DNA from: an uncultured Verrucomicrobiae bacterium
GTDB taxonomy: Bacteria; Verrucomicrobiota; Verrucomicrobiia; Chthoniobacterales; JAATET01
Length of the DNA stretch: 64,000 nucleotides
NCBI GenBank assembly: GCA_963719495.1
Contig: CAVRCI010000002.1
Span: 640,001 to 704,000 of the forward strand
Direction of reading: 5' to 3'
The notes beneath the pieces were generated by a model that was given only the letters and a program-made list of their open reading frames with translations, was not told where the DNA came from and ran no database searches. Numbering within the stretch: the stretch's first letter is position 1; each line of letters starts with the position of its first letter. This document shows positions 1 through 64,000 of this stretch, piece after piece. The translations under genes were made by a program, and so were the position numbers.

Positions 1-1016
1 GGGAGGGCCATTTTCGGATTGTCGAAATCCCAGTGCGGGTCATCGCTAGAGAACATGAGCGTGCGTTTCGCGTCGATCATTTCGAAGATTTGGAGGATGT
101 GCTCGCTGTTCTCCGGTTCCTCGATGGGTTGGGTCGTTAGCCGGAGGTGATCCTTGATGTATTCGGAAGGGAGTCGTTTCAGCCAGGGCGTCGTCGAGCG
201 CAGGGCTTTATAATTTTTATCCATCCGCCACATCAGGTGGGGCAGCCAGGCGACACCGCCTTCGATGGCGACGAACTTGAGTCCCGGAAACTTTTCGAAA
301 ACCCCTTCGCAGATGAGGCTGTTCACGTGGGCCATGTAATTGATCGGCAGGATGTTGTGCCATTCCATGTACCGGGTTGGGTAGCCCGCGGGCGTCGGCG
401 GTCCCGCGATACCCAGGCCCTCCGTGCCGGGATGCACGGCGACCGGGAGACCGTTGCGTTCGGCGGCTTCGTAGATTGGATGATAAGCGCGCTGGCCGAA
501 GAGCTGATTCGATCCGCTGCACATGATGGTCTGGACCATCGCGGGGTGACTCCCCATACGGTCGATCTCCCTGGCCGCTGCGGCTGGATCGGGGTGGTTG
601 ATGAGGATCGATCCGCGGAATCGGGGGCTGAAGTTCAGCCATTTCTCCACCAGAAGATCATTGTAGGCGGACGCAATGGCGCTGCCGTGGTCGGGGTCCG
701 GGGAGAGGGAGATTCCCAAAACGCTGGAACCGGTCAGCACGGTATAGTCGATGCCGTAGCGGTCGAGGTGGTCGTCGATGACGTGCTGGGGATCGCTGCC
801 GGGTGTGCCGCCACCGGGTGATTGCGCGTCGGATCGCATCACCCCGATGGGCGAGCGGTAGAGTCCCGGTGCGGCGACGGCGGACGTGCGTTTCACGTAT
901 TCCGCCCAATAGGTCGAAAGGTGCGGCAGGAACTCTTCGGTCGCAAACGCGTTGTGCACGTCGGCGTCGATGAGCGAGGCGCGATCGGCGGGCGCGGTGA
1001 GTGGCGGTTCGGTCAT
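1..1016 (-). CDS. Amidohydrolase-2 family (TIM-barrel metalloenzyme), copy A; 3' end runs off the window edge
   Basis: Manual translation from ATG 1016: [22 protein letters not shown]...AVHPGTEG...FVAIEGG...TTQPIEEP...[14 protein letters not shown]. Colinear and highly similar to 4754-5839. Absent from the ORF track because it has no stop inside the window. Confidence 0.9.
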
Positions 1017-1032
1017 AGGGCTGGGTGCTCAC

Positions 1033-1087
1033 TTGACAGCAGCGGTCCGGAGTTTTCACGCTAAGGCCTGGCGTTACGCCTAACGCC
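1033..1087 (+). promoter_or_regulatory. Putative sigma70 promoter and palindromic operator upstream of LacI copy A
   Basis: TTGACA at 1033-1038. Inverted repeat GGCGTTA-cgcc-TAACGCC at 1070-1087 sits directly before ATG 1088. Confidence 0.45.
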
Positions 1088-2126
1088 ATGGCGCCGCAGC
1101 AAGCAGACGAAAGTTTTCCGTCCGATCCCCCGCGTCTGGAGCACGTTGCAAGGCGGGCGGGGGTGTCGAAGATGACCGCATCCCGGGCGCTGCGAAACGC
1201 GTCGGAAGTGAGTGCCTCCAACCCGGCAAAAGGTGCTCACCGCCGCCGAGGAGATCGGATACCGCCCGAATCCGTTCGTGCAGACTTTCATGGCGGGAGT
1301 GAGGCGGCGGCGCGTGTCGCACGACGCCAATCTCGCGTGGGTGACTGATGGCTACAAGACGCATGCCGCCGGGCAAATGATCTGGAAGGGCGCACTGGAT
1401 CGGGCCAATGAGATGGGGTTTGGACTGGACGAGGTGCGGCTGGAACCCGGTGAGTCGAACGCGAGGGATCTGGCACGGGTGCTCGCCGCCCGAGGGGTCG
1501 TCGGAGCCGTGATCGCTCCGTTGAAAGACGCCGGGACGATTGATTTTCCCTGGGAAAAATTCCCCGTCGCGTCCATCGGTCGTTCGTTGGTTGAGCCGCC
1601 GACGCACTACGTGATGGCGCACCTGTATCACATCATGGCGCGGGCGTTGGCGGAGTTGGACCGGCGGGGGTATCGGCGGCTGGGGTTTCTGAATACGCGG
1701 GCGATGGACCTGCGCTTCGATCATGCCCCGCTGTTGAGCTTTCAGATGACTCGCTCGGAGAGTGGGGACGCGATTCCCAAGCGACCGGCCGTGTTCTGCG
1801 ATGGCTGGAAAACGGCGGACTACCGGAAATGGCTGCGGGAAACCCGACCCGATGCCGTGGTGGCGGTGCTTCCGTCGATCTACAAAAAGCTTCTTGAAGC
1901 ACGGGCCGAGATTCCGAACCGCATCGGGTTTGTCACGCTCTCGTGGACGGAGGCGCGTCCCGAATGCGCGGGAATCCTGCACCCTTGGCAGGCGATCGGT
2001 GCCGGAGCGGTCGATCTCGTCGTGGCGCAACTCCATCGCAACGAGCGCGGGATTCCCGAGCGGCCCAAGGCGATCCTGTTCGAAGGCGACTGGAAGGAAG
2101 GGGGAACCCAGCCCTTCCGGAGTTGA
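1088..2126 (+). pseudogene. LacI-family regulator, copy A, frameshifted (or sequencing error)
   Basis: The HTH (LEHVARRAGVSKMTASRALRN) is in the 1088 frame. The hinge and ligand domain (TRQKVLTAAEEIGYRPNP...) are in the 1212 frame. Removing one A at 1220/1221 restores alignment to the paralog 3603-4634. Confidence 0.85.
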
Positions 2127-2145
2127 TCCCGGTCTTCTTACGAAC

Positions 2146-3555
2146 TCATTTTTTTCGACGCCTCGGAGTTGCCCGAGTCGATGGTGCCGCCCGCTGGATG
2201 AAGTCGCGATACCAGAAGGCGGAGTCCTTGGGGGTGCGGGTTTGGGTCTCGAAGTCGACGTGGACGAGGCCGAATCGTTCGCGGTAGCCTTCGGCCCATT
2301 CGAAATTATCGAGCAGCGACCAGACGAAATAGCCGCTTACGTCGACGCCGTCACTGACGGCGCGTTCGAGGGCGGCGAGGTGGCGCGAGAGGTAATCGAT
2401 CCGCTGGGGATCGTGGCATTGGCCGTCTTCGGAGATCCAGTCGAGCCCGGAGAGTCCGTTTTCGGTGATGATGATCGGGAGTTGGTAGCGTTCGTGGAGG
2501 AAGCGCGGGCCCCAGTAGAGGCTCGCGGGCACGATGTCCCATTTGAAGGCCGTCACGGGAGCGCCGACTGGAGGGGCGACCTTGGCGCGATGGCCGTCGG
2601 GCGTGGCGCGGATGACGTCCGCGTTGTAGATGTTCGCCCCGTAGAAATCGATGGGCTCGCCGATGATTCGCATTTCTTCGTCGGAGTGCGGCGGCACGGC
2701 TTCGCCGAAGGCGCGGAGACCGGCCTCGGGGTAGTGACCGAATACGACCGGATCGCCGAACCACGCGTTGTTCCAGACGTCGCCGGGATGCCCCGGGTCG
2801 CGGTCCTGCCAGTTGCCGTCGACTTCGAACATGGCCTCGCGCGCGGCTTCGACGTTGGCGGGGGAGTCCGACGCGGGCGCGGAGGTGATGCCCACGGGAG
2901 CCCAGCCGATCGTCGGGGGACGCTTCGCGTGCTCGCGGATGACGCGCACGGCTTTCCCGTGGGCGAGCAGCGCGTGGTGGGTGGCGAGGAGGACTTCGTG
3001 GCGACCGTGGCGATCGCCGGGTGCGTGGACACCGCGCTCGTGTCCGAGACCGAGGAAAGCTTGGGGTTCGTTGAGCGTGATCCAATGCGTCACGCGATCC
3101 GACAGCCGGTCGACGACGACGCGGGCGTATTCGGCGAACCAATCCGGGCTCCGCGGATTCAGCCAGCCGCCGCGGCAGTAGAGGCTGTGCGGGTAATCCC
3201 AGTGAAACAGTGTGGCCCACGGCTCGATGTCCGCGGCGAGGAGCTCGTCGACGAGGCGATCGTAGAAAGCCAGTCCGGCGTCGTTGGTCGCGCCCACGCC
3301 GTCGGGCAGGACGCGGGGCCACGAAATCGAGAACCGGTAGGCGGTGAGCCCGAGGTCGCGCATGAGCCCGACGTCGTCGGCGTAGCGTTGGACGTGGTCG
3401 CAGGCGGTGTCGCCGGTGTGACCCTCGCGAATCCGTCCGGGTTGGCGGCAGAACGCGTCCCAGACGCTCAGGCCTTTGCCGTCGGAGCGGGCTGCGCCCT
3501 CGATTTGGTAGGCGGCCGTCGCGGCGCCCCAGGCGAATGTTTTAGGGAAGGGCAT
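2146..3555 (-). CDS. GH1 beta-glucosidase
   Basis: FAWGAATAAYQIEGA, YRFSISWPR, TLFHWD, acid/base TLNEP, nucleophile IITENG, WSLLDNFEWAEGY. ATG at 3555 (MPFPKTF). Confidence 0.95.
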   Translation of the reverse strand: MPFPKTFAWGAATAAYQIEGAARSDGKGLSVWDAFCRQPGRIREGHTGDTACDHVQRYADDVGLMRDLGLTAYRFSISWPRVLPDGVGATNDAGLAFYDRLVDELLAADIEPWATLFHWDYPHSLYCRGGWLNPRSPDWFAEYARVVVDRLSDRVTHWITLNEPQAFLGLGHERGVHAPGDRHGRHEVLLATHHALLAHGKAVRVIREHAKRPPTIGWAPVGITSAPASDSPANVEAAREAMFEVDGNWQDRDPGHPGDVWNNAWFGDPVVFGHYPEAGLRAFGEAVPPHSDEEMRIIGEPIDFYGANIYNADVIRATPDGHRAKVAPPVGAPVTAFKWDIVPASLYWGPRFLHERYQLPIIITENGLSGLDWISEDGQCHDPQRIDYLSRHLAALERAVSDGVDVSGYFVWSLLDNFEWAEGYRERFGLVHVDFETQTRTPKDSAFWYRDFIQRAAPSTRATPRRRKK

Positions 3556-3602
3556 GGCGGGTAATGGTTTGATTTTGGGTTTCGGCGGGGTGGTGAAATC
3601 GT

Positions 3603-4634
3603 TCAAATCCGGCTCGGGAGCGTGCGACCTTCCTTCCAATCGCCTTCGAAGAGAATGGCTTTTGGGCGTGGTGGGATGCCGCGTTCGTTGCGGTGGAGTT
3701 GGGCGATGACGAGGTCCACGGCACCGGCTCCGATGGCTTCCCACGGGTGAAGGATACCCGTGCATTCGGGTTGAGTCTCCGTCCAGGACAAGGTGACGAA
3801 ACCGATCTTGTCGGGAATTTTGGCCTTTGCCTCCAGTAGCTTTTTGTAGATCGAGGGCAGTACGGCGACGACAGCGTCCGGTCGCGTTTCTTTCAACCAA
3901 TTCCGGTAGTCGGCTGTCTTCCACCCGTCGCAGAAGACGGCGGGCCGCTTCGGAGTCGCGGCTTCGCCATCGGCCATCGTCAGCTGGAAGCTCAACAGCG
4001 GCGCGTGGTCGAAGCGCAGGTCCATCTCCCGCGTGTTGAGAAACCCCGGGCGCCGATAGCCGCGCTCCCCCAACTCGGCCAGCGCGCGCGACATCATGTG
4101 GTAAAAATGCGCCATCACGTAGTGCGTCGTGGGTTCGGCCAGCGAGCGTCCGATGGTCGCCACGGGAAATCGCTCCCACGGAAAATTGATCGTGCCGAAC
4201 TCTTTCAAAGGCGCGATCACGGCGCCCACGATCCCCCGCGCGGCGAGGACGCGGGTGAGTTCGCGAGCGCTCGACTCACCGGAAGCCAAGCGCACTTCGT
4301 CAAAACCGAATCCCATCTCGTTCGCCCGCTCCGCCGCGCCCCGGCGAAGCCGCTGACGCGTCGGATGGCCGTGGTCCCCGCTCGTCACCCACGCGAGGTT
4401 GGCCTGATGCCCGACGCGCCGCCGCCGCACGCCCGCCATGAACGTCTGGACGAGCGGATTCGGCCGGTAGCCGAGCTCCTTCGCAGCCGCGAGAACCTTG
4501 TCGCGGGTGGCGGCATTGATCTCCGTTGCGTTCCGCAGGGCGCGCGACACGGTCATCTTCGAAACTCCCGCCAGCTTGGCGACTTGTTCCAAGCGTGGCG
4601 GATCTTTGCTGTCGTCAGTCGACCGGACACCCAT
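3603..4634 (-). CDS. LacI-family transcriptional regulator, copy B (intact)
   Basis: [24 protein letters not shown], hinge LGYRPNP, C-terminal periplasmic-binding-like domain. ATG at 4634. Confidence 0.92.
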
Positions 4635-4640
4635 TCGCTC

Positions 4641-4673
4641 GTTACGTGTATCAACCGACTTCGCTTGAGTCAA
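4641..4673 (-). promoter_or_regulatory. Putative promoter of LacI copy B overlapping a TACACGTA operator-like site
   Basis: Minus strand TTGACT (4673-4668), 17-bp spacer ending TGA, then TACACGTAAC. Lies in the divergent LacI/amidohydrolase intergenic region. Confidence 0.45.
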
Positions 4674-4753
4674 GGCGACGGTCGAGTATGAGTGGAGAAG
4701 GACGATTTCGGGTGGGGATCCGCATCCCGCCGCGATTCGATCCGCACCTTTCC

Positions 4754-5839
4754 ATGGACACCGAACGACCCACCCTCATCGACGCCGACGTGCACAATGC
4801 CTCGGCGAGCGAAGAATACCTGCCCTACCTCTCCAAGTATTGGGCGGAGCACGTGAAGCGCTACTCCGCCGGGGCCGCGCCCGGGCTCTACCGCTCGCCG
4901 ATCGGCGTGATGCGGGCCGACGCGCAACCGCCCGACGGCGGCATGGCCGGCAGCGATCCGCAGCACGTGATCGACGATCATCTCGATGTCTACGGGATCG
5001 ATTATGCCGTGCTCACCGGCTCGGGGATTCTTGGGATTTCGCTGTGCCCGGATCCGGATTACGGAAACGCCATCGCCTCGGCTTACAACGATCTGCTCGT
5101 CGATAAATGGCTGAATTTCAGCCCCCGCTTCCGGGGTTCGCTTCTCATCAATCACTCCGATCCGGTCGCCGCGGCCAAAGAAATCGACCGCATGGGGAGC
5201 CATCCAGCCATCGTGCAGACCATCATGGCCAGCGGATCGAATCAGCTATTCGGTCAGCGGTTCTACCATCCGATTTACGAGGCCGCCGAGCGCAACGGAC
5301 TCCCCGTCGCGGTGCATCCCGGGACGGAGGGGAACGGCATCGCGGGACCGCCGACCCCGGCCGGGTATCCGACGCGTTACATGGAATGGCACAACATCCT
5401 GCCGACGAATTACATGGCGCACCTCAACAGCCTCGTCTGCGAAGGCGTCTTCGAGAAATTTCCGAAGCTTAAATTCGTCGCGATCGAGGGCGGCGTGGCG
5501 TGGTTGCCGCACCTGATGTGGCGGATGGACAAAAATTACAAAGCGCTCCGTTCGACCACCCCGTGGCTGAAGCGGCTGCCTTCAGAATACATCAAAGAGC
5601 ACGTTCGCCTCACGACTCAGCCAATCGAAGAACCCGAGAATTCCGAGCACATCCTGCAGATCTTCGAGATGATCGACGCGCACCGGACGCTCATGTTCTC
5701 CAGCGATTATCCGCATTGGGATTTTGACAATCCGAAAATGGCGCTGCCCCGGATGTCGAAGGAATTGAAGGCGCGGGTAATGAGCGAGACAGCCGCCGAA
5801 CTTTACGGCCTGGACACCGTGCCGCCGAAGGTGTCGTGA
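4754..5839 (+). CDS. Amidohydrolase-2 family protein, copy B (possible amidohydrolase-related dinuclear oxygenase)
   Basis: [30 protein letters not shown]. The stop overlaps the Rieske start (GTGA). Confidence 0.9.
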
Positions 5840-6279
5840 GCGCGAATCCCCAGCCGTCGGGCAAAACCCGTCACCGGGTCGCGAATCGGGACGACATCCC
5901 AGCCGACGCCGGGAAGTTGGTCACCGTGCGGCGCGGCGAGCGGGAAATCGAACTCGGCGTCTTCCGAGTCGGCGATGCATTCCGTGCTTACCGCAACGTT
6001 TGTCCGCACGCCGGAGCGCCGGTGTGTCGCGGGCGAGTGAGCGGGACGACGCTGCCGTCGACCGTTTACGAATACGATTACTGCGAGGAAAAGCGCGTTC
6101 TGCGTTGTCCGTGGCACGGGTGGGAATTCGATCTCCTGACCGGACAACACCTCGTGGACGAAAAATCGAAGCTCAAATCGATCCCGGTGACGACGGGCGG
6201 GGAGCAGGCACCCGCCTCGGAAGATCTCGAATCCTATCCCGTTGAGGACGACGCGGATGGGATCTACGTGCTGCTTTAG
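5836..6279 (+). CDS. Rieske [2Fe-2S] ferredoxin-like protein
   Basis: CPHAG and CPWHGWEFD Rieske motifs; 147 aa. Confidence 0.92.
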
Positions 6280-6317
6280 CGTTGGTCGATTCTCGTGCGC
6301 GCCGCTCGTCTTTACCT

Positions 6318-6326
6318 ACTGGCGAT
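6318..6326. repeat. Target-site duplication ACTGGCGAT (second copy at 7631-7639)
   Basis: Identical 9-mers immediately outside both IS termini. Confidence 0.95.
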
Positions 6327-7630
6327 CACGGGTGTCCGGTTGAGGAGAAGCTGATCAATTGTTAATGGTGAGCTGAGAAAGCTTTATGAAGGGAGTATGG
6401 TGTGACGCATTTGAGTTTGAGATGCGAGGCTGACATGATTTGCGGCCATGAATTCAGGCCGATACATTCTTTCCCAAGTTCTTGATTTGGTTCACCGGCA
6501 GACGCTGGACCGTTGTGTGAGACGCTACAACGCCCAGTCGCGAGTTCGGCACTTTGGGTGCCGACAGCAGTTGATCTGCATGGCCTTTGCGCAGTTGACG
6601 TGGCGTGAAGGTCTGCGCGACATTGAAACCTGTCTCAACGCAACGCCTGAGGCGCTCTACCATCTTGGTTTTCGGGAGCCGGTAGCCAAGTCGACTCTGG
6701 CAGACGCCAATGAGTCCAGAGATTGGAGGCTGTGGGAGGATCTTGCCAAGGGCCTCATCGCGAAAGCTAGAGCACTCTACGCCGAGGAAGAGCTTGGGTG
6801 CGAACTCGACAGCACCGTCTACGCACTGGATTCCAGCACCATCGACCTCTCGTTGACGCTCTTTCCGTGGGCGGATTTCCGCAAGACCAAGGCTGGGATC
6901 AAGCTGCATACCCAAATCGATCTGCGTGGACCGATTCCCACCTGCATTCATATTACAAGTGCCCGCGGTCATGACGTTCTCTGGCTCGATGAATTGATTT
7001 TCGAGGCCGGTGCCTTCTACGTCATGGACCGAGGATACATGGACTTCGGCCGTCTCAATCGCATCGTCTCGGCAGGAGCCTTCTTCGTCACTCGAGCCAA
7101 GGACAATCTGCGCTTCGCACGTCAACGCTCCCTTCCTGTGGACCAAAGCACCGGGCTGCGAAGCGATCAGATCGGAAAGCCCAAACTTGCCGCCGCCCGA
7201 GCGGCTTACCCTGGTCTGTTGCGCAAAATCCGGTATTTCGACTCGGAGACTGGCCGCGATCTGGTCTTCCTGACCAACCACCTCGACGTCCCGGCACTCA
7301 CCATTGCCCAGCTCTACCGGATGCGCTGGCGCATCGAACTCTTCTTCCGCTGGATCAAGGGACATCTGCGCATCAAGCACTACTTCGGCACGAGTCCCAA
7401 CGCTGTCAAAACTCAAATCTGGATTGCCGTGTCGGTCTATCTGATGGTCGCCATCCTTCACAAGCAGCTCAAACTCCCCGGAACGCTTCACAGAACTTTG
7501 CAGCTTTTAAGTGTCCATCCATTCGAGAAAACTCCTCTCCATGAACTACTTGCAGAATCGAACTTCAACTCTTTCGCTCCATTGGACTCTAACCAATTGA
7601 GCTTGTGGGACTTATAACCGGACACTCGTG
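6327..7630 (+). mobile_element. IS4-family insertion sequence, apparently intact, 1304 bp
   Basis: Terminal IRs CACGGGTGTCCGGTT (6327-6341) and AACCGGACACTCGTG (7616-7630), 14/15 match. Flanked by a 9-bp direct repeat ACTGGCGAT. Confidence 0.95.
6448..7617 (+). CDS. IS4-family DDE transposase
   Basis: YALDSSTI, VMDRGY and YRMRWRIELFFRWIK (YREK signature); N-terminus resembles DUF4372. Confidence 0.95.
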   Translation: MNSGRYILSQVLDLVHRQTLDRCVRRYNAQSRVRHFGCRQQLICMAFAQLTWREGLRDIETCLNATPEALYHLGFREPVAKSTLADANESRDWRLWEDLAKGLIAKARALYAEEELGCELDSTVYALDSSTIDLSLTLFPWADFRKTKAGIKLHTQIDLRGPIPTCIHITSARGHDVLWLDELIFEAGAFYVMDRGYMDFGRLNRIVSAGAFFVTRAKDNLRFARQRSLPVDQSTGLRSDQIGKPKLAAARAAYPGLLRKIRYFDSETGRDLVFLTNHLDVPALTIAQLYRMRWRIELFFRWIKGHLRIKHYFGTSPNAVKTQIWIAVSVYLMVAILHKQLKLPGTLHRTLQLLSVHPFEKTPLHELLAESNFNSFAPLDSNQLSLWDL

Positions 7631-10179
7631 ACTGGCGATATTGGTCGCGCCCGGCATCGCGTGGACGTCCCAACCGGCTTACTGGGCGGACGATTTCATC
7701 GATTTCGTCGGAATCAACGGCTCGCCGATCCGAACGAAGGTCCTCACGGACGGACCTTTCGCGGGAGCGGGTCGGACGTTTGACCCGCGGATCTTCTACG
7801 ACCTCGGGATCCATCACTATCGGTCGATCCTCAAATACGACCTCACGCTTTCGGACCAGCCCGCGCAGGTGGCGGCGGCCCACCGGCGGAGCGGCGCTCA
7901 GGCGATGATGCTGATCGATCCGCACAAGACGGAGCCGGGCGAGATCGTCGCCCTGCTCAAAAAATATCCGCCGGGATCGATCTCCGCCGTCGAGGGGCCG
8001 AACGAAGTGAACAACAAATTTCCCCCGCAGGATCTCAACCTCGAGTTCGACGGTCGCACCGACGAAGCGGCGGGCGCGGCCTACGTGGACGCCGTGCGGC
8101 GGGCGATGGACGCGGACCCCGCGACGCATGACCTCCCGATCGTCGCGTTCACCGCCATCTTCACCGACTATGGCCTGGCGAGGCCGCACACTGGGTTCGA
8201 TTACGGCGCCATGCATCCGTATCAAGGCTACGACGTGCCGAGTTCCAGCCTGCTGATGAACGAAACGCGCTTCAATAACCTCTACCCCGATGGCGAGACC
8301 ATTCGCCCGTTCGTTCCGACGGAATGTGGCTACAACGTCGAAGCCGACGTGGCCAACGGCACGCTGAAGACGGGCTCGTTGCGGGCGCAAGCCCTGAACA
8401 TCCCGATGCTGCTCGCCGAGTATTTTCGCCATGGGATCAAGCGCGCTTACCGCTTCGCGATTCAGAACACCGACGGCTACGGGTTGCTCGAGGATGATCT
8501 CGAGACCAAGCGCCCCGCGTATTTCGCGCTGAAAAATCTGCTCTCCGAAGTCGCCGACGCGCGGTGGGATTCGAACAAGTTGGCGTGGGAGGGCGGCGGA
8601 AAAGTCGAACCCCGAGTGCTGCTCTTCTCGCTCGAAGGGGCGCCGCCGACGGTCCACACGCTCACTTTGCAGAAAGCCGACGGGACGTGGCTGCTCCTCG
8701 TTTGGAACGAAGTGCGCAACTTCGACTCCGATCAGAAGAAAGACATTTTTCCAGAGCCCGTGCCGGTTTCGCTCCGTCTGCGCACGCCGGTCGAAAGCGG
8801 CACGCGGGTGCTCACTCAGAACGACAAAGGTGCCTGCGATTCGGCCAAGGTCGACGGCGTCGACGGGGTTCTTGGGCTCAAAGTGCCGTCCTCCGTGATG
8901 ATCCTGAAGTTACGACCGAGCGCGGCGGAGCTCGCGGACAAGCTCGCGCCCGCGCCCCCCGGGAGCCTCAGCGGAAGAACGACCGAGAACTGGGTCGAAT
9001 TGAACTGGAACCCGACCGCCGCTCCAGATCTCGGTGGCTATTTCATCTACCGTAATGGGGGACTGATCGGCGAGACCGACGGCACGAGCTTCGTTGATGA
9101 TTCGAGCTGGGTGCGGCCCGGGTTGGGTTATCGCTACGCCGTCCGGGCCTTCGATTCGTCCGGGAACGTCCCGGCGCTCACCGAGTCGACCGTGCGCACG
9201 CCCGACAAACGACCGGATCTCGTCATCACGGACGTCGAAATTCCGGCACCAGAGCCCGGTGGAAAGACGAGGTTCCGTGCCACGGTGCAAAACGTCGGCG
9301 AAGGGGCGACCCCGCGCGACGTTCCGGTTGCGGTCACGTTTTTCGTCGACGGCGAGATCGTCTCGTGGGGCGGCACGGCGGGTGCCTCGCTCGAGGCGGG
9401 CGCAGCGGCAACCTTGGAGGGCGACGGCGGCCCGTCGCCGGATTGGCAAGCGACGTCCGGCGCGCATCTTCTCAGCGTCAAGGTCGACGACGTGAATCGC
9501 GTCTCCGGCGAGTCGAACGAATCGAACAACGTCGCCGACCGGTCGTTCACGGTCGGGACGACGGGCGAGGGGAAACTCGTCGGAGCCAGCGACGCCGCGC
9601 CCTTCGCGATCGATCTCACGCGGGAAGGCACGCTCGATTGGGTCGCGTGGGGTGGAACCGACGCGAGGGTAATCGTCCGAAAAGCGGGTGAGCGAGCGAT
9701 GATCTCGGACGTGACCGAGATGGGCGAAGGATATCTCGACGCGACGTCTGGTGGCGGCACGCGCCTGACTTGGAGCGATGGTCACCCGCAGCGCGGCGAA
9801 GTCGGGACGAATTCGAGCCTGTGGCTGAATGGCGTCGGGCACGGCTACGAATTCTCCGTGCCCGCCGATCAGACCGAGCGAATCCTCCGCGTCGTTGTGG
9901 GCGGGATCGAGGGTGCCCGCGGGAAATTCGTCGCCCACCTCAGCGACGGGAGCGCGCCGGACTACGTCTCGACGACCTGGGACGGCAACGCCGCCTTCGA
10001 ATGGGCACCCGTTCCCGGCAGTATCAACGCCGTTTACACGCTTCGCTTCCGAGCGGCGGCTCCCGACTCGAAGCTCGTCATTCGTTGGATCCTCGACGGT
10101 GAACCCAATCGATTCCTCGGGCAGGCTCGCTTGCAGGCGGCGGCTTTGCGCCTGGCCGACGATCCGCACTGATCGGGAC

Positions 10180-10968
10180 TCAACGCAGTCGGCTCGGCGC
10201 GATCCCGCGAAAACGCCGGAACTGACGGCTGAAAAAATACACGTCCCGATACCCCAATCGGCTGGCGATCCGCTGAATGCTGAAGTCCGTCTCGCGCAGA
10301 TAATATTCCGCCCGGCCAAGCCGCTCCTCGACGAGAAATCGATTCGGAGTGAGCCGCGACATCGCGCGGAATCTCCGGGAGAACTGCGACTCCGACAGCC
10401 CGGCGAGCTTCGCCATCTCGGCCACCGAATAGGCCGCAGCCGGATTCCGGCGAATGCGCTCGATGATCTGAACGATCGCGAGACCGGTCGGATCCTCGCC
10501 GGGCCGGGTCCGCTCGAACGCCAGACTCCGGAGCAGCAGATCTAGTCCCGATCCCACGACGTCGCGGGACTCAGCGGGGCCGTGATAGAACGTTTCCGAA
10601 AGATAGCGACAGAGATGGGAAGCCCAGATGAAGTTGCGCAGACGGACCGGTTGCCCCGCGTGCGCCCAGCGATCCAAACCCTCCGCGGCTCGTCCGGTCG
10701 CGTGAAGGTGCGCGGAAAAATTTGTGAGGCGCAGCCCACCCGTCGACCGCCCGATCGTCGGAAGGCTCGCGGGAAAAAGGATCATCGACCCAGCGGAAAA
10801 GGAATGTCGCGTCCCCGCGTGCTCGAACGTCCCTTCTCCCTCGAGTGCGAGCCACAAGTTGTGGTGATCCGTCGCGTCTCGCTTCCACGACCACCCCGCC
10901 GCGTGTTCGAGGATCGCAACTTGCGGGATTTCCACCGGCAGGCCGAGGATCGGAAGATTCACGCGCAT
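10180..10968 (-). CDS. AraC-family transcriptional regulator
   Basis: N-terminal cupin-like region and C-terminal double HTH (SVAEMAKLAGLSESQFSRRF; IASRLGYRDVYFFSRQFRR). Divergent from the Gfo pair. Confidence 0.92.
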   Translation of the reverse strand: MRVNLPILGLPVEIPQVAILEHAAGWSWKRDATDHHNLWLALEGEGTFEHAGTRHSFSAGSMILFPASLPTIGRSTGGLRLTNFSAHLHATGRAAEGLDRWAHAGQPVRLRNFIWASHLCRYLSETFYHGPAESRDVVGSGLDLLLRSLAFERTRPGEDPTGLAIVQIIERIRRNPAAAYSVAEMAKLAGLSESQFSRRFRAMSRLTPNRFLVEERLGRAEYYLRETDFSIQRIASRLGYRDVYFFSRQFRRFRGIAPSRLR

Positions 10969-11039
10969 GCCGGAATAGTGCAAAAACTGGAAGGCAAAGT
11001 CCATTGTCGAGCGGGTCGCTCGCAGTCTACCTTTGGCGC

Positions 11040-12209
11040 ATGAGTGAGTCTTCCCCGGTGCGTATCGGCATCATCGGTCTTGGCAACATGGGCACTTCGC
11101 ACGCGAAGACCATCCTTGCCGGCAGCGTCCCCGACCTTGAACTCGCGGCTGTCGCCGACCTCGATCCGGCTCGGCTCGAGAAATACCCCGACCTCGAGCG
11201 CTTCGAAGACGCGATGGCTTTGATGAGCAGCGGGAAAGTCGACGCCGTGCTGATCGCCACGCCGCACTACAGCCACACGCCACTCGGAGTCGCGGCGCTC
11301 CAGGCCGGGCTGCATGTCCTCGTCGAGAAACCGATCTCGGTGCACAAGCAAGAATGCGAAGAACTCATCGCCGCTTACCGACCGGAGTCTGGCCAAATTT
11401 TTGCCGCCATGTTCAATCAGCGCACCGACCCGCGCTACCGCAAGCTCCGGGAGCTGATCCACGACGGCACGCTGGGGACGATCCGGCGGATCAATTGGAT
11501 CATCACCGACTGGTTTCGCACCGAGAGTTACTACCAATCCGGCGGCTGGCGCGCGACGTGGGCGGGCGAGGGCGGGGGCGTCCTGCTCAACCAATGCCCG
11601 CACAACCTCGATCTTTGGCAGTGGCTCTTCGGGATGCCGGACCGCGTGATCGCCCGCTGCCAGATCGGACGTTTTCACGACATCGAAGTCGAGGATTCCG
11701 TCACCGCGATGTTGGAATACGAAAGCGGCGTTCAGGGTGTCTTTGTGACAACGACGGGAGAGGCCCCGGGAACGAACCGCCTCGAAGTGGTCGCCGAGAA
11801 CGGCAAAATCGTCATCAGCAACGACCAACCCGGGCTCGTCTTCACGCGCAACGAGCGTCCGAGCAGCGCGTTTTCCCGCGAGTCGACTTCGAGCTTCGCG
11901 AAACCCGACGTCTGGGACGTCTCGATCGGCGTCCACGGCAACGGCGAGCAACATCTCGGGATTCTAAAAAATTTCACTGCGGCCATCCGGGGCGAGGAGG
12001 CGTTGGTCGCTCCCGCGGAGGACGGGATTCATTCCGTCGAGTTGGCGAACGCGATGCTCCTCTCCAGTTTCCGCGACCAACCCATCTCGATTCCCGTCGA
12101 CGGAGCCGAATACGCGGCCGAGTTGAAAAAAAAAATCGAATCCTCGACGTTCCGGAAAGCGGAGCCGACGAAGACCAACTCGGTTGATGATTTCTCGAAG
12201 AGCTTTTAG
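11040..12209 (+). CDS. Gfo/Idh/MocA family oxidoreductase
   Basis: IGIIGLGNMG Rossmann motif, HVLVEKP, GGGVLLNQCPHNLD. Confidence 0.93.
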   Translation: MSESSPVRIGIIGLGNMGTSHAKTILAGSVPDLELAAVADLDPARLEKYPDLERFEDAMALMSSGKVDAVLIATPHYSHTPLGVAALQAGLHVLVEKPISVHKQECEELIAAYRPESGQIFAAMFNQRTDPRYRKLRELIHDGTLGTIRRINWIITDWFRTESYYQSGGWRATWAGEGGGVLLNQCPHNLDLWQWLFGMPDRVIARCQIGRFHDIEVEDSVTAMLEYESGVQGVFVTTTGEAPGTNRLEVVAENGKIVISNDQPGLVFTRNERPSSAFSRESTSSFAKPDVWDVSIGVHGNGEQHLGILKNFTAAIRGEEALVAPAEDGIHSVELANAMLLSSFRDQPISIPVDGAEYAAELKKKIESSTFRKAEPTKTNSVDDFSKSF

Positions 12210-12245
12210 GCGGACCGCAATCCGCAAACCCAAACGATTTTTATT

Positions 12246-13340
12246 ATGAGCAGAGACGGAATGAATTACCTGCCGGAGATCAAATCGGCCCCCGTGGTGA
12301 AACCCGGCGAGTTCGTGTTCGCGGCGTCGCACTTCGACCACGGCCACATCTACGCGCAGGTCCGCAGCCTCGTCAACGCGGGTGGCGTCTGCCGCGCGAT
12401 CTTCGAGCCTCGCGCCGAGAAGCTCGAAGGGCTAAAGGATCTCATCGAGAGCGGCACGAAGGTCGTGCAATCCTTCGAGGAACTTCTCGACGATCCGGAA
12501 ATTCAGGTCGTCACGTCCGCCGCAATCCCGAACGAACGGGCCGACATCGGTCTCCGCGTCCTCGACGCGGGGAAAGACTATCTCACGGACAAAGCGCCCT
12601 TTACCACACTCGGACAACTGGAAGCCGTTCGGGCGAAAGTCGCCGCCGTGAACAATCGCTACATGGTGTGTTACTCGGAGCGCCTTTGCAGCGAATCCGC
12701 GTGGCAGGCCGGCGAACTGATCCGCCAAGGAGCGATCGGTCGCGTCCTTCAAGTCCTCAACCTCGCACCGCACAACCTCGCGGCGTCGACTCGACCGGAA
12801 TGGTTTTTCGAGAAGGAGCGATACGGCGGAATCCTCACCGACATCGGGTCTCACCAATTCGAGCAATTCCTCACCTACAGCGGGGCCAGCGACGGAACGA
12901 TCAATTTCGCGCGAGTCGAAAATTTCGGCAATCCGGAGCATCCCGGTCTGGAAGATTTCGGCGAAGCCTCGCTCACTCTCGATACCGGAGCCTCGGCCTA
13001 TTGCCGGATCGATTGGTTCAACCCGAAAGCCTCGCGCACGTGGGGTGACGGTCGGACTTTCGTCCTCGGAGACAAAGGTTACTTGGAACTGCGCAAATAC
13101 ATCGACGTCGCGCGGGATGGCGGTGGCGACCAAATTTTCCTCGTCAACGACGATACGGAATCCGAGATCGAGTGCCGGGGTAAAGTCGGGTTTCCGTTCT
13201 TTGGAAAGTTCATCCTCGACGTCCTCAACCGCACCGAGCACGCGATGACCCAAACCCACGCGCTCAAAGCCGCCGAACTCTCACTCCAAGCGCAGGTGAT
13301 GGCTGACGGGGGCAATGCGCTTACCCGCCAGAGCGCGTGA
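12246..13340 (+). CDS. Gfo/Idh/MocA family oxidoreductase
   Basis: DYLTDKAP (EKP-equivalent), YGGILTDIGSHQFE. Confidence 0.88.
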   Translation: MSRDGMNYLPEIKSAPVVKPGEFVFAASHFDHGHIYAQVRSLVNAGGVCRAIFEPRAEKLEGLKDLIESGTKVVQSFEELLDDPEIQVVTSAAIPNERADIGLRVLDAGKDYLTDKAPFTTLGQLEAVRAKVAAVNNRYMVCYSERLCSESAWQAGELIRQGAIGRVLQVLNLAPHNLAASTRPEWFFEKERYGGILTDIGSHQFEQFLTYSGASDGTINFARVENFGNPEHPGLEDFGEASLTLDTGASAYCRIDWFNPKASRTWGDGRTFVLGDKGYLELRKYIDVARDGGGDQIFLVNDDTESEIECRGKVGFPFFGKFILDVLNRTEHAMTQTHALKAAELSLQAQVMADGGNALTRQSA

Positions 13341-13419
13341 GCCTATAATGGAAAATCGCTGAGGAGAGCGTAAAGCGCGTAGCGTTAGCGGGATGCAGAT
13401 CGCTGATGCGCAGGAGTCG

Positions 13420-14770
13420 ACTCACCCAGAGGGTGAGTCGAAATAGCAGATGGAAGGGGAGGCTGGCCGGAGGATACGCCGGAAGGGAGGTATTAGGCGG
13501 AAGGGGACGAGACGACGCCGGTGACGCAAGAGGGATACTTGATTTTCTTTTTCCAGTTTTTGGAGGCGGGCGGAAGGTGGTAGGAGTTTCTGTCGGCGTG
13601 CCAGTAGAGGCATGCAGGCATCGATGTCACGGTCAAGCCGCTCTTCGACCGACAGGAAGGAGCGCGCATCGGTTACAACCCGCAGAAGCCCGGTCGTCCC
13701 CGTCACTCCTATCACAGTTACTTCGTGGCCAATTTGAGGATGAGCCTGGGAGTGGAAGTCCTTCCGCGCAACGAACACGCCGGGGCGCGGGTGCCGCCTG
13801 GCTGGTCGGAGACATTGGAAGAACTTCCCCGCCACCGCTGGCCGACGTTGGCCCGCGGCGATTGCGGCTGCGGCAACGAAGCGGTGATGCTTGAGTGTGA
13901 CGAACGGGGCCTGCCCTACCTCTTCAAGCTGCGGCACACGGCTAAAGTCAAAACGTTGGTCCAGACCATCATGAGGGCTGGAGCGGCGTGGGAAGGTTGC
14001 GGCGATGGCTGGCAGGCCCTGGAGAGTTCGATCCGTTTGAGTGGTTGGACGTGCGCTCGCCGAGTCGTGCGCGTCCGTGAAAGTCCAGCTCGGGCACCGA
14101 TTCGCGAACCCGACAGGCCCCGGCGCGGTAAGAATCGCCCCAAGCTCAAGGCGAAGGCTGGGACTCCCAAGCAACCCCTTGGAGCGGTAAGTTCGCCATT
14201 CTGAATACTTCACTAGACCCCCTAGCCCACCCCGGCCGCGTCATGGCCGAGCATTACCGCCAACGCGCCGACGCCGAACCGAAGCGCAGATAGACCGCCG
14301 CAGGCAGCCCGAAGGGTGGAGCGCGGCGACATCAGAACGCCGTCGACGAGCTTAAAAAACCGTGGAGCTAGAGGGGTTTCACCTCGCATCGTCTGGCATC
14401 CTGCCGCCTGATGGCCAACCGCATCGCCCCCTTTTGCCGCTGGTGGTGCCTCTCCCTACGCTTCTACGACGATGAGCATCACCGTGAAGCCATCCACTCC
14501 CGACCCATTCTCAAGGCCGGAGTCGCCCGCCAGATCAAGAGCGCCGGTCAGCGCACCGTGCGCGAGAGTATCCTGCACGAAATAGGACATCTCATCGCCC
14601 ACGCCCTCACCCAGATCAGCAACGAGATCGCCTTCATCAGTTCCATCACGGAGCGATGAACCGTGTCCCAACGCTGGCCCCTGCTCCTGACCCGCCTTTT
14701 GTGCCGCTGGCTCGGTGGGAAATAGCTCTCCGAACTGCCTCCCGACACGGCCCTGCTCCTTAGCGGGTGA
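13420..14770 (+). pseudogene. Degraded IS1380-family transposase remnant
   Basis: Fragments THPEGES, TPVTQEGYLIFFFQFL, IDVTVKPLF..QEGARIGYNPQKPGRPRHSYH, RGDCGCGNE, YRQRADAE..NAVDELK. Multiple stops, frameshifts, an apparent internal deletion and a 57-bp insertion. Confidence 0.8.
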
Positions 14771-14962
14771 GAAATCATCCCGGACTTCACCCCCTGATCC
14801 CCGAATCCCGCGAGTCCTCCTTCTTGGCGCTGCTCCTACTCGCCCATTTTCTTCTTTTGGGTGAAAAAGTCGTTAGGCGTTGGATTCGCCGAGTTGCTTG
14901 ATTAGAGCACGGTAGGCAACAATTTTGAGATGTGTATTCGTTGAAAGCGGCTGCTACCCGCC

Positions 14963-16294
14963 CTACGCGAAGACGAAGGAATCGGGTTTGATGGTGTCCC
15001 GAGCAATCCGGCTCAGATAGGCCTCTAGCCAGCGGTTGTGTTTGCCGGAGGCGCTAGCTTGGCGGGCAAGAGCGGTCAGCTTGGCCTTCGGAAGGGCGGT
15101 GAGATTGAGCTCCTTGCGGATGAGTGTGATGCGCTCTGCGAACTCTTCGACGGTGAGCGGTTCCAGGATGAGGAGGTCGGCGTTAAACCGGAAAAGTAGC
15201 TCATCGGGGATCGCGGTTTGGGAATCGAGATCGATGGACCAATCGGTTTCGGCGGAGGAATCGGCCTTGAAACCCATCGAGCGGGATTTGCAGGAGTAAA
15301 GGTTTTGCCAGGTGCCAGCGCCGACGATGAAAAAATTGTCCCGAAACTTCGCCGCGAGTTCGTCAGTCCATTCGGAGAACGGTTCCGTGCGCCCGTCGAG
15401 AACGGCGAAGACTTCCTGACGCAGATGTAGACTCCAATCGGACGAGCCGTTGAGCTTGTCGACTTCGTCGATGAATAGGAGACCGCGGTCATTCGCTTTG
15501 ACGAATGCGGCCAAAGCTTGGGGAGTCGACGGCGCTTGGCGGGCGCTCTCGAGAATCCATGAGCCGCAGTCCGTTCCCATGAAGGCAAGGTTCTGATCGG
15601 CGGAAAACCGGTTCACGAGAGCCGTCTTGCCGGAGCCGGACGGTCCGACGATGAGCGGAATGGGCCGCGTGTCGTAACCCGCCGCGCGGATACGCTTGCG
15701 CTTCATCGCGTAAAACCCCTGGAGCTTGGCTAGCAGCAGCCGTTGCGACTGACTGAGCTGGAAAGATTGACTGGCCGCGGATGGTTTTGGCTGGGTGCGC
15801 TTGAAAAGTCCGACGGCGACGTGTTCGCTGAACGAAATGCGACTCCAACCGACGAGATCAAACGGAGGAAGTGAGCGGGCATCCGGGGAGCGTGTCCAGA
15901 CGAGTGTCATGGGTGTATGCAGATCGAGCTTTAGCAGCGCAGCGATGAGATCGGCGCGAATCGGCAGGTTGTTTGCGAGCCCTGCCTCAAGAGTGTCGGC
16001 GATCAGAAGAACGGTCGCGCGTTCAACTTCGAGCGACACGGGCTTCGTAGCAAAGATGGCATTCAAGTAGCTGAAAACGTGACCGGTGAGTCCGAATCTG
16101 TCGTGGGATTCATTTCCGAGCTGATACAGCGGTCCGCGGTTGTCGCTCGCTCCGATTTTCCAATTGATAACGCGCTCACGGAGGTAGGCGACGTAACAGC
16201 GGAGTTGGACGGTGAGGGCCTTGGCCTCGGCTTCACTGGTGCCGAGATTGTAGGCGATGAGGTCCTTGGTGAGTTCAGTTGTGGTGTTGTTCAT
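14963..16294 (-). CDS. ClpX/HslU-like AAA+ ATPase with unknown N-terminal domain
   Basis: Walker A VGPSGSGKT, Walker B LLFIDEVDK, FIVGAGTW...SMGF...IPDELLFRF, which parallels ClpX FICGGAF...GIGF...IPEFIGRL. Confidence 0.8.
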   Translation of the reverse strand: MNNTTTELTKDLIAYNLGTSEAEAKALTVQLRCYVAYLRERVINWKIGASDNRGPLYQLGNESHDRFGLTGHVFSYLNAIFATKPVSLEVERATVLLIADTLEAGLANNLPIRADLIAALLKLDLHTPMTLVWTRSPDARSLPPFDLVGWSRISFSEHVAVGLFKRTQPKPSAASQSFQLSQSQRLLLAKLQGFYAMKRKRIRAAGYDTRPIPLIVGPSGSGKTALVNRFSADQNLAFMGTDCGSWILESARQAPSTPQALAAFVKANDRGLLFIDEVDKLNGSSDWSLHLRQEVFAVLDGRTEPFSEWTDELAAKFRDNFFIVGAGTWQNLYSCKSRSMGFKADSSAETDWSIDLDSQTAIPDELLFRFNADLLILEPLTVEEFAERITLIRKELNLTALPKAKLTALARQASASGKHNRWLEAYLSRIARDTIKPDSFVFA

Positions 16295-16342
16295 ACTCCG
16301 CCGAGATACGGAGGTACGTTTTCCACGTTGGGCTTGGGTCGG

Positions 16343-17128
16343 CTACTCGGCGCAGCCGTAACGGCTCGCCCAGAACCGCGCGGTCGCGAGGATCTCGTCG
16401 CCGAAGTCGTCCGGCCACTTCGCGTCGACGTAGAGGTCGATTTGGCGACTCCAGTAGAGACGGGGACCAGCGGGTGTTTCGAAGAGTGACGTCTGGGGCC
16501 AGCGCAATCGGGCGAGGTAGCGGTTAGTTGAAAGCTTGCGCCCATCGCGGCGGGCGGCGACCAGCCGCGTCAGACGGTCGCTGGCCTCGCGACGGCTCAG
16601 ATCGGGATGCACGATCCGGGGCCGGAATAGTCGCTCGTTGAACGGACGAAGGTCATCGATCAGCCCCAGGAATTGCAGCCGCGCTTGATCAGGCTGGCTG
16701 TGCCGGGAAAGAATGTGGGCAACCTCCGCTGCCAGTCCAATTGTCGCCTCGACGCACAGAGTATCGTCGGGATGCGAGAGCAGGTAGTCCGCGATGCGGC
16801 TGTCCTCGAGAGTGCGCAATGCTAATTCTTGGCGGTAGTCGTCGAGCTGACGCTCCCATCTTGGATCCGGTGAAGCTGCGTAGAACGCCCGGTTGCCGAT
16901 AAGTCCGATCTGGTGCACGCGCGGCACACTCAGCACGCTGTTACGAGCGGCAGCGAGGAGCTGTTGGCCGAGACGCTTGAGCAAATCGGGTCGAAGCTCC
17001 GGGCGGCGAGCGAAATAGATCTGCAGGTCCTGACTACAGACCGGTCGCGCGAGTTCCTCCGAAAGGACGCGCACGGATTCGATGAGCCGTGCCTTCTGCG
17101 AACGGAGATGAACCTGCAAAATACTCAC
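16343..17128 (-). CDS. Hypothetical protein (261 aa), possibly an N-terminal winged-helix
   Basis: GTG start overlaps the stop of the TnsC-like gene (GTGA coupling). No family motif recognised. Confidence 0.65.
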   Translation of the reverse strand: MSILQVHLRSQKARLIESVRVLSEELARPVCSQDLQIYFARRPELRPDLLKRLGQQLLAAARNSVLSVPRVHQIGLIGNRAFYAASPDPRWERQLDDYRQELALRTLEDSRIADYLLSHPDDTLCVEATIGLAAEVAHILSRHSQPDQARLQFLGLIDDLRPFNERLFRPRIVHPDLSRREASDRLTRLVAARRDGRKLSTNRYLARLRWPQTSLFETPAGPRLYWSRQIDLYVDAKWPDDFGDEILATARFWASRYGCAE

Positions 17129-17913
17129 TCGGTGATCAGGTCGCGGAGAACGGTGCTCACCCGTTCCTCATCGACTTCGGCGGTGCCGTGCCGAAGAACG
17201 TAGAGCCGGGCAAAGTAGTTTAGTCGTCTAAGGCTGCCACCGGTCCCGGCGTGGATCAGGGACGCGGTTCTGCGCGCGGTTTTGTCGCCGGAGTTGATGC
17301 GGATGGCGAGTTCGTCGAAGACTGGACTCCACTGACGAAGGGTCGCCAAGCTGAGCGCTGCGGAAAGCGGTTTCCCGTGACAGCAACGCAGTGTGCGGGA
17401 CATCCCCGGAGCGTAATGAGCCAACCAAGTTGCCAATTCAGTGTTGCCGCAGAGAATGGCGCTGAGCCCGTAGTCATCCGAGTGGGCCGCGTCCACCATG
17501 GCGATGAAACCTTTCAGGCCGTCCAAGGGCCAGTGATCGGCTTCGTCGACGAGGAGGAGTTTGATTTCACGGGCTCGAATCTCGCGCAGGGCGAGCTTGA
17601 TGAGCACCTGCAGCGTCAATCCGCTTGGAATCGTGGAACTTCGAATCCCGATGGCGTGCAGAAAATCCCGCACGCATCGCGTGTGGCCCTCCGTTTGATA
17701 CGCGCGAAAGTAGAAGCAATTTGATCCGGGACGACTGAGCTTCCGCTCGACTGATCGGAGCGCGACCGTCTTGCCGATTCCGCTGGGGCCGGTGACCGCT
17801 CCCAGACAGCCGAGCTGGAGGCAATCACTGGCGAGAATTTCGACTTCCTCAAGCAGGGGAATCGTTACGATCCGCTCAAGGGTTGGTTCGGGAGTAGTCG
17901 GAGAGTCTTTCAT
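17125..17913 (-). CDS. TnsC/TniB/MuB-like AAA ATPase (transposition helper)
   Basis: TGPSGIGKT, LLLVDEAD, TGGSLRRL. Directly downstream of the DDE transposase. Confidence 0.88.
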   Translation of the reverse strand: MKDSPTTPEPTLERIVTIPLLEEVEILASDCLQLGCLGAVTGPSGIGKTVALRSVERKLSRPGSNCFYFRAYQTEGHTRCVRDFLHAIGIRSSTIPSGLTLQVLIKLALREIRAREIKLLLVDEADHWPLDGLKGFIAMVDAAHSDDYGLSAILCGNTELATWLAHYAPGMSRTLRCCHGKPLSAALSLATLRQWSPVFDELAIRINSGDKTARRTASLIHAGTGGSLRRLNYFARLYVLRHGTAEVDEERVSTVLRDLITE

Positions 17914-17971
17914 TTGGTTTAGATACGCGGAGCTTTTGTCGGGGATGGCGGGTCGAGGTAGGAGTGATTAA

Positions 17972-19492
17972 TTACGCCTCGTCCTCGGACTCATCTGGGA
18001 GTTCCGGGATGGTGAGGTCTTCTTCGCCGTTCCATTCTTTTTCCCAGTCTTCGCCGTTGCTCATCGGGATCACTTTGTCGTCCTTGCGGCCCGTCAGCTT
18101 CGACGGGTGTTCAGGCAAGATTCGGCGGGCTTCGCGGATGAGGGCTTTGCGCAACCGAGCCAATTCCTTGGCGCGAACCAGGCGCGCGCTTCCGAGTTGT
18201 TCGGCGAGTTTGGAATTCCCTTCGATCTGGTGAAGTCGCGCGATCAAACGTCCATCGTGGAAGCAATCTGCCTCAGTATCGCCACCTTCCGGGCGCAAAC
18301 GAAGGGTGACGCGCTGACGGACGAGTCCGGCCAACTCGGGCGCGGTCAGGTGTCGACCCGGTCCGATCTCGATTCCATCGCGATTGACGGTTTTCTCAAC
18401 CCGCACCTTGCAGGCTTCGACGACATCGTTGGCGAGAAAACTCAATCCGTGCGCGTCGCAGAGTCCGTCGAGCCACGCCTCGTAAGGACTTTTGCCGAGG
18501 GAGCGATGTTCGCGGAGATGGTAGTCGGCGAGAAACTTCTCGGTGAGGCGAGGGAGGATCGGCCAGGGTAGGGGATTCGCTTTGGCCGCCTGGAGTCCTC
18601 GGTGTTGGTGGGCATATCCGTCGAGATGCCGGAGGAGCTGGTCGCCGAGAGTCCGGAAAAAGCGTTCGATTTTGCCATTACTGGAGGGACAATCGTTCTC
18701 GATCCGCTTCGCTTGGACACCGAGGCGGAGCAGAGCGTCGAGGAAGTCGGCGCTTTTGAAAATGCTGCCATTGTCGGTTTGCACCGTGTTGGGAACGCCG
18801 AGAAACGGGAATCGGTCGTCCTCCGTTGGAAGGATCGCAGTTCTTAACGCGAGAAGTAGGTCGGATGTCGTCGGAGAAGTGCGGACAAGGTGCAGCCGCA
18901 TCACGATGCGCGTGGCGCAGTCGATAATCCCGATGGCCCACGGCTGGAAGAGTTCGCCCGAGACTGGATCGAGGATCCAGACACCGATCTGCGTCGCGTC
19001 GATTTGCCAGCAAGCGTTCGGAGCGGTGTGCTCCTTGCGCTGAACGAGGCCCCATTTTTCGAACAGATGTTTGCTTCCGTGGATCATCATCTCCCGAGCG
19101 TCGGGCGGCAGCTTGGTCACGGCCCGAAGCAGCATCCCGTAGGACGGAAATGACCAACCCTCGCTTTTGGCAATCGGTTCGAGAGCTCGCCAAGCGGCGG
19201 TTAGCGTCGTTCGGCGATGGGTGGCGGTGAACGCCAGAACCCAGGTGAGGCACAGCGAGTCGACCTCGCTTCGACGACCGTTCGACTGGCGGTGATCGAT
19301 CAGCCCATTGAGTCCGCTTTTGGACCTTCGGAGAATCGAGCGCAGCGTCGATTCGGGAATCCCGGCCCGTGCGGCAAATGCTCGGATCGAGAGCTCAGAT
19401 TTCTTGAAACGTTCGATCAGCTGTTTCGCTTCGAAGACCCGGAGTAGTTGTCGTTCGTCAAGAATACCGCCTGGATGATTGGTCGTTTGCAT
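17972..19492 (-). CDS. Mu/TnsB-like DDE transposase (integrase core)
   Basis: N-terminal HTH (SIRAFAARAGIPESTLRSIL), catalytic WQIDAT / VQTDNGS / NGKIERFF, Mu-C-like KTVNRDGI, acidic C-terminal tail. Confidence 0.92.
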   Translation of the reverse strand: MQTTNHPGGILDERQLLRVFEAKQLIERFKKSELSIRAFAARAGIPESTLRSILRRSKSGLNGLIDHRQSNGRRSEVDSLCLTWVLAFTATHRRTTLTAAWRALEPIAKSEGWSFPSYGMLLRAVTKLPPDAREMMIHGSKHLFEKWGLVQRKEHTAPNACWQIDATQIGVWILDPVSGELFQPWAIGIIDCATRIVMRLHLVRTSPTTSDLLLALRTAILPTEDDRFPFLGVPNTVQTDNGSIFKSADFLDALLRLGVQAKRIENDCPSSNGKIERFFRTLGDQLLRHLDGYAHQHRGLQAAKANPLPWPILPRLTEKFLADYHLREHRSLGKSPYEAWLDGLCDAHGLSFLANDVVEACKVRVEKTVNRDGIEIGPGRHLTAPELAGLVRQRVTLRLRPEGGDTEADCFHDGRLIARLHQIEGNSKLAEQLGSARLVRAKELARLRKALIREARRILPEHPSKLTGRKDDKVIPMSNGEDWEKEWNGEEDLTIPELPDESEDEA

Positions 19493-19642
19493 GGGGGCGA
19501 GATACGGAGTGCCTCGGCCAGAGATCTGGACCCGCTCGAGCGATGAAAATTGCCGACTGCTACCGGCGAATTTTTTAAAACGCGCCGAGTAGCCGAACGC
19601 GGGGGGATGCGCGTGGGCTCGTTTGCGAATGACTCTGGCAAC

Positions 19643-22600
19643 TCACCTGGGCCGATAGCGCGAACGAGCAACGGCCGATCTGATCTTGGCAACTTGGCGA
19701 GGGTCGGGCGGCGACTCGAACCGAATCACGACGCGAAGGCGCTTCTGGGAGGCCGCTCGGTGGATCTGGACGATCGCTTCAACAATATCTTTTTCCGGGA
19801 GCGGCGACGGGATGAGGACGTGGTGAGCAACCGGATCTAGAAAGATCGGGTCGGAAGCCAAATCTTCGCTTGAGGTGCTGAGGTGAACATCGTCAGGTCG
19901 GCCAAGGCGATCAATGGGTGCGTTTTCAATTCGTGTGACCTCGCTTTGTAGCGAAGCGGTGGCAGCCAATTCGCCGCTATAGAGCTTGTGGAGACGGCGA
20001 AGCCGATCAAGCCCGGGTTTTTCTCCATTTCTCAAGCACGACTGTTCCAGAGATCGAATCTCGGGATCACCTTCGATTGTCGTGGGTGTGGAGGAGTATC
20101 GATACAGAAACGCGCCGACGTATCGACACATCAACGTGTGGCCCCAAGCGTGGCCGAATGATCGAATCATCGTGGCAAGTCCGTGGATCGGGTTCGGATG
20201 ACTTTCAGCGATTTGGTTCAACTGCCCGATTGCGCGCCAACGGCGAAGACTGTGCGGTTTTGCGAGAGGAAGTAATCGCCGGAGCTGGCGGCGAATCTGC
20301 TGGGTTTGAGACGTGGCTTTCGATGCAAATTGCGAACCCCGCCGGGCCATTGCAAAGAATGGAGCGCCGATCAGCTCAGGAAACTCGGATGTGCTGACGA
20401 AAATGATTCGTTTCGCGGCCTTTGTTTTCCCGCGGCGAACATACATCGTCATAAACGCAGGGTTGCGATTGTCGATGAGCGCGATCAGCGTTTCCGAGAC
20501 CCGCAGTCCGCCGACGATTATCGCCAGCAAGCGCGAACCAACAAAATCGGCCAGTCGGCGGCGTTCCTCCAACGAAACGCCAGCAGGTCGAACATCGATG
20601 TTGCCACGGAAAATCTCGGAGATTGCGTGAAAAACCGTCTCGTCCGTTGGACAATATTCGGGTGCCGACGGCTCCAGCAAACCAGCTGGGCGGCATCGGC
20701 TCATCAATCTTTCCGCCAGCGCTTGGGCCGGACCGGACCTGTGCATGATGGAGAGGGTGAGGTCGTAAAACCGAGAGTATCCTGGCGTGATGCGCTTTTC
20801 GACAACCCAATTGAAGATTTGATCTTCCACCTGTGCAGTCGTCCGATTGGCAGCATCGAAGACGAATGGATATCTCTTTAGTTGGAATGCCCGATCGCTA
20901 ATTGGTTTTATGGAGCGGCGCTTCTGGAACGGGAATTGGTCGTAGTCGGATCCATCCAAATACTGAAGCTGCGAGACACCGATCGCGGCGCGCAGGTCCA
21001 TTTGGTTGAGACCGTCCGGGATCAACTCGGCGAGCGCGGCGGCGACCGGACCTGGCTGCCGCCACCGGCACAATGCGACGGATAGGCGTTGGGTGAGTGT
21101 CAGTGCAAATTCGGGAAAAATCCGTATGCGACGCTGTTCGGTGCGGAGGCGGGTGGCGACTATGCGGCAGATCCCGCGGTGGATGGAGTCCGTTGTTCCC
21201 GTGAGGAGTGAAAAATTGAGAAGGGCCGATCGACCCGCCATTTGTGGATGCGTTCTTTGAACTCGATCCCGTCGATCGAAGATGAGCCGAAGCGACTGAG
21301 ATTTTCTGGGGAACTTGATTGGATAGAACTCCAAGCCGCCAAGATCATTTCCGAACAGCGGCACGAGGAAGAACCAGTCTTCCGAGATCGGGTCCTGAAT
21401 GACGTTTCTCAGGGTCAGGTAGTGGGACGCTTCAACAAGCTGCCGGATCGGCGTGCCCAGCTCGAGGGCAAGCGCAACCAGAAGCCCCGCTCCTGTTTTC
21501 GGTAGAGGCGGCCCGAAGTGGACAGCATGGATCAAGTCCGAACCGATGGAGGATTCTAGTGCGGTGAGAGGCTGAAAGGTGCGACTGCGTGCGTCGAACG
21601 TCAGTTCGCGGTGAGGTGGGGCGCCATTTGTGTGAGACTTGGCCGACTCTGAAAAATTTGGTTTCCGGGCAATCCCGTCGAGCGATCGCCGGAGAGCATC
21701 AACTGCGTCTCCCAATCCGGAATCCTTTTCGAACTGCTCGAAAACCGCCGTGCAGCGATCAAACAGATCTAAATTCGAGAGGGGGAGGAAAGTCGATTCC
21801 CAGCTGGCAGCCGTGTCGTGTCCGCTGAGGGCACCGGTCGCGAAGGGGTCACGATTCTGGCGGGTGATCGCGTTGTAGAAGGCCGTTCGTCCCTCTTGGT
21901 GGGTCGACGTTTTCGTTTTTTGGTCGCGTTTGAGCGACGTTTCCGCCGGAAGAAACGGCTCATCCCCAAAGAAATCTCGCCCGATGCGAACGAGTTCGCG
22001 GGTGGCGTTCGTTAATGGAAGGTAGCGCACTCCGATCGCTCGGTCATTCGCCCACTTGTCCACAATTTGAAGACAGGAGGCGGGGAACGATCTGGCGCAG
22101 TGAGCCGGATTTTCGATCTGGTTTCGGTTTCGAAATCCAATGCCGCCGAGGATGGCGACGAGCGCGGCTCTACATTCGGCCACCGTTCCTGCGGCCCGGG
22201 TCTGATCGATGATTGCATCGAAGAGCTCACGGGATGAGCGACATACCGTGCCATGCGTGTGTTCCGAGAATTGTTTGCTGGAGATCTCGTCTGTTGCCGG
22301 AATTCCGGCCCACTGCTCCAGTTTCCGCACAGTCTTCAGCCAGAGCGTGCGAAGTTCGGAAGATGTCCGGGAAATGTAGGCGCATTCCGTTCCCGATCCG
22401 TAGACCGGATAACCGCGGATCAAACTCAATTCAGCGGCACTGACGCCACACTCGAGAAGTGCCGCAGCGTCGAACGATCGGTGGATGGCGACCGACCGGG
22501 ATGGGATTGGCCCGCACTGAACCGCAATTTCCTTTCGCAGGTAGTCCCGATGGTCCGAGTGCACTCCGGCTGGCAGCTGCTGCGCAATGGATTTTCCCTT

Positions 22601-23503
22601 CTGGACCAAGCCAGCCTTCGCGAGGTCGTTGACGAGGCAGGGGAGCAGCGGTAGCTCGAGAAGGGAAAGCTGAAAGCCCGTGTTGCCGTAGTAGGTGCCC
22701 CCGATTTCTTTGACAAATACCCTGCGTTCCAAGTCGATCCACCCCGGGGCACTTTGGGAAGGCGGCCCTCCGATCTCGCAGTCGAGGAGGTCTCGGTAAT
22801 CGATCGCGTAGTAGATCGACAATTTGGCGAGCGCTGCAAATGCCGGCATCAAGCGGTGGGGGTTTTTCCGGGACAATTTGACGTGAAGGTGACCACTCAG
22901 CGACGCGCAGCAGACCGGTCGAAACTGATCGACGACCGACCAGCGAATGATTCGCCCGTGGGCTGAGCGGGCTGGCTTCGCGTCCTCGAATTTCTCCCAC
23001 GGATCCAGATCTTCCCGCCGCTCCCCGCGGGTTCGCTCGGTAAGAGGGCTGCCTTCCGCGAAAAGCGCAATCATCCGAGACACGGCCGTTACAGTCTTCT
23101 CAGATAATCGGACGTCGCGGCGGTCGAGTAGTCCCGTTGGGCTTGGCAGCTGGAGAGTAAATTCGGCAGCTTGGAGGTGCGTTTCCACCGTTCCGCCCAT
23201 CCGGGTGATTCGCTCTTGGAGCACCAGATGCCTCCGAGCAACCCGAGCGATCATCCCGACTTCGGTCTTCGAGCTTGCCGCATTGAAGTAATCGGGGAGT
23301 TGGTTCACGCAGGTTTGAGCGGCCTGTCTTATCCGGTCGTCCGCCGCGATAGCTCGCAACCAGCCTGGCGTTCCAAGTAGCGAGATGAATCTTTGGAATT
23401 CAAGAGCGCAACACTCGTTGCCAAATCCCGCCTCGGGATGGGCGACTTGCACCCCACGAACTCGAAGCGCGGCGACAGTCGAGGCCAGGGTGTGGCTATT
23501 CAT
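19643..23503 (-). CDS. Very large (~1290 aa) protein with tyrosine-recombinase-like domains
   Basis: C-terminal catalytic set GGLRVSE, GKTKAAKR, HSLRRW, FGH...CRY. A second internal set GIGFRN, IVDK, RYLPL, HQEGR, SGH. ATG 23503 overlaps the upstream stop (ATGAATAG). Confidence 0.8.
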   Translation of the reverse strand: MNSHTLASTVAALRVRGVQVAHPEAGFGNECCALEFQRFISLLGTPGWLRAIAADDRIRQAAQTCVNQLPDYFNAASSKTEVGMIARVARRHLVLQERITRMGGTVETHLQAAEFTLQLPSPTGLLDRRDVRLSEKTVTAVSRMIALFAEGSPLTERTRGERREDLDPWEKFEDAKPARSAHGRIIRWSVVDQFRPVCCASLSGHLHVKLSRKNPHRLMPAFAALAKLSIYYAIDYRDLLDCEIGGPPSQSAPGWIDLERRVFVKEIGGTYYGNTGFQLSLLELPLLPCLVNDLAKAGLVQKGKSIAQQLPAGVHSDHRDYLRKEIAVQCGPIPSRSVAIHRSFDAAALLECGVSAAELSLIRGYPVYGSGTECAYISRTSSELRTLWLKTVRKLEQWAGIPATDEISSKQFSEHTHGTVCRSSRELFDAIIDQTRAAGTVAECRAALVAILGGIGFRNRNQIENPAHCARSFPASCLQIVDKWANDRAIGVRYLPLTNATRELVRIGRDFFGDEPFLPAETSLKRDQKTKTSTHQEGRTAFYNAITRQNRDPFATGALSGHDTAASWESTFLPLSNLDLFDRCTAVFEQFEKDSGLGDAVDALRRSLDGIARKPNFSESAKSHTNGAPPHRELTFDARSRTFQPLTALESSIGSDLIHAVHFGPPLPKTGAGLLVALALELGTPIRQLVEASHYLTLRNVIQDPISEDWFFLVPLFGNDLGGLEFYPIKFPRKSQSLRLIFDRRDRVQRTHPQMAGRSALLNFSLLTGTTDSIHRGICRIVATRLRTEQRRIRIFPEFALTLTQRLSVALCRWRQPGPVAAALAELIPDGLNQMDLRAAIGVSQLQYLDGSDYDQFPFQKRRSIKPISDRAFQLKRYPFVFDAANRTTAQVEDQIFNWVVEKRITPGYSRFYDLTLSIMHRSGPAQALAERLMSRCRPAGLLEPSAPEYCPTDETVFHAISEIFRGNIDVRPAGVSLEERRRLADFVGSRLLAIIVGGLRVSETLIALIDNRNPAFMTMYVRRGKTKAAKRIIFVSTSEFPELIGAPFFAMARRGSQFASKATSQTQQIRRQLRRLLPLAKPHSLRRWRAIGQLNQIAESHPNPIHGLATMIRSFGHAWGHTLMCRYVGAFLYRYSSTPTTIEGDPEIRSLEQSCLRNGEKPGLDRLRRLHKLYSGELAATASLQSEVTRIENAPIDRLGRPDDVHLSTSSEDLASDPIFLDPVAHHVLIPSPLPEKDIVEAIVQIHRAASQKRLRVVIRFESPPDPRQVAKIRSAVARSRYRPR

Positions 23504-24338
23504 GGCCATCGGAATCCAACGGAGTCGGTTCGATGACTGCGGCGACGATGGGATCCGATCGCAATCGATCAAAGCCGAAGTCTACAAGATGCTGCAGCCA
23601 CCTAAGAACCCGCGCGAACTCAGTGTCGGCGACGGAGAAGCCGTGGATCAGAGTTTTCTCGAGCAGCCCCGGCTGAACTTCGGTGACCTCGAGGAAGCGG
23701 GAGATGACGGGGTTCAGCAGTTCCGGTGGTGTGGTTACACAATGCTCAGGCAGGATCGCTCGCCGTCGTCGTTGCCGCTGTCGGCTGAGAGAAGCCTTTG
23801 GAGCATCCAAGCGTTTCAGGGCGAGGATTACCTCGAAACATCGTTGCAGGTGCTCCAAGGCGGTCGATCGCGGAATCGGCAGAGCCAGCCAGTTTGTGGG
23901 AACTTCCGAGAGCAATGGTTCGCCCCCCGTGCAGGCCGACAGGCCGAGCTGCTCGGCGGATGGCTTTGCATAGTCGCAAGCATTTCTGCTTTTGGTGGGA
24001 TCTGATACGACGGTCGATCTATTCTTACGCTCCGACCGGCGACCGCCCGCTGTCTGCGAACTGGCTTCGACTTCCGAGCCTGCTGCGAGATTGCGCCGCA
24101 ACTTCGGGTCGGTCTTCCGTTCTCTCTTAAACGACCCTAGGACCGAGAAATTGCAACTGGGCGAGGGAAAATCTGCGGCGATCCCCGGAAGCTCCAAAGC
24201 GTCGGACTCCATCAGGGAACGAGCCTGCTGCGCGGCAAGCTTTGCCGCTTTCTCTGCCTGAAGTTTGCGATCGAGCAACGGTGTAATCGCGCTTCTGGTA
24301 AACCCATTTTTGGCGTGGCCTCCGGTAAGTCGTATCAT
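23496..24338 (-). CDS. Hypothetical protein (280 aa)
   Basis: ATG-started ORF translationally coupled to the large recombinase gene. No recognised motif. Confidence 0.55.
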   Translation of the reverse strand: MIRLTGGHAKNGFTRSAITPLLDRKLQAEKAAKLAAQQARSLMESDALELPGIAADFPSPSCNFSVLGSFKRERKTDPKLRRNLAAGSEVEASSQTAGGRRSERKNRSTVVSDPTKSRNACDYAKPSAEQLGLSACTGGEPLLSEVPTNWLALPIPRSTALEHLQRCFEVILALKRLDAPKASLSRQRQRRRRAILPEHCVTTPPELLNPVISRFLEVTEVQPGLLEKTLIHGFSVADTEFARVLRWLQHLVDFGFDRLRSDPIVAAVIEPTPLDSDGHE

Positions 24339-24898
24339 TCACACGAGAGTATGACCGTTTACTTCTGCCGCTACGGACGGCAGGCGCTTTTTCGGAGTAA
24401 TTGACCACCTCTGCCCAAAAGTGACGTCAGAGTAAGAAGGCTGGCTCGGGCCACGTTGGAGTGGAACCGATCGCACACCGTCGACGAAACCGTGACCGTA
24501 AACATTCCGTTACCGTCAACCCGGCGCGGCCCGTGGCCGCCCATGCGCGAAGATTAACAGAGTAAAGTCCGCTGGGATCACCGCCATTCGTGCGCGGGTT
24601 TCAATGTGTAGCTACACCAAGACGCTTCTTGGTCGCCAATGCCATTTTTAGATTCAACGATTCTCTTTTGCTATTCGCCCGCTTCCCTCGCTCGCTGAGT
24701 CAACGTTTGGGGCAACCGGCCGTTAACGGTCTCGGCCTTGCCGACGACCCGGTGGGCCCGGCTCCAATTTTTTATTCTGGAGCGGATGAAGCCTTCGAGT
24801 CTGCAAACTTTGGGAACCAATAGGGTCGGCACCGAGGATGTTAATATTGTGGTGGCGGCTGAACTACGCTGTCGGGGGAGCGGGGTAACTCTCGCGAG

Positions 24899-27022
24899 TC
24901 AGTCGTGGCGATCGAGCCAGAGAATCATTGTCACGCCACGGGGGTAGTATTTGCTGCCGAGTGGATGTCCGTCGTGGCTGCGGACTTGATCCACGAAGGC
25001 CCAATCCGCGCAGCCCGTCTGCTGCCACTTCGCGTGCGCCCGGTCCCAGCCGGGCGCGTCGGGTGACGTGATGCCGAGGATGGTGTCGTGGACGAACTGC
25101 GAAAGCGCGATTTTGCTCATCCAGGTATTTTGGCTCGTGGAGGAAATCTTCCAGCCGCCGGTGACCGCGTCGATGCAGGTGCCGGTGACGAGGACCGTGC
25201 GAATGTGGGTGGCCAACTTTTGCACCAAGGGGCCGAATCGCCCGTCCGGCGAGACGGCGTCGGCGTCGTCGAGGAACCACGGGAAGACGAGCCCCTCGAT
25301 GGCGGGGATAATTGCCGACTCCTCGTTCTCTCCGATCACCGCAGGGAGTCGGTCGCGCTGTTCGTCGAAAGCGCCCACGATGGTCGCCGCGGCCAGGGCG
25401 GCCTGGTGTTCCGTGGCTTCGGCGAGAGCGGTGCGGTCCAGACTCCGGAAGGCGTGGGAGAGCGCGACGCAGGCGGCCCACGTTTTCACGGCCAGATAGA
25501 CGTTTTGCCGGGCCTGGCCGAGGCTGGAGTCGAGGCTGTCGTAGGTGGTGATCTCTTGACCCAGCGTGCCGCACCGCGACGAGTCGAGGAGCATGATCCC
25601 GGTGCGTTTGCCCGGATCGGGATGGTCGCGGCTGAGTAGGCTATCGAAGGTTCGCGCGAGAATGGGAGCTTGCTCGCCGAGCCAATTGGGATCGGGGGAG
25701 CGAAGTCCGTAAAGGGTGGCGCAGAGGATGAAGTTCACGAGCTGCTCGTGGGTCATGTGACTGAAACATCCGGGCTTGTCGGCCAGCTCGTAGCTGGACC
25801 AGCCGGGGGGCGTGAATTGATTGGCGATACCCATGTCGTGAGTGAACGAGATGCCGCCGGGCGACGGCTCACGGTCCGCCAGGACGTTCTGCGTGGTGTC
25901 CTCGTAGGAATAGGTTTCGACGAATTGATCGAGCACGTTTCGAACAGCCCAGGGGAAGTAGCGGAGTTCGAAAAACAGGTGGTCGACCGTGAGGTCGAAG
26001 GTATTCATCATCCGATACTCGCCTTCGTTGACGACGTAGAGCGGCTGGCCGGTGACGGTGTGCCGAAGCAGCTGGGTGCTGCCGAAGTAGCTGTGAGTGG
26101 CGTGGGCGAGGAGAAATTGGCGGTCCGCGTTGAGGTCGCTGGCGGCGAGTTCCGCCTCGCGTTCGGTGCAGACTCGGCGGAGGTCCGGTGCGCGGGTGAG
26201 GGCGGTGCGCAGGACGTCTTCGAGGTCGGCGTAGTGCTGGGTGTAGAGGTAATCAGTCGGAATTCCACTGGTGACTGTGCCGTCAAGGTAGAAGCCGAGC
26301 GCGACCGTGAAGGTACGAGTGGTCCGGGGCGGCACCCGGAACAAGAGTCCGCCCTGGCCGACGAGGCGGTGGATTTCCCCTTCGCCCGTGGCGACGGTCC
26401 TGGCGGTGTTCCAGGTGAGAATTTCCTCGGCGTCGGGCGTGGTGGCCTCGACGGCCAGACCGTAGCGGGGGCCGGAGGCAACGCCGAGTAGCTCGCCTCC
26501 GGTGGTGTCGGAGAGGAGGCGGAGGGGGCTTTCACCCTTGGTACCGATGCCGAAGTAGGTCCAGGCCGGGTGATCGGAATCGCGGTTGTCGAGCGTGATT
26601 TCCGAGAGAATGGCGGGGAGAATCGCGAGACGGAACTCTCCCGCCGGGGCGGTGGCGGGGTCGGCGACCGGCCCGAAAGGAGTGAGGAGGCGGAACGTCA
26701 GGTCGCTCGCCGACCACGCGTCGGTCGTCCAGCCAAGTGAGCGATCGATCTCGTCTTTCGAGAATACGCGCCAATGCTCGAAGGAGCCGTGGTCGCTGGC
26801 GGCGTCCTCGAGGGCGAAGTCGGCTTTCGACGCCGTGTAGCCGGAAAAGAACGGCAGCGCGCGCGGAGTTTCACCCTCCCGCGAGTAGGCGACGTAAACT
26901 TCCTGATCGGCGGGGCGACCGAGTTCGAGGCCGAATCCGCCACCGACGCCGTGGCGTCCGAGGGTGAAGCTGGAGTGGGCACCGAAGGGGCTGTGGTGGG
27001 CGTGAAAGTCGTTGGAGATCAT
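24899..27022 (-). CDS. GH52 beta-xylosidase
   Basis: FHAHHSPFGAHSSFTLG, VVNEGEYRMMNTFDLTVD, GGISFTHDMG, EITTYDSLDSSLGQAR, SKYYPRGVT. Confidence 0.92.
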   Translation of the reverse strand: MISNDFHAHHSPFGAHSSFTLGRHGVGGGFGLELGRPADQEVYVAYSREGETPRALPFFSGYTASKADFALEDAASDHGSFEHWRVFSKDEIDRSLGWTTDAWSASDLTFRLLTPFGPVADPATAPAGEFRLAILPAILSEITLDNRDSDHPAWTYFGIGTKGESPLRLLSDTTGGELLGVASGPRYGLAVEATTPDAEEILTWNTARTVATGEGEIHRLVGQGGLLFRVPPRTTRTFTVALGFYLDGTVTSGIPTDYLYTQHYADLEDVLRTALTRAPDLRRVCTEREAELAASDLNADRQFLLAHATHSYFGSTQLLRHTVTGQPLYVVNEGEYRMMNTFDLTVDHLFFELRYFPWAVRNVLDQFVETYSYEDTTQNVLADREPSPGGISFTHDMGIANQFTPPGWSSYELADKPGCFSHMTHEQLVNFILCATLYGLRSPDPNWLGEQAPILARTFDSLLSRDHPDPGKRTGIMLLDSSRCGTLGQEITTYDSLDSSLGQARQNVYLAVKTWAACVALSHAFRSLDRTALAEATEHQAALAAATIVGAFDEQRDRLPAVIGENEESAIIPAIEGLVFPWFLDDADAVSPDGRFGPLVQKLATHIRTVLVTGTCIDAVTGGWKISSTSQNTWMSKIALSQFVHDTILGITSPDAPGWDRAHAKWQQTGCADWAFVDQVRSHDGHPLGSKYYPRGVTMILWLDRHD

Positions 27023-27134
27023 GGGCGAGGATGGCTTTTTGGTTGGATGGATTGGCTGAGAGCGGGGTGGGGTTCGTTGGCGATCAAGAGAAAATGGAAT
27101 TGGAGAGTTGGGAGCGTCGAGACGGGAGCGAATT

Positions 27135-27971
27135 TCAGCCTTTGACGGCACCGGAGCTGAGGCCGCGGACGAAGAGTTTGACCGTGAACATGAACAGCAC
27201 GAGCAGCGGAATGCTCGCGATGAAGAAGGCGGCCATGATCTTGCCCCATTGCTTGACGTATTCGCCGTCGAGGTAGATCAACCCGACGCCCAGAGTGAAG
27301 AGGTCCTCGTCCCGCAGCAGGATGAGCGGCATGAGGAAGTCGTTCCACGCGGCGAGGAACGACAGGATCGCGAGCGTGCCAATGATGGGACCGCTCATCG
27401 GGATGACGACGTTGAGCATCTGCTGAAAGTGGGACGCGCCGTCCATTTCCGCCGCTTCGAAGAGGTCATTCGGGATGTCTTCGATGAAGTTGCGCAGAAC
27501 GTAGATGTTGAAGACCTGCACCCCGGAGATGCCGAGGATGACGAGCGCCCAGAGCGAGTTGAGGAGGTTGAGATCTTTGAGCAGCGAGAAGAGCGGGACG
27601 ATGTTGGCGACGCTTGGCATGAGCATCAGCACGAGAAACGCGGCCCAGATCACGCTGGCGAACGGCATCTTGTAGCGGGCGAAAAAGTACGCGGCCATGA
27701 TCGCCATGAAGAGGCCGACGGCCGTGCCGGTCACGGCGACGAAGGTCGTGTTCGCGACGTAGGGCAGGATGAGTTCGAGGCCGAACGCCCAATTTTCCCA
27801 GTGCCACTCCGAGATTGGCGACGGCAGCCAGGGGTTCCGGAGGAACTCGGCGTTATCCTTGAAGCTGACCTGCAGCATCATGTAGAGCGGGAAAAGCTCG
27901 ACGGCGACGATGCCCCAAATGAGGAGGTGCTTGGGGAGTTCGCCGCTCCGCCGCTGGGTCTGGTCGCTCAT
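27135..27971 (-). CDS. Carbohydrate ABC transporter permease (MalG-like)
   Basis: EAAEMDGAS (EAA motif), hydrophobic TM segments, GAVKG C-terminus. Confidence 0.93.
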   Translation of the reverse strand: MSDQTQRRSGELPKHLLIWGIVAVELFPLYMMLQVSFKDNAEFLRNPWLPSPISEWHWENWAFGLELILPYVANTTFVAVTGTAVGLFMAIMAAYFFARYKMPFASVIWAAFLVLMLMPSVANIVPLFSLLKDLNLLNSLWALVILGISGVQVFNIYVLRNFIEDIPNDLFEAAEMDGASHFQQMLNVVIPMSGPIIGTLAILSFLAAWNDFLMPLILLRDEDLFTLGVGLIYLDGEYVKQWGKIMAAFFIASIPLLVLFMFTVKLFVRGLSSGAVKG

Positions 27972-28918
27972 TTGGAAACGCGAACGTATTTGTTGTTGAT
28001 GACCGTGAGGCCGAGGATGAAGAAAAACAGGATGATCCCGATCGCGCAGGCGTAGCCGAGTTCGCCGGCGACGAAGGCTCGGTTGAACATCCACAGGCCC
28101 GGCACCATGCCGGCGCCGCCCGCTCCGCCGCCCTCGCCGAGCAGGAGAAGTTGCAACCCGAAGCCCTGCAGGGTCGCGATGATGAGCAGCACGAGGCTCA
28201 AGCGGACCTGCGTCATGATGAGGGGAAACTCGATGTGCCAGAATTTTTGAAATGGCCCCACGCCATCGAGGTCCGCCGCCTCGTAAACCTCCGTCCCGAT
28301 GCTTTGCAAGCCGGCCAGATAGATCAGCACGCCCACGGTGCCGATCCACGGGAACCCCCAGATGATGAGCGACGGGATGATGAGATCCGGCTGGCTGAGC
28401 CACGCGATGGGGACGTCGCTCTGAAAGAGCTGCCAGTGGAAGACATGACTATCGAAGAAGACCAGCAGTGACTTGAGGCCGGTGGCGTCGAGGACTTTGT
28501 TGAGAACGCCGAGATTCGGATCGAAGAAAAATTTCCAGATAAACAGGACGACGAGTCCCGGCACGATCATTGGGATGACGAGCGTCACGCGATACCAATA
28601 CTGCCATTTGTCGCTCTTCACGCGGTGAACGAGCACGGCCATCACGATCGATGGGATGAGTTTCACGACGTTCGCGACAATGAGAATGGCGATCGTCACG
28701 AACGAACCCCAGAGCACCGTGTCGCCGAACGCGCGGGTGAAATTCTCCAGCCCGATGAACTGCTTGAAGTCGCCGCCGCGCCAGTCGAAGAAGCTGTGGT
28801 AGACGGCGCTGATCGCCGGAAAGTACGAGAACGTGCAGACGAGCAGCACGGACGGAACGACGAAGAGAAACAGCCGCCACTCCTTGAGGGCCTTGGCGCG
28901 GGAGATCGGGAGAGCCAT
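27968..28918 (-). CDS. Carbohydrate ABC transporter permease (MalF-like)
   Basis: FIGLENF, YLAGLQSI..EVYEAADLDG, GYACAIG. Confidence 0.93.
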   Translation of the reverse strand: MALPISRAKALKEWRLFLFVVPSVLLVCTFSYFPAISAVYHSFFDWRGGDFKQFIGLENFTRAFGDTVLWGSFVTIAILIVANVVKLIPSIVMAVLVHRVKSDKWQYWYRVTLVIPMIVPGLVVLFIWKFFFDPNLGVLNKVLDATGLKSLLVFFDSHVFHWQLFQSDVPIAWLSQPDLIIPSLIIWGFPWIGTVGVLIYLAGLQSIGTEVYEAADLDGVGPFQKFWHIEFPLIMTQVRLSLVLLIIATLQGFGLQLLLLGEGGGAGGAGMVPGLWMFNRAFVAGELGYACAIGIILFFFILGLTVINNKYVRVSK

Positions 28919-28925
28919 GCGGAAG

Positions 28926-30566
28926 CTATTCGGGAGTGGGGTGACCGAGGCGGTTCAGCTCGGAGCGGAGGTAGGCGTTGGTCGCCTCCTGGTTGTTCTG
29001 CGACTCCAGCAACTCGCTCAAGCGGTCGGCGGCCCCCGCTTCGCCGCGTCCGGCCAGCTGTCGGTAGGCCGAGATGGGCACGTCTTTGCTGGCAGTCACG
29101 CGCTCGCTGGCAGTGTAACGCCGCTGGAGATCGGAGACGATCGCCGCGGGCATTTCGCGATCCAGCTCGGTCGCGAACGCCGCGACGGTCCCGGTGGGCG
29201 AGACGAGGCGGTGAAGATTCGTGTCGTAGACCCGCTTGGCGTCGGCACCGATCGCGAGGTTTGGGGTGAATCCGTTGATGTATCCGTCCGTCCGGGGTTC
29301 GAACGCCTTGATCTCGGGCGCGATCTCGAGCCCGACGACCGCCGGGAGCCAGCCGCTGATCCTCGAAAATTCGGCGTTGGACTTTTTCGACGTGAGGAAG
29401 CGGAGAAAATCCACGGCTGCTCCCGGGTTCGGCGAGCCGGCCGTCAATCCAAACGACAAGCTCGTGCTCAAGGCGGCCTCGGACGGGTCGCCAAACATGA
29501 AGGGCGCATAATGCGGGTCCTGGGCCGAGGGAATCGGGAGGGCGAATACCCCGATGGGGAATTCCACCTGCGCGCGCAGGCTCGTGCTGTCCCAACTCCC
29601 GGTTGCGATCATCAACGCGCGTGCCTGCGCGAAATAAAACAGCGCGTCGTCGCGCCCCAGCGACATGAAGCCCGGCTGCATGAATTGACCCGTCTCACGC
29701 ATCAGCTCGAGGCCGCTCCGCGTGCCGGGACTGGCGTAGGACCACCGACCGGCAAGCATTCCGAGGCCGATGCTGGCCGAGTCGGGAATCAACGCCCCCA
29801 ACTCGTCGAGCCGGACCGTCAGCCGCTGGGTCTGCGACTGAAAAAGCCCGTCGAGAATGGGTGTCGCGTTGTATTGCGATCCTGCGACGGGGATGACCCT
29901 CTGGCCGGACGCGTTGCGGTAGGCCACCGTCGTCTTGCAGAGTTCGATGAACTCACCGTAGGTCTTCGGCGCCACGTCCTCGCCGGTGATGGCAACCATC
30001 AAGTCCCGGTTGTAGAACATCCGAATCGTGAACATCGTGTTCGGGATGCCGTAGACGTCGAGCAGGTTCTCGGAGTAATTTGGGTCGCGGGTCAGTGCGT
30101 CGAGGAACGTGTCCCGCCAGGGTCGTCCGGCGAGATCAGTGCCTTCGTTGTAGGGATTCGGCTGCTCGGTGTAAGTCGTCAGAGGAACGAAAAACCGAGC
30201 CAGGACGTCGGTGTTCGACCGCACGTCCACGCCCATTGGAATGCCGAGCTGAATGAGGTCCGGTGCCGTCCCGCCGATGAGCTGGGTGCGCGACCAGTTC
30301 TTGGTGATCTTCTCCGGGATGGCCATCTGCTCGATCTCGACGCCGGGGTGGAGACGTTCGTATTCGCGGGCCAGCGCGTCGAAGGCGTCCCGCACCCCGC
30401 CCTCGAGCTGCCAGTGGGCGAAGCGGATTTTGATCTCCGCGGCGGTCTCGCCTGGCTCGGCGGCTTGCGACTCGCCGCGGTAGGTCAGGACGTGGACGAG
30501 CGAATACAGATACACGGCTCCGAGCAGCCCCACGCCGACGAAGTTAAGAATTTTTTCCCGATTCAC
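28926..30566 (-). CDS. Sugar ABC transporter substrate-binding protein
   Basis: N-terminal hydrophobic anchor, GGTAPDL, YGIP...MFYNRDL, AVDFLRFLTS. Operonic with two permeases. Confidence 0.88.
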   Translation of the reverse strand: MNREKILNFVGVGLLGAVYLYSLVHVLTYRGESQAAEPGETAAEIKIRFAHWQLEGGVRDAFDALAREYERLHPGVEIEQMAIPEKITKNWSRTQLIGGTAPDLIQLGIPMGVDVRSNTDVLARFFVPLTTYTEQPNPYNEGTDLAGRPWRDTFLDALTRDPNYSENLLDVYGIPNTMFTIRMFYNRDLMVAITGEDVAPKTYGEFIELCKTTVAYRNASGQRVIPVAGSQYNATPILDGLFQSQTQRLTVRLDELGALIPDSASIGLGMLAGRWSYASPGTRSGLELMRETGQFMQPGFMSLGRDDALFYFAQARALMIATGSWDSTSLRAQVEFPIGVFALPIPSAQDPHYAPFMFGDPSEAALSTSLSFGLTAGSPNPGAAVDFLRFLTSKKSNAEFSRISGWLPAVVGLEIAPEIKAFEPRTDGYINGFTPNLAIGADAKRVYDTNLHRLVSPTGTVAAFATELDREMPAAIVSDLQRRYTASERVTASKDVPISAYRQLAGRGEAGAADRLSELLESQNNQEATNAYLRSELNRLGHPTPE

Positions 30567-31402
30567 GGCACCCCCTCCCTGCGGAGCTGATCGAGAGTTT
30601 GCGCGATCATGAAGTGACGCGAATCGCGGGGGAAATCGCGCACGAACCGCGCGTAGTAATCCACCGCGACATCGGATCGTCCGGTCGCTTCGGCGAGCCG
30701 CCCGATCCTCACCCAGTGCCCGGCGCGCGTCTCGCGCCGGGCGATCCCGATCTCGTCCGCTGACAGCAGTTGGTTGAGGGTCAGTTCGTCGTCCCGCAGG
30801 TAGCGCGCCGACGCGTCGGCGAGCACGAGATGAAGGTCGCGCCGGGCGGGCCCGAATCCCATCGCGGGCGACAGCGAGGCAAACTCCTCGATTCTCGTCC
30901 GGCGGTCTTCGGGCGTCATCTCTTCGTACAATTCAATGATCGCCCGTTTGACGATGGCCTCGTCGGCCAGAGGATGTCCGGGATGTTTGGCGGCGAGGTC
31001 GGCGAAAAGCACGGCGCCGCGATCCCGGTCCGGCTCGAATCGGTGAATCTGCTCGATGCGTGCCCGGTGAAACAGCGCGGCAATCCCGAGATCGCCGGAG
31101 TCCGCGGCGGCGACTTCGTCGAAGAGCCGGGCCGCCTCGTCGATGTTCCCCTCCGTCTTCGGCTGCGTGCTGAGAAGAACGGTTGCGAGGCCGAATTTCG
31201 CCTCAAGCGCGTCCCCGTCATCCCGCGCGGCGGTCCGCTCGAACTCCGTGCGAGCCTCGGCGATGAGAAGTTTCGACGCGAGCCGCCAGGCGCCTTCGAG
31301 CGGCGATTCGTCGGCGGCCCGGAGGGGGAAGCCGCTCGACAGGCCGAGAGAAAACACAAAGACGCCGGTAATCCAGCGAAGCGGAGTTGCGCTCGGATAC
31401 AT
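30563..31402 (-). CDS. Secreted TPR-like protein
   Basis: Signal-like N-terminus and helical repeats (AVDYYARFVRDFP). Stop overlaps the SBP start. Confidence 0.65.
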   Translation of the reverse strand: MYPSATPLRWITGVFVFSLGLSSGFPLRAADESPLEGAWRLASKLLIAEARTEFERTAARDDGDALEAKFGLATVLLSTQPKTEGNIDEAARLFDEVAAADSGDLGIAALFHRARIEQIHRFEPDRDRGAVLFADLAAKHPGHPLADEAIVKRAIIELYEEMTPEDRRTRIEEFASLSPAMGFGPARRDLHLVLADASARYLRDDELTLNQLLSADEIGIARRETRAGHWVRIGRLAEATGRSDVAVDYYARFVRDFPRDSRHFMIAQTLDQLRREGVP

Positions 31403-31425
31403 CGCGGAAGTTCAACTAACGAGCC

Positions 31426-33171
31426 TCAGCGGCTCCAGCGCTTTGCGTGGACGGTCGAGCACCCGGGGCAGGTGACGCGGGTGGGGTGCTCCCGGCCTTC
31501 GTGCGTGAATGGCTCGGACGCGGTGTGATCCGGGCCGGGACGAAGGACTCGGAAACCTTCGACGCCGGTGTCGTGCCAGCCACCGAAGTCGACGCCGAGC
31601 CAGGCGTGCAGTCGGCGGTTGGCGCGGGCGAGGAGCTGTCCGTTGTCGTCGGCGAGGGCGGTGTTGGGGCCGCAGAGGAGGCGGCGGTTTGGTTCGCCAT
31701 CCGCCCAGGCGATGATGTGCTCCTGCGTTTCAACTCCCAGCAGCGGAGACTCGGCGAGGACGAGCAGGTCGGCGGGCGGAAGCTCGCCGCGGAGATCTTC
31801 ATCGTGAAGGAAAGTCACCCGCCAGCCCTCGGTATCGAGCCAGCGGTGGACGCCGCGCATCGACTCTTCGATGCCTTTGAGGTCTTCGAAGAAGGAGGCG
31901 AATCGGTAGGCGTCGCGGCTGTGGTGAACGAGCGCCAGGGGGCGCTGGCCGTAGGCGGCGCGTTTGGCGGCGAGTGGCGACGGATCGGCGGCAAATCGAC
32001 GGACCGCTTCGGTGCGGGTCGTGTCGGCTCCGTCGATGTCCTGCACGCCATTCATGCCGATCTCGACACCGCCGGGCGTCGGTCGCCAGCAGAAATACCA
32101 GACCGCGTCGGCTCCGCGTTCCGCGAAAACCTCGGTGCTGGCGACGAGATACTTTTCGTCCCAATAGTGCGCGGCGAATCCGCTTTTCCAGAAGCGCTCG
32201 TGCGGCCCGCCCTGGACCTCGGCGAGGATGAATTCCGCCCCGCCCGGCTTGGCCGTCTCGGCGCAGCTCCGCATGAGATCGCAGTTCAGGCGGAAGCTCG
32301 CGAGGTCGCGCGCGAGGTCGCCGGTGGCCTCGTAGAGGTCGGTGCCGACCCAATCGAGGCCGCGCGACTGGGCGCGGTAGTCCTGGCCGATGGCGTTGGC
32401 GGCACGGATGCCGACTTCGGGGATGTTGCAGCCGATCTTCTGTCCGCTCGTGCATTTTCTCAAAAGGGCGGCCTGCGCCTGGACGAAATCCGCCATGTTC
32501 GTGTCGCGCCAACGGAGAAAATCGAGGTGGGAATGCGGATTGTTCCGCGGATGGTGGGTCTCCCAGACTTGGTCCCAATCGTTGGCGGACTGCGACCAGA
32601 ATTGCGCGAACCACGCTGCGTTCAGCGCGTCGAGGGTGCCGTATTTTTTGCGCAACCAATCCCGACCGTCGGCGAGGAAGTGGGGGTTGAAATCGTAGAA
32701 TTCGTCGGTGCGTTCGGCGTAGTTGGGTTCGTTGTCGATCTGCCAGGCGGTCACCGCCGGGTGATTCCCGTAGCGGCGGGCGAGGGTCTCGATGGCCCGC
32801 CACGCCTCGGCGCGCGCCGCCGGGTGGTTCCAGCACGTCAAGTGCCGGGAGTATCGGCACGGCTCGCCCTTGGCGTTGACGAGACGGGCGTCGGGGTAGC
32901 GCTGGAAAAACCAGGGCGGTGGGGTGGCGGTTGGGGTGGCGAGGCAGACGTCCAGCCCGCGATCCGCGGCGAGATCGAGGAAGTGGTCGAGGCCGTCCCA
33001 TCGCCAGGTGTCCGGCGTCGGCTGATACCACACCCACGCGAATTCCAGAATGCGGATGGTTCGCAGTCCGGCATTCCGCATTCGGTCCAGATCGCGCGCC
33101 CAGTCTGACTCCGGGTAGTAGTCGGGGTAATAGGCCGTCCCAAAGGTCGGCGTGGTTGATTCGCAGGTCAT
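31426..33171 (-). CDS. GH42 beta-galactosidase-like enzyme
   Basis: GTAYYPD, RILEFAW, ATPTATPPPW, acid/base WQIDNEP, nucleophile LAEVQGG. Confidence 0.88.
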   Translation of the reverse strand: MTCESTTPTFGTAYYPDYYPESDWARDLDRMRNAGLRTIRILEFAWVWYQPTPDTWRWDGLDHFLDLAADRGLDVCLATPTATPPPWFFQRYPDARLVNAKGEPCRYSRHLTCWNHPAARAEAWRAIETLARRYGNHPAVTAWQIDNEPNYAERTDEFYDFNPHFLADGRDWLRKKYGTLDALNAAWFAQFWSQSANDWDQVWETHHPRNNPHSHLDFLRWRDTNMADFVQAQAALLRKCTSGQKIGCNIPEVGIRAANAIGQDYRAQSRGLDWVGTDLYEATGDLARDLASFRLNCDLMRSCAETAKPGGAEFILAEVQGGPHERFWKSGFAAHYWDEKYLVASTEVFAERGADAVWYFCWRPTPGGVEIGMNGVQDIDGADTTRTEAVRRFAADPSPLAAKRAAYGQRPLALVHHSRDAYRFASFFEDLKGIEESMRGVHRWLDTEGWRVTFLHDEDLRGELPPADLLVLAESPLLGVETQEHIIAWADGEPNRRLLCGPNTALADDNGQLLARANRRLHAWLGVDFGGWHDTGVEGFRVLRPGPDHTASEPFTHEGREHPTRVTCPGCSTVHAKRWSR

Positions 33172-34574
33172 GGCAGGCTGGTGGTTTGCAGGGTCAGCGG
33201 CATCGTCGCCGCGCGGTCGACGGAGAACGGCAGTCCGGTGCGCGCGCCGCCCGCGAGGGAAAGTCGGAGCGCGTAGTCGCCGAAGAATCCGCGGAATCGC
33301 AGGACGCCGTCCGCGTTGGTGCGGATCTGCTCGCGGCTCATCCACTCCTCGCGGATGAGCCTGCGCAAGCGTTCGAAGACGGGCTTGGGTTCGTGACCGG
33401 AGCGCTCGCCCCATTTGATCGCGTCGCCCATGAAGCCCCAAAAATAGAAGCTCTCCACGGACCGGTGTCCGAAGGCGCAGGTGAGCGTGTCGCAGATGAA
33501 GTCCGACTGCAGCGCGTCGATCTCCGCTGGCGGGAGCTTCGCCTCGCGCTCGAGATCGCCGGTGGCGGCCCAGAATTCCGTGATGTGAATCGGCAATCCG
33601 GTCGTCGCGAATTCGTCGTAAACGCGCCACAGATTCGCCGGCGTCGGCCAGCCGCTGTGGCTCTGCAGGCCGATGGCGTCGGGCAGGCTGCCGCGGCGAC
33701 CGAGTTCCGCGATCAGCTCCAGAAAACGCCGCCGCTGGCTCGCCGGGGTGACCTCGGACCCGTCGCTGCCGGTGGGCACGGCGGGCACGTCGTCGTTTTC
33801 CATTCCGTAGTCATTCACGACGTAGGTGGCATCGGGGTCTTCGTCGCGCGCCCAGCGCAGGACCGGCTCGATGGTGTCGGCAATTTCGGAGATCGGATCG
33901 ATGTGCGGCCATTGGCGGCGGTCGAGGTTGCGGAAGGCGGGTTCCCACATGGGTTCGTTGACGGCGTCCCAGACGCTCACGCGGCCCTTGAATCGCGCGA
34001 CGATATTGCGCACGCGGACTTCGGCAAATTTCATTCGCGTCTCGTGATCGTAGCGTTTCACCCACTCGGGCACGCACTTCGGGATCGACCAGAAGAGCGG
34101 GTGTCCCTTGGCCGCCAGGCCCTGGCTGAGGGTCCAATCCACCGTGCGCGCGAAATTCTCCAGTCGCCAGTCGCCCTGCTGGTCCTCGGTCTTCGACGCG
34201 TCGTTGCGGTCGCGTTCGGTCCAGTAGCAGAGGTTGTTGGCCGCGTTGAAGATCTCCGCAAATCGCCGCCGCCACGCCTGCGAGCGGGCGGTGTCCCACT
34301 CGCCGTCGCGCTCCATCGCGTCGAGCGCCCAGAGTTGATCGCCGAAGGGAAACGCGTGCTGCGTCTGGGCGACCTCCACGGCCACGTCGCGAACCGGATT
34401 TCCGGAGCGGTCGAGGAGCCGGATCTCGACGTCGCGCATCCGGTGGTTGCGGATGTTGCGGCGGGCGTCGGCGAGGATGCCAGCGGAGGTCGCGTCCGCC
34501 GAGCGGCCGGTCACGCGATCCATGTCGCGCCATTCCTCGCCGCCAGCGTGGGGATTTGAAGGGGAGTCACTCAT
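33168..34574 (-). CDS. GH10 family glycoside hydrolase (no signal peptide)
   Basis: KGHPLFW, WDAVNEP, VNDYG, IGLQSH, IHITEF. Confidence 0.88.
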   Translation of the reverse strand: MSDSPSNPHAGGEEWRDMDRVTGRSADATSAGILADARRNIRNHRMRDVEIRLLDRSGNPVRDVAVEVAQTQHAFPFGDQLWALDAMERDGEWDTARSQAWRRRFAEIFNAANNLCYWTERDRNDASKTEDQQGDWRLENFARTVDWTLSQGLAAKGHPLFWSIPKCVPEWVKRYDHETRMKFAEVRVRNIVARFKGRVSVWDAVNEPMWEPAFRNLDRRQWPHIDPISEIADTIEPVLRWARDEDPDATYVVNDYGMENDDVPAVPTGSDGSEVTPASQRRRFLELIAELGRRGSLPDAIGLQSHSGWPTPANLWRVYDEFATTGLPIHITEFWAATGDLEREAKLPPAEIDALQSDFICDTLTCAFGHRSVESFYFWGFMGDAIKWGERSGHEPKPVFERLRRLIREEWMSREQIRTNADGVLRFRGFFGDYALRLSLAGGARTGLPFSVDRAATMPLTLQTTSLP

Positions 34575-36426
34575 GGGGTTCGCTCATGTTGGTCCGGCTG
34601 CGTGTCGGCCAGTCTCCGGAGAAATCGATGACTAGTTTGTCGCGACCGTCGTTGACTTCGAGGACGCCCTTATCGAGCGGCTCGTTGACGTATCGGCTTT
34701 CGTAGACCGGCCAGTCGCGGAATTCCAGTGTCTCGCCGTTCGTCCACGCTTCGGGTCGTCCGCCGGGACCGCCGGTGTGGCGGATTTTCAACGAGTCGCC
34801 GTCGAGGCTCTCGTAGCTGACGGTGCGATTCTGCGCGAATTCGCTGAGATCCAACCGCTCGCCGGACAGCACAGCGTCCATGAACGTCGACGCGTCCGCG
34901 AACCGTTCGGTCGTGCCGGTGTCAATTACCCAGCCACCCAGCGCGCTATTGTTTTGCAGCCAGCGATAGCCGGGGAGTTCAGCGGACGCAGTTTTTTTTC
35001 CTTCGGGTCGAGTCCGTTGCTTCCACTCCGCCAAATCGGTCCAACTGGCACCGCCCCCGAGCGGCCACACCGCCACGAAGGTCTCGCCCGCGTGGAAGAA
35101 CAGCCAGCCGTCGCGTTCGCCCACCTGCTCCAATCCATCGGGGATCGCGAGGAGTGCGCGTCCACGGGAGACCTGGTCGAGTCCGTCCTCGGGACCGTTG
35201 CAGATCGTGATCATCGCGCCTCTGGCCTGATGATACTGGTTGTAGGGCGAGCGGCCCTCGACCGGGAAATGCCGATGGTAGCCGCTCGCCGCACCCAGAA
35301 CGAGCACGTCTTTCGGCGTCAGAATCGCGAGCTTGAACATCGTCGTCTGCGGCCAGATGACGTCCTTCATCAGATCGCCCGGCGTCGGATCATAGAGCGT
35401 TCCCATCGAGAACTGCGCGGTGTGGTAGAGGACCTCGTGTTGGTTGTTCGAGGCGTCGGAGCCGTAGTATTGGGGCTTCGATGCTCGGACGACGAACGGC
35501 ATTTCTACGTCCCGCCGGGCGATGGCGTTGATGATGGGATCGGGCCGGTAGCCGCTCATGGCCGCGACGACGCTGTAGCGCACGCCGACGTCGTCCGCGA
35601 GATCGACGGCGAAGTCCGGCGGGAGGGAGTCCCACCAGAGCCAGGCCATGATGTCGGTGTTTGCCCCGATGGGAGACCGGGCAAATCCCCGGGATTCCGG
35701 TCCGGCTTGGACGCCGTGGAAATATTTGAGTGCGTAGGCGGTCGCGTACCAATCGAGAGCCGCGCGGGCGAGTCCCCGCATCTCGGGGTCTTCGGCGAAA
35801 TCGAAGACGTTGAGCCAGCCGGTCGCGGTAAAGGCGACGTAGGTGCTGGAATCCCATTCGCCCATTCCGATGGTGTAAAGTTTGCGGCATTCGCGGCGGA
35901 GGAATTCGCGGAAAAACGCCTTTGGGTCGGTCTTCGGATCGCCGCTGCCGCCCTTCTGAAAACGCTCGGCGAAGAGGTACGCGCTCGTCCGCGACATCAT
36001 GCCATGGTTTTCGGTCCCGCCGGCGCGGAACTTGTCGAGGTGGCCGCCGGCATTCTCCTCGAACCAGGCCCGGACGTCTGGCGGCAGGGATTTCTCGAAC
36101 TCGAAAAAAATGCGCGTCTTGAAGATGGCCGAGAAGTGGTAGAGGCCGCGGTCGCCCTTCCCCGCGTCGACCTCCATGAGCCAGCGGTAGGCGTCCCAGG
36201 CTTCCTGATCGTCCGGATCGAAGTGCAGCTTCGCCGCGATGACGGGCAGGATGTATTTATGCGGGTCGCCGAGCTTGATGCGTTTTGCCCACGCGACGAT
36301 CTCGCCGACGTCTTCGTTCGCCCTCGAGCGGAGGATCAGCTCGGCTCGCGCGTCGAAGGTGTCCGCGGCGACCACCGCGTACACGAACGCCACGAGTCCA
36401 AGCAGCGTGATTGCGGACTTGGTCAT
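34567..36426 (-). CDS. Secreted protein, possibly heparinase II/III-like (alpha-barrel plus beta-sandwich)
   Basis: Signal peptide MTKSAITLLGLVAFVYAVVA; GTENH and GMGEWDSSTY motifs. The family assignment is tentative. Confidence 0.55.
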   Translation of the reverse strand: MTKSAITLLGLVAFVYAVVAADTFDARAELILRSRANEDVGEIVAWAKRIKLGDPHKYILPVIAAKLHFDPDDQEAWDAYRWLMEVDAGKGDRGLYHFSAIFKTRIFFEFEKSLPPDVRAWFEENAGGHLDKFRAGGTENHGMMSRTSAYLFAERFQKGGSGDPKTDPKAFFREFLRRECRKLYTIGMGEWDSSTYVAFTATGWLNVFDFAEDPEMRGLARAALDWYATAYALKYFHGVQAGPESRGFARSPIGANTDIMAWLWWDSLPPDFAVDLADDVGVRYSVVAAMSGYRPDPIINAIARRDVEMPFVVRASKPQYYGSDASNNQHEVLYHTAQFSMGTLYDPTPGDLMKDVIWPQTTMFKLAILTPKDVLVLGAASGYHRHFPVEGRSPYNQYHQARGAMITICNGPEDGLDQVSRGRALLAIPDGLEQVGERDGWLFFHAGETFVAVWPLGGGASWTDLAEWKQRTRPEGKKTASAELPGYRWLQNNSALGGWVIDTGTTERFADASTFMDAVLSGERLDLSEFAQNRTVSYESLDGDSLKIRHTGGPGGRPEAWTNGETLEFRDWPVYESRYVNEPLDKGVLEVNDGRDKLVIDFSGDWPTRSRTNMSEPHE

Positions 36427-36437
36427 TCGAGGGTCGG

Positions 36438-38354
36438 TCAAGGATTCGCGGGAACTTCCGTGAGAACGAGGCTCGCCATGTTCACGATGCCGCCGGGTCC
36501 GTCGGGGGGACAGGTGAATTCGACGATATTGACCGGCTTCAGATTCGCAACCTCGACCGGGGCTTCCTCGATGGCGACATTGCCGGTCCCAAGTGGGACG
36601 GGTTGACCGTTGACCGTGCACGTCAAGGTCTCGAAGCCCTGACGCGCGAGCTTCAGTACCGCCGAATCGGAGGCCTCGCCGCGCTCTTCGGGAATGCGAA
36701 TTTCCATTTTCACCGATTCGCCGGGGGCGAGGCGCGCGAGAATGTCCGAAGCGAAGAATTGAGTCCGCGCGATCTGAGCGGCTTGCGGCGGGGTGCCGGA
36801 AAGAGTGAGGTCGAAGCGGACGGCGGATTTCGCGGGGATCGTCGGCGAGTATTCCCAAGTGGAACCCGGAGTCATCTCCTGCTCGGTGACCGCGAGTTCG
36901 CCCGTGGTCCCATCGGCGACGGTCGAACTCGCGCCGGTAAACGTCGTGCCTTCCGGCGCATTGAAGCGGATCGGGTCGGCCACCGGCTCGGCCGAGTCGT
37001 TGAAAGCCACGGCGGTGAGACGGTTCTCATCGAGACTTGCCACCAGCCAGACGTCGGGATGCGGACTGATGGTTTCAATGAGAGTGCCGCGCAGATTTTT
37101 CAGGAGACGAAATGCCGCCTGCACGCCGAGGTTGTTGTGGGCCTCGTGGGCCGCGCGGGCGACCGCCTTGTCGGGGCATTGATCGACGAGATAGACGATG
37201 TCGCGCAGCATGTACATGAGCGCGCCCTTGCGGGAATCCTCGCTGTCCGCCGTGAAGATCGGAGCGCCGACCGAGTCGGGCCGCTGCGGATCGAGCGTGC
37301 CGCCCGCCTCGGTGTTGTAGAACTTCAGATCCTTGTCGTAGCGCGTCCGCGCGTAGGCCGCGACCGTCTCGTAGCTCGCCGCGACGCGACGCGTGTCCTC
37401 GCCGTAGTGGTGCTCCGAGATGCCGTCGATCCAGGGCGCAAACCCGTCGACGAGCGGCTTGTAAAGCGTCTCCCAAGCGTCCCAATCGTTCTGGAAGATG
37501 TGAAAATCCCAGCCCGCGACGAGTTCGACATCCGGATTGGTTTCCTTGAGGGTCTTCGCGAAGGGGAGGAGCATCGCTTCGTAGAAAAACCGGTTCTGTT
37601 GGCCGGAATAATACGACTTCTGGGTCGGGTCGCGTCCCCACGGACGCCGCGCGATGGTCAGCGTGCGCTGGCCGCGAAAATCGTAGCTGTCGCCCTCGGC
37701 CAACTCGCCCTTGTCGATGAGCGGGATGGCGTAGGAAGAGGCGAGATAGTCCACCTTGCCGTCGTCGCCCACCGCCACGAGCTTCGAGTCCCAGACGAGA
37801 TGCTCCAGTGGGAGGCGTTCTCCCTTCAACGTCATCGGCCCGCCCTCGACGAGATCGGATTCTTCGAAGAATGCCCCGTCGTAGTTCACGCCAGGTTTCA
37901 CCGCCCAGTTGAGAAACGGTTCGTTCCAGAACTCCACGCAATGCCGCCCGGGCAATTCGCGGCTTTTTTCCCCGTAGCGCCGCGCCAGATCCGTGAGTCG
38001 CTTCTCCCAGGCGGGGTCGTGCAGGGGAAACGCGGGTTGGTAGCGGTCGAAATAGCAGTCCACCGGCAGCACGATTCCGGCGGGCACTCCAGGCGTCGTG
38101 CCGGGCACCGAAGGTTCTCCCGAGGGATGCTGATAAATCTGGCGCGTCGATTCCACGCCCCAATCCGCCACGATCTCCGGCGTGAGCGGGGTCGCGTGCA
38201 CGCCGAACAAGCCGCGCGGCACCTCCGTCGTTCCATTCACCGACAGCAGTCGTCCGGTGACGTGCGGGGGCGTCGAGGCGGGTCGATCCTCCGCGGCGAA
38301 GAGGACCAAGGGTGCCGACAATGGGAGCAGAAGAGCGGGGAGAAACTTCATCAT
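36438..38354 (-). CDS. Secreted clan GH-A-like glycoside hydrolase (GH39-like)
   Basis: Signal peptide; VEFWNEP, ISEHHY and FYNTEAG as candidate acid/base and nucleophile motifs. Confidence 0.65.
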   Translation of the reverse strand: MMKFLPALLLPLSAPLVLFAAEDRPASTPPHVTGRLLSVNGTTEVPRGLFGVHATPLTPEIVADWGVESTRQIYQHPSGEPSVPGTTPGVPAGIVLPVDCYFDRYQPAFPLHDPAWEKRLTDLARRYGEKSRELPGRHCVEFWNEPFLNWAVKPGVNYDGAFFEESDLVEGGPMTLKGERLPLEHLVWDSKLVAVGDDGKVDYLASSYAIPLIDKGELAEGDSYDFRGQRTLTIARRPWGRDPTQKSYYSGQQNRFFYEAMLLPFAKTLKETNPDVELVAGWDFHIFQNDWDAWETLYKPLVDGFAPWIDGISEHHYGEDTRRVAASYETVAAYARTRYDKDLKFYNTEAGGTLDPQRPDSVGAPIFTADSEDSRKGALMYMLRDIVYLVDQCPDKAVARAAHEAHNNLGVQAAFRLLKNLRGTLIETISPHPDVWLVASLDENRLTAVAFNDSAEPVADPIRFNAPEGTTFTGASSTVADGTTGELAVTEQEMTPGSTWEYSPTIPAKSAVRFDLTLSGTPPQAAQIARTQFFASDILARLAPGESVKMEIRIPEERGEASDSAVLKLARQGFETLTCTVNGQPVPLGTGNVAIEEAPVEVANLKPVNIVEFTCPPDGPGGIVNMASLVLTEVPANP

Positions 38355-38402
38355 TCGGAAACCTATGCCGGACCGCGCGCGGCGGCGAGCGAAGGCGAAG
38401 AC

Positions 38403-38430
38403 TTGACATTTTTACACGTATAGTAATGCT
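38403..38430 (+). promoter_or_regulatory. Putative promoter with overlapping operator upstream of LacI
   Basis: TTGACA at 38403-38408, followed by TTTTACACGTATA (38410-38422), which is repeated exactly in inverse at 47628-47640. Confidence 0.6.
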
Positions 38431-38439
38431 GCGCCACGC

Positions 38440-39471
38440 ATGGCTTCTCCCCACAAATCCCCCACGCTCCGCCAGATCGCGGAGAAAGCCGAAGTCTCCC
38501 CGATGACCGTTTCGCTCGCTCTGCGCAACAGCCCGAATCTCTCGAAAGCGACGCGGGAGCGGGTGCGGGCGCTGGCCGACGAGATGGGCTACCGGGTCAA
38601 TCCGCTCGTCTCTGTGCTCATGAGTCACGTCCGCAGCACCAAGAAGGTGAGCTACGTCGCGACGCTCGGAATGGTCAGCGCGTTCTCCACTCGGCACGGC
38701 TGGAACGAAAACCCCGCCTCGCGCCGCAGTGCCGAGGGTGCCCTCAGGCGCGCCCGGCAGCTCGGCTACGAACTGGACGATTTCTGGATTCGCGAGGCGG
38801 GCATGACGCCGGCGCGTTTCACGCAGATGTTGCTCACGCGGGGCATTCACGGCCTGGTCATTCCGGGGTTGGAAGATCCGGGCGGCACGCTGGACCTCGA
38901 TTTTTCGCAATTCGCGACCGCGGCGATGGGCTACACCCTGGCGCGGCCCGGCCTGCACCGGGTCGTGAACAACCAATTCGCCAGCGTGCGGCTCGCCATC
39001 GATACCCTCGCGGAACGGGGCTACGAGCGCATCGGTCTGGCCATCTCGGACGAAATGGAGCGGCGCTCGAACGACACCTGGCTGGGAGCACTGCTCGCCG
39101 GGCAGCGGAGATTTGCCGTGAAGAATCGCGTCCGCCCGCTCATTGCCTCGTCGCTGGATCGGGCGAGCGTGGACAAGTGGATCGCCGGTCAGAAACCGGA
39201 CGTCGTCATCGGCGTCGAAGCACCCCTCCGAACCTGGGTCGAGGAATCCGGGAAGAAACTGCGGAAGCACCTTGGATTCGTCCATCTTGACTGGTCCGAG
39301 CACCTCGGCGATGTCGCTGGCATCGACCAACAACCGGAACTCGTCGGTGCTGCCGTCGTCGACACCGTCGTCGCGCAACTCCAGCGCAACGAGCGCGGCA
39401 TCCCCGAGAATCCGAAGATCATCATGACCGACAGCCGCTGGGTCGACGGAGCAACGGTGCGGTCGGCGTGA
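38440..39471 (+). CDS. LacI-family transcriptional regulator
   Basis: TLRQIAEKAEVSPMTVSLALRN HTH, MGYRVNP hinge. Divergent from the catabolic operon. Confidence 0.93.
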   Translation: MASPHKSPTLRQIAEKAEVSPMTVSLALRNSPNLSKATRERVRALADEMGYRVNPLVSVLMSHVRSTKKVSYVATLGMVSAFSTRHGWNENPASRRSAEGALRRARQLGYELDDFWIREAGMTPARFTQMLLTRGIHGLVIPGLEDPGGTLDLDFSQFATAAMGYTLARPGLHRVVNNQFASVRLAIDTLAERGYERIGLAISDEMERRSNDTWLGALLAGQRRFAVKNRVRPLIASSLDRASVDKWIAGQKPDVVIGVEAPLRTWVEESGKKLRKHLGFVHLDWSEHLGDVAGIDQQPELVGAAVVDTVVAQLQRNERGIPENPKIIMTDSRWVDGATVRSA

Positions 39472-39560
39472 GATTCAGCGACTAAATGAGATCTCGATAA
39501 TTTACGCATACAATCTTCGCGAACTCGCTATTTCCGTCTTGGCTCGGCCAACGGCGCCCA

Positions 39561-40049
39561 GTGCCAAAACTTACGTTTGCCGGACTTGAATCCAGGGTTT
39601 CTCCGCGAAAGCAAGGGTTGAGATCGTTCGGCCGTTCGCATGTGCGCAGCGAAAATTTCGCAATTTTCGTCTGGGTCGGGTTGGGATTATGTTTTTGTTG
39701 GCAGTCGTCTTTCGGTGCGAGGTCGGGTTCCGTCGAAAGCAACACTGTCGTTGCCATAGGAAATGCGGACTATTCGTTTCAAGGAAGGCCATTTTTGACC
39801 GTATCTCCCGGTAGGACGTTCGAGCTCCAAGCCGTGCGCAGGACCGTTGCCCTCGTATCCGGTCTGCAGAAGGATGGCAGCAGCAGTGACTGGAGGACAA
39901 TCGGTAAGGTCGATTGGAGCTGGAAAGGCGAACTTATTCGAAAAGAAGGGCAGCTGGTCGCGGAAGGTGGTGTGGAAGAGGGCACTGCGGAAAAGACAAG
40001 TGATGTACCTGAAACGCCGACTCAACCAAGTGACTGGGATACCATCTAA
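39561..40049 (+). CDS. Hypothetical protein or gene remnant in an AT-richer insert
   Basis: Open frame with an uncertain start. Only the 3' half looks protein-like. Confidence 0.3.
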   Translation: MPKLTFAGLESRVSPRKQGLRSFGRSHVRSENFAIFVWVGLGLCFCWQSSFGARSGSVESNTVVAIGNADYSFQGRPFLTVSPGRTFELQAVRRTVALVSGLQKDGSSSDWRTIGKVDWSWKGELIRKEGQLVAEGGVEEGTAEKTSDVPETPTQPSDWDTI

Positions 40050-40068
40050 GTTGTCCACAATAACTACT

Positions 40069-40557
40069 ATGAATTCAAAAATCCATCGAGCAGTTCTCTT
40101 GATATGCGGTATTTCTTGTTATTCTGCTATTTGCCAAAACAAGGAAAGACAGGTTCTAGATATCTCCGGGCATTTTACATACGACCACGGTCCGGCTGAA
40201 TCTCCGCGCCCAACTGTTGAGTGTGTAACCGATCTAATCAAATTAGAATCCGAGTTGGATACGCTTCGTCGAGAAGTGTCGCCACCGTCAGAAGAAGCAA
40301 ATCGTAAACCCAATAGCGGTGACGATTTGACCCATAGGGAAGAGGAAGCTCTGCGGATTCATCGTGATATCATCACGATGAAAAATTACCTCGCGGCATA
40401 TCTGCAGAGAAGCCCGGAAGACGTGAAGATACCGATCGTTGCCAAGTTTCTATCCGAACACCCTGATTTCCGGCCCTTCGAGATCCCGAAAAAGGATCTG
40501 CCGCGCATTCCCAAGCTTGGCGAAACGTTTAATTTTAATTTCGGGTATGAGTTTTAA
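40069..40557 (+). CDS. Hypothetical exported protein (AT-rich)
   Basis: ATG 40069 MNSKIHRAVLLICGISCYSA, signal-like. Codon usage is atypical for the window. Confidence 0.55.
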   Translation: MNSKIHRAVLLICGISCYSAICQNKERQVLDISGHFTYDHGPAESPRPTVECVTDLIKLESELDTLRREVSPPSEEANRKPNSGDDLTHREEEALRIHRDIITMKNYLAAYLQRSPEDVKIPIVAKFLSEHPDFRPFEIPKKDLPRIPKLGETFNFNFGYEF

Positions 40558-40642
40558 TCTCGGATCTCGGCCCCGGGGTTTGTACGCGTAAATCGCCAAC
40601 GGATTCTCCGGCTGCGCGAGATTCCGGCAGAGTTGTCGCGCC

Positions 40643-42796
40643 ATGTCCGACCCCTACCTGACCGCGCTCCACGACAGTCTGAACGACAGCGCGATGCAGC
40701 GGAAATTTCGGCGGATCGCGCCGATGCCCTTCGGCGTCGTGTTCCTGCCGTGGGCCGGGATGACCGAAGAGGACATGCGTGGGCATTTTCGCGAGATGAA
40801 GCGGCTTGGGTTTACGAATCTCAAGCAGACCATGCCGACGCCCGAGTGGAGCGAGGCGCGAATCCTGGCCGTTGCGCACGAGGAGGGGATCATTCCCTTT
40901 TGGTACGGCGAGGGTGGTTGGGAGGACATCACCGACGAATTGCTCGACCAGCTCGACATTCCTCGTGACACGCCGATGCCCGAGATCCGCGAGGATGCGC
41001 GAATGCGCGAGTATCAGCACGAGGTAATCAAGCGCCGGATCGGGAGGGAGAAAATCTCCGCCCAAGTCGAAGGAACGGTTCTCCAGGAAGCGGGTATGGA
41101 GCGTCCGCCGGACAACCTGCGGCTGCACAACGATCCGGTGCTGTGGGATGACTCCGTGCCGTTTTTCAAACAATGGGTGAAGGCGCATTACCCCTACGTC
41201 GAGACGCTGAACCGGACGTGGAATCTCGGAGAGGTCGGGATCTGCGAGCGGCCCTACGAAAGCTGGGAGGACTTCGATTCCGACGAAACGCTCACCCGTT
41301 TCAGCCGAAAAAACGAATACCGTCACGTCCGCGACATTCTGCGCTTCAAGGCCGATCACGCACTCGCGACCGTGGTCCGCGCCGCCGAACTCTCGCGCGA
41401 GCGCGATCCGGACGAACCGCAGCGCGCGGGCGGTGAGATGGGGTTGTTCCTGCCGTTTGCCTGGCGAGGGACCGACATGGAGGGCTTCGCTCGCGCGATG
41501 CGTGAGCACGGCTCCTTCTACCCGTCGATCCATCTGGCGTGGCATTTCGAGGAGGTCGAATACGAGGTTGCCCGCTGCATTTACATGCAGGCTTCACTCG
41601 CGGCGGATTGGTTCAAGGGCGGCTGGTCGGCGACGTGGGAGAGCACCGGCGGGCCGCAGCAATTCTCCGGCGGCAAGGCGTGGAACGCCAAATCCGCCGA
41701 GGAGACCGCGGGCTACACGGTCGATGCCGGCACGATGTCCCAGCTTCTCCTGAGTTACCTGGCGGCGGGATTCAAGGGCGTCGGACTCTGGAGTTGGAAC
41801 CCGCGCCAGGCGGGCTGGGAAGCCGGCGAGTATGCGCTTCTCGACCGTCAAAACCGTGCGGGAACCCGCGCCGAACGCGCGGGCGCCATCGCTCGCGCGG
41901 CCAACCAATACCGCGACGAACTCTGGGCTGCGCGCAAGGAGCCGCTCGTTGGCGTCTACGTGGACTGGGACAACGAAGCGCTCTGGGCGGCGATGTCTGT
42001 GGCCAACCGCGATCAATTCCGATTCTGGCCCGTCCACGCGCGGATCGGTGCGAGTCGCGCGCTCGTGAATGGCAACGTCCCGTGGGAACACCTCACCGCG
42101 AACGACCTCCGTGCGGGCCTCGCCGGGCGCTATCGCACGATCATCCTCCCCGCCCATATCGCCATCTCCGAGGAGACGCTCGCGCTCTTCGCCGCCTACG
42201 TTGAAGCCGGGGGACGGGTCGTTCTCGACGCACCCGGCGCTTGGTTTGACATGCGGGGGCGGTTGCTGGATACCGGCGCGGGATCGGCGTTCGAGCGCCT
42301 CTTCGGCGTCGAGATTCGCGATTACCAGTATTCGAACAACGTCCCTCGATCGCTCGACGGACGAAGGCTCGACGGCTTCATCCTCGATCTCCATCCGACC
42401 ACGGCGGAGACGCGCGCGGCCTTCGACGAATGCGGTCCGGCCAGCACGGAAAACGCGCTGGGCTCCGGCACCGCCGTCGTCCTCGCGTGGGAGGCGACCC
42501 ACCAGATCTTCCGCCCCGGGGAGGACGCGATGGAATCCCGCCTGCGCGACGCCGTCCTCGGTGGCCTCGCATCTCCCTACCGCTGCGACGGCGCGCTCGT
42601 CTATCGTCTCGCCGCCCCCGCTGCGGACCACTATTTTTTCGTCAACGACGGCCCCGCCCGGGAGGTCCGCCTGGAGACCGATTTCGACTACGCATCCGCG
42701 TCCGATCCGGTCAGCGGAGATCCTTTCGCCCTCGACGCTCCCATCGCGCTCGAATCTCACGGCGCCCGCTGGTCGCGGATGGAGAAACGGCGCTGA
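40643..42796 (+). CDS. GH42-like glycoside hydrolase with beta-galactosidase trimerisation domain
   Basis: ETLNRTWN, TWESTGG, WSWNPRQAGWEAGEY, YVEAGGRVVLD..ERLFGV. Confidence 0.75.
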   Translation: MSDPYLTALHDSLNDSAMQRKFRRIAPMPFGVVFLPWAGMTEEDMRGHFREMKRLGFTNLKQTMPTPEWSEARILAVAHEEGIIPFWYGEGGWEDITDELLDQLDIPRDTPMPEIREDARMREYQHEVIKRRIGREKISAQVEGTVLQEAGMERPPDNLRLHNDPVLWDDSVPFFKQWVKAHYPYVETLNRTWNLGEVGICERPYESWEDFDSDETLTRFSRKNEYRHVRDILRFKADHALATVVRAAELSRERDPDEPQRAGGEMGLFLPFAWRGTDMEGFARAMREHGSFYPSIHLAWHFEEVEYEVARCIYMQASLAADWFKGGWSATWESTGGPQQFSGGKAWNAKSAEETAGYTVDAGTMSQLLLSYLAAGFKGVGLWSWNPRQAGWEAGEYALLDRQNRAGTRAERAGAIARAANQYRDELWAARKEPLVGVYVDWDNEALWAAMSVANRDQFRFWPVHARIGASRALVNGNVPWEHLTANDLRAGLAGRYRTIILPAHIAISEETLALFAAYVEAGGRVVLDAPGAWFDMRGRLLDTGAGSAFERLFGVEIRDYQYSNNVPRSLDGRRLDGFILDLHPTTAETRAAFDECGPASTENALGSGTAVVLAWEATHQIFRPGEDAMESRLRDAVLGGLASPYRCDGALVYRLAAPAADHYFFVNDGPAREVRLETDFDYASASDPVSGDPFALDAPIALESHGARWSRMEKRR

Positions 42797-42845
42797 CAAT
42801 TTGCTCGTTTCCGACGACGCCGGAATCGGGCTCCTAAAAAATCCA

Positions 42846-45800
42846 ATGAAAGCCCCCCCGATCTTTGCGCTGGCTGCGCTTATCCTGATATCGCCACCGC
42901 TGCACGCCCAGACGGGCGACGCGATTTTCGCCGACTACTCGGCGGCCCCCGACAGCCATCCGAATCTGCCGAACAACAGCTTCGCCGGATACCGCGCGGG
43001 CGAAACGCCGATTCCCGACGTGCCCGTGATCGTCGACCTGGCGGCGTTTGGCGGCGTGGGCGACGGGGTCACGGACAATACGAAGGCCTTCGCCGACGCG
43101 ATCGAGGCGGCCTGGCGGGCGGGTGGCGGCGCGGTTTCCATCCCGGCGGGAACTTTCCGGGTGGAAGAAATGATCCACCTCAACCGCTCCGGCGTGGTGC
43201 TGCGAGGGGCGGGCCGGACGGCGACCACCATCGCTTTCCCCAACAGCCTCGAGCAGGTGCTCGGCGTCCGCGGCGTGGGCACCAGTAGCTGGTCGTGGCA
43301 GGGTGGGTTGATCTCGGTGTTGCCCGAGGCGGCGCTGAAAAAGGATCCCTTCGACCGCATCGATTCCTTCATGGGTGGCGGGACAAGGGATTGGTCCACC
43401 TGGTGGTCGGGAATCGACAATTACAACGGACCCGAGCTGGCGCGGGTGACGAGCACGGCTCCGCGAGGTGCGCGCGAGGTCACCGTGAACGACGCGTCCG
43501 GGCTGAAGGTCGGTGAGTTCTATTTGATGAGCTGGGAATCCGCGGCTCTGGAGGGCGACTACAGTTTGTGGAAACACATTGCCGGGCACCCGGCGATGGA
43601 CGCGTTCGATTGGGCGAGGGCGTTCGACCTGAACAGGCGCACCCAGTTTCAGTGGCCGGTGCGGATCGAGGCGATCACCGGAAACACGGTGCAGCTGGCG
43701 CAGCCGACGCGGATCGACATTCGCGCCGAGTGGAACGTGGCCTTCGAACCCATGGGCACGGTGATCGAGGAATCCGGAGTGGAAAGCCTGACCATCGAAC
43801 TACAGAACGCCCCGCTCACGACGCCCCATAACCAGTATGACGGCTGGAACGGCGTGTATTTCAGCAAGACGATCAATTGCTGGGCGCGCGACATCACGGT
43901 GCGGAACGGCCAAAACGGATTTTTGACCCGCTCCAACAAGTATCTGACGATTTCCAACGTGCGCTTCGAGGGCACCGTCGGGTTGCACCACGCCACCACG
44001 CACGTGCGGGGGCACGATTGCCTGGTGGAAAATTTCGTCCTCGCCCAACCGGTTCACCACGGGATCAGCGTCGAGGACCTGTCCACCGGCGTGACCTATC
44101 GCGGCGGCAACCTGCCTTTCGGCACCTTCGACAGCCACCGCTTCATGCCCTTCGACGTGCTCCGGACCGACATTTCTCTGGCCAACGACGACGGCGGACC
44201 GGGCGGGGCCAGCGACTTCGGGCCCTTCGTCGGAAAAAACGTGGTTCACTGGAACGTGGACATCACCGGCACGACGGATCGCGGCGCGTGGGTCAACCAC
44301 CCGCACACCCACTCGATGGGCGCGCTGGTCGGCGTGCGCGGCGCTCCGGAGGATTACACGACCCCGCTCTTCGGCATGGAGCCGGGGTTGAAGGGAACGA
44401 TCATCGCCGACGCCGGAACCCCGCCTTCGATTACCGACCTTTACCAGGCGCAGTTCGATCTCCGCAAAGCGAACAACAAGTGGGTGCGTCTGGCATTGCC
44501 CAACGACGGATTCGCGCCCGCGGGCGACATCGGCTTTGCCGCCTCGGCGAATCCCGGCGCGGGCCGCACGGTGGTCTCGGTGGAATTCTTCAAGGACGGC
44601 GTCACGTTCGGATCGGACACCAGCGCGCCGTTCACCGCCACCTGGACCGGAGCGACGAAAGGGAAGGTGGAGATCACGTTGAAAATGACCGACGATCTCG
44701 GCGGCGAGACGTTTTCCGTTCCGTCCGATTTGATCGTGGGCGAGCGCGTGCGTGTCCAGAGCGACGCCGCGCGGGTGTCCCGACAGGGCTCGTGGAGCGT
44801 CGAGAATGCGCCTGGCAGCGATGGCGGGTCGCTACGCGGAAACGCGGTCGACGGCGGTGCCTGGATGCAGATCGATTTTGTCGGCACCCGGCTGCGAGCA
44901 TACGCCGGGCCGCGCGGCGGCGGTTCGGAAGTGGAGGTCTACCTCGACGATCTGGTAATCCCGTCGAACCGGTTCACCTACGACACCGTGGACTCGCCAC
45001 GGCAACTGGTCTACGATTCCGGCAAGCTGCCGGACGGTCTGCACACCGCTCGGTTCATCGCGCTCGACGACGTGGACCTGGATTTTTTCGAGGTCACCGA
45101 AACCGCCGACCTGACGACAAATACGCCACCGGTTCCGGCTTTCACCGCCGCCTCGCTGGTCGGTCGAGCGCCGTTTGCATTCAGCGCGGACGCTTCCCCT
45201 TCGACCGACGCCGAGGGTCCGATCGCCAGCTACCGATGGAGCCCTGGCGATGGGACCGTCGTGAACGGTGCCACGCTCAATCACACTTTCACTGAACCCG
45301 GCATGCACGTGGTGCGGCTGGAGGTGCGCGATTCGAAGGGACAACCAGCGGCGATACAGTTCGAGGTCCGGGTGGAACCATCGGTCACCGGGATCGGCCT
45401 CGACCGGCAGGTCGTCCGGCTGGTCGGAAACATCACGGGAGGCACCCAGAACTTCACCGCGGGCGTGGTGAACACCTCGCTGGATCTCGACGGGGTCGGC
45501 GGAGCCAACGACGGCCGCGCCGAGTATCCCCTGGGAGCGACGCCGGTACTGGCAGGCGGCAGCTACTTCGGCCACCCGCTCTTCGGGCGGGTCGTGCTCG
45601 AGCAATTGAACAGCGCGCCGCCCCCGTTTTCCGACCGAAAGGTGGACAACGCTCACTGGAGCGATCTGCTCAACGTGCGCGCCGCGAACGACGGCTTCTG
45701 GGGACTGCTCTACGTGGATAAGACCGACTTCGCGAACGGCGGCAGTGAGCGGGCGGTGACGCTGAACTCGGTCAGCGCGCTGCGCCTGGACCGGGTGCTT

Positions 45801-47528
45801 TCGAACGAGAATCTCGGCGACCTGCGCTTCGTCATTCGCCAGGGCGGCGTGTTTTATCTATCGGAGGCGAAGTACTTGAATGGCGGGGTGTTCGTGCTCG
45901 GTTTCGACCGCAATGACGATGACAATCAATGGGCGGTGTGGGATCCGGCCGCCGGGCAGTCGCCCGCCGACAGTGCGCTGGATTTCCAAGAGCGGAATTT
46001 CACCGATATCGATGGTTTCGGATTTGCCTGGGGCAAGGCGCGCGGGGTTTCTTCTGTGCGGAACTGGATGAAAGTGGCGGACTTGACCGTGACCGCGCAG
46101 GCAGCACCGCCGGAATACCTTCCCACCGCGGTGATCACGCCGAGACCGGCCAGCGGCACGGCACCGTTTCCGGTGAACTTCGATGGCAGCAGCTCGACGG
46201 CAGGATTGAACAACAGCATCGTTGATTACCGCTGGGATTTCGGTGACGGCAATATCGGCAAAGGTGCGACCGTGAGCCACACCTACATCCGCGGTGGCTC
46301 CTACACAGCGACGCTGACCGTGGAAACGACGGAAGGTGTGACCGACAGCAGCGATCTGAGTTTTGCGATCACCGATCCGAATTTGTCCAATGACGAGGTG
46401 ATGATTGTCGATTGGGGTGGCGACTCGGTGTCGTCGTCGCAGAAATTCCGCGACGCCCCAGGGATCGTGACCACCGGCCTGAATCTGGACGCCGACGGGC
46501 AGAACGACGACTCCCGGCGGGAGTTTTCCTTTCGGCTCGATGCTCCGCTTTCCCCGACGACCAACTACACCGGCGGGCCGTTCTACGGAGGTATGCGCGG
46601 CGAGCAACTGGATGGCGGCCCGGGGAGTTTTACGGATGACGGTGTGAAGCAGAACGCGGGGGGCGACAAGATCGGCAATCGCTTCCAGGCGGGTGCTCCG
46701 TCCTCGTTTTCCGGAGCCTTGCTGTGGGTGAAAAACGATTTTCGCGAATTCGGCTCGGGCTCCAACAACCCGGTTTCGTTCAACGCCAAAAGCCGATTGA
46801 CCATCGACAGGATAAGCCGTTTCGAGAACGTCGAGGCCCGCTGGGTGGTGCGGGAAGGCGGTCAGTTCTGGGTCTCCCAAGCCGTGATCTCGCCCTCCGG
46901 CGGCAAGGCCGAATTGACCTTCACCAGCGACGGTATCGATGGCAACTGGGCGATGTGGAGCCAGCCGGAAAATCTCGATTTCGACGCCGCGGGTGCGAGT
47001 TTCACTTCCCGAAACTTCTCCGACGTGACGGCGGTCGGATTCTGCTGGAACTCGGCGGGTTTTGCCGCGCTGCGCTACTGGATCGAATTCGGCGAGTTCG
47101 AGGTGGTGGCCGCGCTGGGCGGCGACGATCCGATCGACGCTTGGCGCGCGTCCGAATTCGGTGCCGACGCCGGGAATCCCGCGCTGGAAGCGACGGTATG
47201 GGGTGATCAGGCAGACCCGAATCACAACGGCCGATCCAATCTGCTCGAATTCCTGGTGGGCACCGAGCCGAGATCGGTGACGGCGCTACCACTGACGATC
47301 CGAACAAAAACCGCGCCTTCCGCCATCGTCCTCCGCTACACCCGCCGGATTCAGCGGGGTGGCCGGACGCTGACGCCTGAGTGGTCGCCGGATCTGCAGG
47401 ATCCGTGGAGTCGGAGTGGCATTTCCGAGAGCATCGAATTTGATGACGGCACCATCCAGACCATCGACGCCGTGCTCCCGACCAACGGTCGTGACAAAGT
47501 TTTCCTCCGGCTGCGCGGAGGCGAGTGA
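42846..47528 (+). CDS. Large secreted beta-helix (pectate-lyase-3-like) protein with Ig-like, two PKD and two repeated unknown domains
   Basis: Signal peptide; FGGVGDGVTDNTKAF..IPAGTF..VVLRGAG; VEFF..G.DTSAPF; PKD motifs YRWSPGDG and YRWDFGDG; C-terminal NLLEF...FLRL domain. Confidence 0.82.
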   Translation: MKAPPIFALAALILISPPLHAQTGDAIFADYSAAPDSHPNLPNNSFAGYRAGETPIPDVPVIVDLAAFGGVGDGVTDNTKAFADAIEAAWRAGGGAVSIPAGTFRVEEMIHLNRSGVVLRGAGRTATTIAFPNSLEQVLGVRGVGTSSWSWQGGLISVLPEAALKKDPFDRIDSFMGGGTRDWSTWWSGIDNYNGPELARVTSTAPRGAREVTVNDASGLKVGEFYLMSWESAALEGDYSLWKHIAGHPAMDAFDWARAFDLNRRTQFQWPVRIEAITGNTVQLAQPTRIDIRAEWNVAFEPMGTVIEESGVESLTIELQNAPLTTPHNQYDGWNGVYFSKTINCWARDITVRNGQNGFLTRSNKYLTISNVRFEGTVGLHHATTHVRGHDCLVENFVLAQPVHHGISVEDLSTGVTYRGGNLPFGTFDSHRFMPFDVLRTDISLANDDGGPGGASDFGPFVGKNVVHWNVDITGTTDRGAWVNHPHTHSMGALVGVRGAPEDYTTPLFGMEPGLKGTIIADAGTPPSITDLYQAQFDLRKANNKWVRLALPNDGFAPAGDIGFAASANPGAGRTVVSVEFFKDGVTFGSDTSAPFTATWTGATKGKVEITLKMTDDLGGETFSVPSDLIVGERVRVQSDAARVSRQGSWSVENAPGSDGGSLRGNAVDGGAWMQIDFVGTRLRAYAGPRGGGSEVEVYLDDLVIPSNRFTYDTVDSPRQLVYDSGKLPDGLHTARFIALDDVDLDFFEVTETADLTTNTPPVPAFTAASLVGRAPFAFSADASPSTDAEGPIASYRWSPGDGTVVNGATLNHTFTEPGMHVVRLEVRDSKGQPAAIQFEVRVEPSVTGIGLDRQVVRLVGNITGGTQNFTAGVVNTSLDLDGVGGANDGRAEYPLGATPVLAGGSYFGHPLFGRVVLEQLNSAPPPFSDRKVDNAHWSDLLNVRAANDGFWGLLYVDKTDFANGGSERAVTLNSVSALRLDRVLSNENLGDLRFVIRQGGVFYLSEAKYLNGGVFVLGFDRNDDDNQWAVWDPAAGQSPADSALDFQERNFTDIDGFGFAWGKARGVSSVRNWMKVADLTVTAQAAPPEYLPTAVITPRPASGTAPFPVNFDGSSSTAGLNNSIVDYRWDFGDGNIGKGATVSHTYIRGGSYTATLTVETTEGVTDSSDLSFAITDPNLSNDEVMIVDWGGDSVSSSQKFRDAPGIVTTGLNLDADGQNDDSRREFSFRLDAPLSPTTNYTGGPFYGGMRGEQLDGGPGSFTDDGVKQNAGGDKIGNRFQAGAPSSFSGALLWVKNDFREFGSGSNNPVSFNAKSRLTIDRISRFENVEARWVVREGGQFWVSQAVISPSGGKAELTFTSDGIDGNWAMWSQPENLDFDAAGASFTSRNFSDVTAVGFCWNSAGFAALRYWIEFGEFEVVAALGGDDPIDAWRASEFGADAGNPALEATVWGDQADPNHNGRSNLLEFLVGTEPRSVTALPLTIRTKTAPSAIVLRYTRRIQRGGRTLTPEWSPDLQDPWSRSGISESIEFDDGTIQTIDAVLPTNGRDKVFLRLRGGE

Positions 47529-47627
47529 AGGCGGCGAAAGCGTCCCGCCAGCGGCGTTCGATCCCCGGCAGGGCGCGCGGATCTCGACCGAAAAGCTTCT
47601 GAAGATCCCAGATTCACCCGCGTCAGA

Positions 47628-47640
47628 TATACGTGTAAAA
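47628..47640. promoter_or_regulatory. Operator-like site TATACGTGTAAAA
   Basis: Exact reverse complement of 38410-38422. Intergenic, 80 bp upstream of ATG 47720. Confidence 0.6.
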
Positions 47641-47719
47641 TTCAGCAATTGGTCTTTTAAGCGTGAAACAGTCGACATCAATCCGGGGTTGCTTGTAGAG
47701 AAAGTGCAACTCCCAAAAC

Positions 47720-50713
47720 ATGAAACAAACGTTCCCCCGATTTCCCTTCCTCCCTCGTCTTATTCTCCTCCCGTTGATCTTCGGATTGGCGAATGTCTCT
47801 TCAGCGGTCGCGCAACAACTGGTTGGCCAGGACGTCGGGCAAACCGCCGTCGCGGGGAGCTACACCACGGGCTCCGGGTTCCACACCGTGATCGGCGGCG
47901 GCAAGGACATCTGGAATCGGACGGACGCGTTTCACTTCGCGGCGAGGCAACTCACCGGCGACGCGGACCTGATTTGTCGAGTCGTCAGTCAGGAGGACAC
48001 GGCGGACTGGGCGAAGGCGGGCATCATGATTCGCGAGACGCTGGCGGCAAACTCGCGTCACGCGATGGTGGTCGCCACACCGGTCGGCCGGGTGGCCTTC
48101 CAACGACGGTCGTCGACCAATGGCACGACCGCGAACAATTCCGTGGCGGGGCAGGTGCCCGTCTGGTTGCGGCTGGTCCGCACCGGCAACCTGTTCGTCG
48201 CTTACTCCTCGCCGGACGGTGTGGCCTGGTCGCAGATCTCGCAGGCACAAATCACCATGACGTCAGAGGTCTGGGTGGGTTTGGCGGTGACGTCGCACGA
48301 TAACTCGCAATCGAGTGAGGCGGTCTTCGACGAGGTCAACTTCGCCGCCCAGAACGTTTCGACTGCCGGCACGCCGGGATTCTTTCCATCGAAGATCGGG
48401 TCAATCATCGGGTTTAATTTCCAGCCCGCCACGGGACCATCGGAAGCGCCTTATCTGGCGGACAGCGGAGCGACGGTGGCCGACCGGGGGAACGGATGGA
48501 ACTACGGCTGGAATTCGGACCTGAGCGCTCGCGCCGAGGTGACGAACTTCACGAGTTCCGCGCTTTCCAACACGCACATCGGCCTGCCGCCCGGGGCGGA
48601 GTGGTCGCTGGAGGAGGTGCCGGCGGGACGTTATCGCGTGACGGTCGCGGTCGGCGGACCAAACCGCCAGACGCTCAACACGATCAACGCCGAGGGCGAG
48701 ACGGTGCACGCGGCGAAGTTCCTGGGATCGAAGAAGACCGCCCTGGCCTCCGCGGTCGTGATGGTCGTGGACGGAAAGCTGACCCTCGACAACGGATCGT
48801 CGGCGAACAACGAGACGAGTGTCGCCTTCCTCGAGATCGATCCCGAGCCGACGTCGTCGTTCGAGATCGAGGACGCCACTTCGGATGTGACCGAGGAAAT
48901 TGGCGCATGGTCGGTGGTCTCCACCGGACCCGGAGCGACGCGCCGGGAAGCCAGCGGTGGCTCCGGGAGTGCTTACACATTTCGTCCGTTTCTTGACGGT
49001 GGCTTTTACGAAGTCGCTCTCCGGTGGCCGGGAGGGACGGCGTTCGCCTCGTTGGTGCCCGTGGAAATCACCGGAGCGGACGGCTCCCAGACCACCTCCG
49101 TGGATCAGACCATCGACGGCTCCGGCTGGGTGTCGGTCGGCGTCCATCGCTTCGAGCCCGGGGCCCTCGGCTCCGTAACGATCAGGACGGACGGAGCCGT
49201 CGGGACGGTCGCCGCGGACGCGGTGAAGTTCCGCCGCACGGTGAATCCGGATGACGCGCCCGTGCTGGCCGCCGGCCTCGCCTCCTGGCGCAAGCCCGAC
49301 ATCAACGGCATCACCTGCGCGCAGTGCCACGGCCCGGCTGGTTACGACATCGCGGTCTTCAATTTCGACCAGGCCGATCTCCGCCGAGCCGCCGAACCGC
49401 ACCTGCCGGTCGCCGACGCGGACGCCATCTTCGCGATGCTGGAAATGTGGCGCGCGCAGTACCCACCCGAGGGTGGCCCGCACGACATCGAGACGTTCCG
49501 GCCCTTCCAGCCAGCGGGCGTGCTGCTCGGCGAACAATACGCGGATTCGCTGCAGCGCGACGCGGTCTTTGCCGATTCCCTCGAGGACGGTGGCTTCCTC
49601 CTGTTCCAGGGAGAAATCACCACGCTGGCGCAGGCCCGTCCGGCGGTGGATCAAATGGAGGCGCTCGACGTGAACTCGATTGCGCTCGGCGTGCCGATGA
49701 ACCTGTGGTCGCACTCCGTCAGCCGCAGCGGCGCCGAGGAGGGCGGTCGCATCGACGAATGGGTCGCCAGCATCGGTCAACAGGCGACCGCCGCGGGCGC
49801 CGCCGAGTGGGACGAAGCCCAGGACGCCTACCTCGCCAACCCGACGGACGAGAATTTCTGGGACCTCTACCACCGCGTCGCGCCCCTGCTGGTTCCCGAC
49901 CCGCATAACGCCCGCGCGTCGACCACCCAGCATTGGCGGGAAATGGAGAGCCGTAAATTCTCGTCGAACCTTCTCTTCCAGCACGACCAAATCCAGCGTG
50001 CTCTCGGACGGACGGATTTCTTCACCTCGCAGATCGGTAATGACGGACCGTTTCCGAACGAACGTGGACTCGGCAGCGAGGACCAACCAATCTGGGACGT
50101 CGGCGAGAGCGCCCGCAGCGCCGAGCGGACGTCCTACGACCAATTCCCGCTTCGCCACGACGAAACCTTCGCGAAGGATCCCTCGTTCACCGTGACGAAG
50201 AACCTGATCGCGGCACGCGATTCGCTCCGTCCAGCCTGGCATCTCCTGGGCTGGGTGATGGACCCGGCGCTGCTGCACTCCGGGCCGAGCAACGCGACCC
50301 TCACCGGTGAATACGTCATCGAAAAGCTCTGGCACCACGAATACCGCGTGCACCAGGTATTCATGAACGCCGTGCATCGCGCGAAGCGATCGCTCACGCT
50401 CCCTTATTCGGCGCGGAAGGGGTATTACCTCGGCTACTACAAATACCTCTTCAAACGGATGGGAGACGACGCCCAGGGATTCCCGGGTTCCGCCGCTCAA
50501 TACAAGCGATTCCTCGCGAACGACCTTCGCGCCGCCTACCTCGTCCACACCGACGACATCGTGTCCGGCGAGATCATTCCCTCGCAATTCCTGCAGCAGC
50601 ACGTGGACGCCGCCGAAGGCACCCGGGACGTCCTCGAGTGGGCCGACCCGGCAAACGCCCTGATTAATAACCAGATCATCGACGACTTCGTGGCCGCGGC
50701 GACAGCGCCTTGA
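47720..50713 (+). CDS. Secreted multidomain protein: beta-sandwich/carbohydrate-binding-like modules plus a c-type heme (CxxCH) domain
   Basis: Signal peptide; WAKAGIMIRETL...WLRLVRTG (DUF1349-like); golvesin-like ADAVKF; CAQCH at 49316-49330. Confidence 0.75.
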   Translation: MKQTFPRFPFLPRLILLPLIFGLANVSSAVAQQLVGQDVGQTAVAGSYTTGSGFHTVIGGGKDIWNRTDAFHFAARQLTGDADLICRVVSQEDTADWAKAGIMIRETLAANSRHAMVVATPVGRVAFQRRSSTNGTTANNSVAGQVPVWLRLVRTGNLFVAYSSPDGVAWSQISQAQITMTSEVWVGLAVTSHDNSQSSEAVFDEVNFAAQNVSTAGTPGFFPSKIGSIIGFNFQPATGPSEAPYLADSGATVADRGNGWNYGWNSDLSARAEVTNFTSSALSNTHIGLPPGAEWSLEEVPAGRYRVTVAVGGPNRQTLNTINAEGETVHAAKFLGSKKTALASAVVMVVDGKLTLDNGSSANNETSVAFLEIDPEPTSSFEIEDATSDVTEEIGAWSVVSTGPGATRREASGGSGSAYTFRPFLDGGFYEVALRWPGGTAFASLVPVEITGADGSQTTSVDQTIDGSGWVSVGVHRFEPGALGSVTIRTDGAVGTVAADAVKFRRTVNPDDAPVLAAGLASWRKPDINGITCAQCHGPAGYDIAVFNFDQADLRRAAEPHLPVADADAIFAMLEMWRAQYPPEGGPHDIETFRPFQPAGVLLGEQYADSLQRDAVFADSLEDGGFLLFQGEITTLAQARPAVDQMEALDVNSIALGVPMNLWSHSVSRSGAEEGGRIDEWVASIGQQATAAGAAEWDEAQDAYLANPTDENFWDLYHRVAPLLVPDPHNARASTTQHWREMESRKFSSNLLFQHDQIQRALGRTDFFTSQIGNDGPFPNERGLGSEDQPIWDVGESARSAERTSYDQFPLRHDETFAKDPSFTVTKNLIAARDSLRPAWHLLGWVMDPALLHSGPSNATLTGEYVIEKLWHHEYRVHQVFMNAVHRAKRSLTLPYSARKGYYLGYYKYLFKRMGDDAQGFPGSAAQYKRFLANDLRAAYLVHTDDIVSGEIIPSQFLQQHVDAAEGTRDVLEWADPANALINNQIIDDFVAAATAP

Positions 50714-50740
50714 CCAATCCGTTCGGCGGCGGTCGGAAAC

Positions 50741-50771
50741 GCGCCCGGGCAGTCCGTGCCCGAGCGCTTTT
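50741..50771 (+). terminator. Putative intrinsic terminator
   Basis: GCGCcCGGGCA-gtccg-TGCCCGaGCGC stem followed by TTTT, 28 bp after the stop at 50713. Confidence 0.5.
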
Positions 50772-50920
50772 CCCGGTCCGCTCGTTCAGGCGCCCTTTCG
50801 GCCCGAAGGTGGCGGCAGTCGGCGGGGAGACGAAAGCATTGGGACGGTGATTCTACTCGTAAAATGACGTCCCGTTTCGTGGATCCTTGCGGCTTTTCGA
50901 ATCGAAGTTAGTCCTGCGCA

Positions 50921-52168
50921 GTGCAATCACCTCTACCGGCGTCGGACCCTCGAAAAGGCGGTCCCTTTCTCGATGTCAGAATGCCCGATCACCCGGCGCG
51001 GCGTCCGGAGGTGATCGCCGCGGCGGTGCGCGTGCTGGAGACCGGGGACTGGACACGGCTCGAGGGGGCACCGGAAACGGAGGCGGCGCTGCGGGAGTAT
51101 CACGGCGGGGGTGAGGCGTGGTTCGTGGCTTCGGGGACGGCGGCGCTGGAAGCGATCCTGCTCGGTCACGGGATCGGGCCGGGGGACGAAGTGGTGACGA
51201 CGCCCTACACGTGGGGCGCGACGGTCTCCAGCATACTGGCCATCGGCGCGGTGCCGGTCTTTGCCGACATCGACCGGACGACCGGGCTGATCGACGTCGC
51301 GAGCGTGGCTGGCGTCATCACGTCGCGGACCCGGGCGATCCTGGCGGTCCATCTGTTTGGGCATCCGTGCGACGCGGTGGCGCTGCGGAAGCTGGCGGAC
51401 GAGCGGGGAATCTCGTTTTTCGAGGATGGCAGCCAGGCGCACGGGGCGCGGTTGCACGGGGACCGTATGGGGCGCTTCGGGCACGCGTCGGCGTTCAGTT
51501 GCATGGCCATGAAGCTGCTCGGCGGGACGGAGGGTGGCTACGCGCTCTTCGAGGATCGCGCGGCGGCGGAGCGGGCATATCTGCACGGCAAACATCCCCG
51601 CGGTCTCGATGCGGAGGCGCGGGAAAGGCTGGAAGCGCGGGGGCTACTGGATTCGCTGCAACTCGGCTGGCGGCCGAGTGCGGTGAGCGCGGCGCTGGTC
51701 GGGGCGGCGCTCCCGTTTCTCGACGGGGAGATCACGGCACGGCGGGCGAACGCCGCGCGGCTCCGCGCGAACCTGGCGGACGAAGCCGCGATCTCCATGC
51801 CGCCCGAACTGCCGGGCGCGGCGGGCTGCTATCATCTGCTCTCGCTCTTGTACAACGCCGACGTGTCGGGCGTGAGTCGGGAGGAATACGTTCGGAGGAT
51901 CAACGCGCGCGGGGCGGGGGCGTTCATCTACATTCCGACGCCGATCCATCGATTGCACCGACTGAACCCCGTAGGCTACGAGGGGCCCCGCGTCTTCTGG
52001 CACGATCAACTCGAGCGCGCGGGAGTCGATTACCGCGAGACCCAATGCCCGAACGCGGAATGGCGGAGCGCAAATGCTATCGAGTTTGGGTTCAATTGGA
52101 CCGTCGAAAATCCCGCCGCGATGGACCAACTCGCCGACGTGCTGAAGTGGTGCCTGCTTCGGGACTGA
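50921..52168 (+). CDS. DegT/DnrJ/EryC1/StrS family PLP-dependent aminotransferase
   Basis: SGTAALE, GPGDEVVT, VHLFG, EDGSQAHGA, FSCMAMKLLGGTEGG (PLP Lys). The start is uncertain. Confidence 0.9.
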   Translation: MQSPLPASDPRKGGPFLDVRMPDHPARRPEVIAAAVRVLETGDWTRLEGAPETEAALREYHGGGEAWFVASGTAALEAILLGHGIGPGDEVVTTPYTWGATVSSILAIGAVPVFADIDRTTGLIDVASVAGVITSRTRAILAVHLFGHPCDAVALRKLADERGISFFEDGSQAHGARLHGDRMGRFGHASAFSCMAMKLLGGTEGGYALFEDRAAAERAYLHGKHPRGLDAEARERLEARGLLDSLQLGWRPSAVSAALVGAALPFLDGEITARRANAARLRANLADEAAISMPPELPGAAGCYHLLSLLYNADVSGVSREEYVRRINARGAGAFIYIPTPIHRLHRLNPVGYEGPRVFWHDQLERAGVDYRETQCPNAEWRSANAIEFGFNWTVENPAAMDQLADVLKWCLLRD

Positions 52169-52215
52169 CGTCGTCGCGGTCGTGATCGCCGGTTGGGTTT
52201 CGACGCTTCGCTCGA

Positions 52216-55200
52216 TCAGTCCCGACTGACTTCGAGGCGGAAGAAGAGTCGATCGCCGGGAGCTGGGGTCGGCACGGTGACTTGCAGGACGTCCGCGTCG
52301 GTGTCGCCGGCACTGAGGATCGGCGTCGGGGTGGTCGTGATCTCGCTCCAGCTCCCGGGAGCGAGGGCTGTCGACATCCAGACCTTGCGGGTCACCCCGA
52401 AGTTGCCTTTGCGCCAACGGAATTCGAACGTCGAGTTGGCCCCATCCACTCGGGCGGCGAAGGGTGTGATCAGACCGCGCGATCCGAGCGGATCGGTGGC
52501 CTGAGCGAACTCGAGCAGGTTCACCCGGCCATTTGAGTTCGCGTCGAAGGAGTCCGCCGCGACGCCGGAGTTTTCCGTGGTGCCGAATTGGTCGAGCCGC
52601 CACTGGTCGATCCGCGACGGACTCGTCGACCCCAGCACGCTCACGCTGTCGATGGCCATGTCGCCGGCAAAATTCGGGCCGGTCACCCCGCGGAAACGCA
52701 CTTTGGCTGGACCACCGAGGTAGGCGTCGAGCGGGACGGAGTGCTTCCGCCACGCGGCCGTCTGGCTCGCCTGCTGTTGTCCCACGATGGTGTCGACGGA
52801 GTTGTGCCAGGTCCCGTCGGCGAAGACGTCGACGTGCAGCGTGCCGGTGTCGGAACCGAACAGGTGGTAGTAGAACTCGAGGCTGGCTGCGGACAGACCG
52901 GCGAGATCGAAGGTGGGCGAGATCAGGTCCGCGCGCTTGCTCGAGAAATTCGGGTCGGAGGCTTCCGTGTAGAGATACGTGCCGGTGGCGGAGCCTTCGG
53001 AATGGTCGACGGTCGGCCCGGTCCCGCTCGACGGCGTGTCGCCCGCGTTGACGGTCCAATCGAAATCGGTGCCCGTCCCGTTCGACCATCCGTTCCCGTC
53101 GCCCACCGCCGGGAAATTCTCGAAGTCTTCGCTCAGCAGGATTTCGTCGTCGAGGATCTCGAAGGTGATCGTCGAAGGCGTGCCCAGGTCGTATTCGAGC
53201 GCGTCCGGGTTGATCGTGACGATGATCGTCTCGGCTCCTTCGCCGAGCGTGTCGTCGACCGCCCGCACGGTGAGCCGCGCGCTGGTCGCGCCCGCGGGGA
53301 TCGTGACGACGGCTGCGCCGCTCGCGGTGTCGAACGAATCGGCCCCGGTGACGTTGTAATCGGCGCCGGCGGTCGCCTCCCCGGTGAAGGCGAGAGCGAA
53401 GGTCTCCGGCGAGTCGAGCCCGGTGATCCCAGAGCGGGTGACCGTGACGGTCGCGGCGGTGGCGCCAGCCTCGGCGGCCGTTCCGGAACTGGCGAGCGCG
53501 AGGGTCGGCTTGTCGTTGTCGGTGATCCGCACGGAGATCGGTGGCGGCGTCACACCGGAGAAATTCGATGCCGTCGAACTCACGAGCGCAAATCCGACGT
53601 CCTGAAGGTGATCGCCCTCCTTCGAGTCGTCGTCGACCGCCGAGACGCTCACGGATCGCGGCACGTCGTAATTGCTGGCGTCGAAGGTGACGAAGTCCGG
53701 CGAGAAGGCGAGTTGGCCACCGCCGTCGAGCGTGACGGTGACGGTCGCGCCGTTGGTCGGTTGCACGGTGAGGTTCACTTCGAGCGAGTCGGTCGGGCCG
53801 CCTTCGACTACCCGCGTCGCGGCGTCGGTCTCGGCCACGAACAGGCGCGCGATGGTCGGCGGGGCCTCGACGATTTGGATGCCGGCGATGCCGACGTAGT
53901 TGAGGGCACCGCTGTCCGTGTGAAGCCCCCGGACCGTGATCCCCGGCGCGTAGATCCCGCGGAACACCACGTAGTTTCCGAGCAGTCTCTGGATTTGCGC
54001 CTCGTCGCTGGTGTAGTTGCCGAGCGTCGTCGCCGTGGACTCGCGGAAGCCGGTGAACTCGCCGTAGTTGGAATAATCGACGGCCGTGGAGCCCGAGGTG
54101 ACAGTGCGGGCGTTCATTCCAAAGCGCGGCGACGGAGTGGGTCCGAGCGTCGGGGTGAGCGTGATCTGGTGCGGACGCGTGCTGGAATTCGCGTTTTCGA
54201 GGCCTTCGAAATACACGAACACGTCGTATTCTGAGTAGGGGATGTCGGTCACGGTAATCGACGGCCCGGCCTGGTCGGCCCGACCGTCGAGCACGCCGCG
54301 CATCAGGCGTCCGGCGGGCGTGCTGATGTCGGCGGTGCTCGTGCCCCTGGCGAATTGATCGCTCGCGGCGGTGTACCACGTCACGTCCGCCGCGGTCGCG
54401 GCCCCGTCACTGTTCACGAGGTCGAGCACCGTGCCGTTGAGTCCCCTTCTCTCGTTGCTGTCGAGGTTGTTCCAATTGGCCGCCGGATACACCGCACCGA
54501 CCAGTGCGGTGGGCGGGATCGTCGCGTCGGCGGTGGCCGCCTTGCCGAAGAAGTTGAGTCCAAGACCGCGTCGGACAGCCGACGGAACGACACTCACGTT
54601 GACGGCGATGGATTGCGTCCGCTGGCCGACGGCGTCGTAGGCGACGGCCGTGAGCGCGTGGCCGCCGATGGGCGCGGTCGTCCAGTTGAACGTGTGCGGG
54701 GCCGTCGTGGATTGGCCGAGGTAGAGGCTCCCCGCGAAGAACGATACTTTCGTGACGCCGTCCGCGTCGCTCGCCGATGCCGAGATGGAGATCGGACTGC
54801 CGAGTGGGAATTCCGCGGCGGGTGTCGGGGCGGTGACGGTGACGACCGGCGCGGAGTTGCCCGAGTAGTCACGTTGCTTCAGCGCACTGGCGGGCACGGC
54901 GGTGCGGACGTTGCCAATGGCGTTGGCGCGCCAATCGAGGGCAAGCTCCTCGCTACCGGCGAGATGGAAAAACCCGATGGCGATGGGGTGCAGCCCCGCC
55001 TTCAGAGCGATGGAAGCCGAGGCTTCGTCGGCACTGCTTCTGACCCCGTCGCTGTTGATGAGAAGCTGACCGGCCACCGTCAGCGCGGCCCCGTCTTCGT
55101 TGCGGAGGTAGAACGTATAAACGTCGTCGCTCGGCACGGAAATAAACCCGCGGTAGGAGAAGGCGAAGTCGTCGTTGCGGAGGCGCGGGGCGATGGAAAC

Positions 55201-57603
55201 CGTGGAAACCGTGCCGCTCGCAACCGGGAGGAGTTGCTCGAAATTCGGAAGGTTGGAGAAAGACTGCTCGTAGTAATCGTATCGCAGGCCACCGATCGTC
55301 GCGCCGGGAATGACGGGGTCGTAAACCGGCTGGTTGCCGACGTTGATGAACTGACTGGCCGAGGCGGTCCCGCCCTTGCCGTCACTCACGGTGACAACCG
55401 CCTCCTGGAAGCCCGCCGAGGAGAAGGCGTGCGTGAGGACGGCGGCGTTGTTGAAGCCGTAGCTGCCGTCGCCGAAGGTGAACGAATAGGCCAGCGGATC
55501 ACCGTTGGGGTCGGAGGCGGTGGTGGTGAAAGTGATCGCTTCGCCGGGCGCGGCGGTGGTCTTCGACGCGGCGAGACCCACGGTCGGGGGCTGGTTGCCG
55601 GCGAAGTTTCCGACGTTCACGACGACGTCCATGTATTCGTGGGTCACGCCGCCGTCGACGAGGCTGCCACGGGAGATCGGAGTGACGTGGACGGCACCGA
55701 GGAGGCTGGTGCCATTGAGGTCGGCGGGCTCGCTGTAGGTGCGACCGACGAGGAGAGCGCCGTCGTCGCGATCGCTGGTCCCGAGCTTCGAGCCGGGCGT
55801 CGTGTCGAGAAAGTGGCTGCCGTCGTTGTTCCCGCCATTCGCCGAGACTTGGTCGGAATGCAGTTCCAACGCGTTTCGGTTCCAGTCCGAGCGCCCGGAA
55901 CCGCCGTTGGTTCCCCCGTCGTGGCGCAGGCTGAACATCAGATATTTCGACACCGACGACGTGCCGGTGATGGGAATCTTGAGCGCGCGGGCGCGGGTCG
56001 CGGGTTTGTCGGCCTCCCCCTCGGTGAGATCGAAGACGCGATAAGTACCGCTGGTCGTCACCTCAGTGATGTCACCATCCGGAGTGTAGAGGAATCCAAA
56101 GCGCTCCTTAAACAAGGGGTTGAACGAGCCGCTGCCGCCCATGATGCAGGCTCCGTCGCCGTATTCCGTGTGGCTGCCCGAGCTGTTACGCGGGATCGAG
56201 TTGTCGCCAACCCAGAAATTGGCGTGACTGACGCCCCAATTGTGACCCCACTCGTGGCGGGCGGTCCCACTCCCGAGATTGGTCCCCGACCACGAGAAAT
56301 TGCCGCCGACGTAAGCCAGCCCGGTCGAATCGATCAGCTTGGACTTGGCGACCACCACCCAGCGGTCGAAGCGGTCGGGGTCCTTCGGACCGTTGTTCGT
56401 CCAATCACCACCCTGCGCCTCCACCGCCGCCTTGGCGTCCGCCCGCAACGAGCCGAAGCTGTTTTTGTATTCCTGGACGGTCTTCGGGATCGGCAGTTCC
56501 ACCGTCACGACCAGCGTGTCCACCACCCCGAACGAGTCTTCCTTCGGGCCAAACCACGTCTGCTTGTAGCTCTCGTTGTAATACCACTGCGAACTGCTGT
56601 TGACACCGGCGATCGTCGAGGTGTGGGTCGGCACGGACGCCCCGTAGGCCTCTCCGTCGCTGGGGCGCACGACCATCAACATCACCGTCTTCGGGCCGAG
56701 CTGGTGGCTATTTCTCCCGGTGTATTGATTGTAGGCCGCGGTCGGCGGACTGGCACCGGTCGGTGGCGTCCCGGGGTCGAACACAAGGCCCCGCGCGGTG
56801 ATCCCGTCGGCATCCGCGTCGGGTGCCGCAGTTTGCTCGGCGATCCACGCCGCGCGTTGCTGCTCGGATTCGAAGACGGCGATGTCACCATTATGAATCA
56901 CGGCCAGTTCACCGGGTCCGGCTGTTTCGGTGGTGCCAGGCGGAAGAAAGCCCCGCGTCACCGGCACGGCGGCGTCTTCGTGGAGCGCGAGATGTCCGTC
57001 GAGCGCGACGCCGAAGATCGAGGCATTCTCGGTCGTGAGTTGGGCCAGGCGGCTCCCGTAGGTGTGGGCGGTGAAGAACCGACCGTCGATGCCGACCTCG
57101 CGCTTGACGTGCGATCGGTGGTCGACCGAGGGATCCTCGCTTTCCGACGCGCCATGCAGGTGGCAAATACTCAGGACTCCGAAGAATCCTTCGCCCGTCA
57201 CGATCTCCTCGAGCTGGGCGACAACTTCGGTCGGGAGTGCGGCGCGGGTCGCGGGAGAGACCATCGCCGCGAGTGCCTGCTCGGGATCGGTCTGGATGAG
57301 TCGGGCCATGGCCTCGCGGCGCGCGACGGCGAGTGCCACGCCGCGCTGCACGAGATTGGCGCGTTCGTCGCGGGGAGCCGCGAGGTAGGTTTGCGTCCAA
57401 TCCCGAAAAGGATCGGATGTCGCCGCCCGCCCTGGCGTCGCGCTCACGTTGGCCGCCGACTGCGCGGGAGCTTCGATTCGCTCCGCTCGCTCCGTCGGAT
57501 TCGCCGGTTTGCTCTCGTCGGGGCGATCCATCGCCATTCGCCCGGCAACGAGCAGGAACACGAGTAGAATCAAAGCCGAAGTGAGCAGGAGAAAACGCTT
57601 CAT
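52216..57603 (-). CDS. Large secreted zinc metallopeptidase (metzincin) with PKD, PA14, Ig-like, Calx-beta-like and MAM domains
   Basis: HEWGHNWGVSH zinc motif and Met-turn CIMG; YSFTFGDG (PKD); FSYRGFISVP..YTF (PA14); TGPTVDHS..YLYTEAS..FYYHLFG..GDMAIDSV (MAM). Confidence 0.85.
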   Translation of the reverse strand: MKRFLLLTSALILLVFLLVAGRMAMDRPDESKPANPTERAERIEAPAQSAANVSATPGRAATSDPFRDWTQTYLAAPRDERANLVQRGVALAVARREAMARLIQTDPEQALAAMVSPATRAALPTEVVAQLEEIVTGEGFFGVLSICHLHGASESEDPSVDHRSHVKREVGIDGRFFTAHTYGSRLAQLTTENASIFGVALDGHLALHEDAAVPVTRGFLPPGTTETAGPGELAVIHNGDIAVFESEQQRAAWIAEQTAAPDADADGITARGLVFDPGTPPTGASPPTAAYNQYTGRNSHQLGPKTVMLMVVRPSDGEAYGASVPTHTSTIAGVNSSSQWYYNESYKQTWFGPKEDSFGVVDTLVVTVELPIPKTVQEYKNSFGSLRADAKAAVEAQGGDWTNNGPKDPDRFDRWVVVAKSKLIDSTGLAYVGGNFSWSGTNLGSGTARHEWGHNWGVSHANFWVGDNSIPRNSSGSHTEYGDGACIMGGSGSFNPLFKERFGFLYTPDGDITEVTTSGTYRVFDLTEGEADKPATRARALKIPITGTSSVSKYLMFSLRHDGGTNGGSGRSDWNRNALELHSDQVSANGGNNDGSHFLDTTPGSKLGTSDRDDGALLVGRTYSEPADLNGTSLLGAVHVTPISRGSLVDGGVTHEYMDVVVNVGNFAGNQPPTVGLAASKTTAAPGEAITFTTTASDPNGDPLAYSFTFGDGSYGFNNAAVLTHAFSSAGFQEAVVTVSDGKGGTASASQFINVGNQPVYDPVIPGATIGGLRYDYYEQSFSNLPNFEQLLPVASGTVSTVSIAPRLRNDDFAFSYRGFISVPSDDVYTFYLRNEDGAALTVAGQLLINSDGVRSSADEASASIALKAGLHPIAIGFFHLAGSEELALDWRANAIGNVRTAVPASALKQRDYSGNSAPVVTVTAPTPAAEFPLGSPISISASASDADGVTKVSFFAGSLYLGQSTTAPHTFNWTTAPIGGHALTAVAYDAVGQRTQSIAVNVSVVPSAVRRGLGLNFFGKAATADATIPPTALVGAVYPAANWNNLDSNERRGLNGTVLDLVNSDGAATAADVTWYTAASDQFARGTSTADISTPAGRLMRGVLDGRADQAGPSITVTDIPYSEYDVFVYFEGLENANSSTRPHQITLTPTLGPTPSPRFGMNARTVTSGSTAVDYSNYGEFTGFRESTATTLGNYTSDEAQIQRLLGNYVVFRGIYAPGITVRGLHTDSGALNYVGIAGIQIVEAPPTIARLFVAETDAATRVVEGGPTDSLEVNLTVQPTNGATVTVTLDGGGQLAFSPDFVTFDASNYDVPRSVSVSAVDDDSKEGDHLQDVGFALVSSTASNFSGVTPPPISVRITDNDKPTLALASSGTAAEAGATAATVTVTRSGITGLDSPETFALAFTGEATAGADYNVTGADSFDTASGAAVVTIPAGATSARLTVRAVDDTLGEGAETIIVTINPDALEYDLGTPSTITFEILDDEILLSEDFENFPAVGDGNGWSNGTGTDFDWTVNAGDTPSSGTGPTVDHSEGSATGTYLYTEASDPNFSSKRADLISPTFDLAGLSAASLEFYYHLFGSDTGTLHVDVFADGTWHNSVDTIVGQQQASQTAAWRKHSVPLDAYLGGPAKVRFRGVTGPNFAGDMAIDSVSVLGSTSPSRIDQWRLDQFGTTENSGVAADSFDANSNGRVNLLEFAQATDPLGSRGLITPFAARVDGANSTFEFRWRKGNFGVTRKVWMSTALAPGSWSEITTTPTPILSAGDTDADVLQVTVPTPAPGDRLFFRLEVSRD

Positions 57604-57690
57604 GAATTGGGGAGGGGAGGCGGCGAAGAGGGCGGGGTGTGCCAACAGCCACGATTGCCCCGCAGTTTCACCATGTCAAAAGCGGGCGAC

Positions 57691-57756
57691 TTTTACCCGT
57701 AGAACTGTCAAGGCGCGGGGAAGTCCGTGCCCGGTCCACCGGATTCTACACGTACA
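57691..57756. promoter_or_regulatory. Two operator-like sites between divergent genes
   Basis: TTTTACCCGTAGA (57691-57703) and TTCTACACGTACA (57744-57756). Minus-strand TTGACA at 57711-57706 and 57679-57674. Confidence 0.5.
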
Positions 57757-57802
57757 ATTCCAAGCCGCTTGATCGCGACGCGGATTCCGCCATCGTCGCC
57801 CG

Positions 57803-59236
57803 ATGCGTCCGCTCCTTTCTCTTGCCGTCCTCCTTGCCGTCCCGACCGGTGCCTTCGCCGTCCCCTCGGAACCGAACCAGAGCGGGCCGCTCCAGGTGCT
57901 CGCCGCCGGTTGGCTCGGCGGCTCCGGCAACGAGGAATTGGTCGACACCGCGATCCTGCCGGATGGGCGGATCCTCCTCGCCGGCAACGGCGAGTTGCTG
58001 GAACAACCCGGCGTGACCGCGACCGCACTCGGCGGCGAGTCCGAGGGTGGCGGCGATGGATTTGTGGCGATGCTCTCGCCCGACGGCGGCGAGATGGTCG
58101 CGCTGCTGACGATGCCGGCCGAGGCGAAGAAGCTGGCGCTCGACTCGGCGGGGAATCTTTACGTGTTGGGAGACGCGTCTTCCAAAGTCGAGATCGGCGG
58201 CACGACGGGCGAGGGCACGTTCATCACGCGGGTGGCGATGGACGGTAGGAGCGAGGCGTGGACGATGTTCGAACCCAAGGTCATGGACTTCGGAATCGAC
58301 GGAAACGGCGACGTCGTGGTCCTCAAAAAAGCGCTCCTGAAGCGATTCCGCGACGGCAAGGAAGTCTGGGAGGCAAAGTGGAAATCCTACGGCGACAACC
58401 GTCCCGCCGGCATGGCGATCTCGCCGCAAACGGGTGAGGTGGCCGTGTCGGGATACGGAATGACGCATACCGGGCGCGAACCGTGGAAGGATCCCTACGC
58501 TTACGGTTTCGACCGGGACGGCAAGGAGATCTGGGCTCTGTGGAATCCAAACCCAAAGGAGCAGGTGGACGCCAAATACGGCGGAACGGGTCTCATGGCC
58601 GACTCGATGGGTGAGTTCCTCGCGACGACCGAAAGCGGCGAATTCCTGCTCGGACTGCGTGCCGACGGCGGAAACACGGTCCTCGGCAAAAATCCGCACG
58701 ACGAAACCAAGCCGCTCGAGAAGGTTCTCGACGATGTGTTTCAGAAGGGGCCGGGTCACGGCTTCAAGGGCGCGAGTGGCACGAGCGTGATCTTCCGCGC
58801 CAACGCGAAGTCGGGGGATCTCCAGAAGGGGACATTCATGTCGGCCTGGCTCACGCCGCAGCGGGCGAATACGCTGTTCGTCAAGGACGCGGCGGGTGAC
58901 TCGCGGGGCCGGGTCTTCGTCGTCGGCGACAGTGCGTCGGGGATGCCGGTGGAGAAAGGTTGGTGGGAGGCCCCGGAGGGCGGGTACTTGGGCGGTGGAT
59001 TTCTCGCGGTGTTCGACCGGGATTTCAAACGGCTGCAGTCCGGCTACTTTCCGCACTCGTCGATACTGACCACCGCCGAACGCGGTGGAATCGTCGTGAT
59101 CGCCGGCAGCGCGAAGGAAAACGGCACGGCGGGTGACAGCGGCGTCAACTATCCCTCGCCGACCTACAAGCCGGTGCAGGAGAGCTTCGGCGGCGGGGAG
59201 CGGGACGGTTATTACGTTGTTTTCAAGGTCAAGTGA
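57803..59236 (+). CDS. Secreted beta-propeller-like protein
   Basis: Signal peptide; repeated ALDSAGNLYV / GDSRGRVFVVG and GG..DG(F/Y) blade-like motifs. Confidence 0.65.
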   Translation: MRPLLSLAVLLAVPTGAFAVPSEPNQSGPLQVLAAGWLGGSGNEELVDTAILPDGRILLAGNGELLEQPGVTATALGGESEGGGDGFVAMLSPDGGEMVALLTMPAEAKKLALDSAGNLYVLGDASSKVEIGGTTGEGTFITRVAMDGRSEAWTMFEPKVMDFGIDGNGDVVVLKKALLKRFRDGKEVWEAKWKSYGDNRPAGMAISPQTGEVAVSGYGMTHTGREPWKDPYAYGFDRDGKEIWALWNPNPKEQVDAKYGGTGLMADSMGEFLATTESGEFLLGLRADGGNTVLGKNPHDETKPLEKVLDDVFQKGPGHGFKGASGTSVIFRANAKSGDLQKGTFMSAWLTPQRANTLFVKDAAGDSRGRVFVVGDSASGMPVEKGWWEAPEGGYLGGGFLAVFDRDFKRLQSGYFPHSSILTTAERGGIVVIAGSAKENGTAGDSGVNYPSPTYKPVQESFGGGERDGYYVVFKVK

Positions 59237-60468
59237 TGACGATTCCGCCACGCATCCAAACTTACGAGAAGCTCGGTTACGGGCTGTTCCTGCACTGGGG
59301 TCTCTACTCGCAACTGGCGGGCGGAGAATGGGCGATGGAATACCGCGGGATCCCGCGCGCGGAATACGCGCGGCTCGCCGATGAATTCACTGCCGAAAAG
59401 TTCGACGCCCGCGCGATCGCGCGATTCGCGAAGGACGCCGGTTTTCGCTACGCGTGCCTGACCACGCGGCACCACGACGGATTCTCGCTCTACGATACCC
59501 GGGGGCTGAACGACTTCGACGCGCCGCACAGTCCGGCCGGTCGCGATCTGGTCGCGGAATTTACGGACGCGTGTCGTGCCGAGGGCCTGGCGGTTTTTTT
59601 CTACCACACCACGCTCGACTGGCGCGACGAGCGCTTCGATGCCGACTGGGACGGCTACCTCCAATACCTGCGGGATTCCGTGGAGATCCTGCTCACGCAC
59701 TACGGTCGCGTGGACGGGCTGTGGTTCGACGGCAACTGGGCGCGGCCCGAGCGCGATTGGCAGGAGGATGCGCTCTACGACCTCATCCGCGCCCGGCAGC
59801 CCGACTGCGTGATTGTCAACAATTCCAGCGTCAAGGCGCTCGGCGCGCTGGGTCACCCCGAGGTCGACGTCCTCACCTTCGAGCAGGGTCAGCCGCGCGC
59901 GCTCGACCGGACCGGTCACCCCCGCTACCTCGCCGCGGAAATGTGCGAGACCATCAACAGCCACTGGGGCGCGGCGGACGGCGACTTTTCCGCGAAGAGT
60001 CCGGCCACGCTCATCCGCACGCTCGCGGCCTGCCGGGGTGCCGGTGCGAACCTTCTGCTCAACATCGGGCCGAACGCCGACGGGTCCCTGCCCGGCTACG
60101 AGATGGAAACGCTGCGGCTCGTGGGTCGCTGGATCGAAGGCTGTGGCGAGGCGCTCTATCGCGGGCGTCCGGCGGATGGCGTGCGCGCGAGCGGCGGCAA
60201 TGTCGTGCTCGCGGACGGGGACGAGTTCCTCTGTTTCGTCCATGACCTCCCGATCCACGGCAACCTCCATCTCGGCGCGGACAGCGCGGTCGGCTTGCAC
60301 GCTATCGAAGGGAAACTCCCGAAGGTCAGGCGGATCGAATGGACCGATACCGGCGAAGAACTCAAGTTCTCGCAGGACGCGGAGCGGGAGATCCTAACGT
60401 TCCGCGCGACCCCCTTTCCCTACGGAAACCAGCGAATCGTCCGCGCCGCACGGATCGTGACCGGATAG
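59236..60468 (+). CDS. GH29 alpha-L-fucosidase
   Basis: GLFLHWGLYS, TTRHHDGFSL, nucleophile GLWFDG, NLLLNIGP. ATG overlaps the upstream TGA. Confidence 0.93.
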   Translation: MTIPPRIQTYEKLGYGLFLHWGLYSQLAGGEWAMEYRGIPRAEYARLADEFTAEKFDARAIARFAKDAGFRYACLTTRHHDGFSLYDTRGLNDFDAPHSPAGRDLVAEFTDACRAEGLAVFFYHTTLDWRDERFDADWDGYLQYLRDSVEILLTHYGRVDGLWFDGNWARPERDWQEDALYDLIRARQPDCVIVNNSSVKALGALGHPEVDVLTFEQGQPRALDRTGHPRYLAAEMCETINSHWGAADGDFSAKSPATLIRTLAACRGAGANLLLNIGPNADGSLPGYEMETLRLVGRWIEGCGEALYRGRPADGVRASGGNVVLADGDEFLCFVHDLPIHGNLHLGADSAVGLHAIEGKLPKVRRIEWTDTGEELKFSQDAEREILTFRATPFPYGNQRIVRAARIVTG

Positions 60469-60529
60469 CGTACCAATCTACCGGGCGAGCGGGAACGGCG
60501 AAGAGCATTTCGCATGAAGGCGGAGGCAG

Positions 60530-61216
60530 GTGCGCGTTCGAGTGCTCGACAGCGTCCGATGTGCAATTGTGAACGATGCCGTCGCGATGGTGATGGTGCC
60601 GATCCTGGCGCTGCTCATCTGCGGCTTGCTGCGCTCGGCGGAGAGTGGGACGTATGATTTCGCGTCGGCGTATCACATTCTCGCCTACCACTTCCTGGCG
60701 CTGGTGGTGGCGATGTTTCTGACGGCGGTCAGCGGAATCGCGAAGGGACTCATCATTTCCGCCGTCGCACCCGAGGCGAAAATGGCGGTGAACATCATCC
60801 CGATGGTCCTCATTCCGCAGCTCGTCCGGGGCGGAGCGTTCATCAAATACGAGGGGATGAATCGCAACCTCGACGTCGAGCGGCGGCTTGGCGAGATCGA
60901 CCAAGTGATCGCCGGCGGGCCGTTCGACGCGGACGCGCTGCCCGCCGACGCGAACTGCATGACGGCGGAGCAGCTCTACGGGAACCAGAAAATTACCGAT
61001 CTGGTGTCGAAAGCCGAGATGGAGCAGCTCGACTACCGGCTGGACGCGGGCCACACCGGTCACCTCGACGTCTTCTCCGGGCCGGTGAAAGAGGATTTCG
61101 GAATCCGGGCCAGCGTCCTCGTCTTCAACTCCGGCGTCCTGGTGCTCTTCTCGCTCTTCGGGTTCGTGGTCCTCCACTACGTGCTGCGGCATCAACTGAG
61201 GTTACGAGCGCCTTGA
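60530..61216 (+). pseudogene. Probable remnant of an ABC-2-type permease domain
   Basis: GLIISAVA..AVNIIPMVLIPQLVRGG resembles ABC2 membrane segments. No ATPase domain, no clear start, and segments appear abbreviated. Confidence 0.45.
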
Positions 61217-61441
61217 GTCGACGGGGTGGCAAGCCGGAGGGGGCGGACGCTTGCGCGAAGAAACGAATCGTGCGCTCGCCGAGGCACGGGAAGTTTACGA
61301 TGATTCCGGCGAAGACTCCTGCCTGATCGACCATGCACCATGAAGCCGAAAATGCCCTCATCCGAATCTGCCCAATCCGTCATCCGTCTTGGATGCTCGT
61401 TCGCTCCGCGGAGACCTGAATTGGACCCGAGGTCGAGGGGA

Positions 61442-62776
61442 ATGATGCTGCGCTGGATTCTCTCACTTCTCGCCGTCGCCACTTTGGCGATGGGTTCCTG
61501 TCTGGCCAACGGCGGGGGTTATCAGCGCGGAGGTGTGCGGTCGACGGGCGCGATCGAGGGCTTCGAACCGCGAAACACGGAGGACATTCGGATCGTCGAT
61601 GAAGACCTGCTCATCGAGTTGAATCGCGACTCGGTCGACGTGGTGGTGAAGTATCTCTTCCGGAACGAGAGTGATACCCGCGTGAAGGCACGGTTTGGTT
61701 TTCCCGTCGAGGAATTGGCTGAGAAATCCCTCTTCGGGGAGGATGAGCCGAAGGAACGCGCGAAGGTGCCGGAATATTTGAAGAACTATCGGATCTGGTC
61801 CGACGCCGAGGGATTGAAAACGAAGTTCGAGGTTGAGCCGGAGGGGAGCGGTGAAGGTGACGAACGTTTTGTGGGTCTTAAGGGCTGGATGGTTTCGACC
61901 GTGGCGTTCGAGCCGGGGGAAGAGCGGCGCGTTCGGATTAGTTATTCGTCGGATTATTCGTTTTCGGTGCATTTCATCAGCGAAAACGAATCGCTGGGAG
62001 CGAAGGAATTCCGCTACCGGCTGTCGACGGGCGGAGTGTGGAAAGAACCGATCACGAAGGGTCGCGTGGTGGTGCGGGCGGGCGGCGTGGATCCGGAAGA
62101 GGTGCGGGTGCTGGCCCCGGTGAACCAGTTCAAACGGCAGGGAGCGGACTGGGTGTGGGAGTTCGAGGATCTCGAGCCGACGCTGGCGGACGATCTGCGG
62201 ATCGAAGCGGTGCCGGGGGAGTCGATTGTCGCCGCGAACCTGCCGGACCCGGATACCGGGGCCGAGCGGTTTGTCCGGGTCATTGAGCGCCGGGGGCGCT
62301 GGTCGGTGCAACACGCTTATTATTCGGTGGTCGCGAGTTCGATGCTGGCACCTTCGGGTGAGCTGACTTACGGACCGGAGAACGTCGCCGACCGGAATCC
62401 AGCGACCGCGTGGTCGGAGGGAGCCCAGGGTTCCGGAGTCGGCGAATGGCTGGAGATCCAACCCGACGTGGCAAGACCGCTGATCTCGATCCTGGTGACG
62501 CCCGGTTACGCGGCATCCGAGGAATTGTTCCGGCTGAACGCGCGACCACGGCGAGTGGAGGTCGAGCTGAACGGCGAGTATCGATTCGACGCGGTGCTCG
62601 AGGATCAGCCCGAGGAGCAGACAATTCTGGTGTCGGGGTATTCCAAGCCAGTCTCGAAGGTTCGTTTGACGATCACGGAGGTGACGCCGGGCGAGCGCGA
62701 TGAGGACTTGTGCATTTCGTCGGTGCGATTCGAGGCGAGGCTGGACGGCAAACCCGACATTCGACCGTCACGGTGA
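61442..62776 (+). CDS. Secreted DUF4424-like protein with C-terminal discoidin/glycan-binding-like domain
   Basis: Signal peptide then ANGGG; EDLLI..VKYLFRN; YRLSTGGVWKEPI; DRNPATAWSEG..GEWL; DLCISSV. Confidence 0.7.
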   Translation: MMLRWILSLLAVATLAMGSCLANGGGYQRGGVRSTGAIEGFEPRNTEDIRIVDEDLLIELNRDSVDVVVKYLFRNESDTRVKARFGFPVEELAEKSLFGEDEPKERAKVPEYLKNYRIWSDAEGLKTKFEVEPEGSGEGDERFVGLKGWMVSTVAFEPGEERRVRISYSSDYSFSVHFISENESLGAKEFRYRLSTGGVWKEPITKGRVVVRAGGVDPEEVRVLAPVNQFKRQGADWVWEFEDLEPTLADDLRIEAVPGESIVAANLPDPDTGAERFVRVIERRGRWSVQHAYYSVVASSMLAPSGELTYGPENVADRNPATAWSEGAQGSGVGEWLEIQPDVARPLISILVTPGYAASEELFRLNARPRRVEVELNGEYRFDAVLEDQPEEQTILVSGYSKPVSKVRLTITEVTPGERDEDLCISSVRFEARLDGKPDIRPSR

Positions 62777-63756
62777 ACCTGCGGCGGGCGGCTCAAGCGG
62801 TTGTCGTGATCGCTCTGGCGACGGTGGGGGGCGGGCACGCCGGGCCGGGTTGGGATCTTCCCATCTTCGTCGCGGACAACCATGCGGGGTCTTTCGGATT
62901 CTTTGCGCGGACCGTCGATCTCGACGAGCCGCACGTTCTGGTGCTGGTGGATGCGCACTCGGACGCGTCGGCAGTGGGTCGTTCCGACGAGGTCCGGTCG
63001 GTGGTGCGACGGGTGCGGTCCGAGGACGAGCGACGGGTCCGGATCGACGAGCTGCGCGCGTCGGGGCGGCTGCAGGCTTGCAATTGGATCGAACCGTTGA
63101 TGCCGCGCCCGGTGGAGCGGGTGGTCTGGGTCGCCGGTTGGAATCTGGATTTGGCGACGCGTTCGCGCCTCGAGGCCGAGGCGCGGGCAAGCGTCGATGG
63201 GCGGCTTGGCTTCGATGCCCGAACGGTCGGTTCGCTGGGCGACCGCTGGACCGTGGTGGATGCCGACGGGTTCGACGACTGGAGGCCGGGAGAATTGCCC
63301 GTCCTGGCGTCGATCGATCTCGACGCGTTTGCTGGGATGACCGAGGCGGAGGCGCGTTCGAAATTCCGCGCCATCTGGCTGCGGATCCTCGGTTTGCCGC
63401 GGTTGCGGGCGGTGAGCTTTGCGGTGTCGCGGGCGTGGTTGAAAGATGACGACGAGGCGTTTCGGCTGTTGACGATGGCGTTGACGGCCGCGGATCGGGT
63501 GAGTGGAGGGGCGATTTCGTTCGAACCGCACGCTCGGGTCGGTCCGGACGATTCGAAGCGTGCCGCCGCTCTGATCGCCGGGGGTCGTGCGGTGCCGCGA
63601 TTGGATTTCGCCGTTGCGCCGGTGTCGTTCCGGGAGTTCGCGGTCGCTCGAGCGGACGATTGGCGGATCGGTCGGGACCCTGAACGCTGGCGGGATCTCC
63701 TGGGTCGGTGGAAATCCGAAGCCGCGCGGTGGGAGATTCGTCCGGAGCGGGGTTAG
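62773..63756 (+). CDS. Arginase/deacetylase-fold (UPF0489-like) protein, possibly prematurely terminated
   Basis: ADNH, LVDAHSD, CNWI and SIDLDAF metal-binding-type motifs. GTG overlaps the upstream stop. Confidence 0.55.
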   Translation: MNLRRAAQAVVVIALATVGGGHAGPGWDLPIFVADNHAGSFGFFARTVDLDEPHVLVLVDAHSDASAVGRSDEVRSVVRRVRSEDERRVRIDELRASGRLQACNWIEPLMPRPVERVVWVAGWNLDLATRSRLEAEARASVDGRLGFDARTVGSLGDRWTVVDADGFDDWRPGELPVLASIDLDAFAGMTEAEARSKFRAIWLRILGLPRLRAVSFAVSRAWLKDDDEAFRLLTMALTAADRVSGGAISFEPHARVGPDDSKRAAALIAGGRAVPRLDFAVAPVSFREFAVARADDWRIGRDPERWRDLLGRWKSEAARWEIRPERG

Positions 63757-64000
63757 GCTTCGGCGGACGGGGTGTGGAGGTATCCGAGCGGCGATCCGTC
63801 CACCTTGCGCGTCGAGCGAGCCGGGTCGGGGTCCGGCGCGGCGGGGCGGGTGCGTTGGGGGGCGCTGCGACCCAGGGCGTTTGGCTGGAAGGGTCATAGG
63901 GCGGGGCGAGCGTGAAGGATAAGGTTGAGAGCTTTTGCTGGGTGTCGGTGGTAGAGTTCGAAGAAGTGAGCGAGGGGTTGCCCGTGCTCAAAGGGAATGA

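Follow-up and report, generated by a model that had tools for sequence, protein, structure and literature searches.

Is a gene cluster that sets a giant recombinase beside a Mu/Tn552-type transposase a single mobile element, and what would the recombinase do in it? The question is raised by a rare mobile-DNA gene set in a Verrucomicrobiota genome, within the 64,000-nucleotide stretch of DNA analysed here (the window). A first-pass annotation had described six co-oriented genes and proposed an undescribed transposon architecture. All six ORFs are present on the minus strand between 14963 and 24338 (Table 1). Both of the reported stop/start couplings are real: ATGAATAG at 23496-23503 overlaps the p280 stop with the start of the recombinase gene (big), and GTGA at 17125-17128 overlaps the tnsC stop with the p261 start. 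GC content is 0.55-0.61 within the cluster compared to 0.63-0.68 in its flanks. The cluster occurs once in its own genome and adjoins, on the AAA+ side, a decayed IS1380-like element, so the end on that side may be lost.

No phage genes were found near the cluster, and no Rfam match or CRISPR-like array was found in the 64-kb window. Apart from the TnsB model, no PADLOC defence family matched in the cluster. Family profile searches of the six proteins gave no TnsA or TniQ match. The reported lack of TnsA, TniQ and CRISPR thus holds at the level of families and arrays, but for TniQ it is judged by sequence only, and p261 occupies the TniQ position.

Table 1 Features of the cluster and its surroundings (window coordinates)
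Feature	Position	Strand	Description
p280	23496..24338	-	280 aa ORF
Giant tyrosine recombinase (big)	19643..23503	-	1286 aa database form; ORF open to 23572 (1309 aa)
D1 of big	22307..22945	-	model residues 100-312; tyrosine-recombinase catalytic fold
D2 of big	21701..22258	-	model residues 329-514; recombinase catalytic fold
D3 of big	21014..21601	-	model residues 548-743; degenerate recombinase catalytic fold
D4 of big	20075..20917	-	model residues 776-1056; core-binding-like part and canonical catalytic domain
Mu/TnsB/Tn552-type DDE transposase (tnsB)	17972..19492	-	506 aa
TnsC/TniB/MuB-type AAA+ ATPase (tnsC)	17125..17913	-	262 aa
p261	16343..17128	-	261 aa
AAA+ ATPase	14963..16294	-	443 aa
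Five ACCGTNNAC sites	24354..24730	.	upstream of first gene (p280)
GTATCT-N7-ATG motif	17911..19508	-	before tnsB (19490-19505) and tnsC (17911-17926)

Transposase, ATPase and conserved gene order

The tnsB product matches rve (4.7e-8), Mu HTH (2.2e-4), Mu-transpos_C (9e-4), phrog_310 (5.8e-51) and the PADLOC TnsB model (1.7e-18). Its residues D165, D240 and E276 are invariant in 4/4 aligned homologues, in agreement with the Mu/TnsB-like DDE transposase with intact D-D-E originally called. The next gene encodes the expected TnsC/MuB-like ATPase, with matches to AAA_22 (6.7e-15) and phrog_296 'DNA transposition protein' (2.2e-18), Walker A GPSGIGKT and Walker B LLLVDEAD; the protein is kept in five loci.

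The window shares the order big, tnsB, tnsC, p261, AAA+ with four further loci, namely three diverged copies in one genome (G008) and a metagenome contig (L094). Identities to the window proteins are 26-28% for big, 52-62% for TnsB, 40-47% for TnsC, 30-37% for p261 and 34-41% for the AAA+ protein. Because the order recurs in four other loci this diverged (26-62% protein identity), the cluster is not a chance nesting, which would have undone the first-pass proposal. In four of the five loci order and orientation are identical and the ORFs abut or overlap; in L009 5 nt separate the end of big from the tnsB start codon, and DNA similarity between L009 and L010 is unbroken over the big-tnsB junction. 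From the synteny in diverged copies, the abutting or overlapping big and tnsB and the similarity across the junction, we conclude that the genes belong together. In L012, big has the opposite orientation to tnsB, and 55 bp separate the two gene starts. Members of the big family occur without tnsB in two of seven loci (L011, L013), and in L032 ATP synthase genes take the place of tnsC behind a close TnsB homologue (57% identity). No neighbour gene is common to the five extended loci.

Outside the phylum, the nearest TnsB relatives are Tn552-like, with a serine resolvase at the position of the recombinase. Actinobacterial Tn552-like transposases are about 30% identical to the window TnsB. Seven Actinobacterial loci with TnsB relatives were returned and neighbour genes were scanned in four: three (L034, L035, L039) show serine resolvase, transposase and AAA_22 ATPase in that order, and L037 had no such arrangement. 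On a Rhodococcus plasmid the same position is taken by a tyrosine integrase and a gene annotated only as 'recombinase' (no Pfam match).

The core trio tnsB-tnsC-p261 also exists without big or the AAA+ gene, in three genomes (G002, G003, G005). Two species whose shared genes otherwise match at about 73-75% identity carry a 4,642-bp block with the trio that is 97.0% identical between them and lies in different flanking DNA. The core trio was recently mobile. The last bases of the block are ...CTACA, at a distance of 22-31 bp from tRNA-Gly genes, and its conserved sequence starts just 13 bp ahead of the tnsB start codon, so that tnsB itself can border a transposon end. Neither the recombinase nor the transposase module is essential to the other. 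As the trio lies near tRNA-Gly without big, targeting points to p261 or to TnsB/TnsC.

A four-domain recombinase and three further proteins

The most unusual feature of the cluster is the four-domain build of big. Pfam gave no match for the protein. Its family counts only 30 representatives in 1.84 billion proteins, and the family profile matches the catalytic domain of Xer/Int (4a8e 1e-8, 6en0 3.5e-5). An AF2 model (pLDDT 81.8, pTM 0.84) used in a Foldseek search returned only tyrosine recombinases or protelomerase at ranks 1-32. Family profile and predicted structure together identify big as a tyrosine recombinase, in line with the original call for this ~1290-aa protein. The predicted structure has four tandem domains of the tyrosine-recombinase catalytic fold, and only the last (D4) has the full R-K-H-R-H-Y set.

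In structural comparison (VIA), D1 aligns with residues 99-279 of Xer 4a8e (Z 11.0, rmsd 3.6, 166 aligned residues) and with the SSV1 integrase catalytic domain (Z 8.9). In the family alignment its Tyr (P0001 Y376) is kept in 24/24 members and its Arg/Lys/His set is not conserved. D2, searched against 48,161 chains, resembles 4a8e (Z 10.2) and 5vfz (Z 9.9); it conserves R371 (26/27), K396 (27/27), R452 (26/26) and H475 (25/26) across the family and has no conserved Tyr. D3 (sub-model residues 233-428) resembles XerA and XerH (Z 8.0) and IntI (Z 7.8), with no conserved catalytic residue in the family alignment. D4 resembles XerH (Z 11.0 and 10.8); Cre, lambda Int and Tn1549 Int are each matched along their whole length (Z 8-9). 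Its catalytic residues are R1001, K1026, H1084, R1087, H1118 and Y1128 (P0001 numbering), conserved as R 24/24, K 21/23, second R 23/23, second H 21/23 and Y 22/22; the first His position is H in 15/23 and Y in 8/23. The first-pass annotation had missed the four-domain build.

The two small proteins listed there as of unknown type indeed match no family. For p280 this covers Pfam, NCBIfam, PHROGs and PADLOC; its positional counterparts ahead of big in L009, L010 and L094 measure 309-325 aa and are only 18-21% identical to p280. For p261 the same databases and PDB were negative, including TniQ (PF06527). It stands after tnsC in 5/5 extended loci and likewise in the G002, G003 and G005 minimal elements; of 401 genomes taken from across the phylum, 1 contained it. 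It is a new family in the TniQ position: it is inherited with tnsB-tnsC even in the minimal element that lacks recombinase and AAA+ gene, the place that TniQ takes in Tn5053-type elements.

The sixth product is an AAA+ ATPase (PF00004, 1.1e-8) with Walker A GPSGSGKT, Walker B LLFIDEVD and an N-terminal region of ~200 aa of unassigned type. A full-length homologue (41% identity) ends the cluster in L094; those in L009 and L010 are cut by contig ends, and in L012 there is only the start. In phage Mu the host ClpX takes the transpososome apart, which is the source of the unfoldase idea. As in Mu, a MuB-like ATPase here accompanies a DDE transposase whose DNA-binding and C-terminal domains are of Mu type; the absence of nearby phage genes sets the cluster apart. 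The AAA+ identity stands, but the ClpX-like label was over-specific: the protein scores 15.9 bits against a ClpX equivalog cut-off of 359, and its closest solved relatives are spastin, Vps4, Rpt3 and ClpX (all E at least 6.6e-4). We therefore describe it as a generic classical-type AAA+ protein.

Repeats and the search for ends

Upstream of p280, four direct copies of ACCGTNNAC (24354, 24477, 24495, 24512) are joined by a fifth, inverted copy inside the palindrome GGCCGTTAACGGTC (about 24717-24730). The 64-kb window has 17 matches compared to 6.7 expected, a number that 0/100 shuffles reach, and 5 of the 17 are packed into 377 bp. This array is a candidate binding region for the recombinase (res) or for a regulator. 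No copy occurs on the other side of the gene cluster, and the related loci contain nothing that matches the array in sequence: L094 shows other repeats, L010 and L009 little. The motif GTATCT-N7-ATG has two matches in 64 kb, both in the cluster (0.07 expected; 0/100 shuffles reach 2). It also precedes tnsB with identical spacing in L009 and the minimal elements, and a related CCGTATCT-N9-ATG precedes the AAA+ gene (16304-16312). For the window copy, neither terminal inverted repeats, two-ended TnsB-site arrays, a TSD, att-like direct repeats nor a res site was found, and the relatives searched contained no empty site.

A proposed cointegrate resolvase and its alternatives

The reading that we prefer, with evenly divided confidence, is that the cluster is a TnsA-less Tn552/Tn5053-like replicative transposon of Verrucomicrobiota in which the giant recombinase resolves cointegrates. 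Its mobile core would be the DDE transposase, TnsC as AAA+ target-DNA adaptor, and p261, probably a target selector or TnsC partner. As there is no TnsA-type nuclease for the second strand, transposition would be replicative and would leave a cointegrate. From its place immediately upstream in the same operon, which in relatives is that of a serine resolvase, big would most likely resolve it at a site beside its own gene, with the repeats at 24354-24730 as candidate. D4, as the only complete catalytic domain, would be assisted by D1-D3, whose probable part is DNA binding or assembly of the synapse within a single chain; the AAA+ protein at the end, a conserved accessory, may remodel or dismantle the transposition or recombination complex. 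We count in favour the synteny, the lack of TnsA/TniQ matches, the positional analogy to the serine resolvase, the published pattern for TnsA-less elements (below), the D4 residues with the Xer match of the family profile, the mobile core and the ACCGTNNAC array. We count against it the lack of ends, TSD and empty site, the single copy, the lack of a counterpart of the array in the related loci, big without tnsB, the trio without big, the L012 inversion and L032. Since the core trio was mobile without any recombinase, resolution by big is either dispensable or big has another role.

Tn552-type transposons encode the transposase p480, the ATPase p271 and the serine resolvase BinL. The cluster shares with them a Mu-like DDE transposase followed by a small AAA_22 ATPase, a site-specific recombinase encoded alongside and the lack of TnsA; it differs in having a 1,290-aa four-domain tyrosine recombinase instead of a serine resolvase of ~200 aa, three extra conserved genes (p280, p261, AAA+) and only the distant TnsB identity given above. 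Its order of transposase, ATPase and third small protein is that of tniA-tniB-tniQ in Tn5053/Tn402 (tniA, tniB, tniQ, tniR). According to Benler et al. 2021 (PMC8649781), the core set of TnsA-less Tn7-like transposons typically includes a resolvase of the tyrosine or serine type ('tnsR'), and their predicted mode is replicative, with cointegrate resolution. A hybrid of this kind is therefore no new architecture in itself. Unlike both groups, the cluster has p261 without TniQ match or PDB relative, a giant multi-domain recombinase and an added AAA+ protein. No described element matches it gene for gene, and the combination of Mu/Tn552-type transposase, ATPase, four-domain recombinase, new small protein and extra AAA+ is undescribed so far.

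In recombinase-in-trio elements, several separate tyrosine recombinases act together at one element end. GInt ginABCD, with three integrases and a small protein as reported in PMC5385486, similarly has several recombinase units at one end and a small accessory protein in the operon. The units there are separate genes; here four are in one polypeptide linked to a DDE module, a comparison made by fold only. The cluster could accordingly be split in two, p280 and big forming the integration/excision module of an integrative island, with big a single-chain counterpart of such multi-integrase operons, and tnsB-tnsC-p261-AAA+ being a separate transposon that co-travels or prefers nearby insertion. 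The circular excision of GInts described in PMC5385486 fits this, as do Tn5053-type elements known to hunt res sites (a title cited in PMC8649781), big occurring without tnsB and the trio without big, the L012 arrangement and the minimal block that begins just before tnsB. We nevertheless consider it unlikely, given the identical, abutting arrangement in 4/5 loci, the L009-L010 continuity, and the absence of att-like direct repeats flanking 13340-24899 and of inverted repeats joining the tnsB-upstream and AAA+-downstream regions.

Less probable again is a window copy that no longer moves, either as a remnant or as a domesticated module (for example DNA-inversion, defence or regulatory) kept for a host function. 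Its single copy, missing ends, decayed IS neighbour and very rare family would suit this; the six intact ORFs with conserved catalytic and Walker residues, the three diverged copies in G008, the GC contrast, the recently mobile relative of the core and the PADLOC result speak against it. The lowest probability goes to big as a target selector, which would attach to a specific target DNA, bend it and bring in TnsC, whether or not it also acts catalytically. A precedent is TnsF of Tn6022 and Tsy elements (Faure et al. 2023, PMC10293859), described as a tyrosine-recombinase-derived selector with duplicated recombinase-type, tandem DNA-binding domains, in an operon with Tn7-type genes; the three domains of big without full catalytic sets and the lack of a recognisable TniQ point the same way. 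TnsF, however, is reported there as a 498-aa protein with N-terminal zinc fingers, two core-binding domains and a partial catalytic domain that has lost its active site, and it needs TniQ and TnsA to target comM, whereas big has four catalytic-fold domains, the whole set in D4 and no such partner. The five extended loci, moreover, have no neighbour gene in common, and the trio inserts site-specifically near tRNA-Gly without big. Among plasmid records matching the window TnsB, Staphylococcus is the largest group (425 of 1075).

A cluster of six genes and its related loci

Six intact ORFs occupy the minus strand of the window, comprising two genes named here by protein length (p280 and p261), the gene of a giant tyrosine recombinase of ~1,290 aa (big), the transposase gene tnsB, the ATPase gene tnsC and an AAA+ ATPase gene. 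The stop of p280 and the start of big share ATGAATAG, and the stop of tnsC and the start of p261 share GTGA, which bears out the start/stop coupling proposed for both junctions in the first-pass annotation. GC content over about 12-25 kb is 0.55-0.61, compared with 0.63-0.68 in the flanks, and sugar-metabolism genes flank the cluster on either side. The AAA+ side adjoins an IS remnant, an IS1380-like element that is 73-80% identical to a 1.75-kb IS present in multiple copies, 99-100% identical within each of the related genomes G003 and G001. A second copy of the two GFO/IDH/MocA oxidoreductase genes, 78% identical, lies on another contig of the genome (G000:C9:78479-80725), and an intact IS4/IS5-type transposase gene lies ~7 kb from the cluster. 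No tRNA genes, Rfam matches or CRISPR-like arrays were found in the window.

Positions of the cluster genes, neighbouring features, minimal-element copies and domains of the giant recombinase (domains in AlphaFold2 model residues, catalytic residues in P0001 numbering)
Feature	Sequence	Position	Strand	Description
p280	window	23496-24338	-	ORF
big	window	19643-23572 (1286-aa database form starts at 23503)	-	ORF
tnsB	window	17972-19492	-	506-aa Mu/TnsB/Tn552-type DDE transposase
tnsC	window	17125-17913	-	262-aa TnsC/TniB/MuB-type ATPase
p261	window	16343-17128	-	ORF
AAA+ gene	window	14963-16294	-	443-aa AAA+ ATPase
Two GFO/IDH/MocA oxidoreductase genes	window	10845-13340		flank left of cluster
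Decayed IS1380-like element	window	13347-14865		between oxidoreductases and AAA+ gene; no intact transposase frame
GH52 hydrolase	window	24899-27151		followed by ABC sugar-transporter genes
IS4/IS5-type transposase gene	window	6448-7617		DDE_Tnp_1 9.6e-28, DUF4372 1.2e-25
Minimal element, G002	L182	7504-12040
Minimal element, G003	L183	7425-11970
D1	big model	100-312		conserved: Tyr only (24/24)
D2	big model	329-514		conserved: R, K, R, H (25-27 of 26-27); no Tyr
D3	big model	548-743		conserved catalytic-type residues: none
D4	big model	776-1056		R1001, K1026, H1084, R1087, H1118, Y1128, near-invariant in family

The tnsB product matches rve (4.7e-8), Mu HTH (2.2e-4), Mu-transpos_C (9e-4), phrog_310 (5.8e-51) and PADLOC TnsB (1.7e-18), and its residues D165, D240 and E276 are invariant in all four aligned homologues. 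The tnsC product matches AAA_22 (6.7e-15) and phrog_296 (2.2e-18). These results agree with the earlier assignment of the pair as a TnsB-type DDE transposase with an intact D-D-E triad and a TnsC ATPase. The IS481 model gives the transposase only 90.7 bits against a cut-off of 224. The AAA+ protein has a classical AAA domain (PF00004, 1.1e-8) after ~200 residues of unknown type. It had been labelled ClpX-like, but the NCBIfam equivalog PRK05342 scores 15.9 bits against a cut-off of 359 (E 0.0046). Among solved structures, spastin, Vps4, Rpt3 and ClpX all rank as its nearest relatives, none of them better than E 6.6e-4, and the ClpX chains (E 0.0085-0.11) do no better than spastin or Vps4. Judged by its sequence, this protein is not ClpX. 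A set of 5.8 billion proteins contains 39 relatives of it, whose names go no further than 'AAA family ATPase'.

Homologues of big were found in three other genomes among 40 relatives, G008 (three copies), G001 and G015, and a metagenome scan with the TnsB alignment yielded one further distinct locus, contig L094 (L093 and L095 are the same sequence). The genes tnsB, tnsC and p261 stand beside big in five of the seven distinct big loci: the window, L009, L010 and L012 of G008, and L094. The AAA+ gene closes all five sets; it is complete in the window and in L094, runs into a contig end in L009 and L010, and is represented only by its start in L012. Identity to the window is 26-28% for big, 52-62% for TnsB, 40-47% for TnsC, 30-37% for p261 and 34-41% for the AAA+ protein. 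Conservation of gene order, the check named in the first-pass annotation, is seen across diverged proteins in L009, L010, L012 (where big is inverted) and L094. DNA similarity between L009 and L010 continues directly across the big-tnsB junction, and in L009 only 5 nt separate the big stop from the tnsB ATG. The genes of the cluster belong together.

Extra genes stand between tnsB and tnsC in L094 (11574-13253, a metallophosphoesterase and an unknown 255-aa protein) and in L010 (14483-15379, an unknown 298-aa protein). The linkage is not strict, however. In L011 and L013 big occurs without tnsB, and in another MAG a gene for a 57%-identical TnsB (L032, 157-1653) is followed by ATP synthase genes with no tnsC, on a contig that starts 156 bp upstream of the tnsB homologue and leaves its other side unseen. 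In L009, the p280-like gene is immediately preceded by a co-oriented 1326-aa gene (9755-13735) with weak matches to an Mrr-type nuclease and a STAND NTPase, which the element may carry as defence cargo.

Predicted architecture of the giant recombinase

The giant recombinase has no Pfam match, including PF00589 (Phage_integrase) at gathering score, and only 2 of 23 members of its family match that model (best E 0.0038), because the family is too diverged for it. A word-indexed search retrieved only the protein itself, and an exhaustive HMMER search among 1.84 billion representatives gave 30 proteins at E <= 0.001, the query included, seven of them at or below 1e-30. Compared with the PDB, a profile of 23 members found the catalytic domains of Xer and Tn1549 Int (4a8e 1e-8, 6en0 3.5e-5, XerA 2.3e-4).

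An AlphaFold2 model of the last 1199 residues (28 sequences, pLDDT 81.8, pTM 0.84) was searched with Foldseek, and ranks 1-32 were all tyrosine recombinases or protelomerase, at E 0.011 or worse. By VIA alignment, the first domain, D1, matches 4a8e (Z 11.0) and the SSV1 Int catalytic domain (Z 8.9), and model residues 776-1057 (D4) match XerH (Z 11.0, rmsd 3.0, 150 aligned). On the same residues, the full lengths of Cre, lambda Int and Tn1549 Int can be aligned with Z 8-9, and D4 has the catalytic-domain fold with a core-binding domain in front. A second model, of residues 316-775 (pLDDT 84.6), was compared with 48,161 chains without a Foldseek pre-filter, and the top 31 rows were all recombinase or topoisomerase-IB-fold proteins. 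D2 matches 4a8e (Z 10.2) and 5vfz (Z 9.9), and D3 matches XerA and XerH (both Z 8.0) and IntI (Z 7.8). With D1 and D4 matched by VIA and D2 and D3 in the second model, big is predicted to be four recombinase catalytic folds in a row. Profile comparison among the four domains was not significant, so the repeat is visible in structure only.

D4 has Arg, Lys, His-x-x-Arg, His/Trp and Tyr in canonical order, with conservation of R 24/24, K 21/23, H 15/23 (Y 8/23), R 23/23, H 21/23 and Y 22/22, counted over aligned family members having a residue at each position. D1, D2 and D3 have the catalytic-domain fold, and none of them appears from its aligned residues to hold a complete catalytic set. On a reading of low probability, big could have two active sites, one complete in D4 and a putative composite in which the Tyr of D1 (Tyr376) would serve the D2 pocket of Arg, Lys, Arg and His (R458, K483, R539, H562), much as Flp supplies its tyrosine in trans. 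Ordinary tyrosine recombinases build the synapse from four subunits, the textbook complexes being tetramers of single-domain-pair subunits, and the modelled four folds in one chain may pre-assemble half or all of it. A natural chain of this kind, in which only one fold has the full catalytic set, would illustrate the hard-wiring of a synapse, and big could be a compact scaffold for engineered site-specific recombination. In the limited literature covered, no report was found of a multi-domain (four-domain) single-chain tyrosine recombinase or of this cluster.

A transposon core and its proposed resolution module

In three related genomes (G002, G003 and G005) a minimal element was found, in which a p261 homologue follows tnsB (34% identical) and tnsC (28-34% identical); big and the AAA+ gene are absent beside the trio in all three. 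The G002 and G003 copies, from two species, are 97.0% identical over 4,642 bp, beyond which their flanks are unrelated; host genes shared by these genomes and the window are about 73-75% identical. Besides tnsB, tnsC and the p261-like gene, the shared block contains a DUF790 gene. On the right it has a sharp boundary, ending in ...GGCGCGCTACA (CTACA), at a distance of 22-31 bp from a tRNA-Gly 3' end, that of tRNA-Gly(CCC) in one genome and of tRNA-Gly(TCC) in the other. Two AAACGAAAACA repeats stand just inside this boundary, and a 5-bp duplication, CCTCG, is possible in one of the two copies, that of G002. The near-identical block within unrelated flanks and its tRNA-Gly-adjacent boundary therefore show that tnsB-tnsC-p261 is a working transposon core with a site preference. 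Lacking TnsA, a resolvase and any recognisable TniQ, the 4.6-kb minimal element has the look of a small site-specific transposon.

Beyond the phylum, the window's TnsB has its closest relatives in Actinobacteria, at about 30% identity. Neighbour genes were scanned at four of the seven Actinobacterial genome loci returned. The Tn552 pattern of serine resolvase, transposase and AAA_22 ATPase is present at three of the four (L034, L035 and L039), and the other (L037) has no recombinase match. The Rhodococcus qingshengii plasmid pCP2 (L091, 539-5080) encodes in one direction a site-specific tyrosine integrase (386 aa), a 'recombinase' (345 aa, an annotated name only, with no Pfam match), a Mu-type transposase and an ATP-binding protein. 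Here, for a second time, tyrosine-recombinase genes occupy the position that a serine resolvase has in Tn552-like relatives. A divergent serine recombinase is present on a Paracoccus plasmid. No serine Resolvase domain was found in the cluster, where a tyrosine enzyme stands in its place. As claimed earlier, none of the six proteins has a match to TnsA or to TniQ/TnsD (PF06527); genome searches for TnsA (PF08722) and TniQ also found none, with the control genomes silent too.

Benler et al. (PMC8649781) report that a tyrosine or serine resolvase is typical of tnsA-less Tn7-like transposons, for which they predict replicative transposition. Given this pattern, the resolvase in the same position in relatives and the lack of a TnsA match, big is most simply read as the enzyme that resolves the cointegrates of a replicative element. 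By analogy, the element would work like a Tn552/Tn5053-type transposon. It fits a class already described, that of TnsA-less TnsB/TnsC elements carrying a resolvase. A TnsB-type transposase and a TnsC-type ATPase are common to the cluster and Tn7-like transposons, but the cluster is not Tn7 proper because it is without TnsA and TniQ. A more ambitious reading takes big as a single-chain recombination machine that, with p261 as a novel type of target selector and the AAA+ protein as remodeller, would define a new transposon family with self-contained resolution and complex recycling. We consider this unlikely; in either case an unusual protein, big, stands at the centre of the cluster.

Among recombinase-derived proteins encoded in Tn7-type operons, TnsF of Tn6022 comes closest as a precedent. 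It is described (PMC10293859) as a catalytically dead, TniQ-dependent protein of 498 aa. That description sets it apart from big, since TnsF has an inactivated catalytic domain, N-terminal zinc fingers and a TniQ operon, whereas big has an intact active site and no TniQ. GInts use three separate integrases together with a small protein (PMC5385486). The big profile gave no match to either pCP2 recombinase, and a fusion origin of big from such genes is thus unsupported. The cluster also suggests free exchange of the resolution module among TnsA-less transposons, which could use a serine resolvase, separate integrases or a giant fused recombinase.

Ends, accessory proteins and an upstream motif

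Searches of the whole region, of the two flanks, and of the tnsB-upstream against the AAA+-downstream sequence for terminal inverted repeats, att-like direct repeats and end motifs gave chance-level matches only. The window copy likewise showed no transposase-binding repeat arrays at both ends, no 5'-TG...CA-3' termini and no 5-bp duplication. One copy of AAACGAAAACA, the minimal element's end motif, lies with 2 mismatches at 14933-14943, 20 bp past the AAA+ stop; matches of this kind in the window number 10 against 11 expected, so this copy is only a weak lead. A 194-281-bp repeat common to the G008 loci was rejected as an end, being in coding frame with a third copy elsewhere. The empty-site check proposed in the first-pass annotation found the left and right flanks adjacent in none of 20 relatives. 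No joints were found in public sequencing runs, where one DNA run (0.20 of words) gave short low-depth contigs, and no RNA sequencing run matching the window was listed.

Upstream of the p280-big operon, five ACCGTNNAC sites lie within 377 bp, four direct and one in a palindrome, and the 64 kb hold 17 such sites against 6.7 expected. Together these sites make up a candidate res or operator region. In L094 a similar region carries repeats that differ from these and occur on that side alone, while there is little of the kind in L010 and L009.

Roles for p280, p261 and the AAA+ protein are proposed solely from position and conservation. Neither p280 nor p261 has a match in four HMM libraries. A 309-325-aa gene overlaps the big start in L009, L010 and L094; its product shares just 18-21% identity with p280, and the comparison yielded neither a fold nor a family. 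For p261 there is no TniQ match, the PDB profile search gave nothing better than E 0.84, the best atlas score (0.76) is below the useful range, and the predicted complex with TnsC scores 0.00 against a mark of 0.32, which speaks neither for nor against a pairing. Its 19 relatives are all unnamed, and its profile matches 5 of 17 genomes of the family and one of 401 genomes sampled across the phylum, the window's own. From the tnsB-tnsC-p261 order of the minimal element, p261 would take the place of TniQ in tniA-tniB-tniQ, as a positional analogue only. It is an unstudied conserved part added to the Tn7/Tn552 world, and a relative of it travels in an element homing beside tRNA-Gly genes. The element-encoded AAA+ ATPase, also unstudied and conserved, would be a precedent for a transposon-borne remodeller in place of host ClpX.

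The motif GTATCT stands 7 nt before the ATG of tnsB (19490-19505) and of tnsC (17911-17926) and 9 nt before the AAA+ gene (16304-16312). Exact GTATCT-N7-ATG has only two matches in 64 kb against 0.07 expected, and GTATCT recurs at equal spacing before tnsB in diverged relatives (L009 4687-4705; L182 about 7504-7520). It may be an element-specific translation or regulatory signal.
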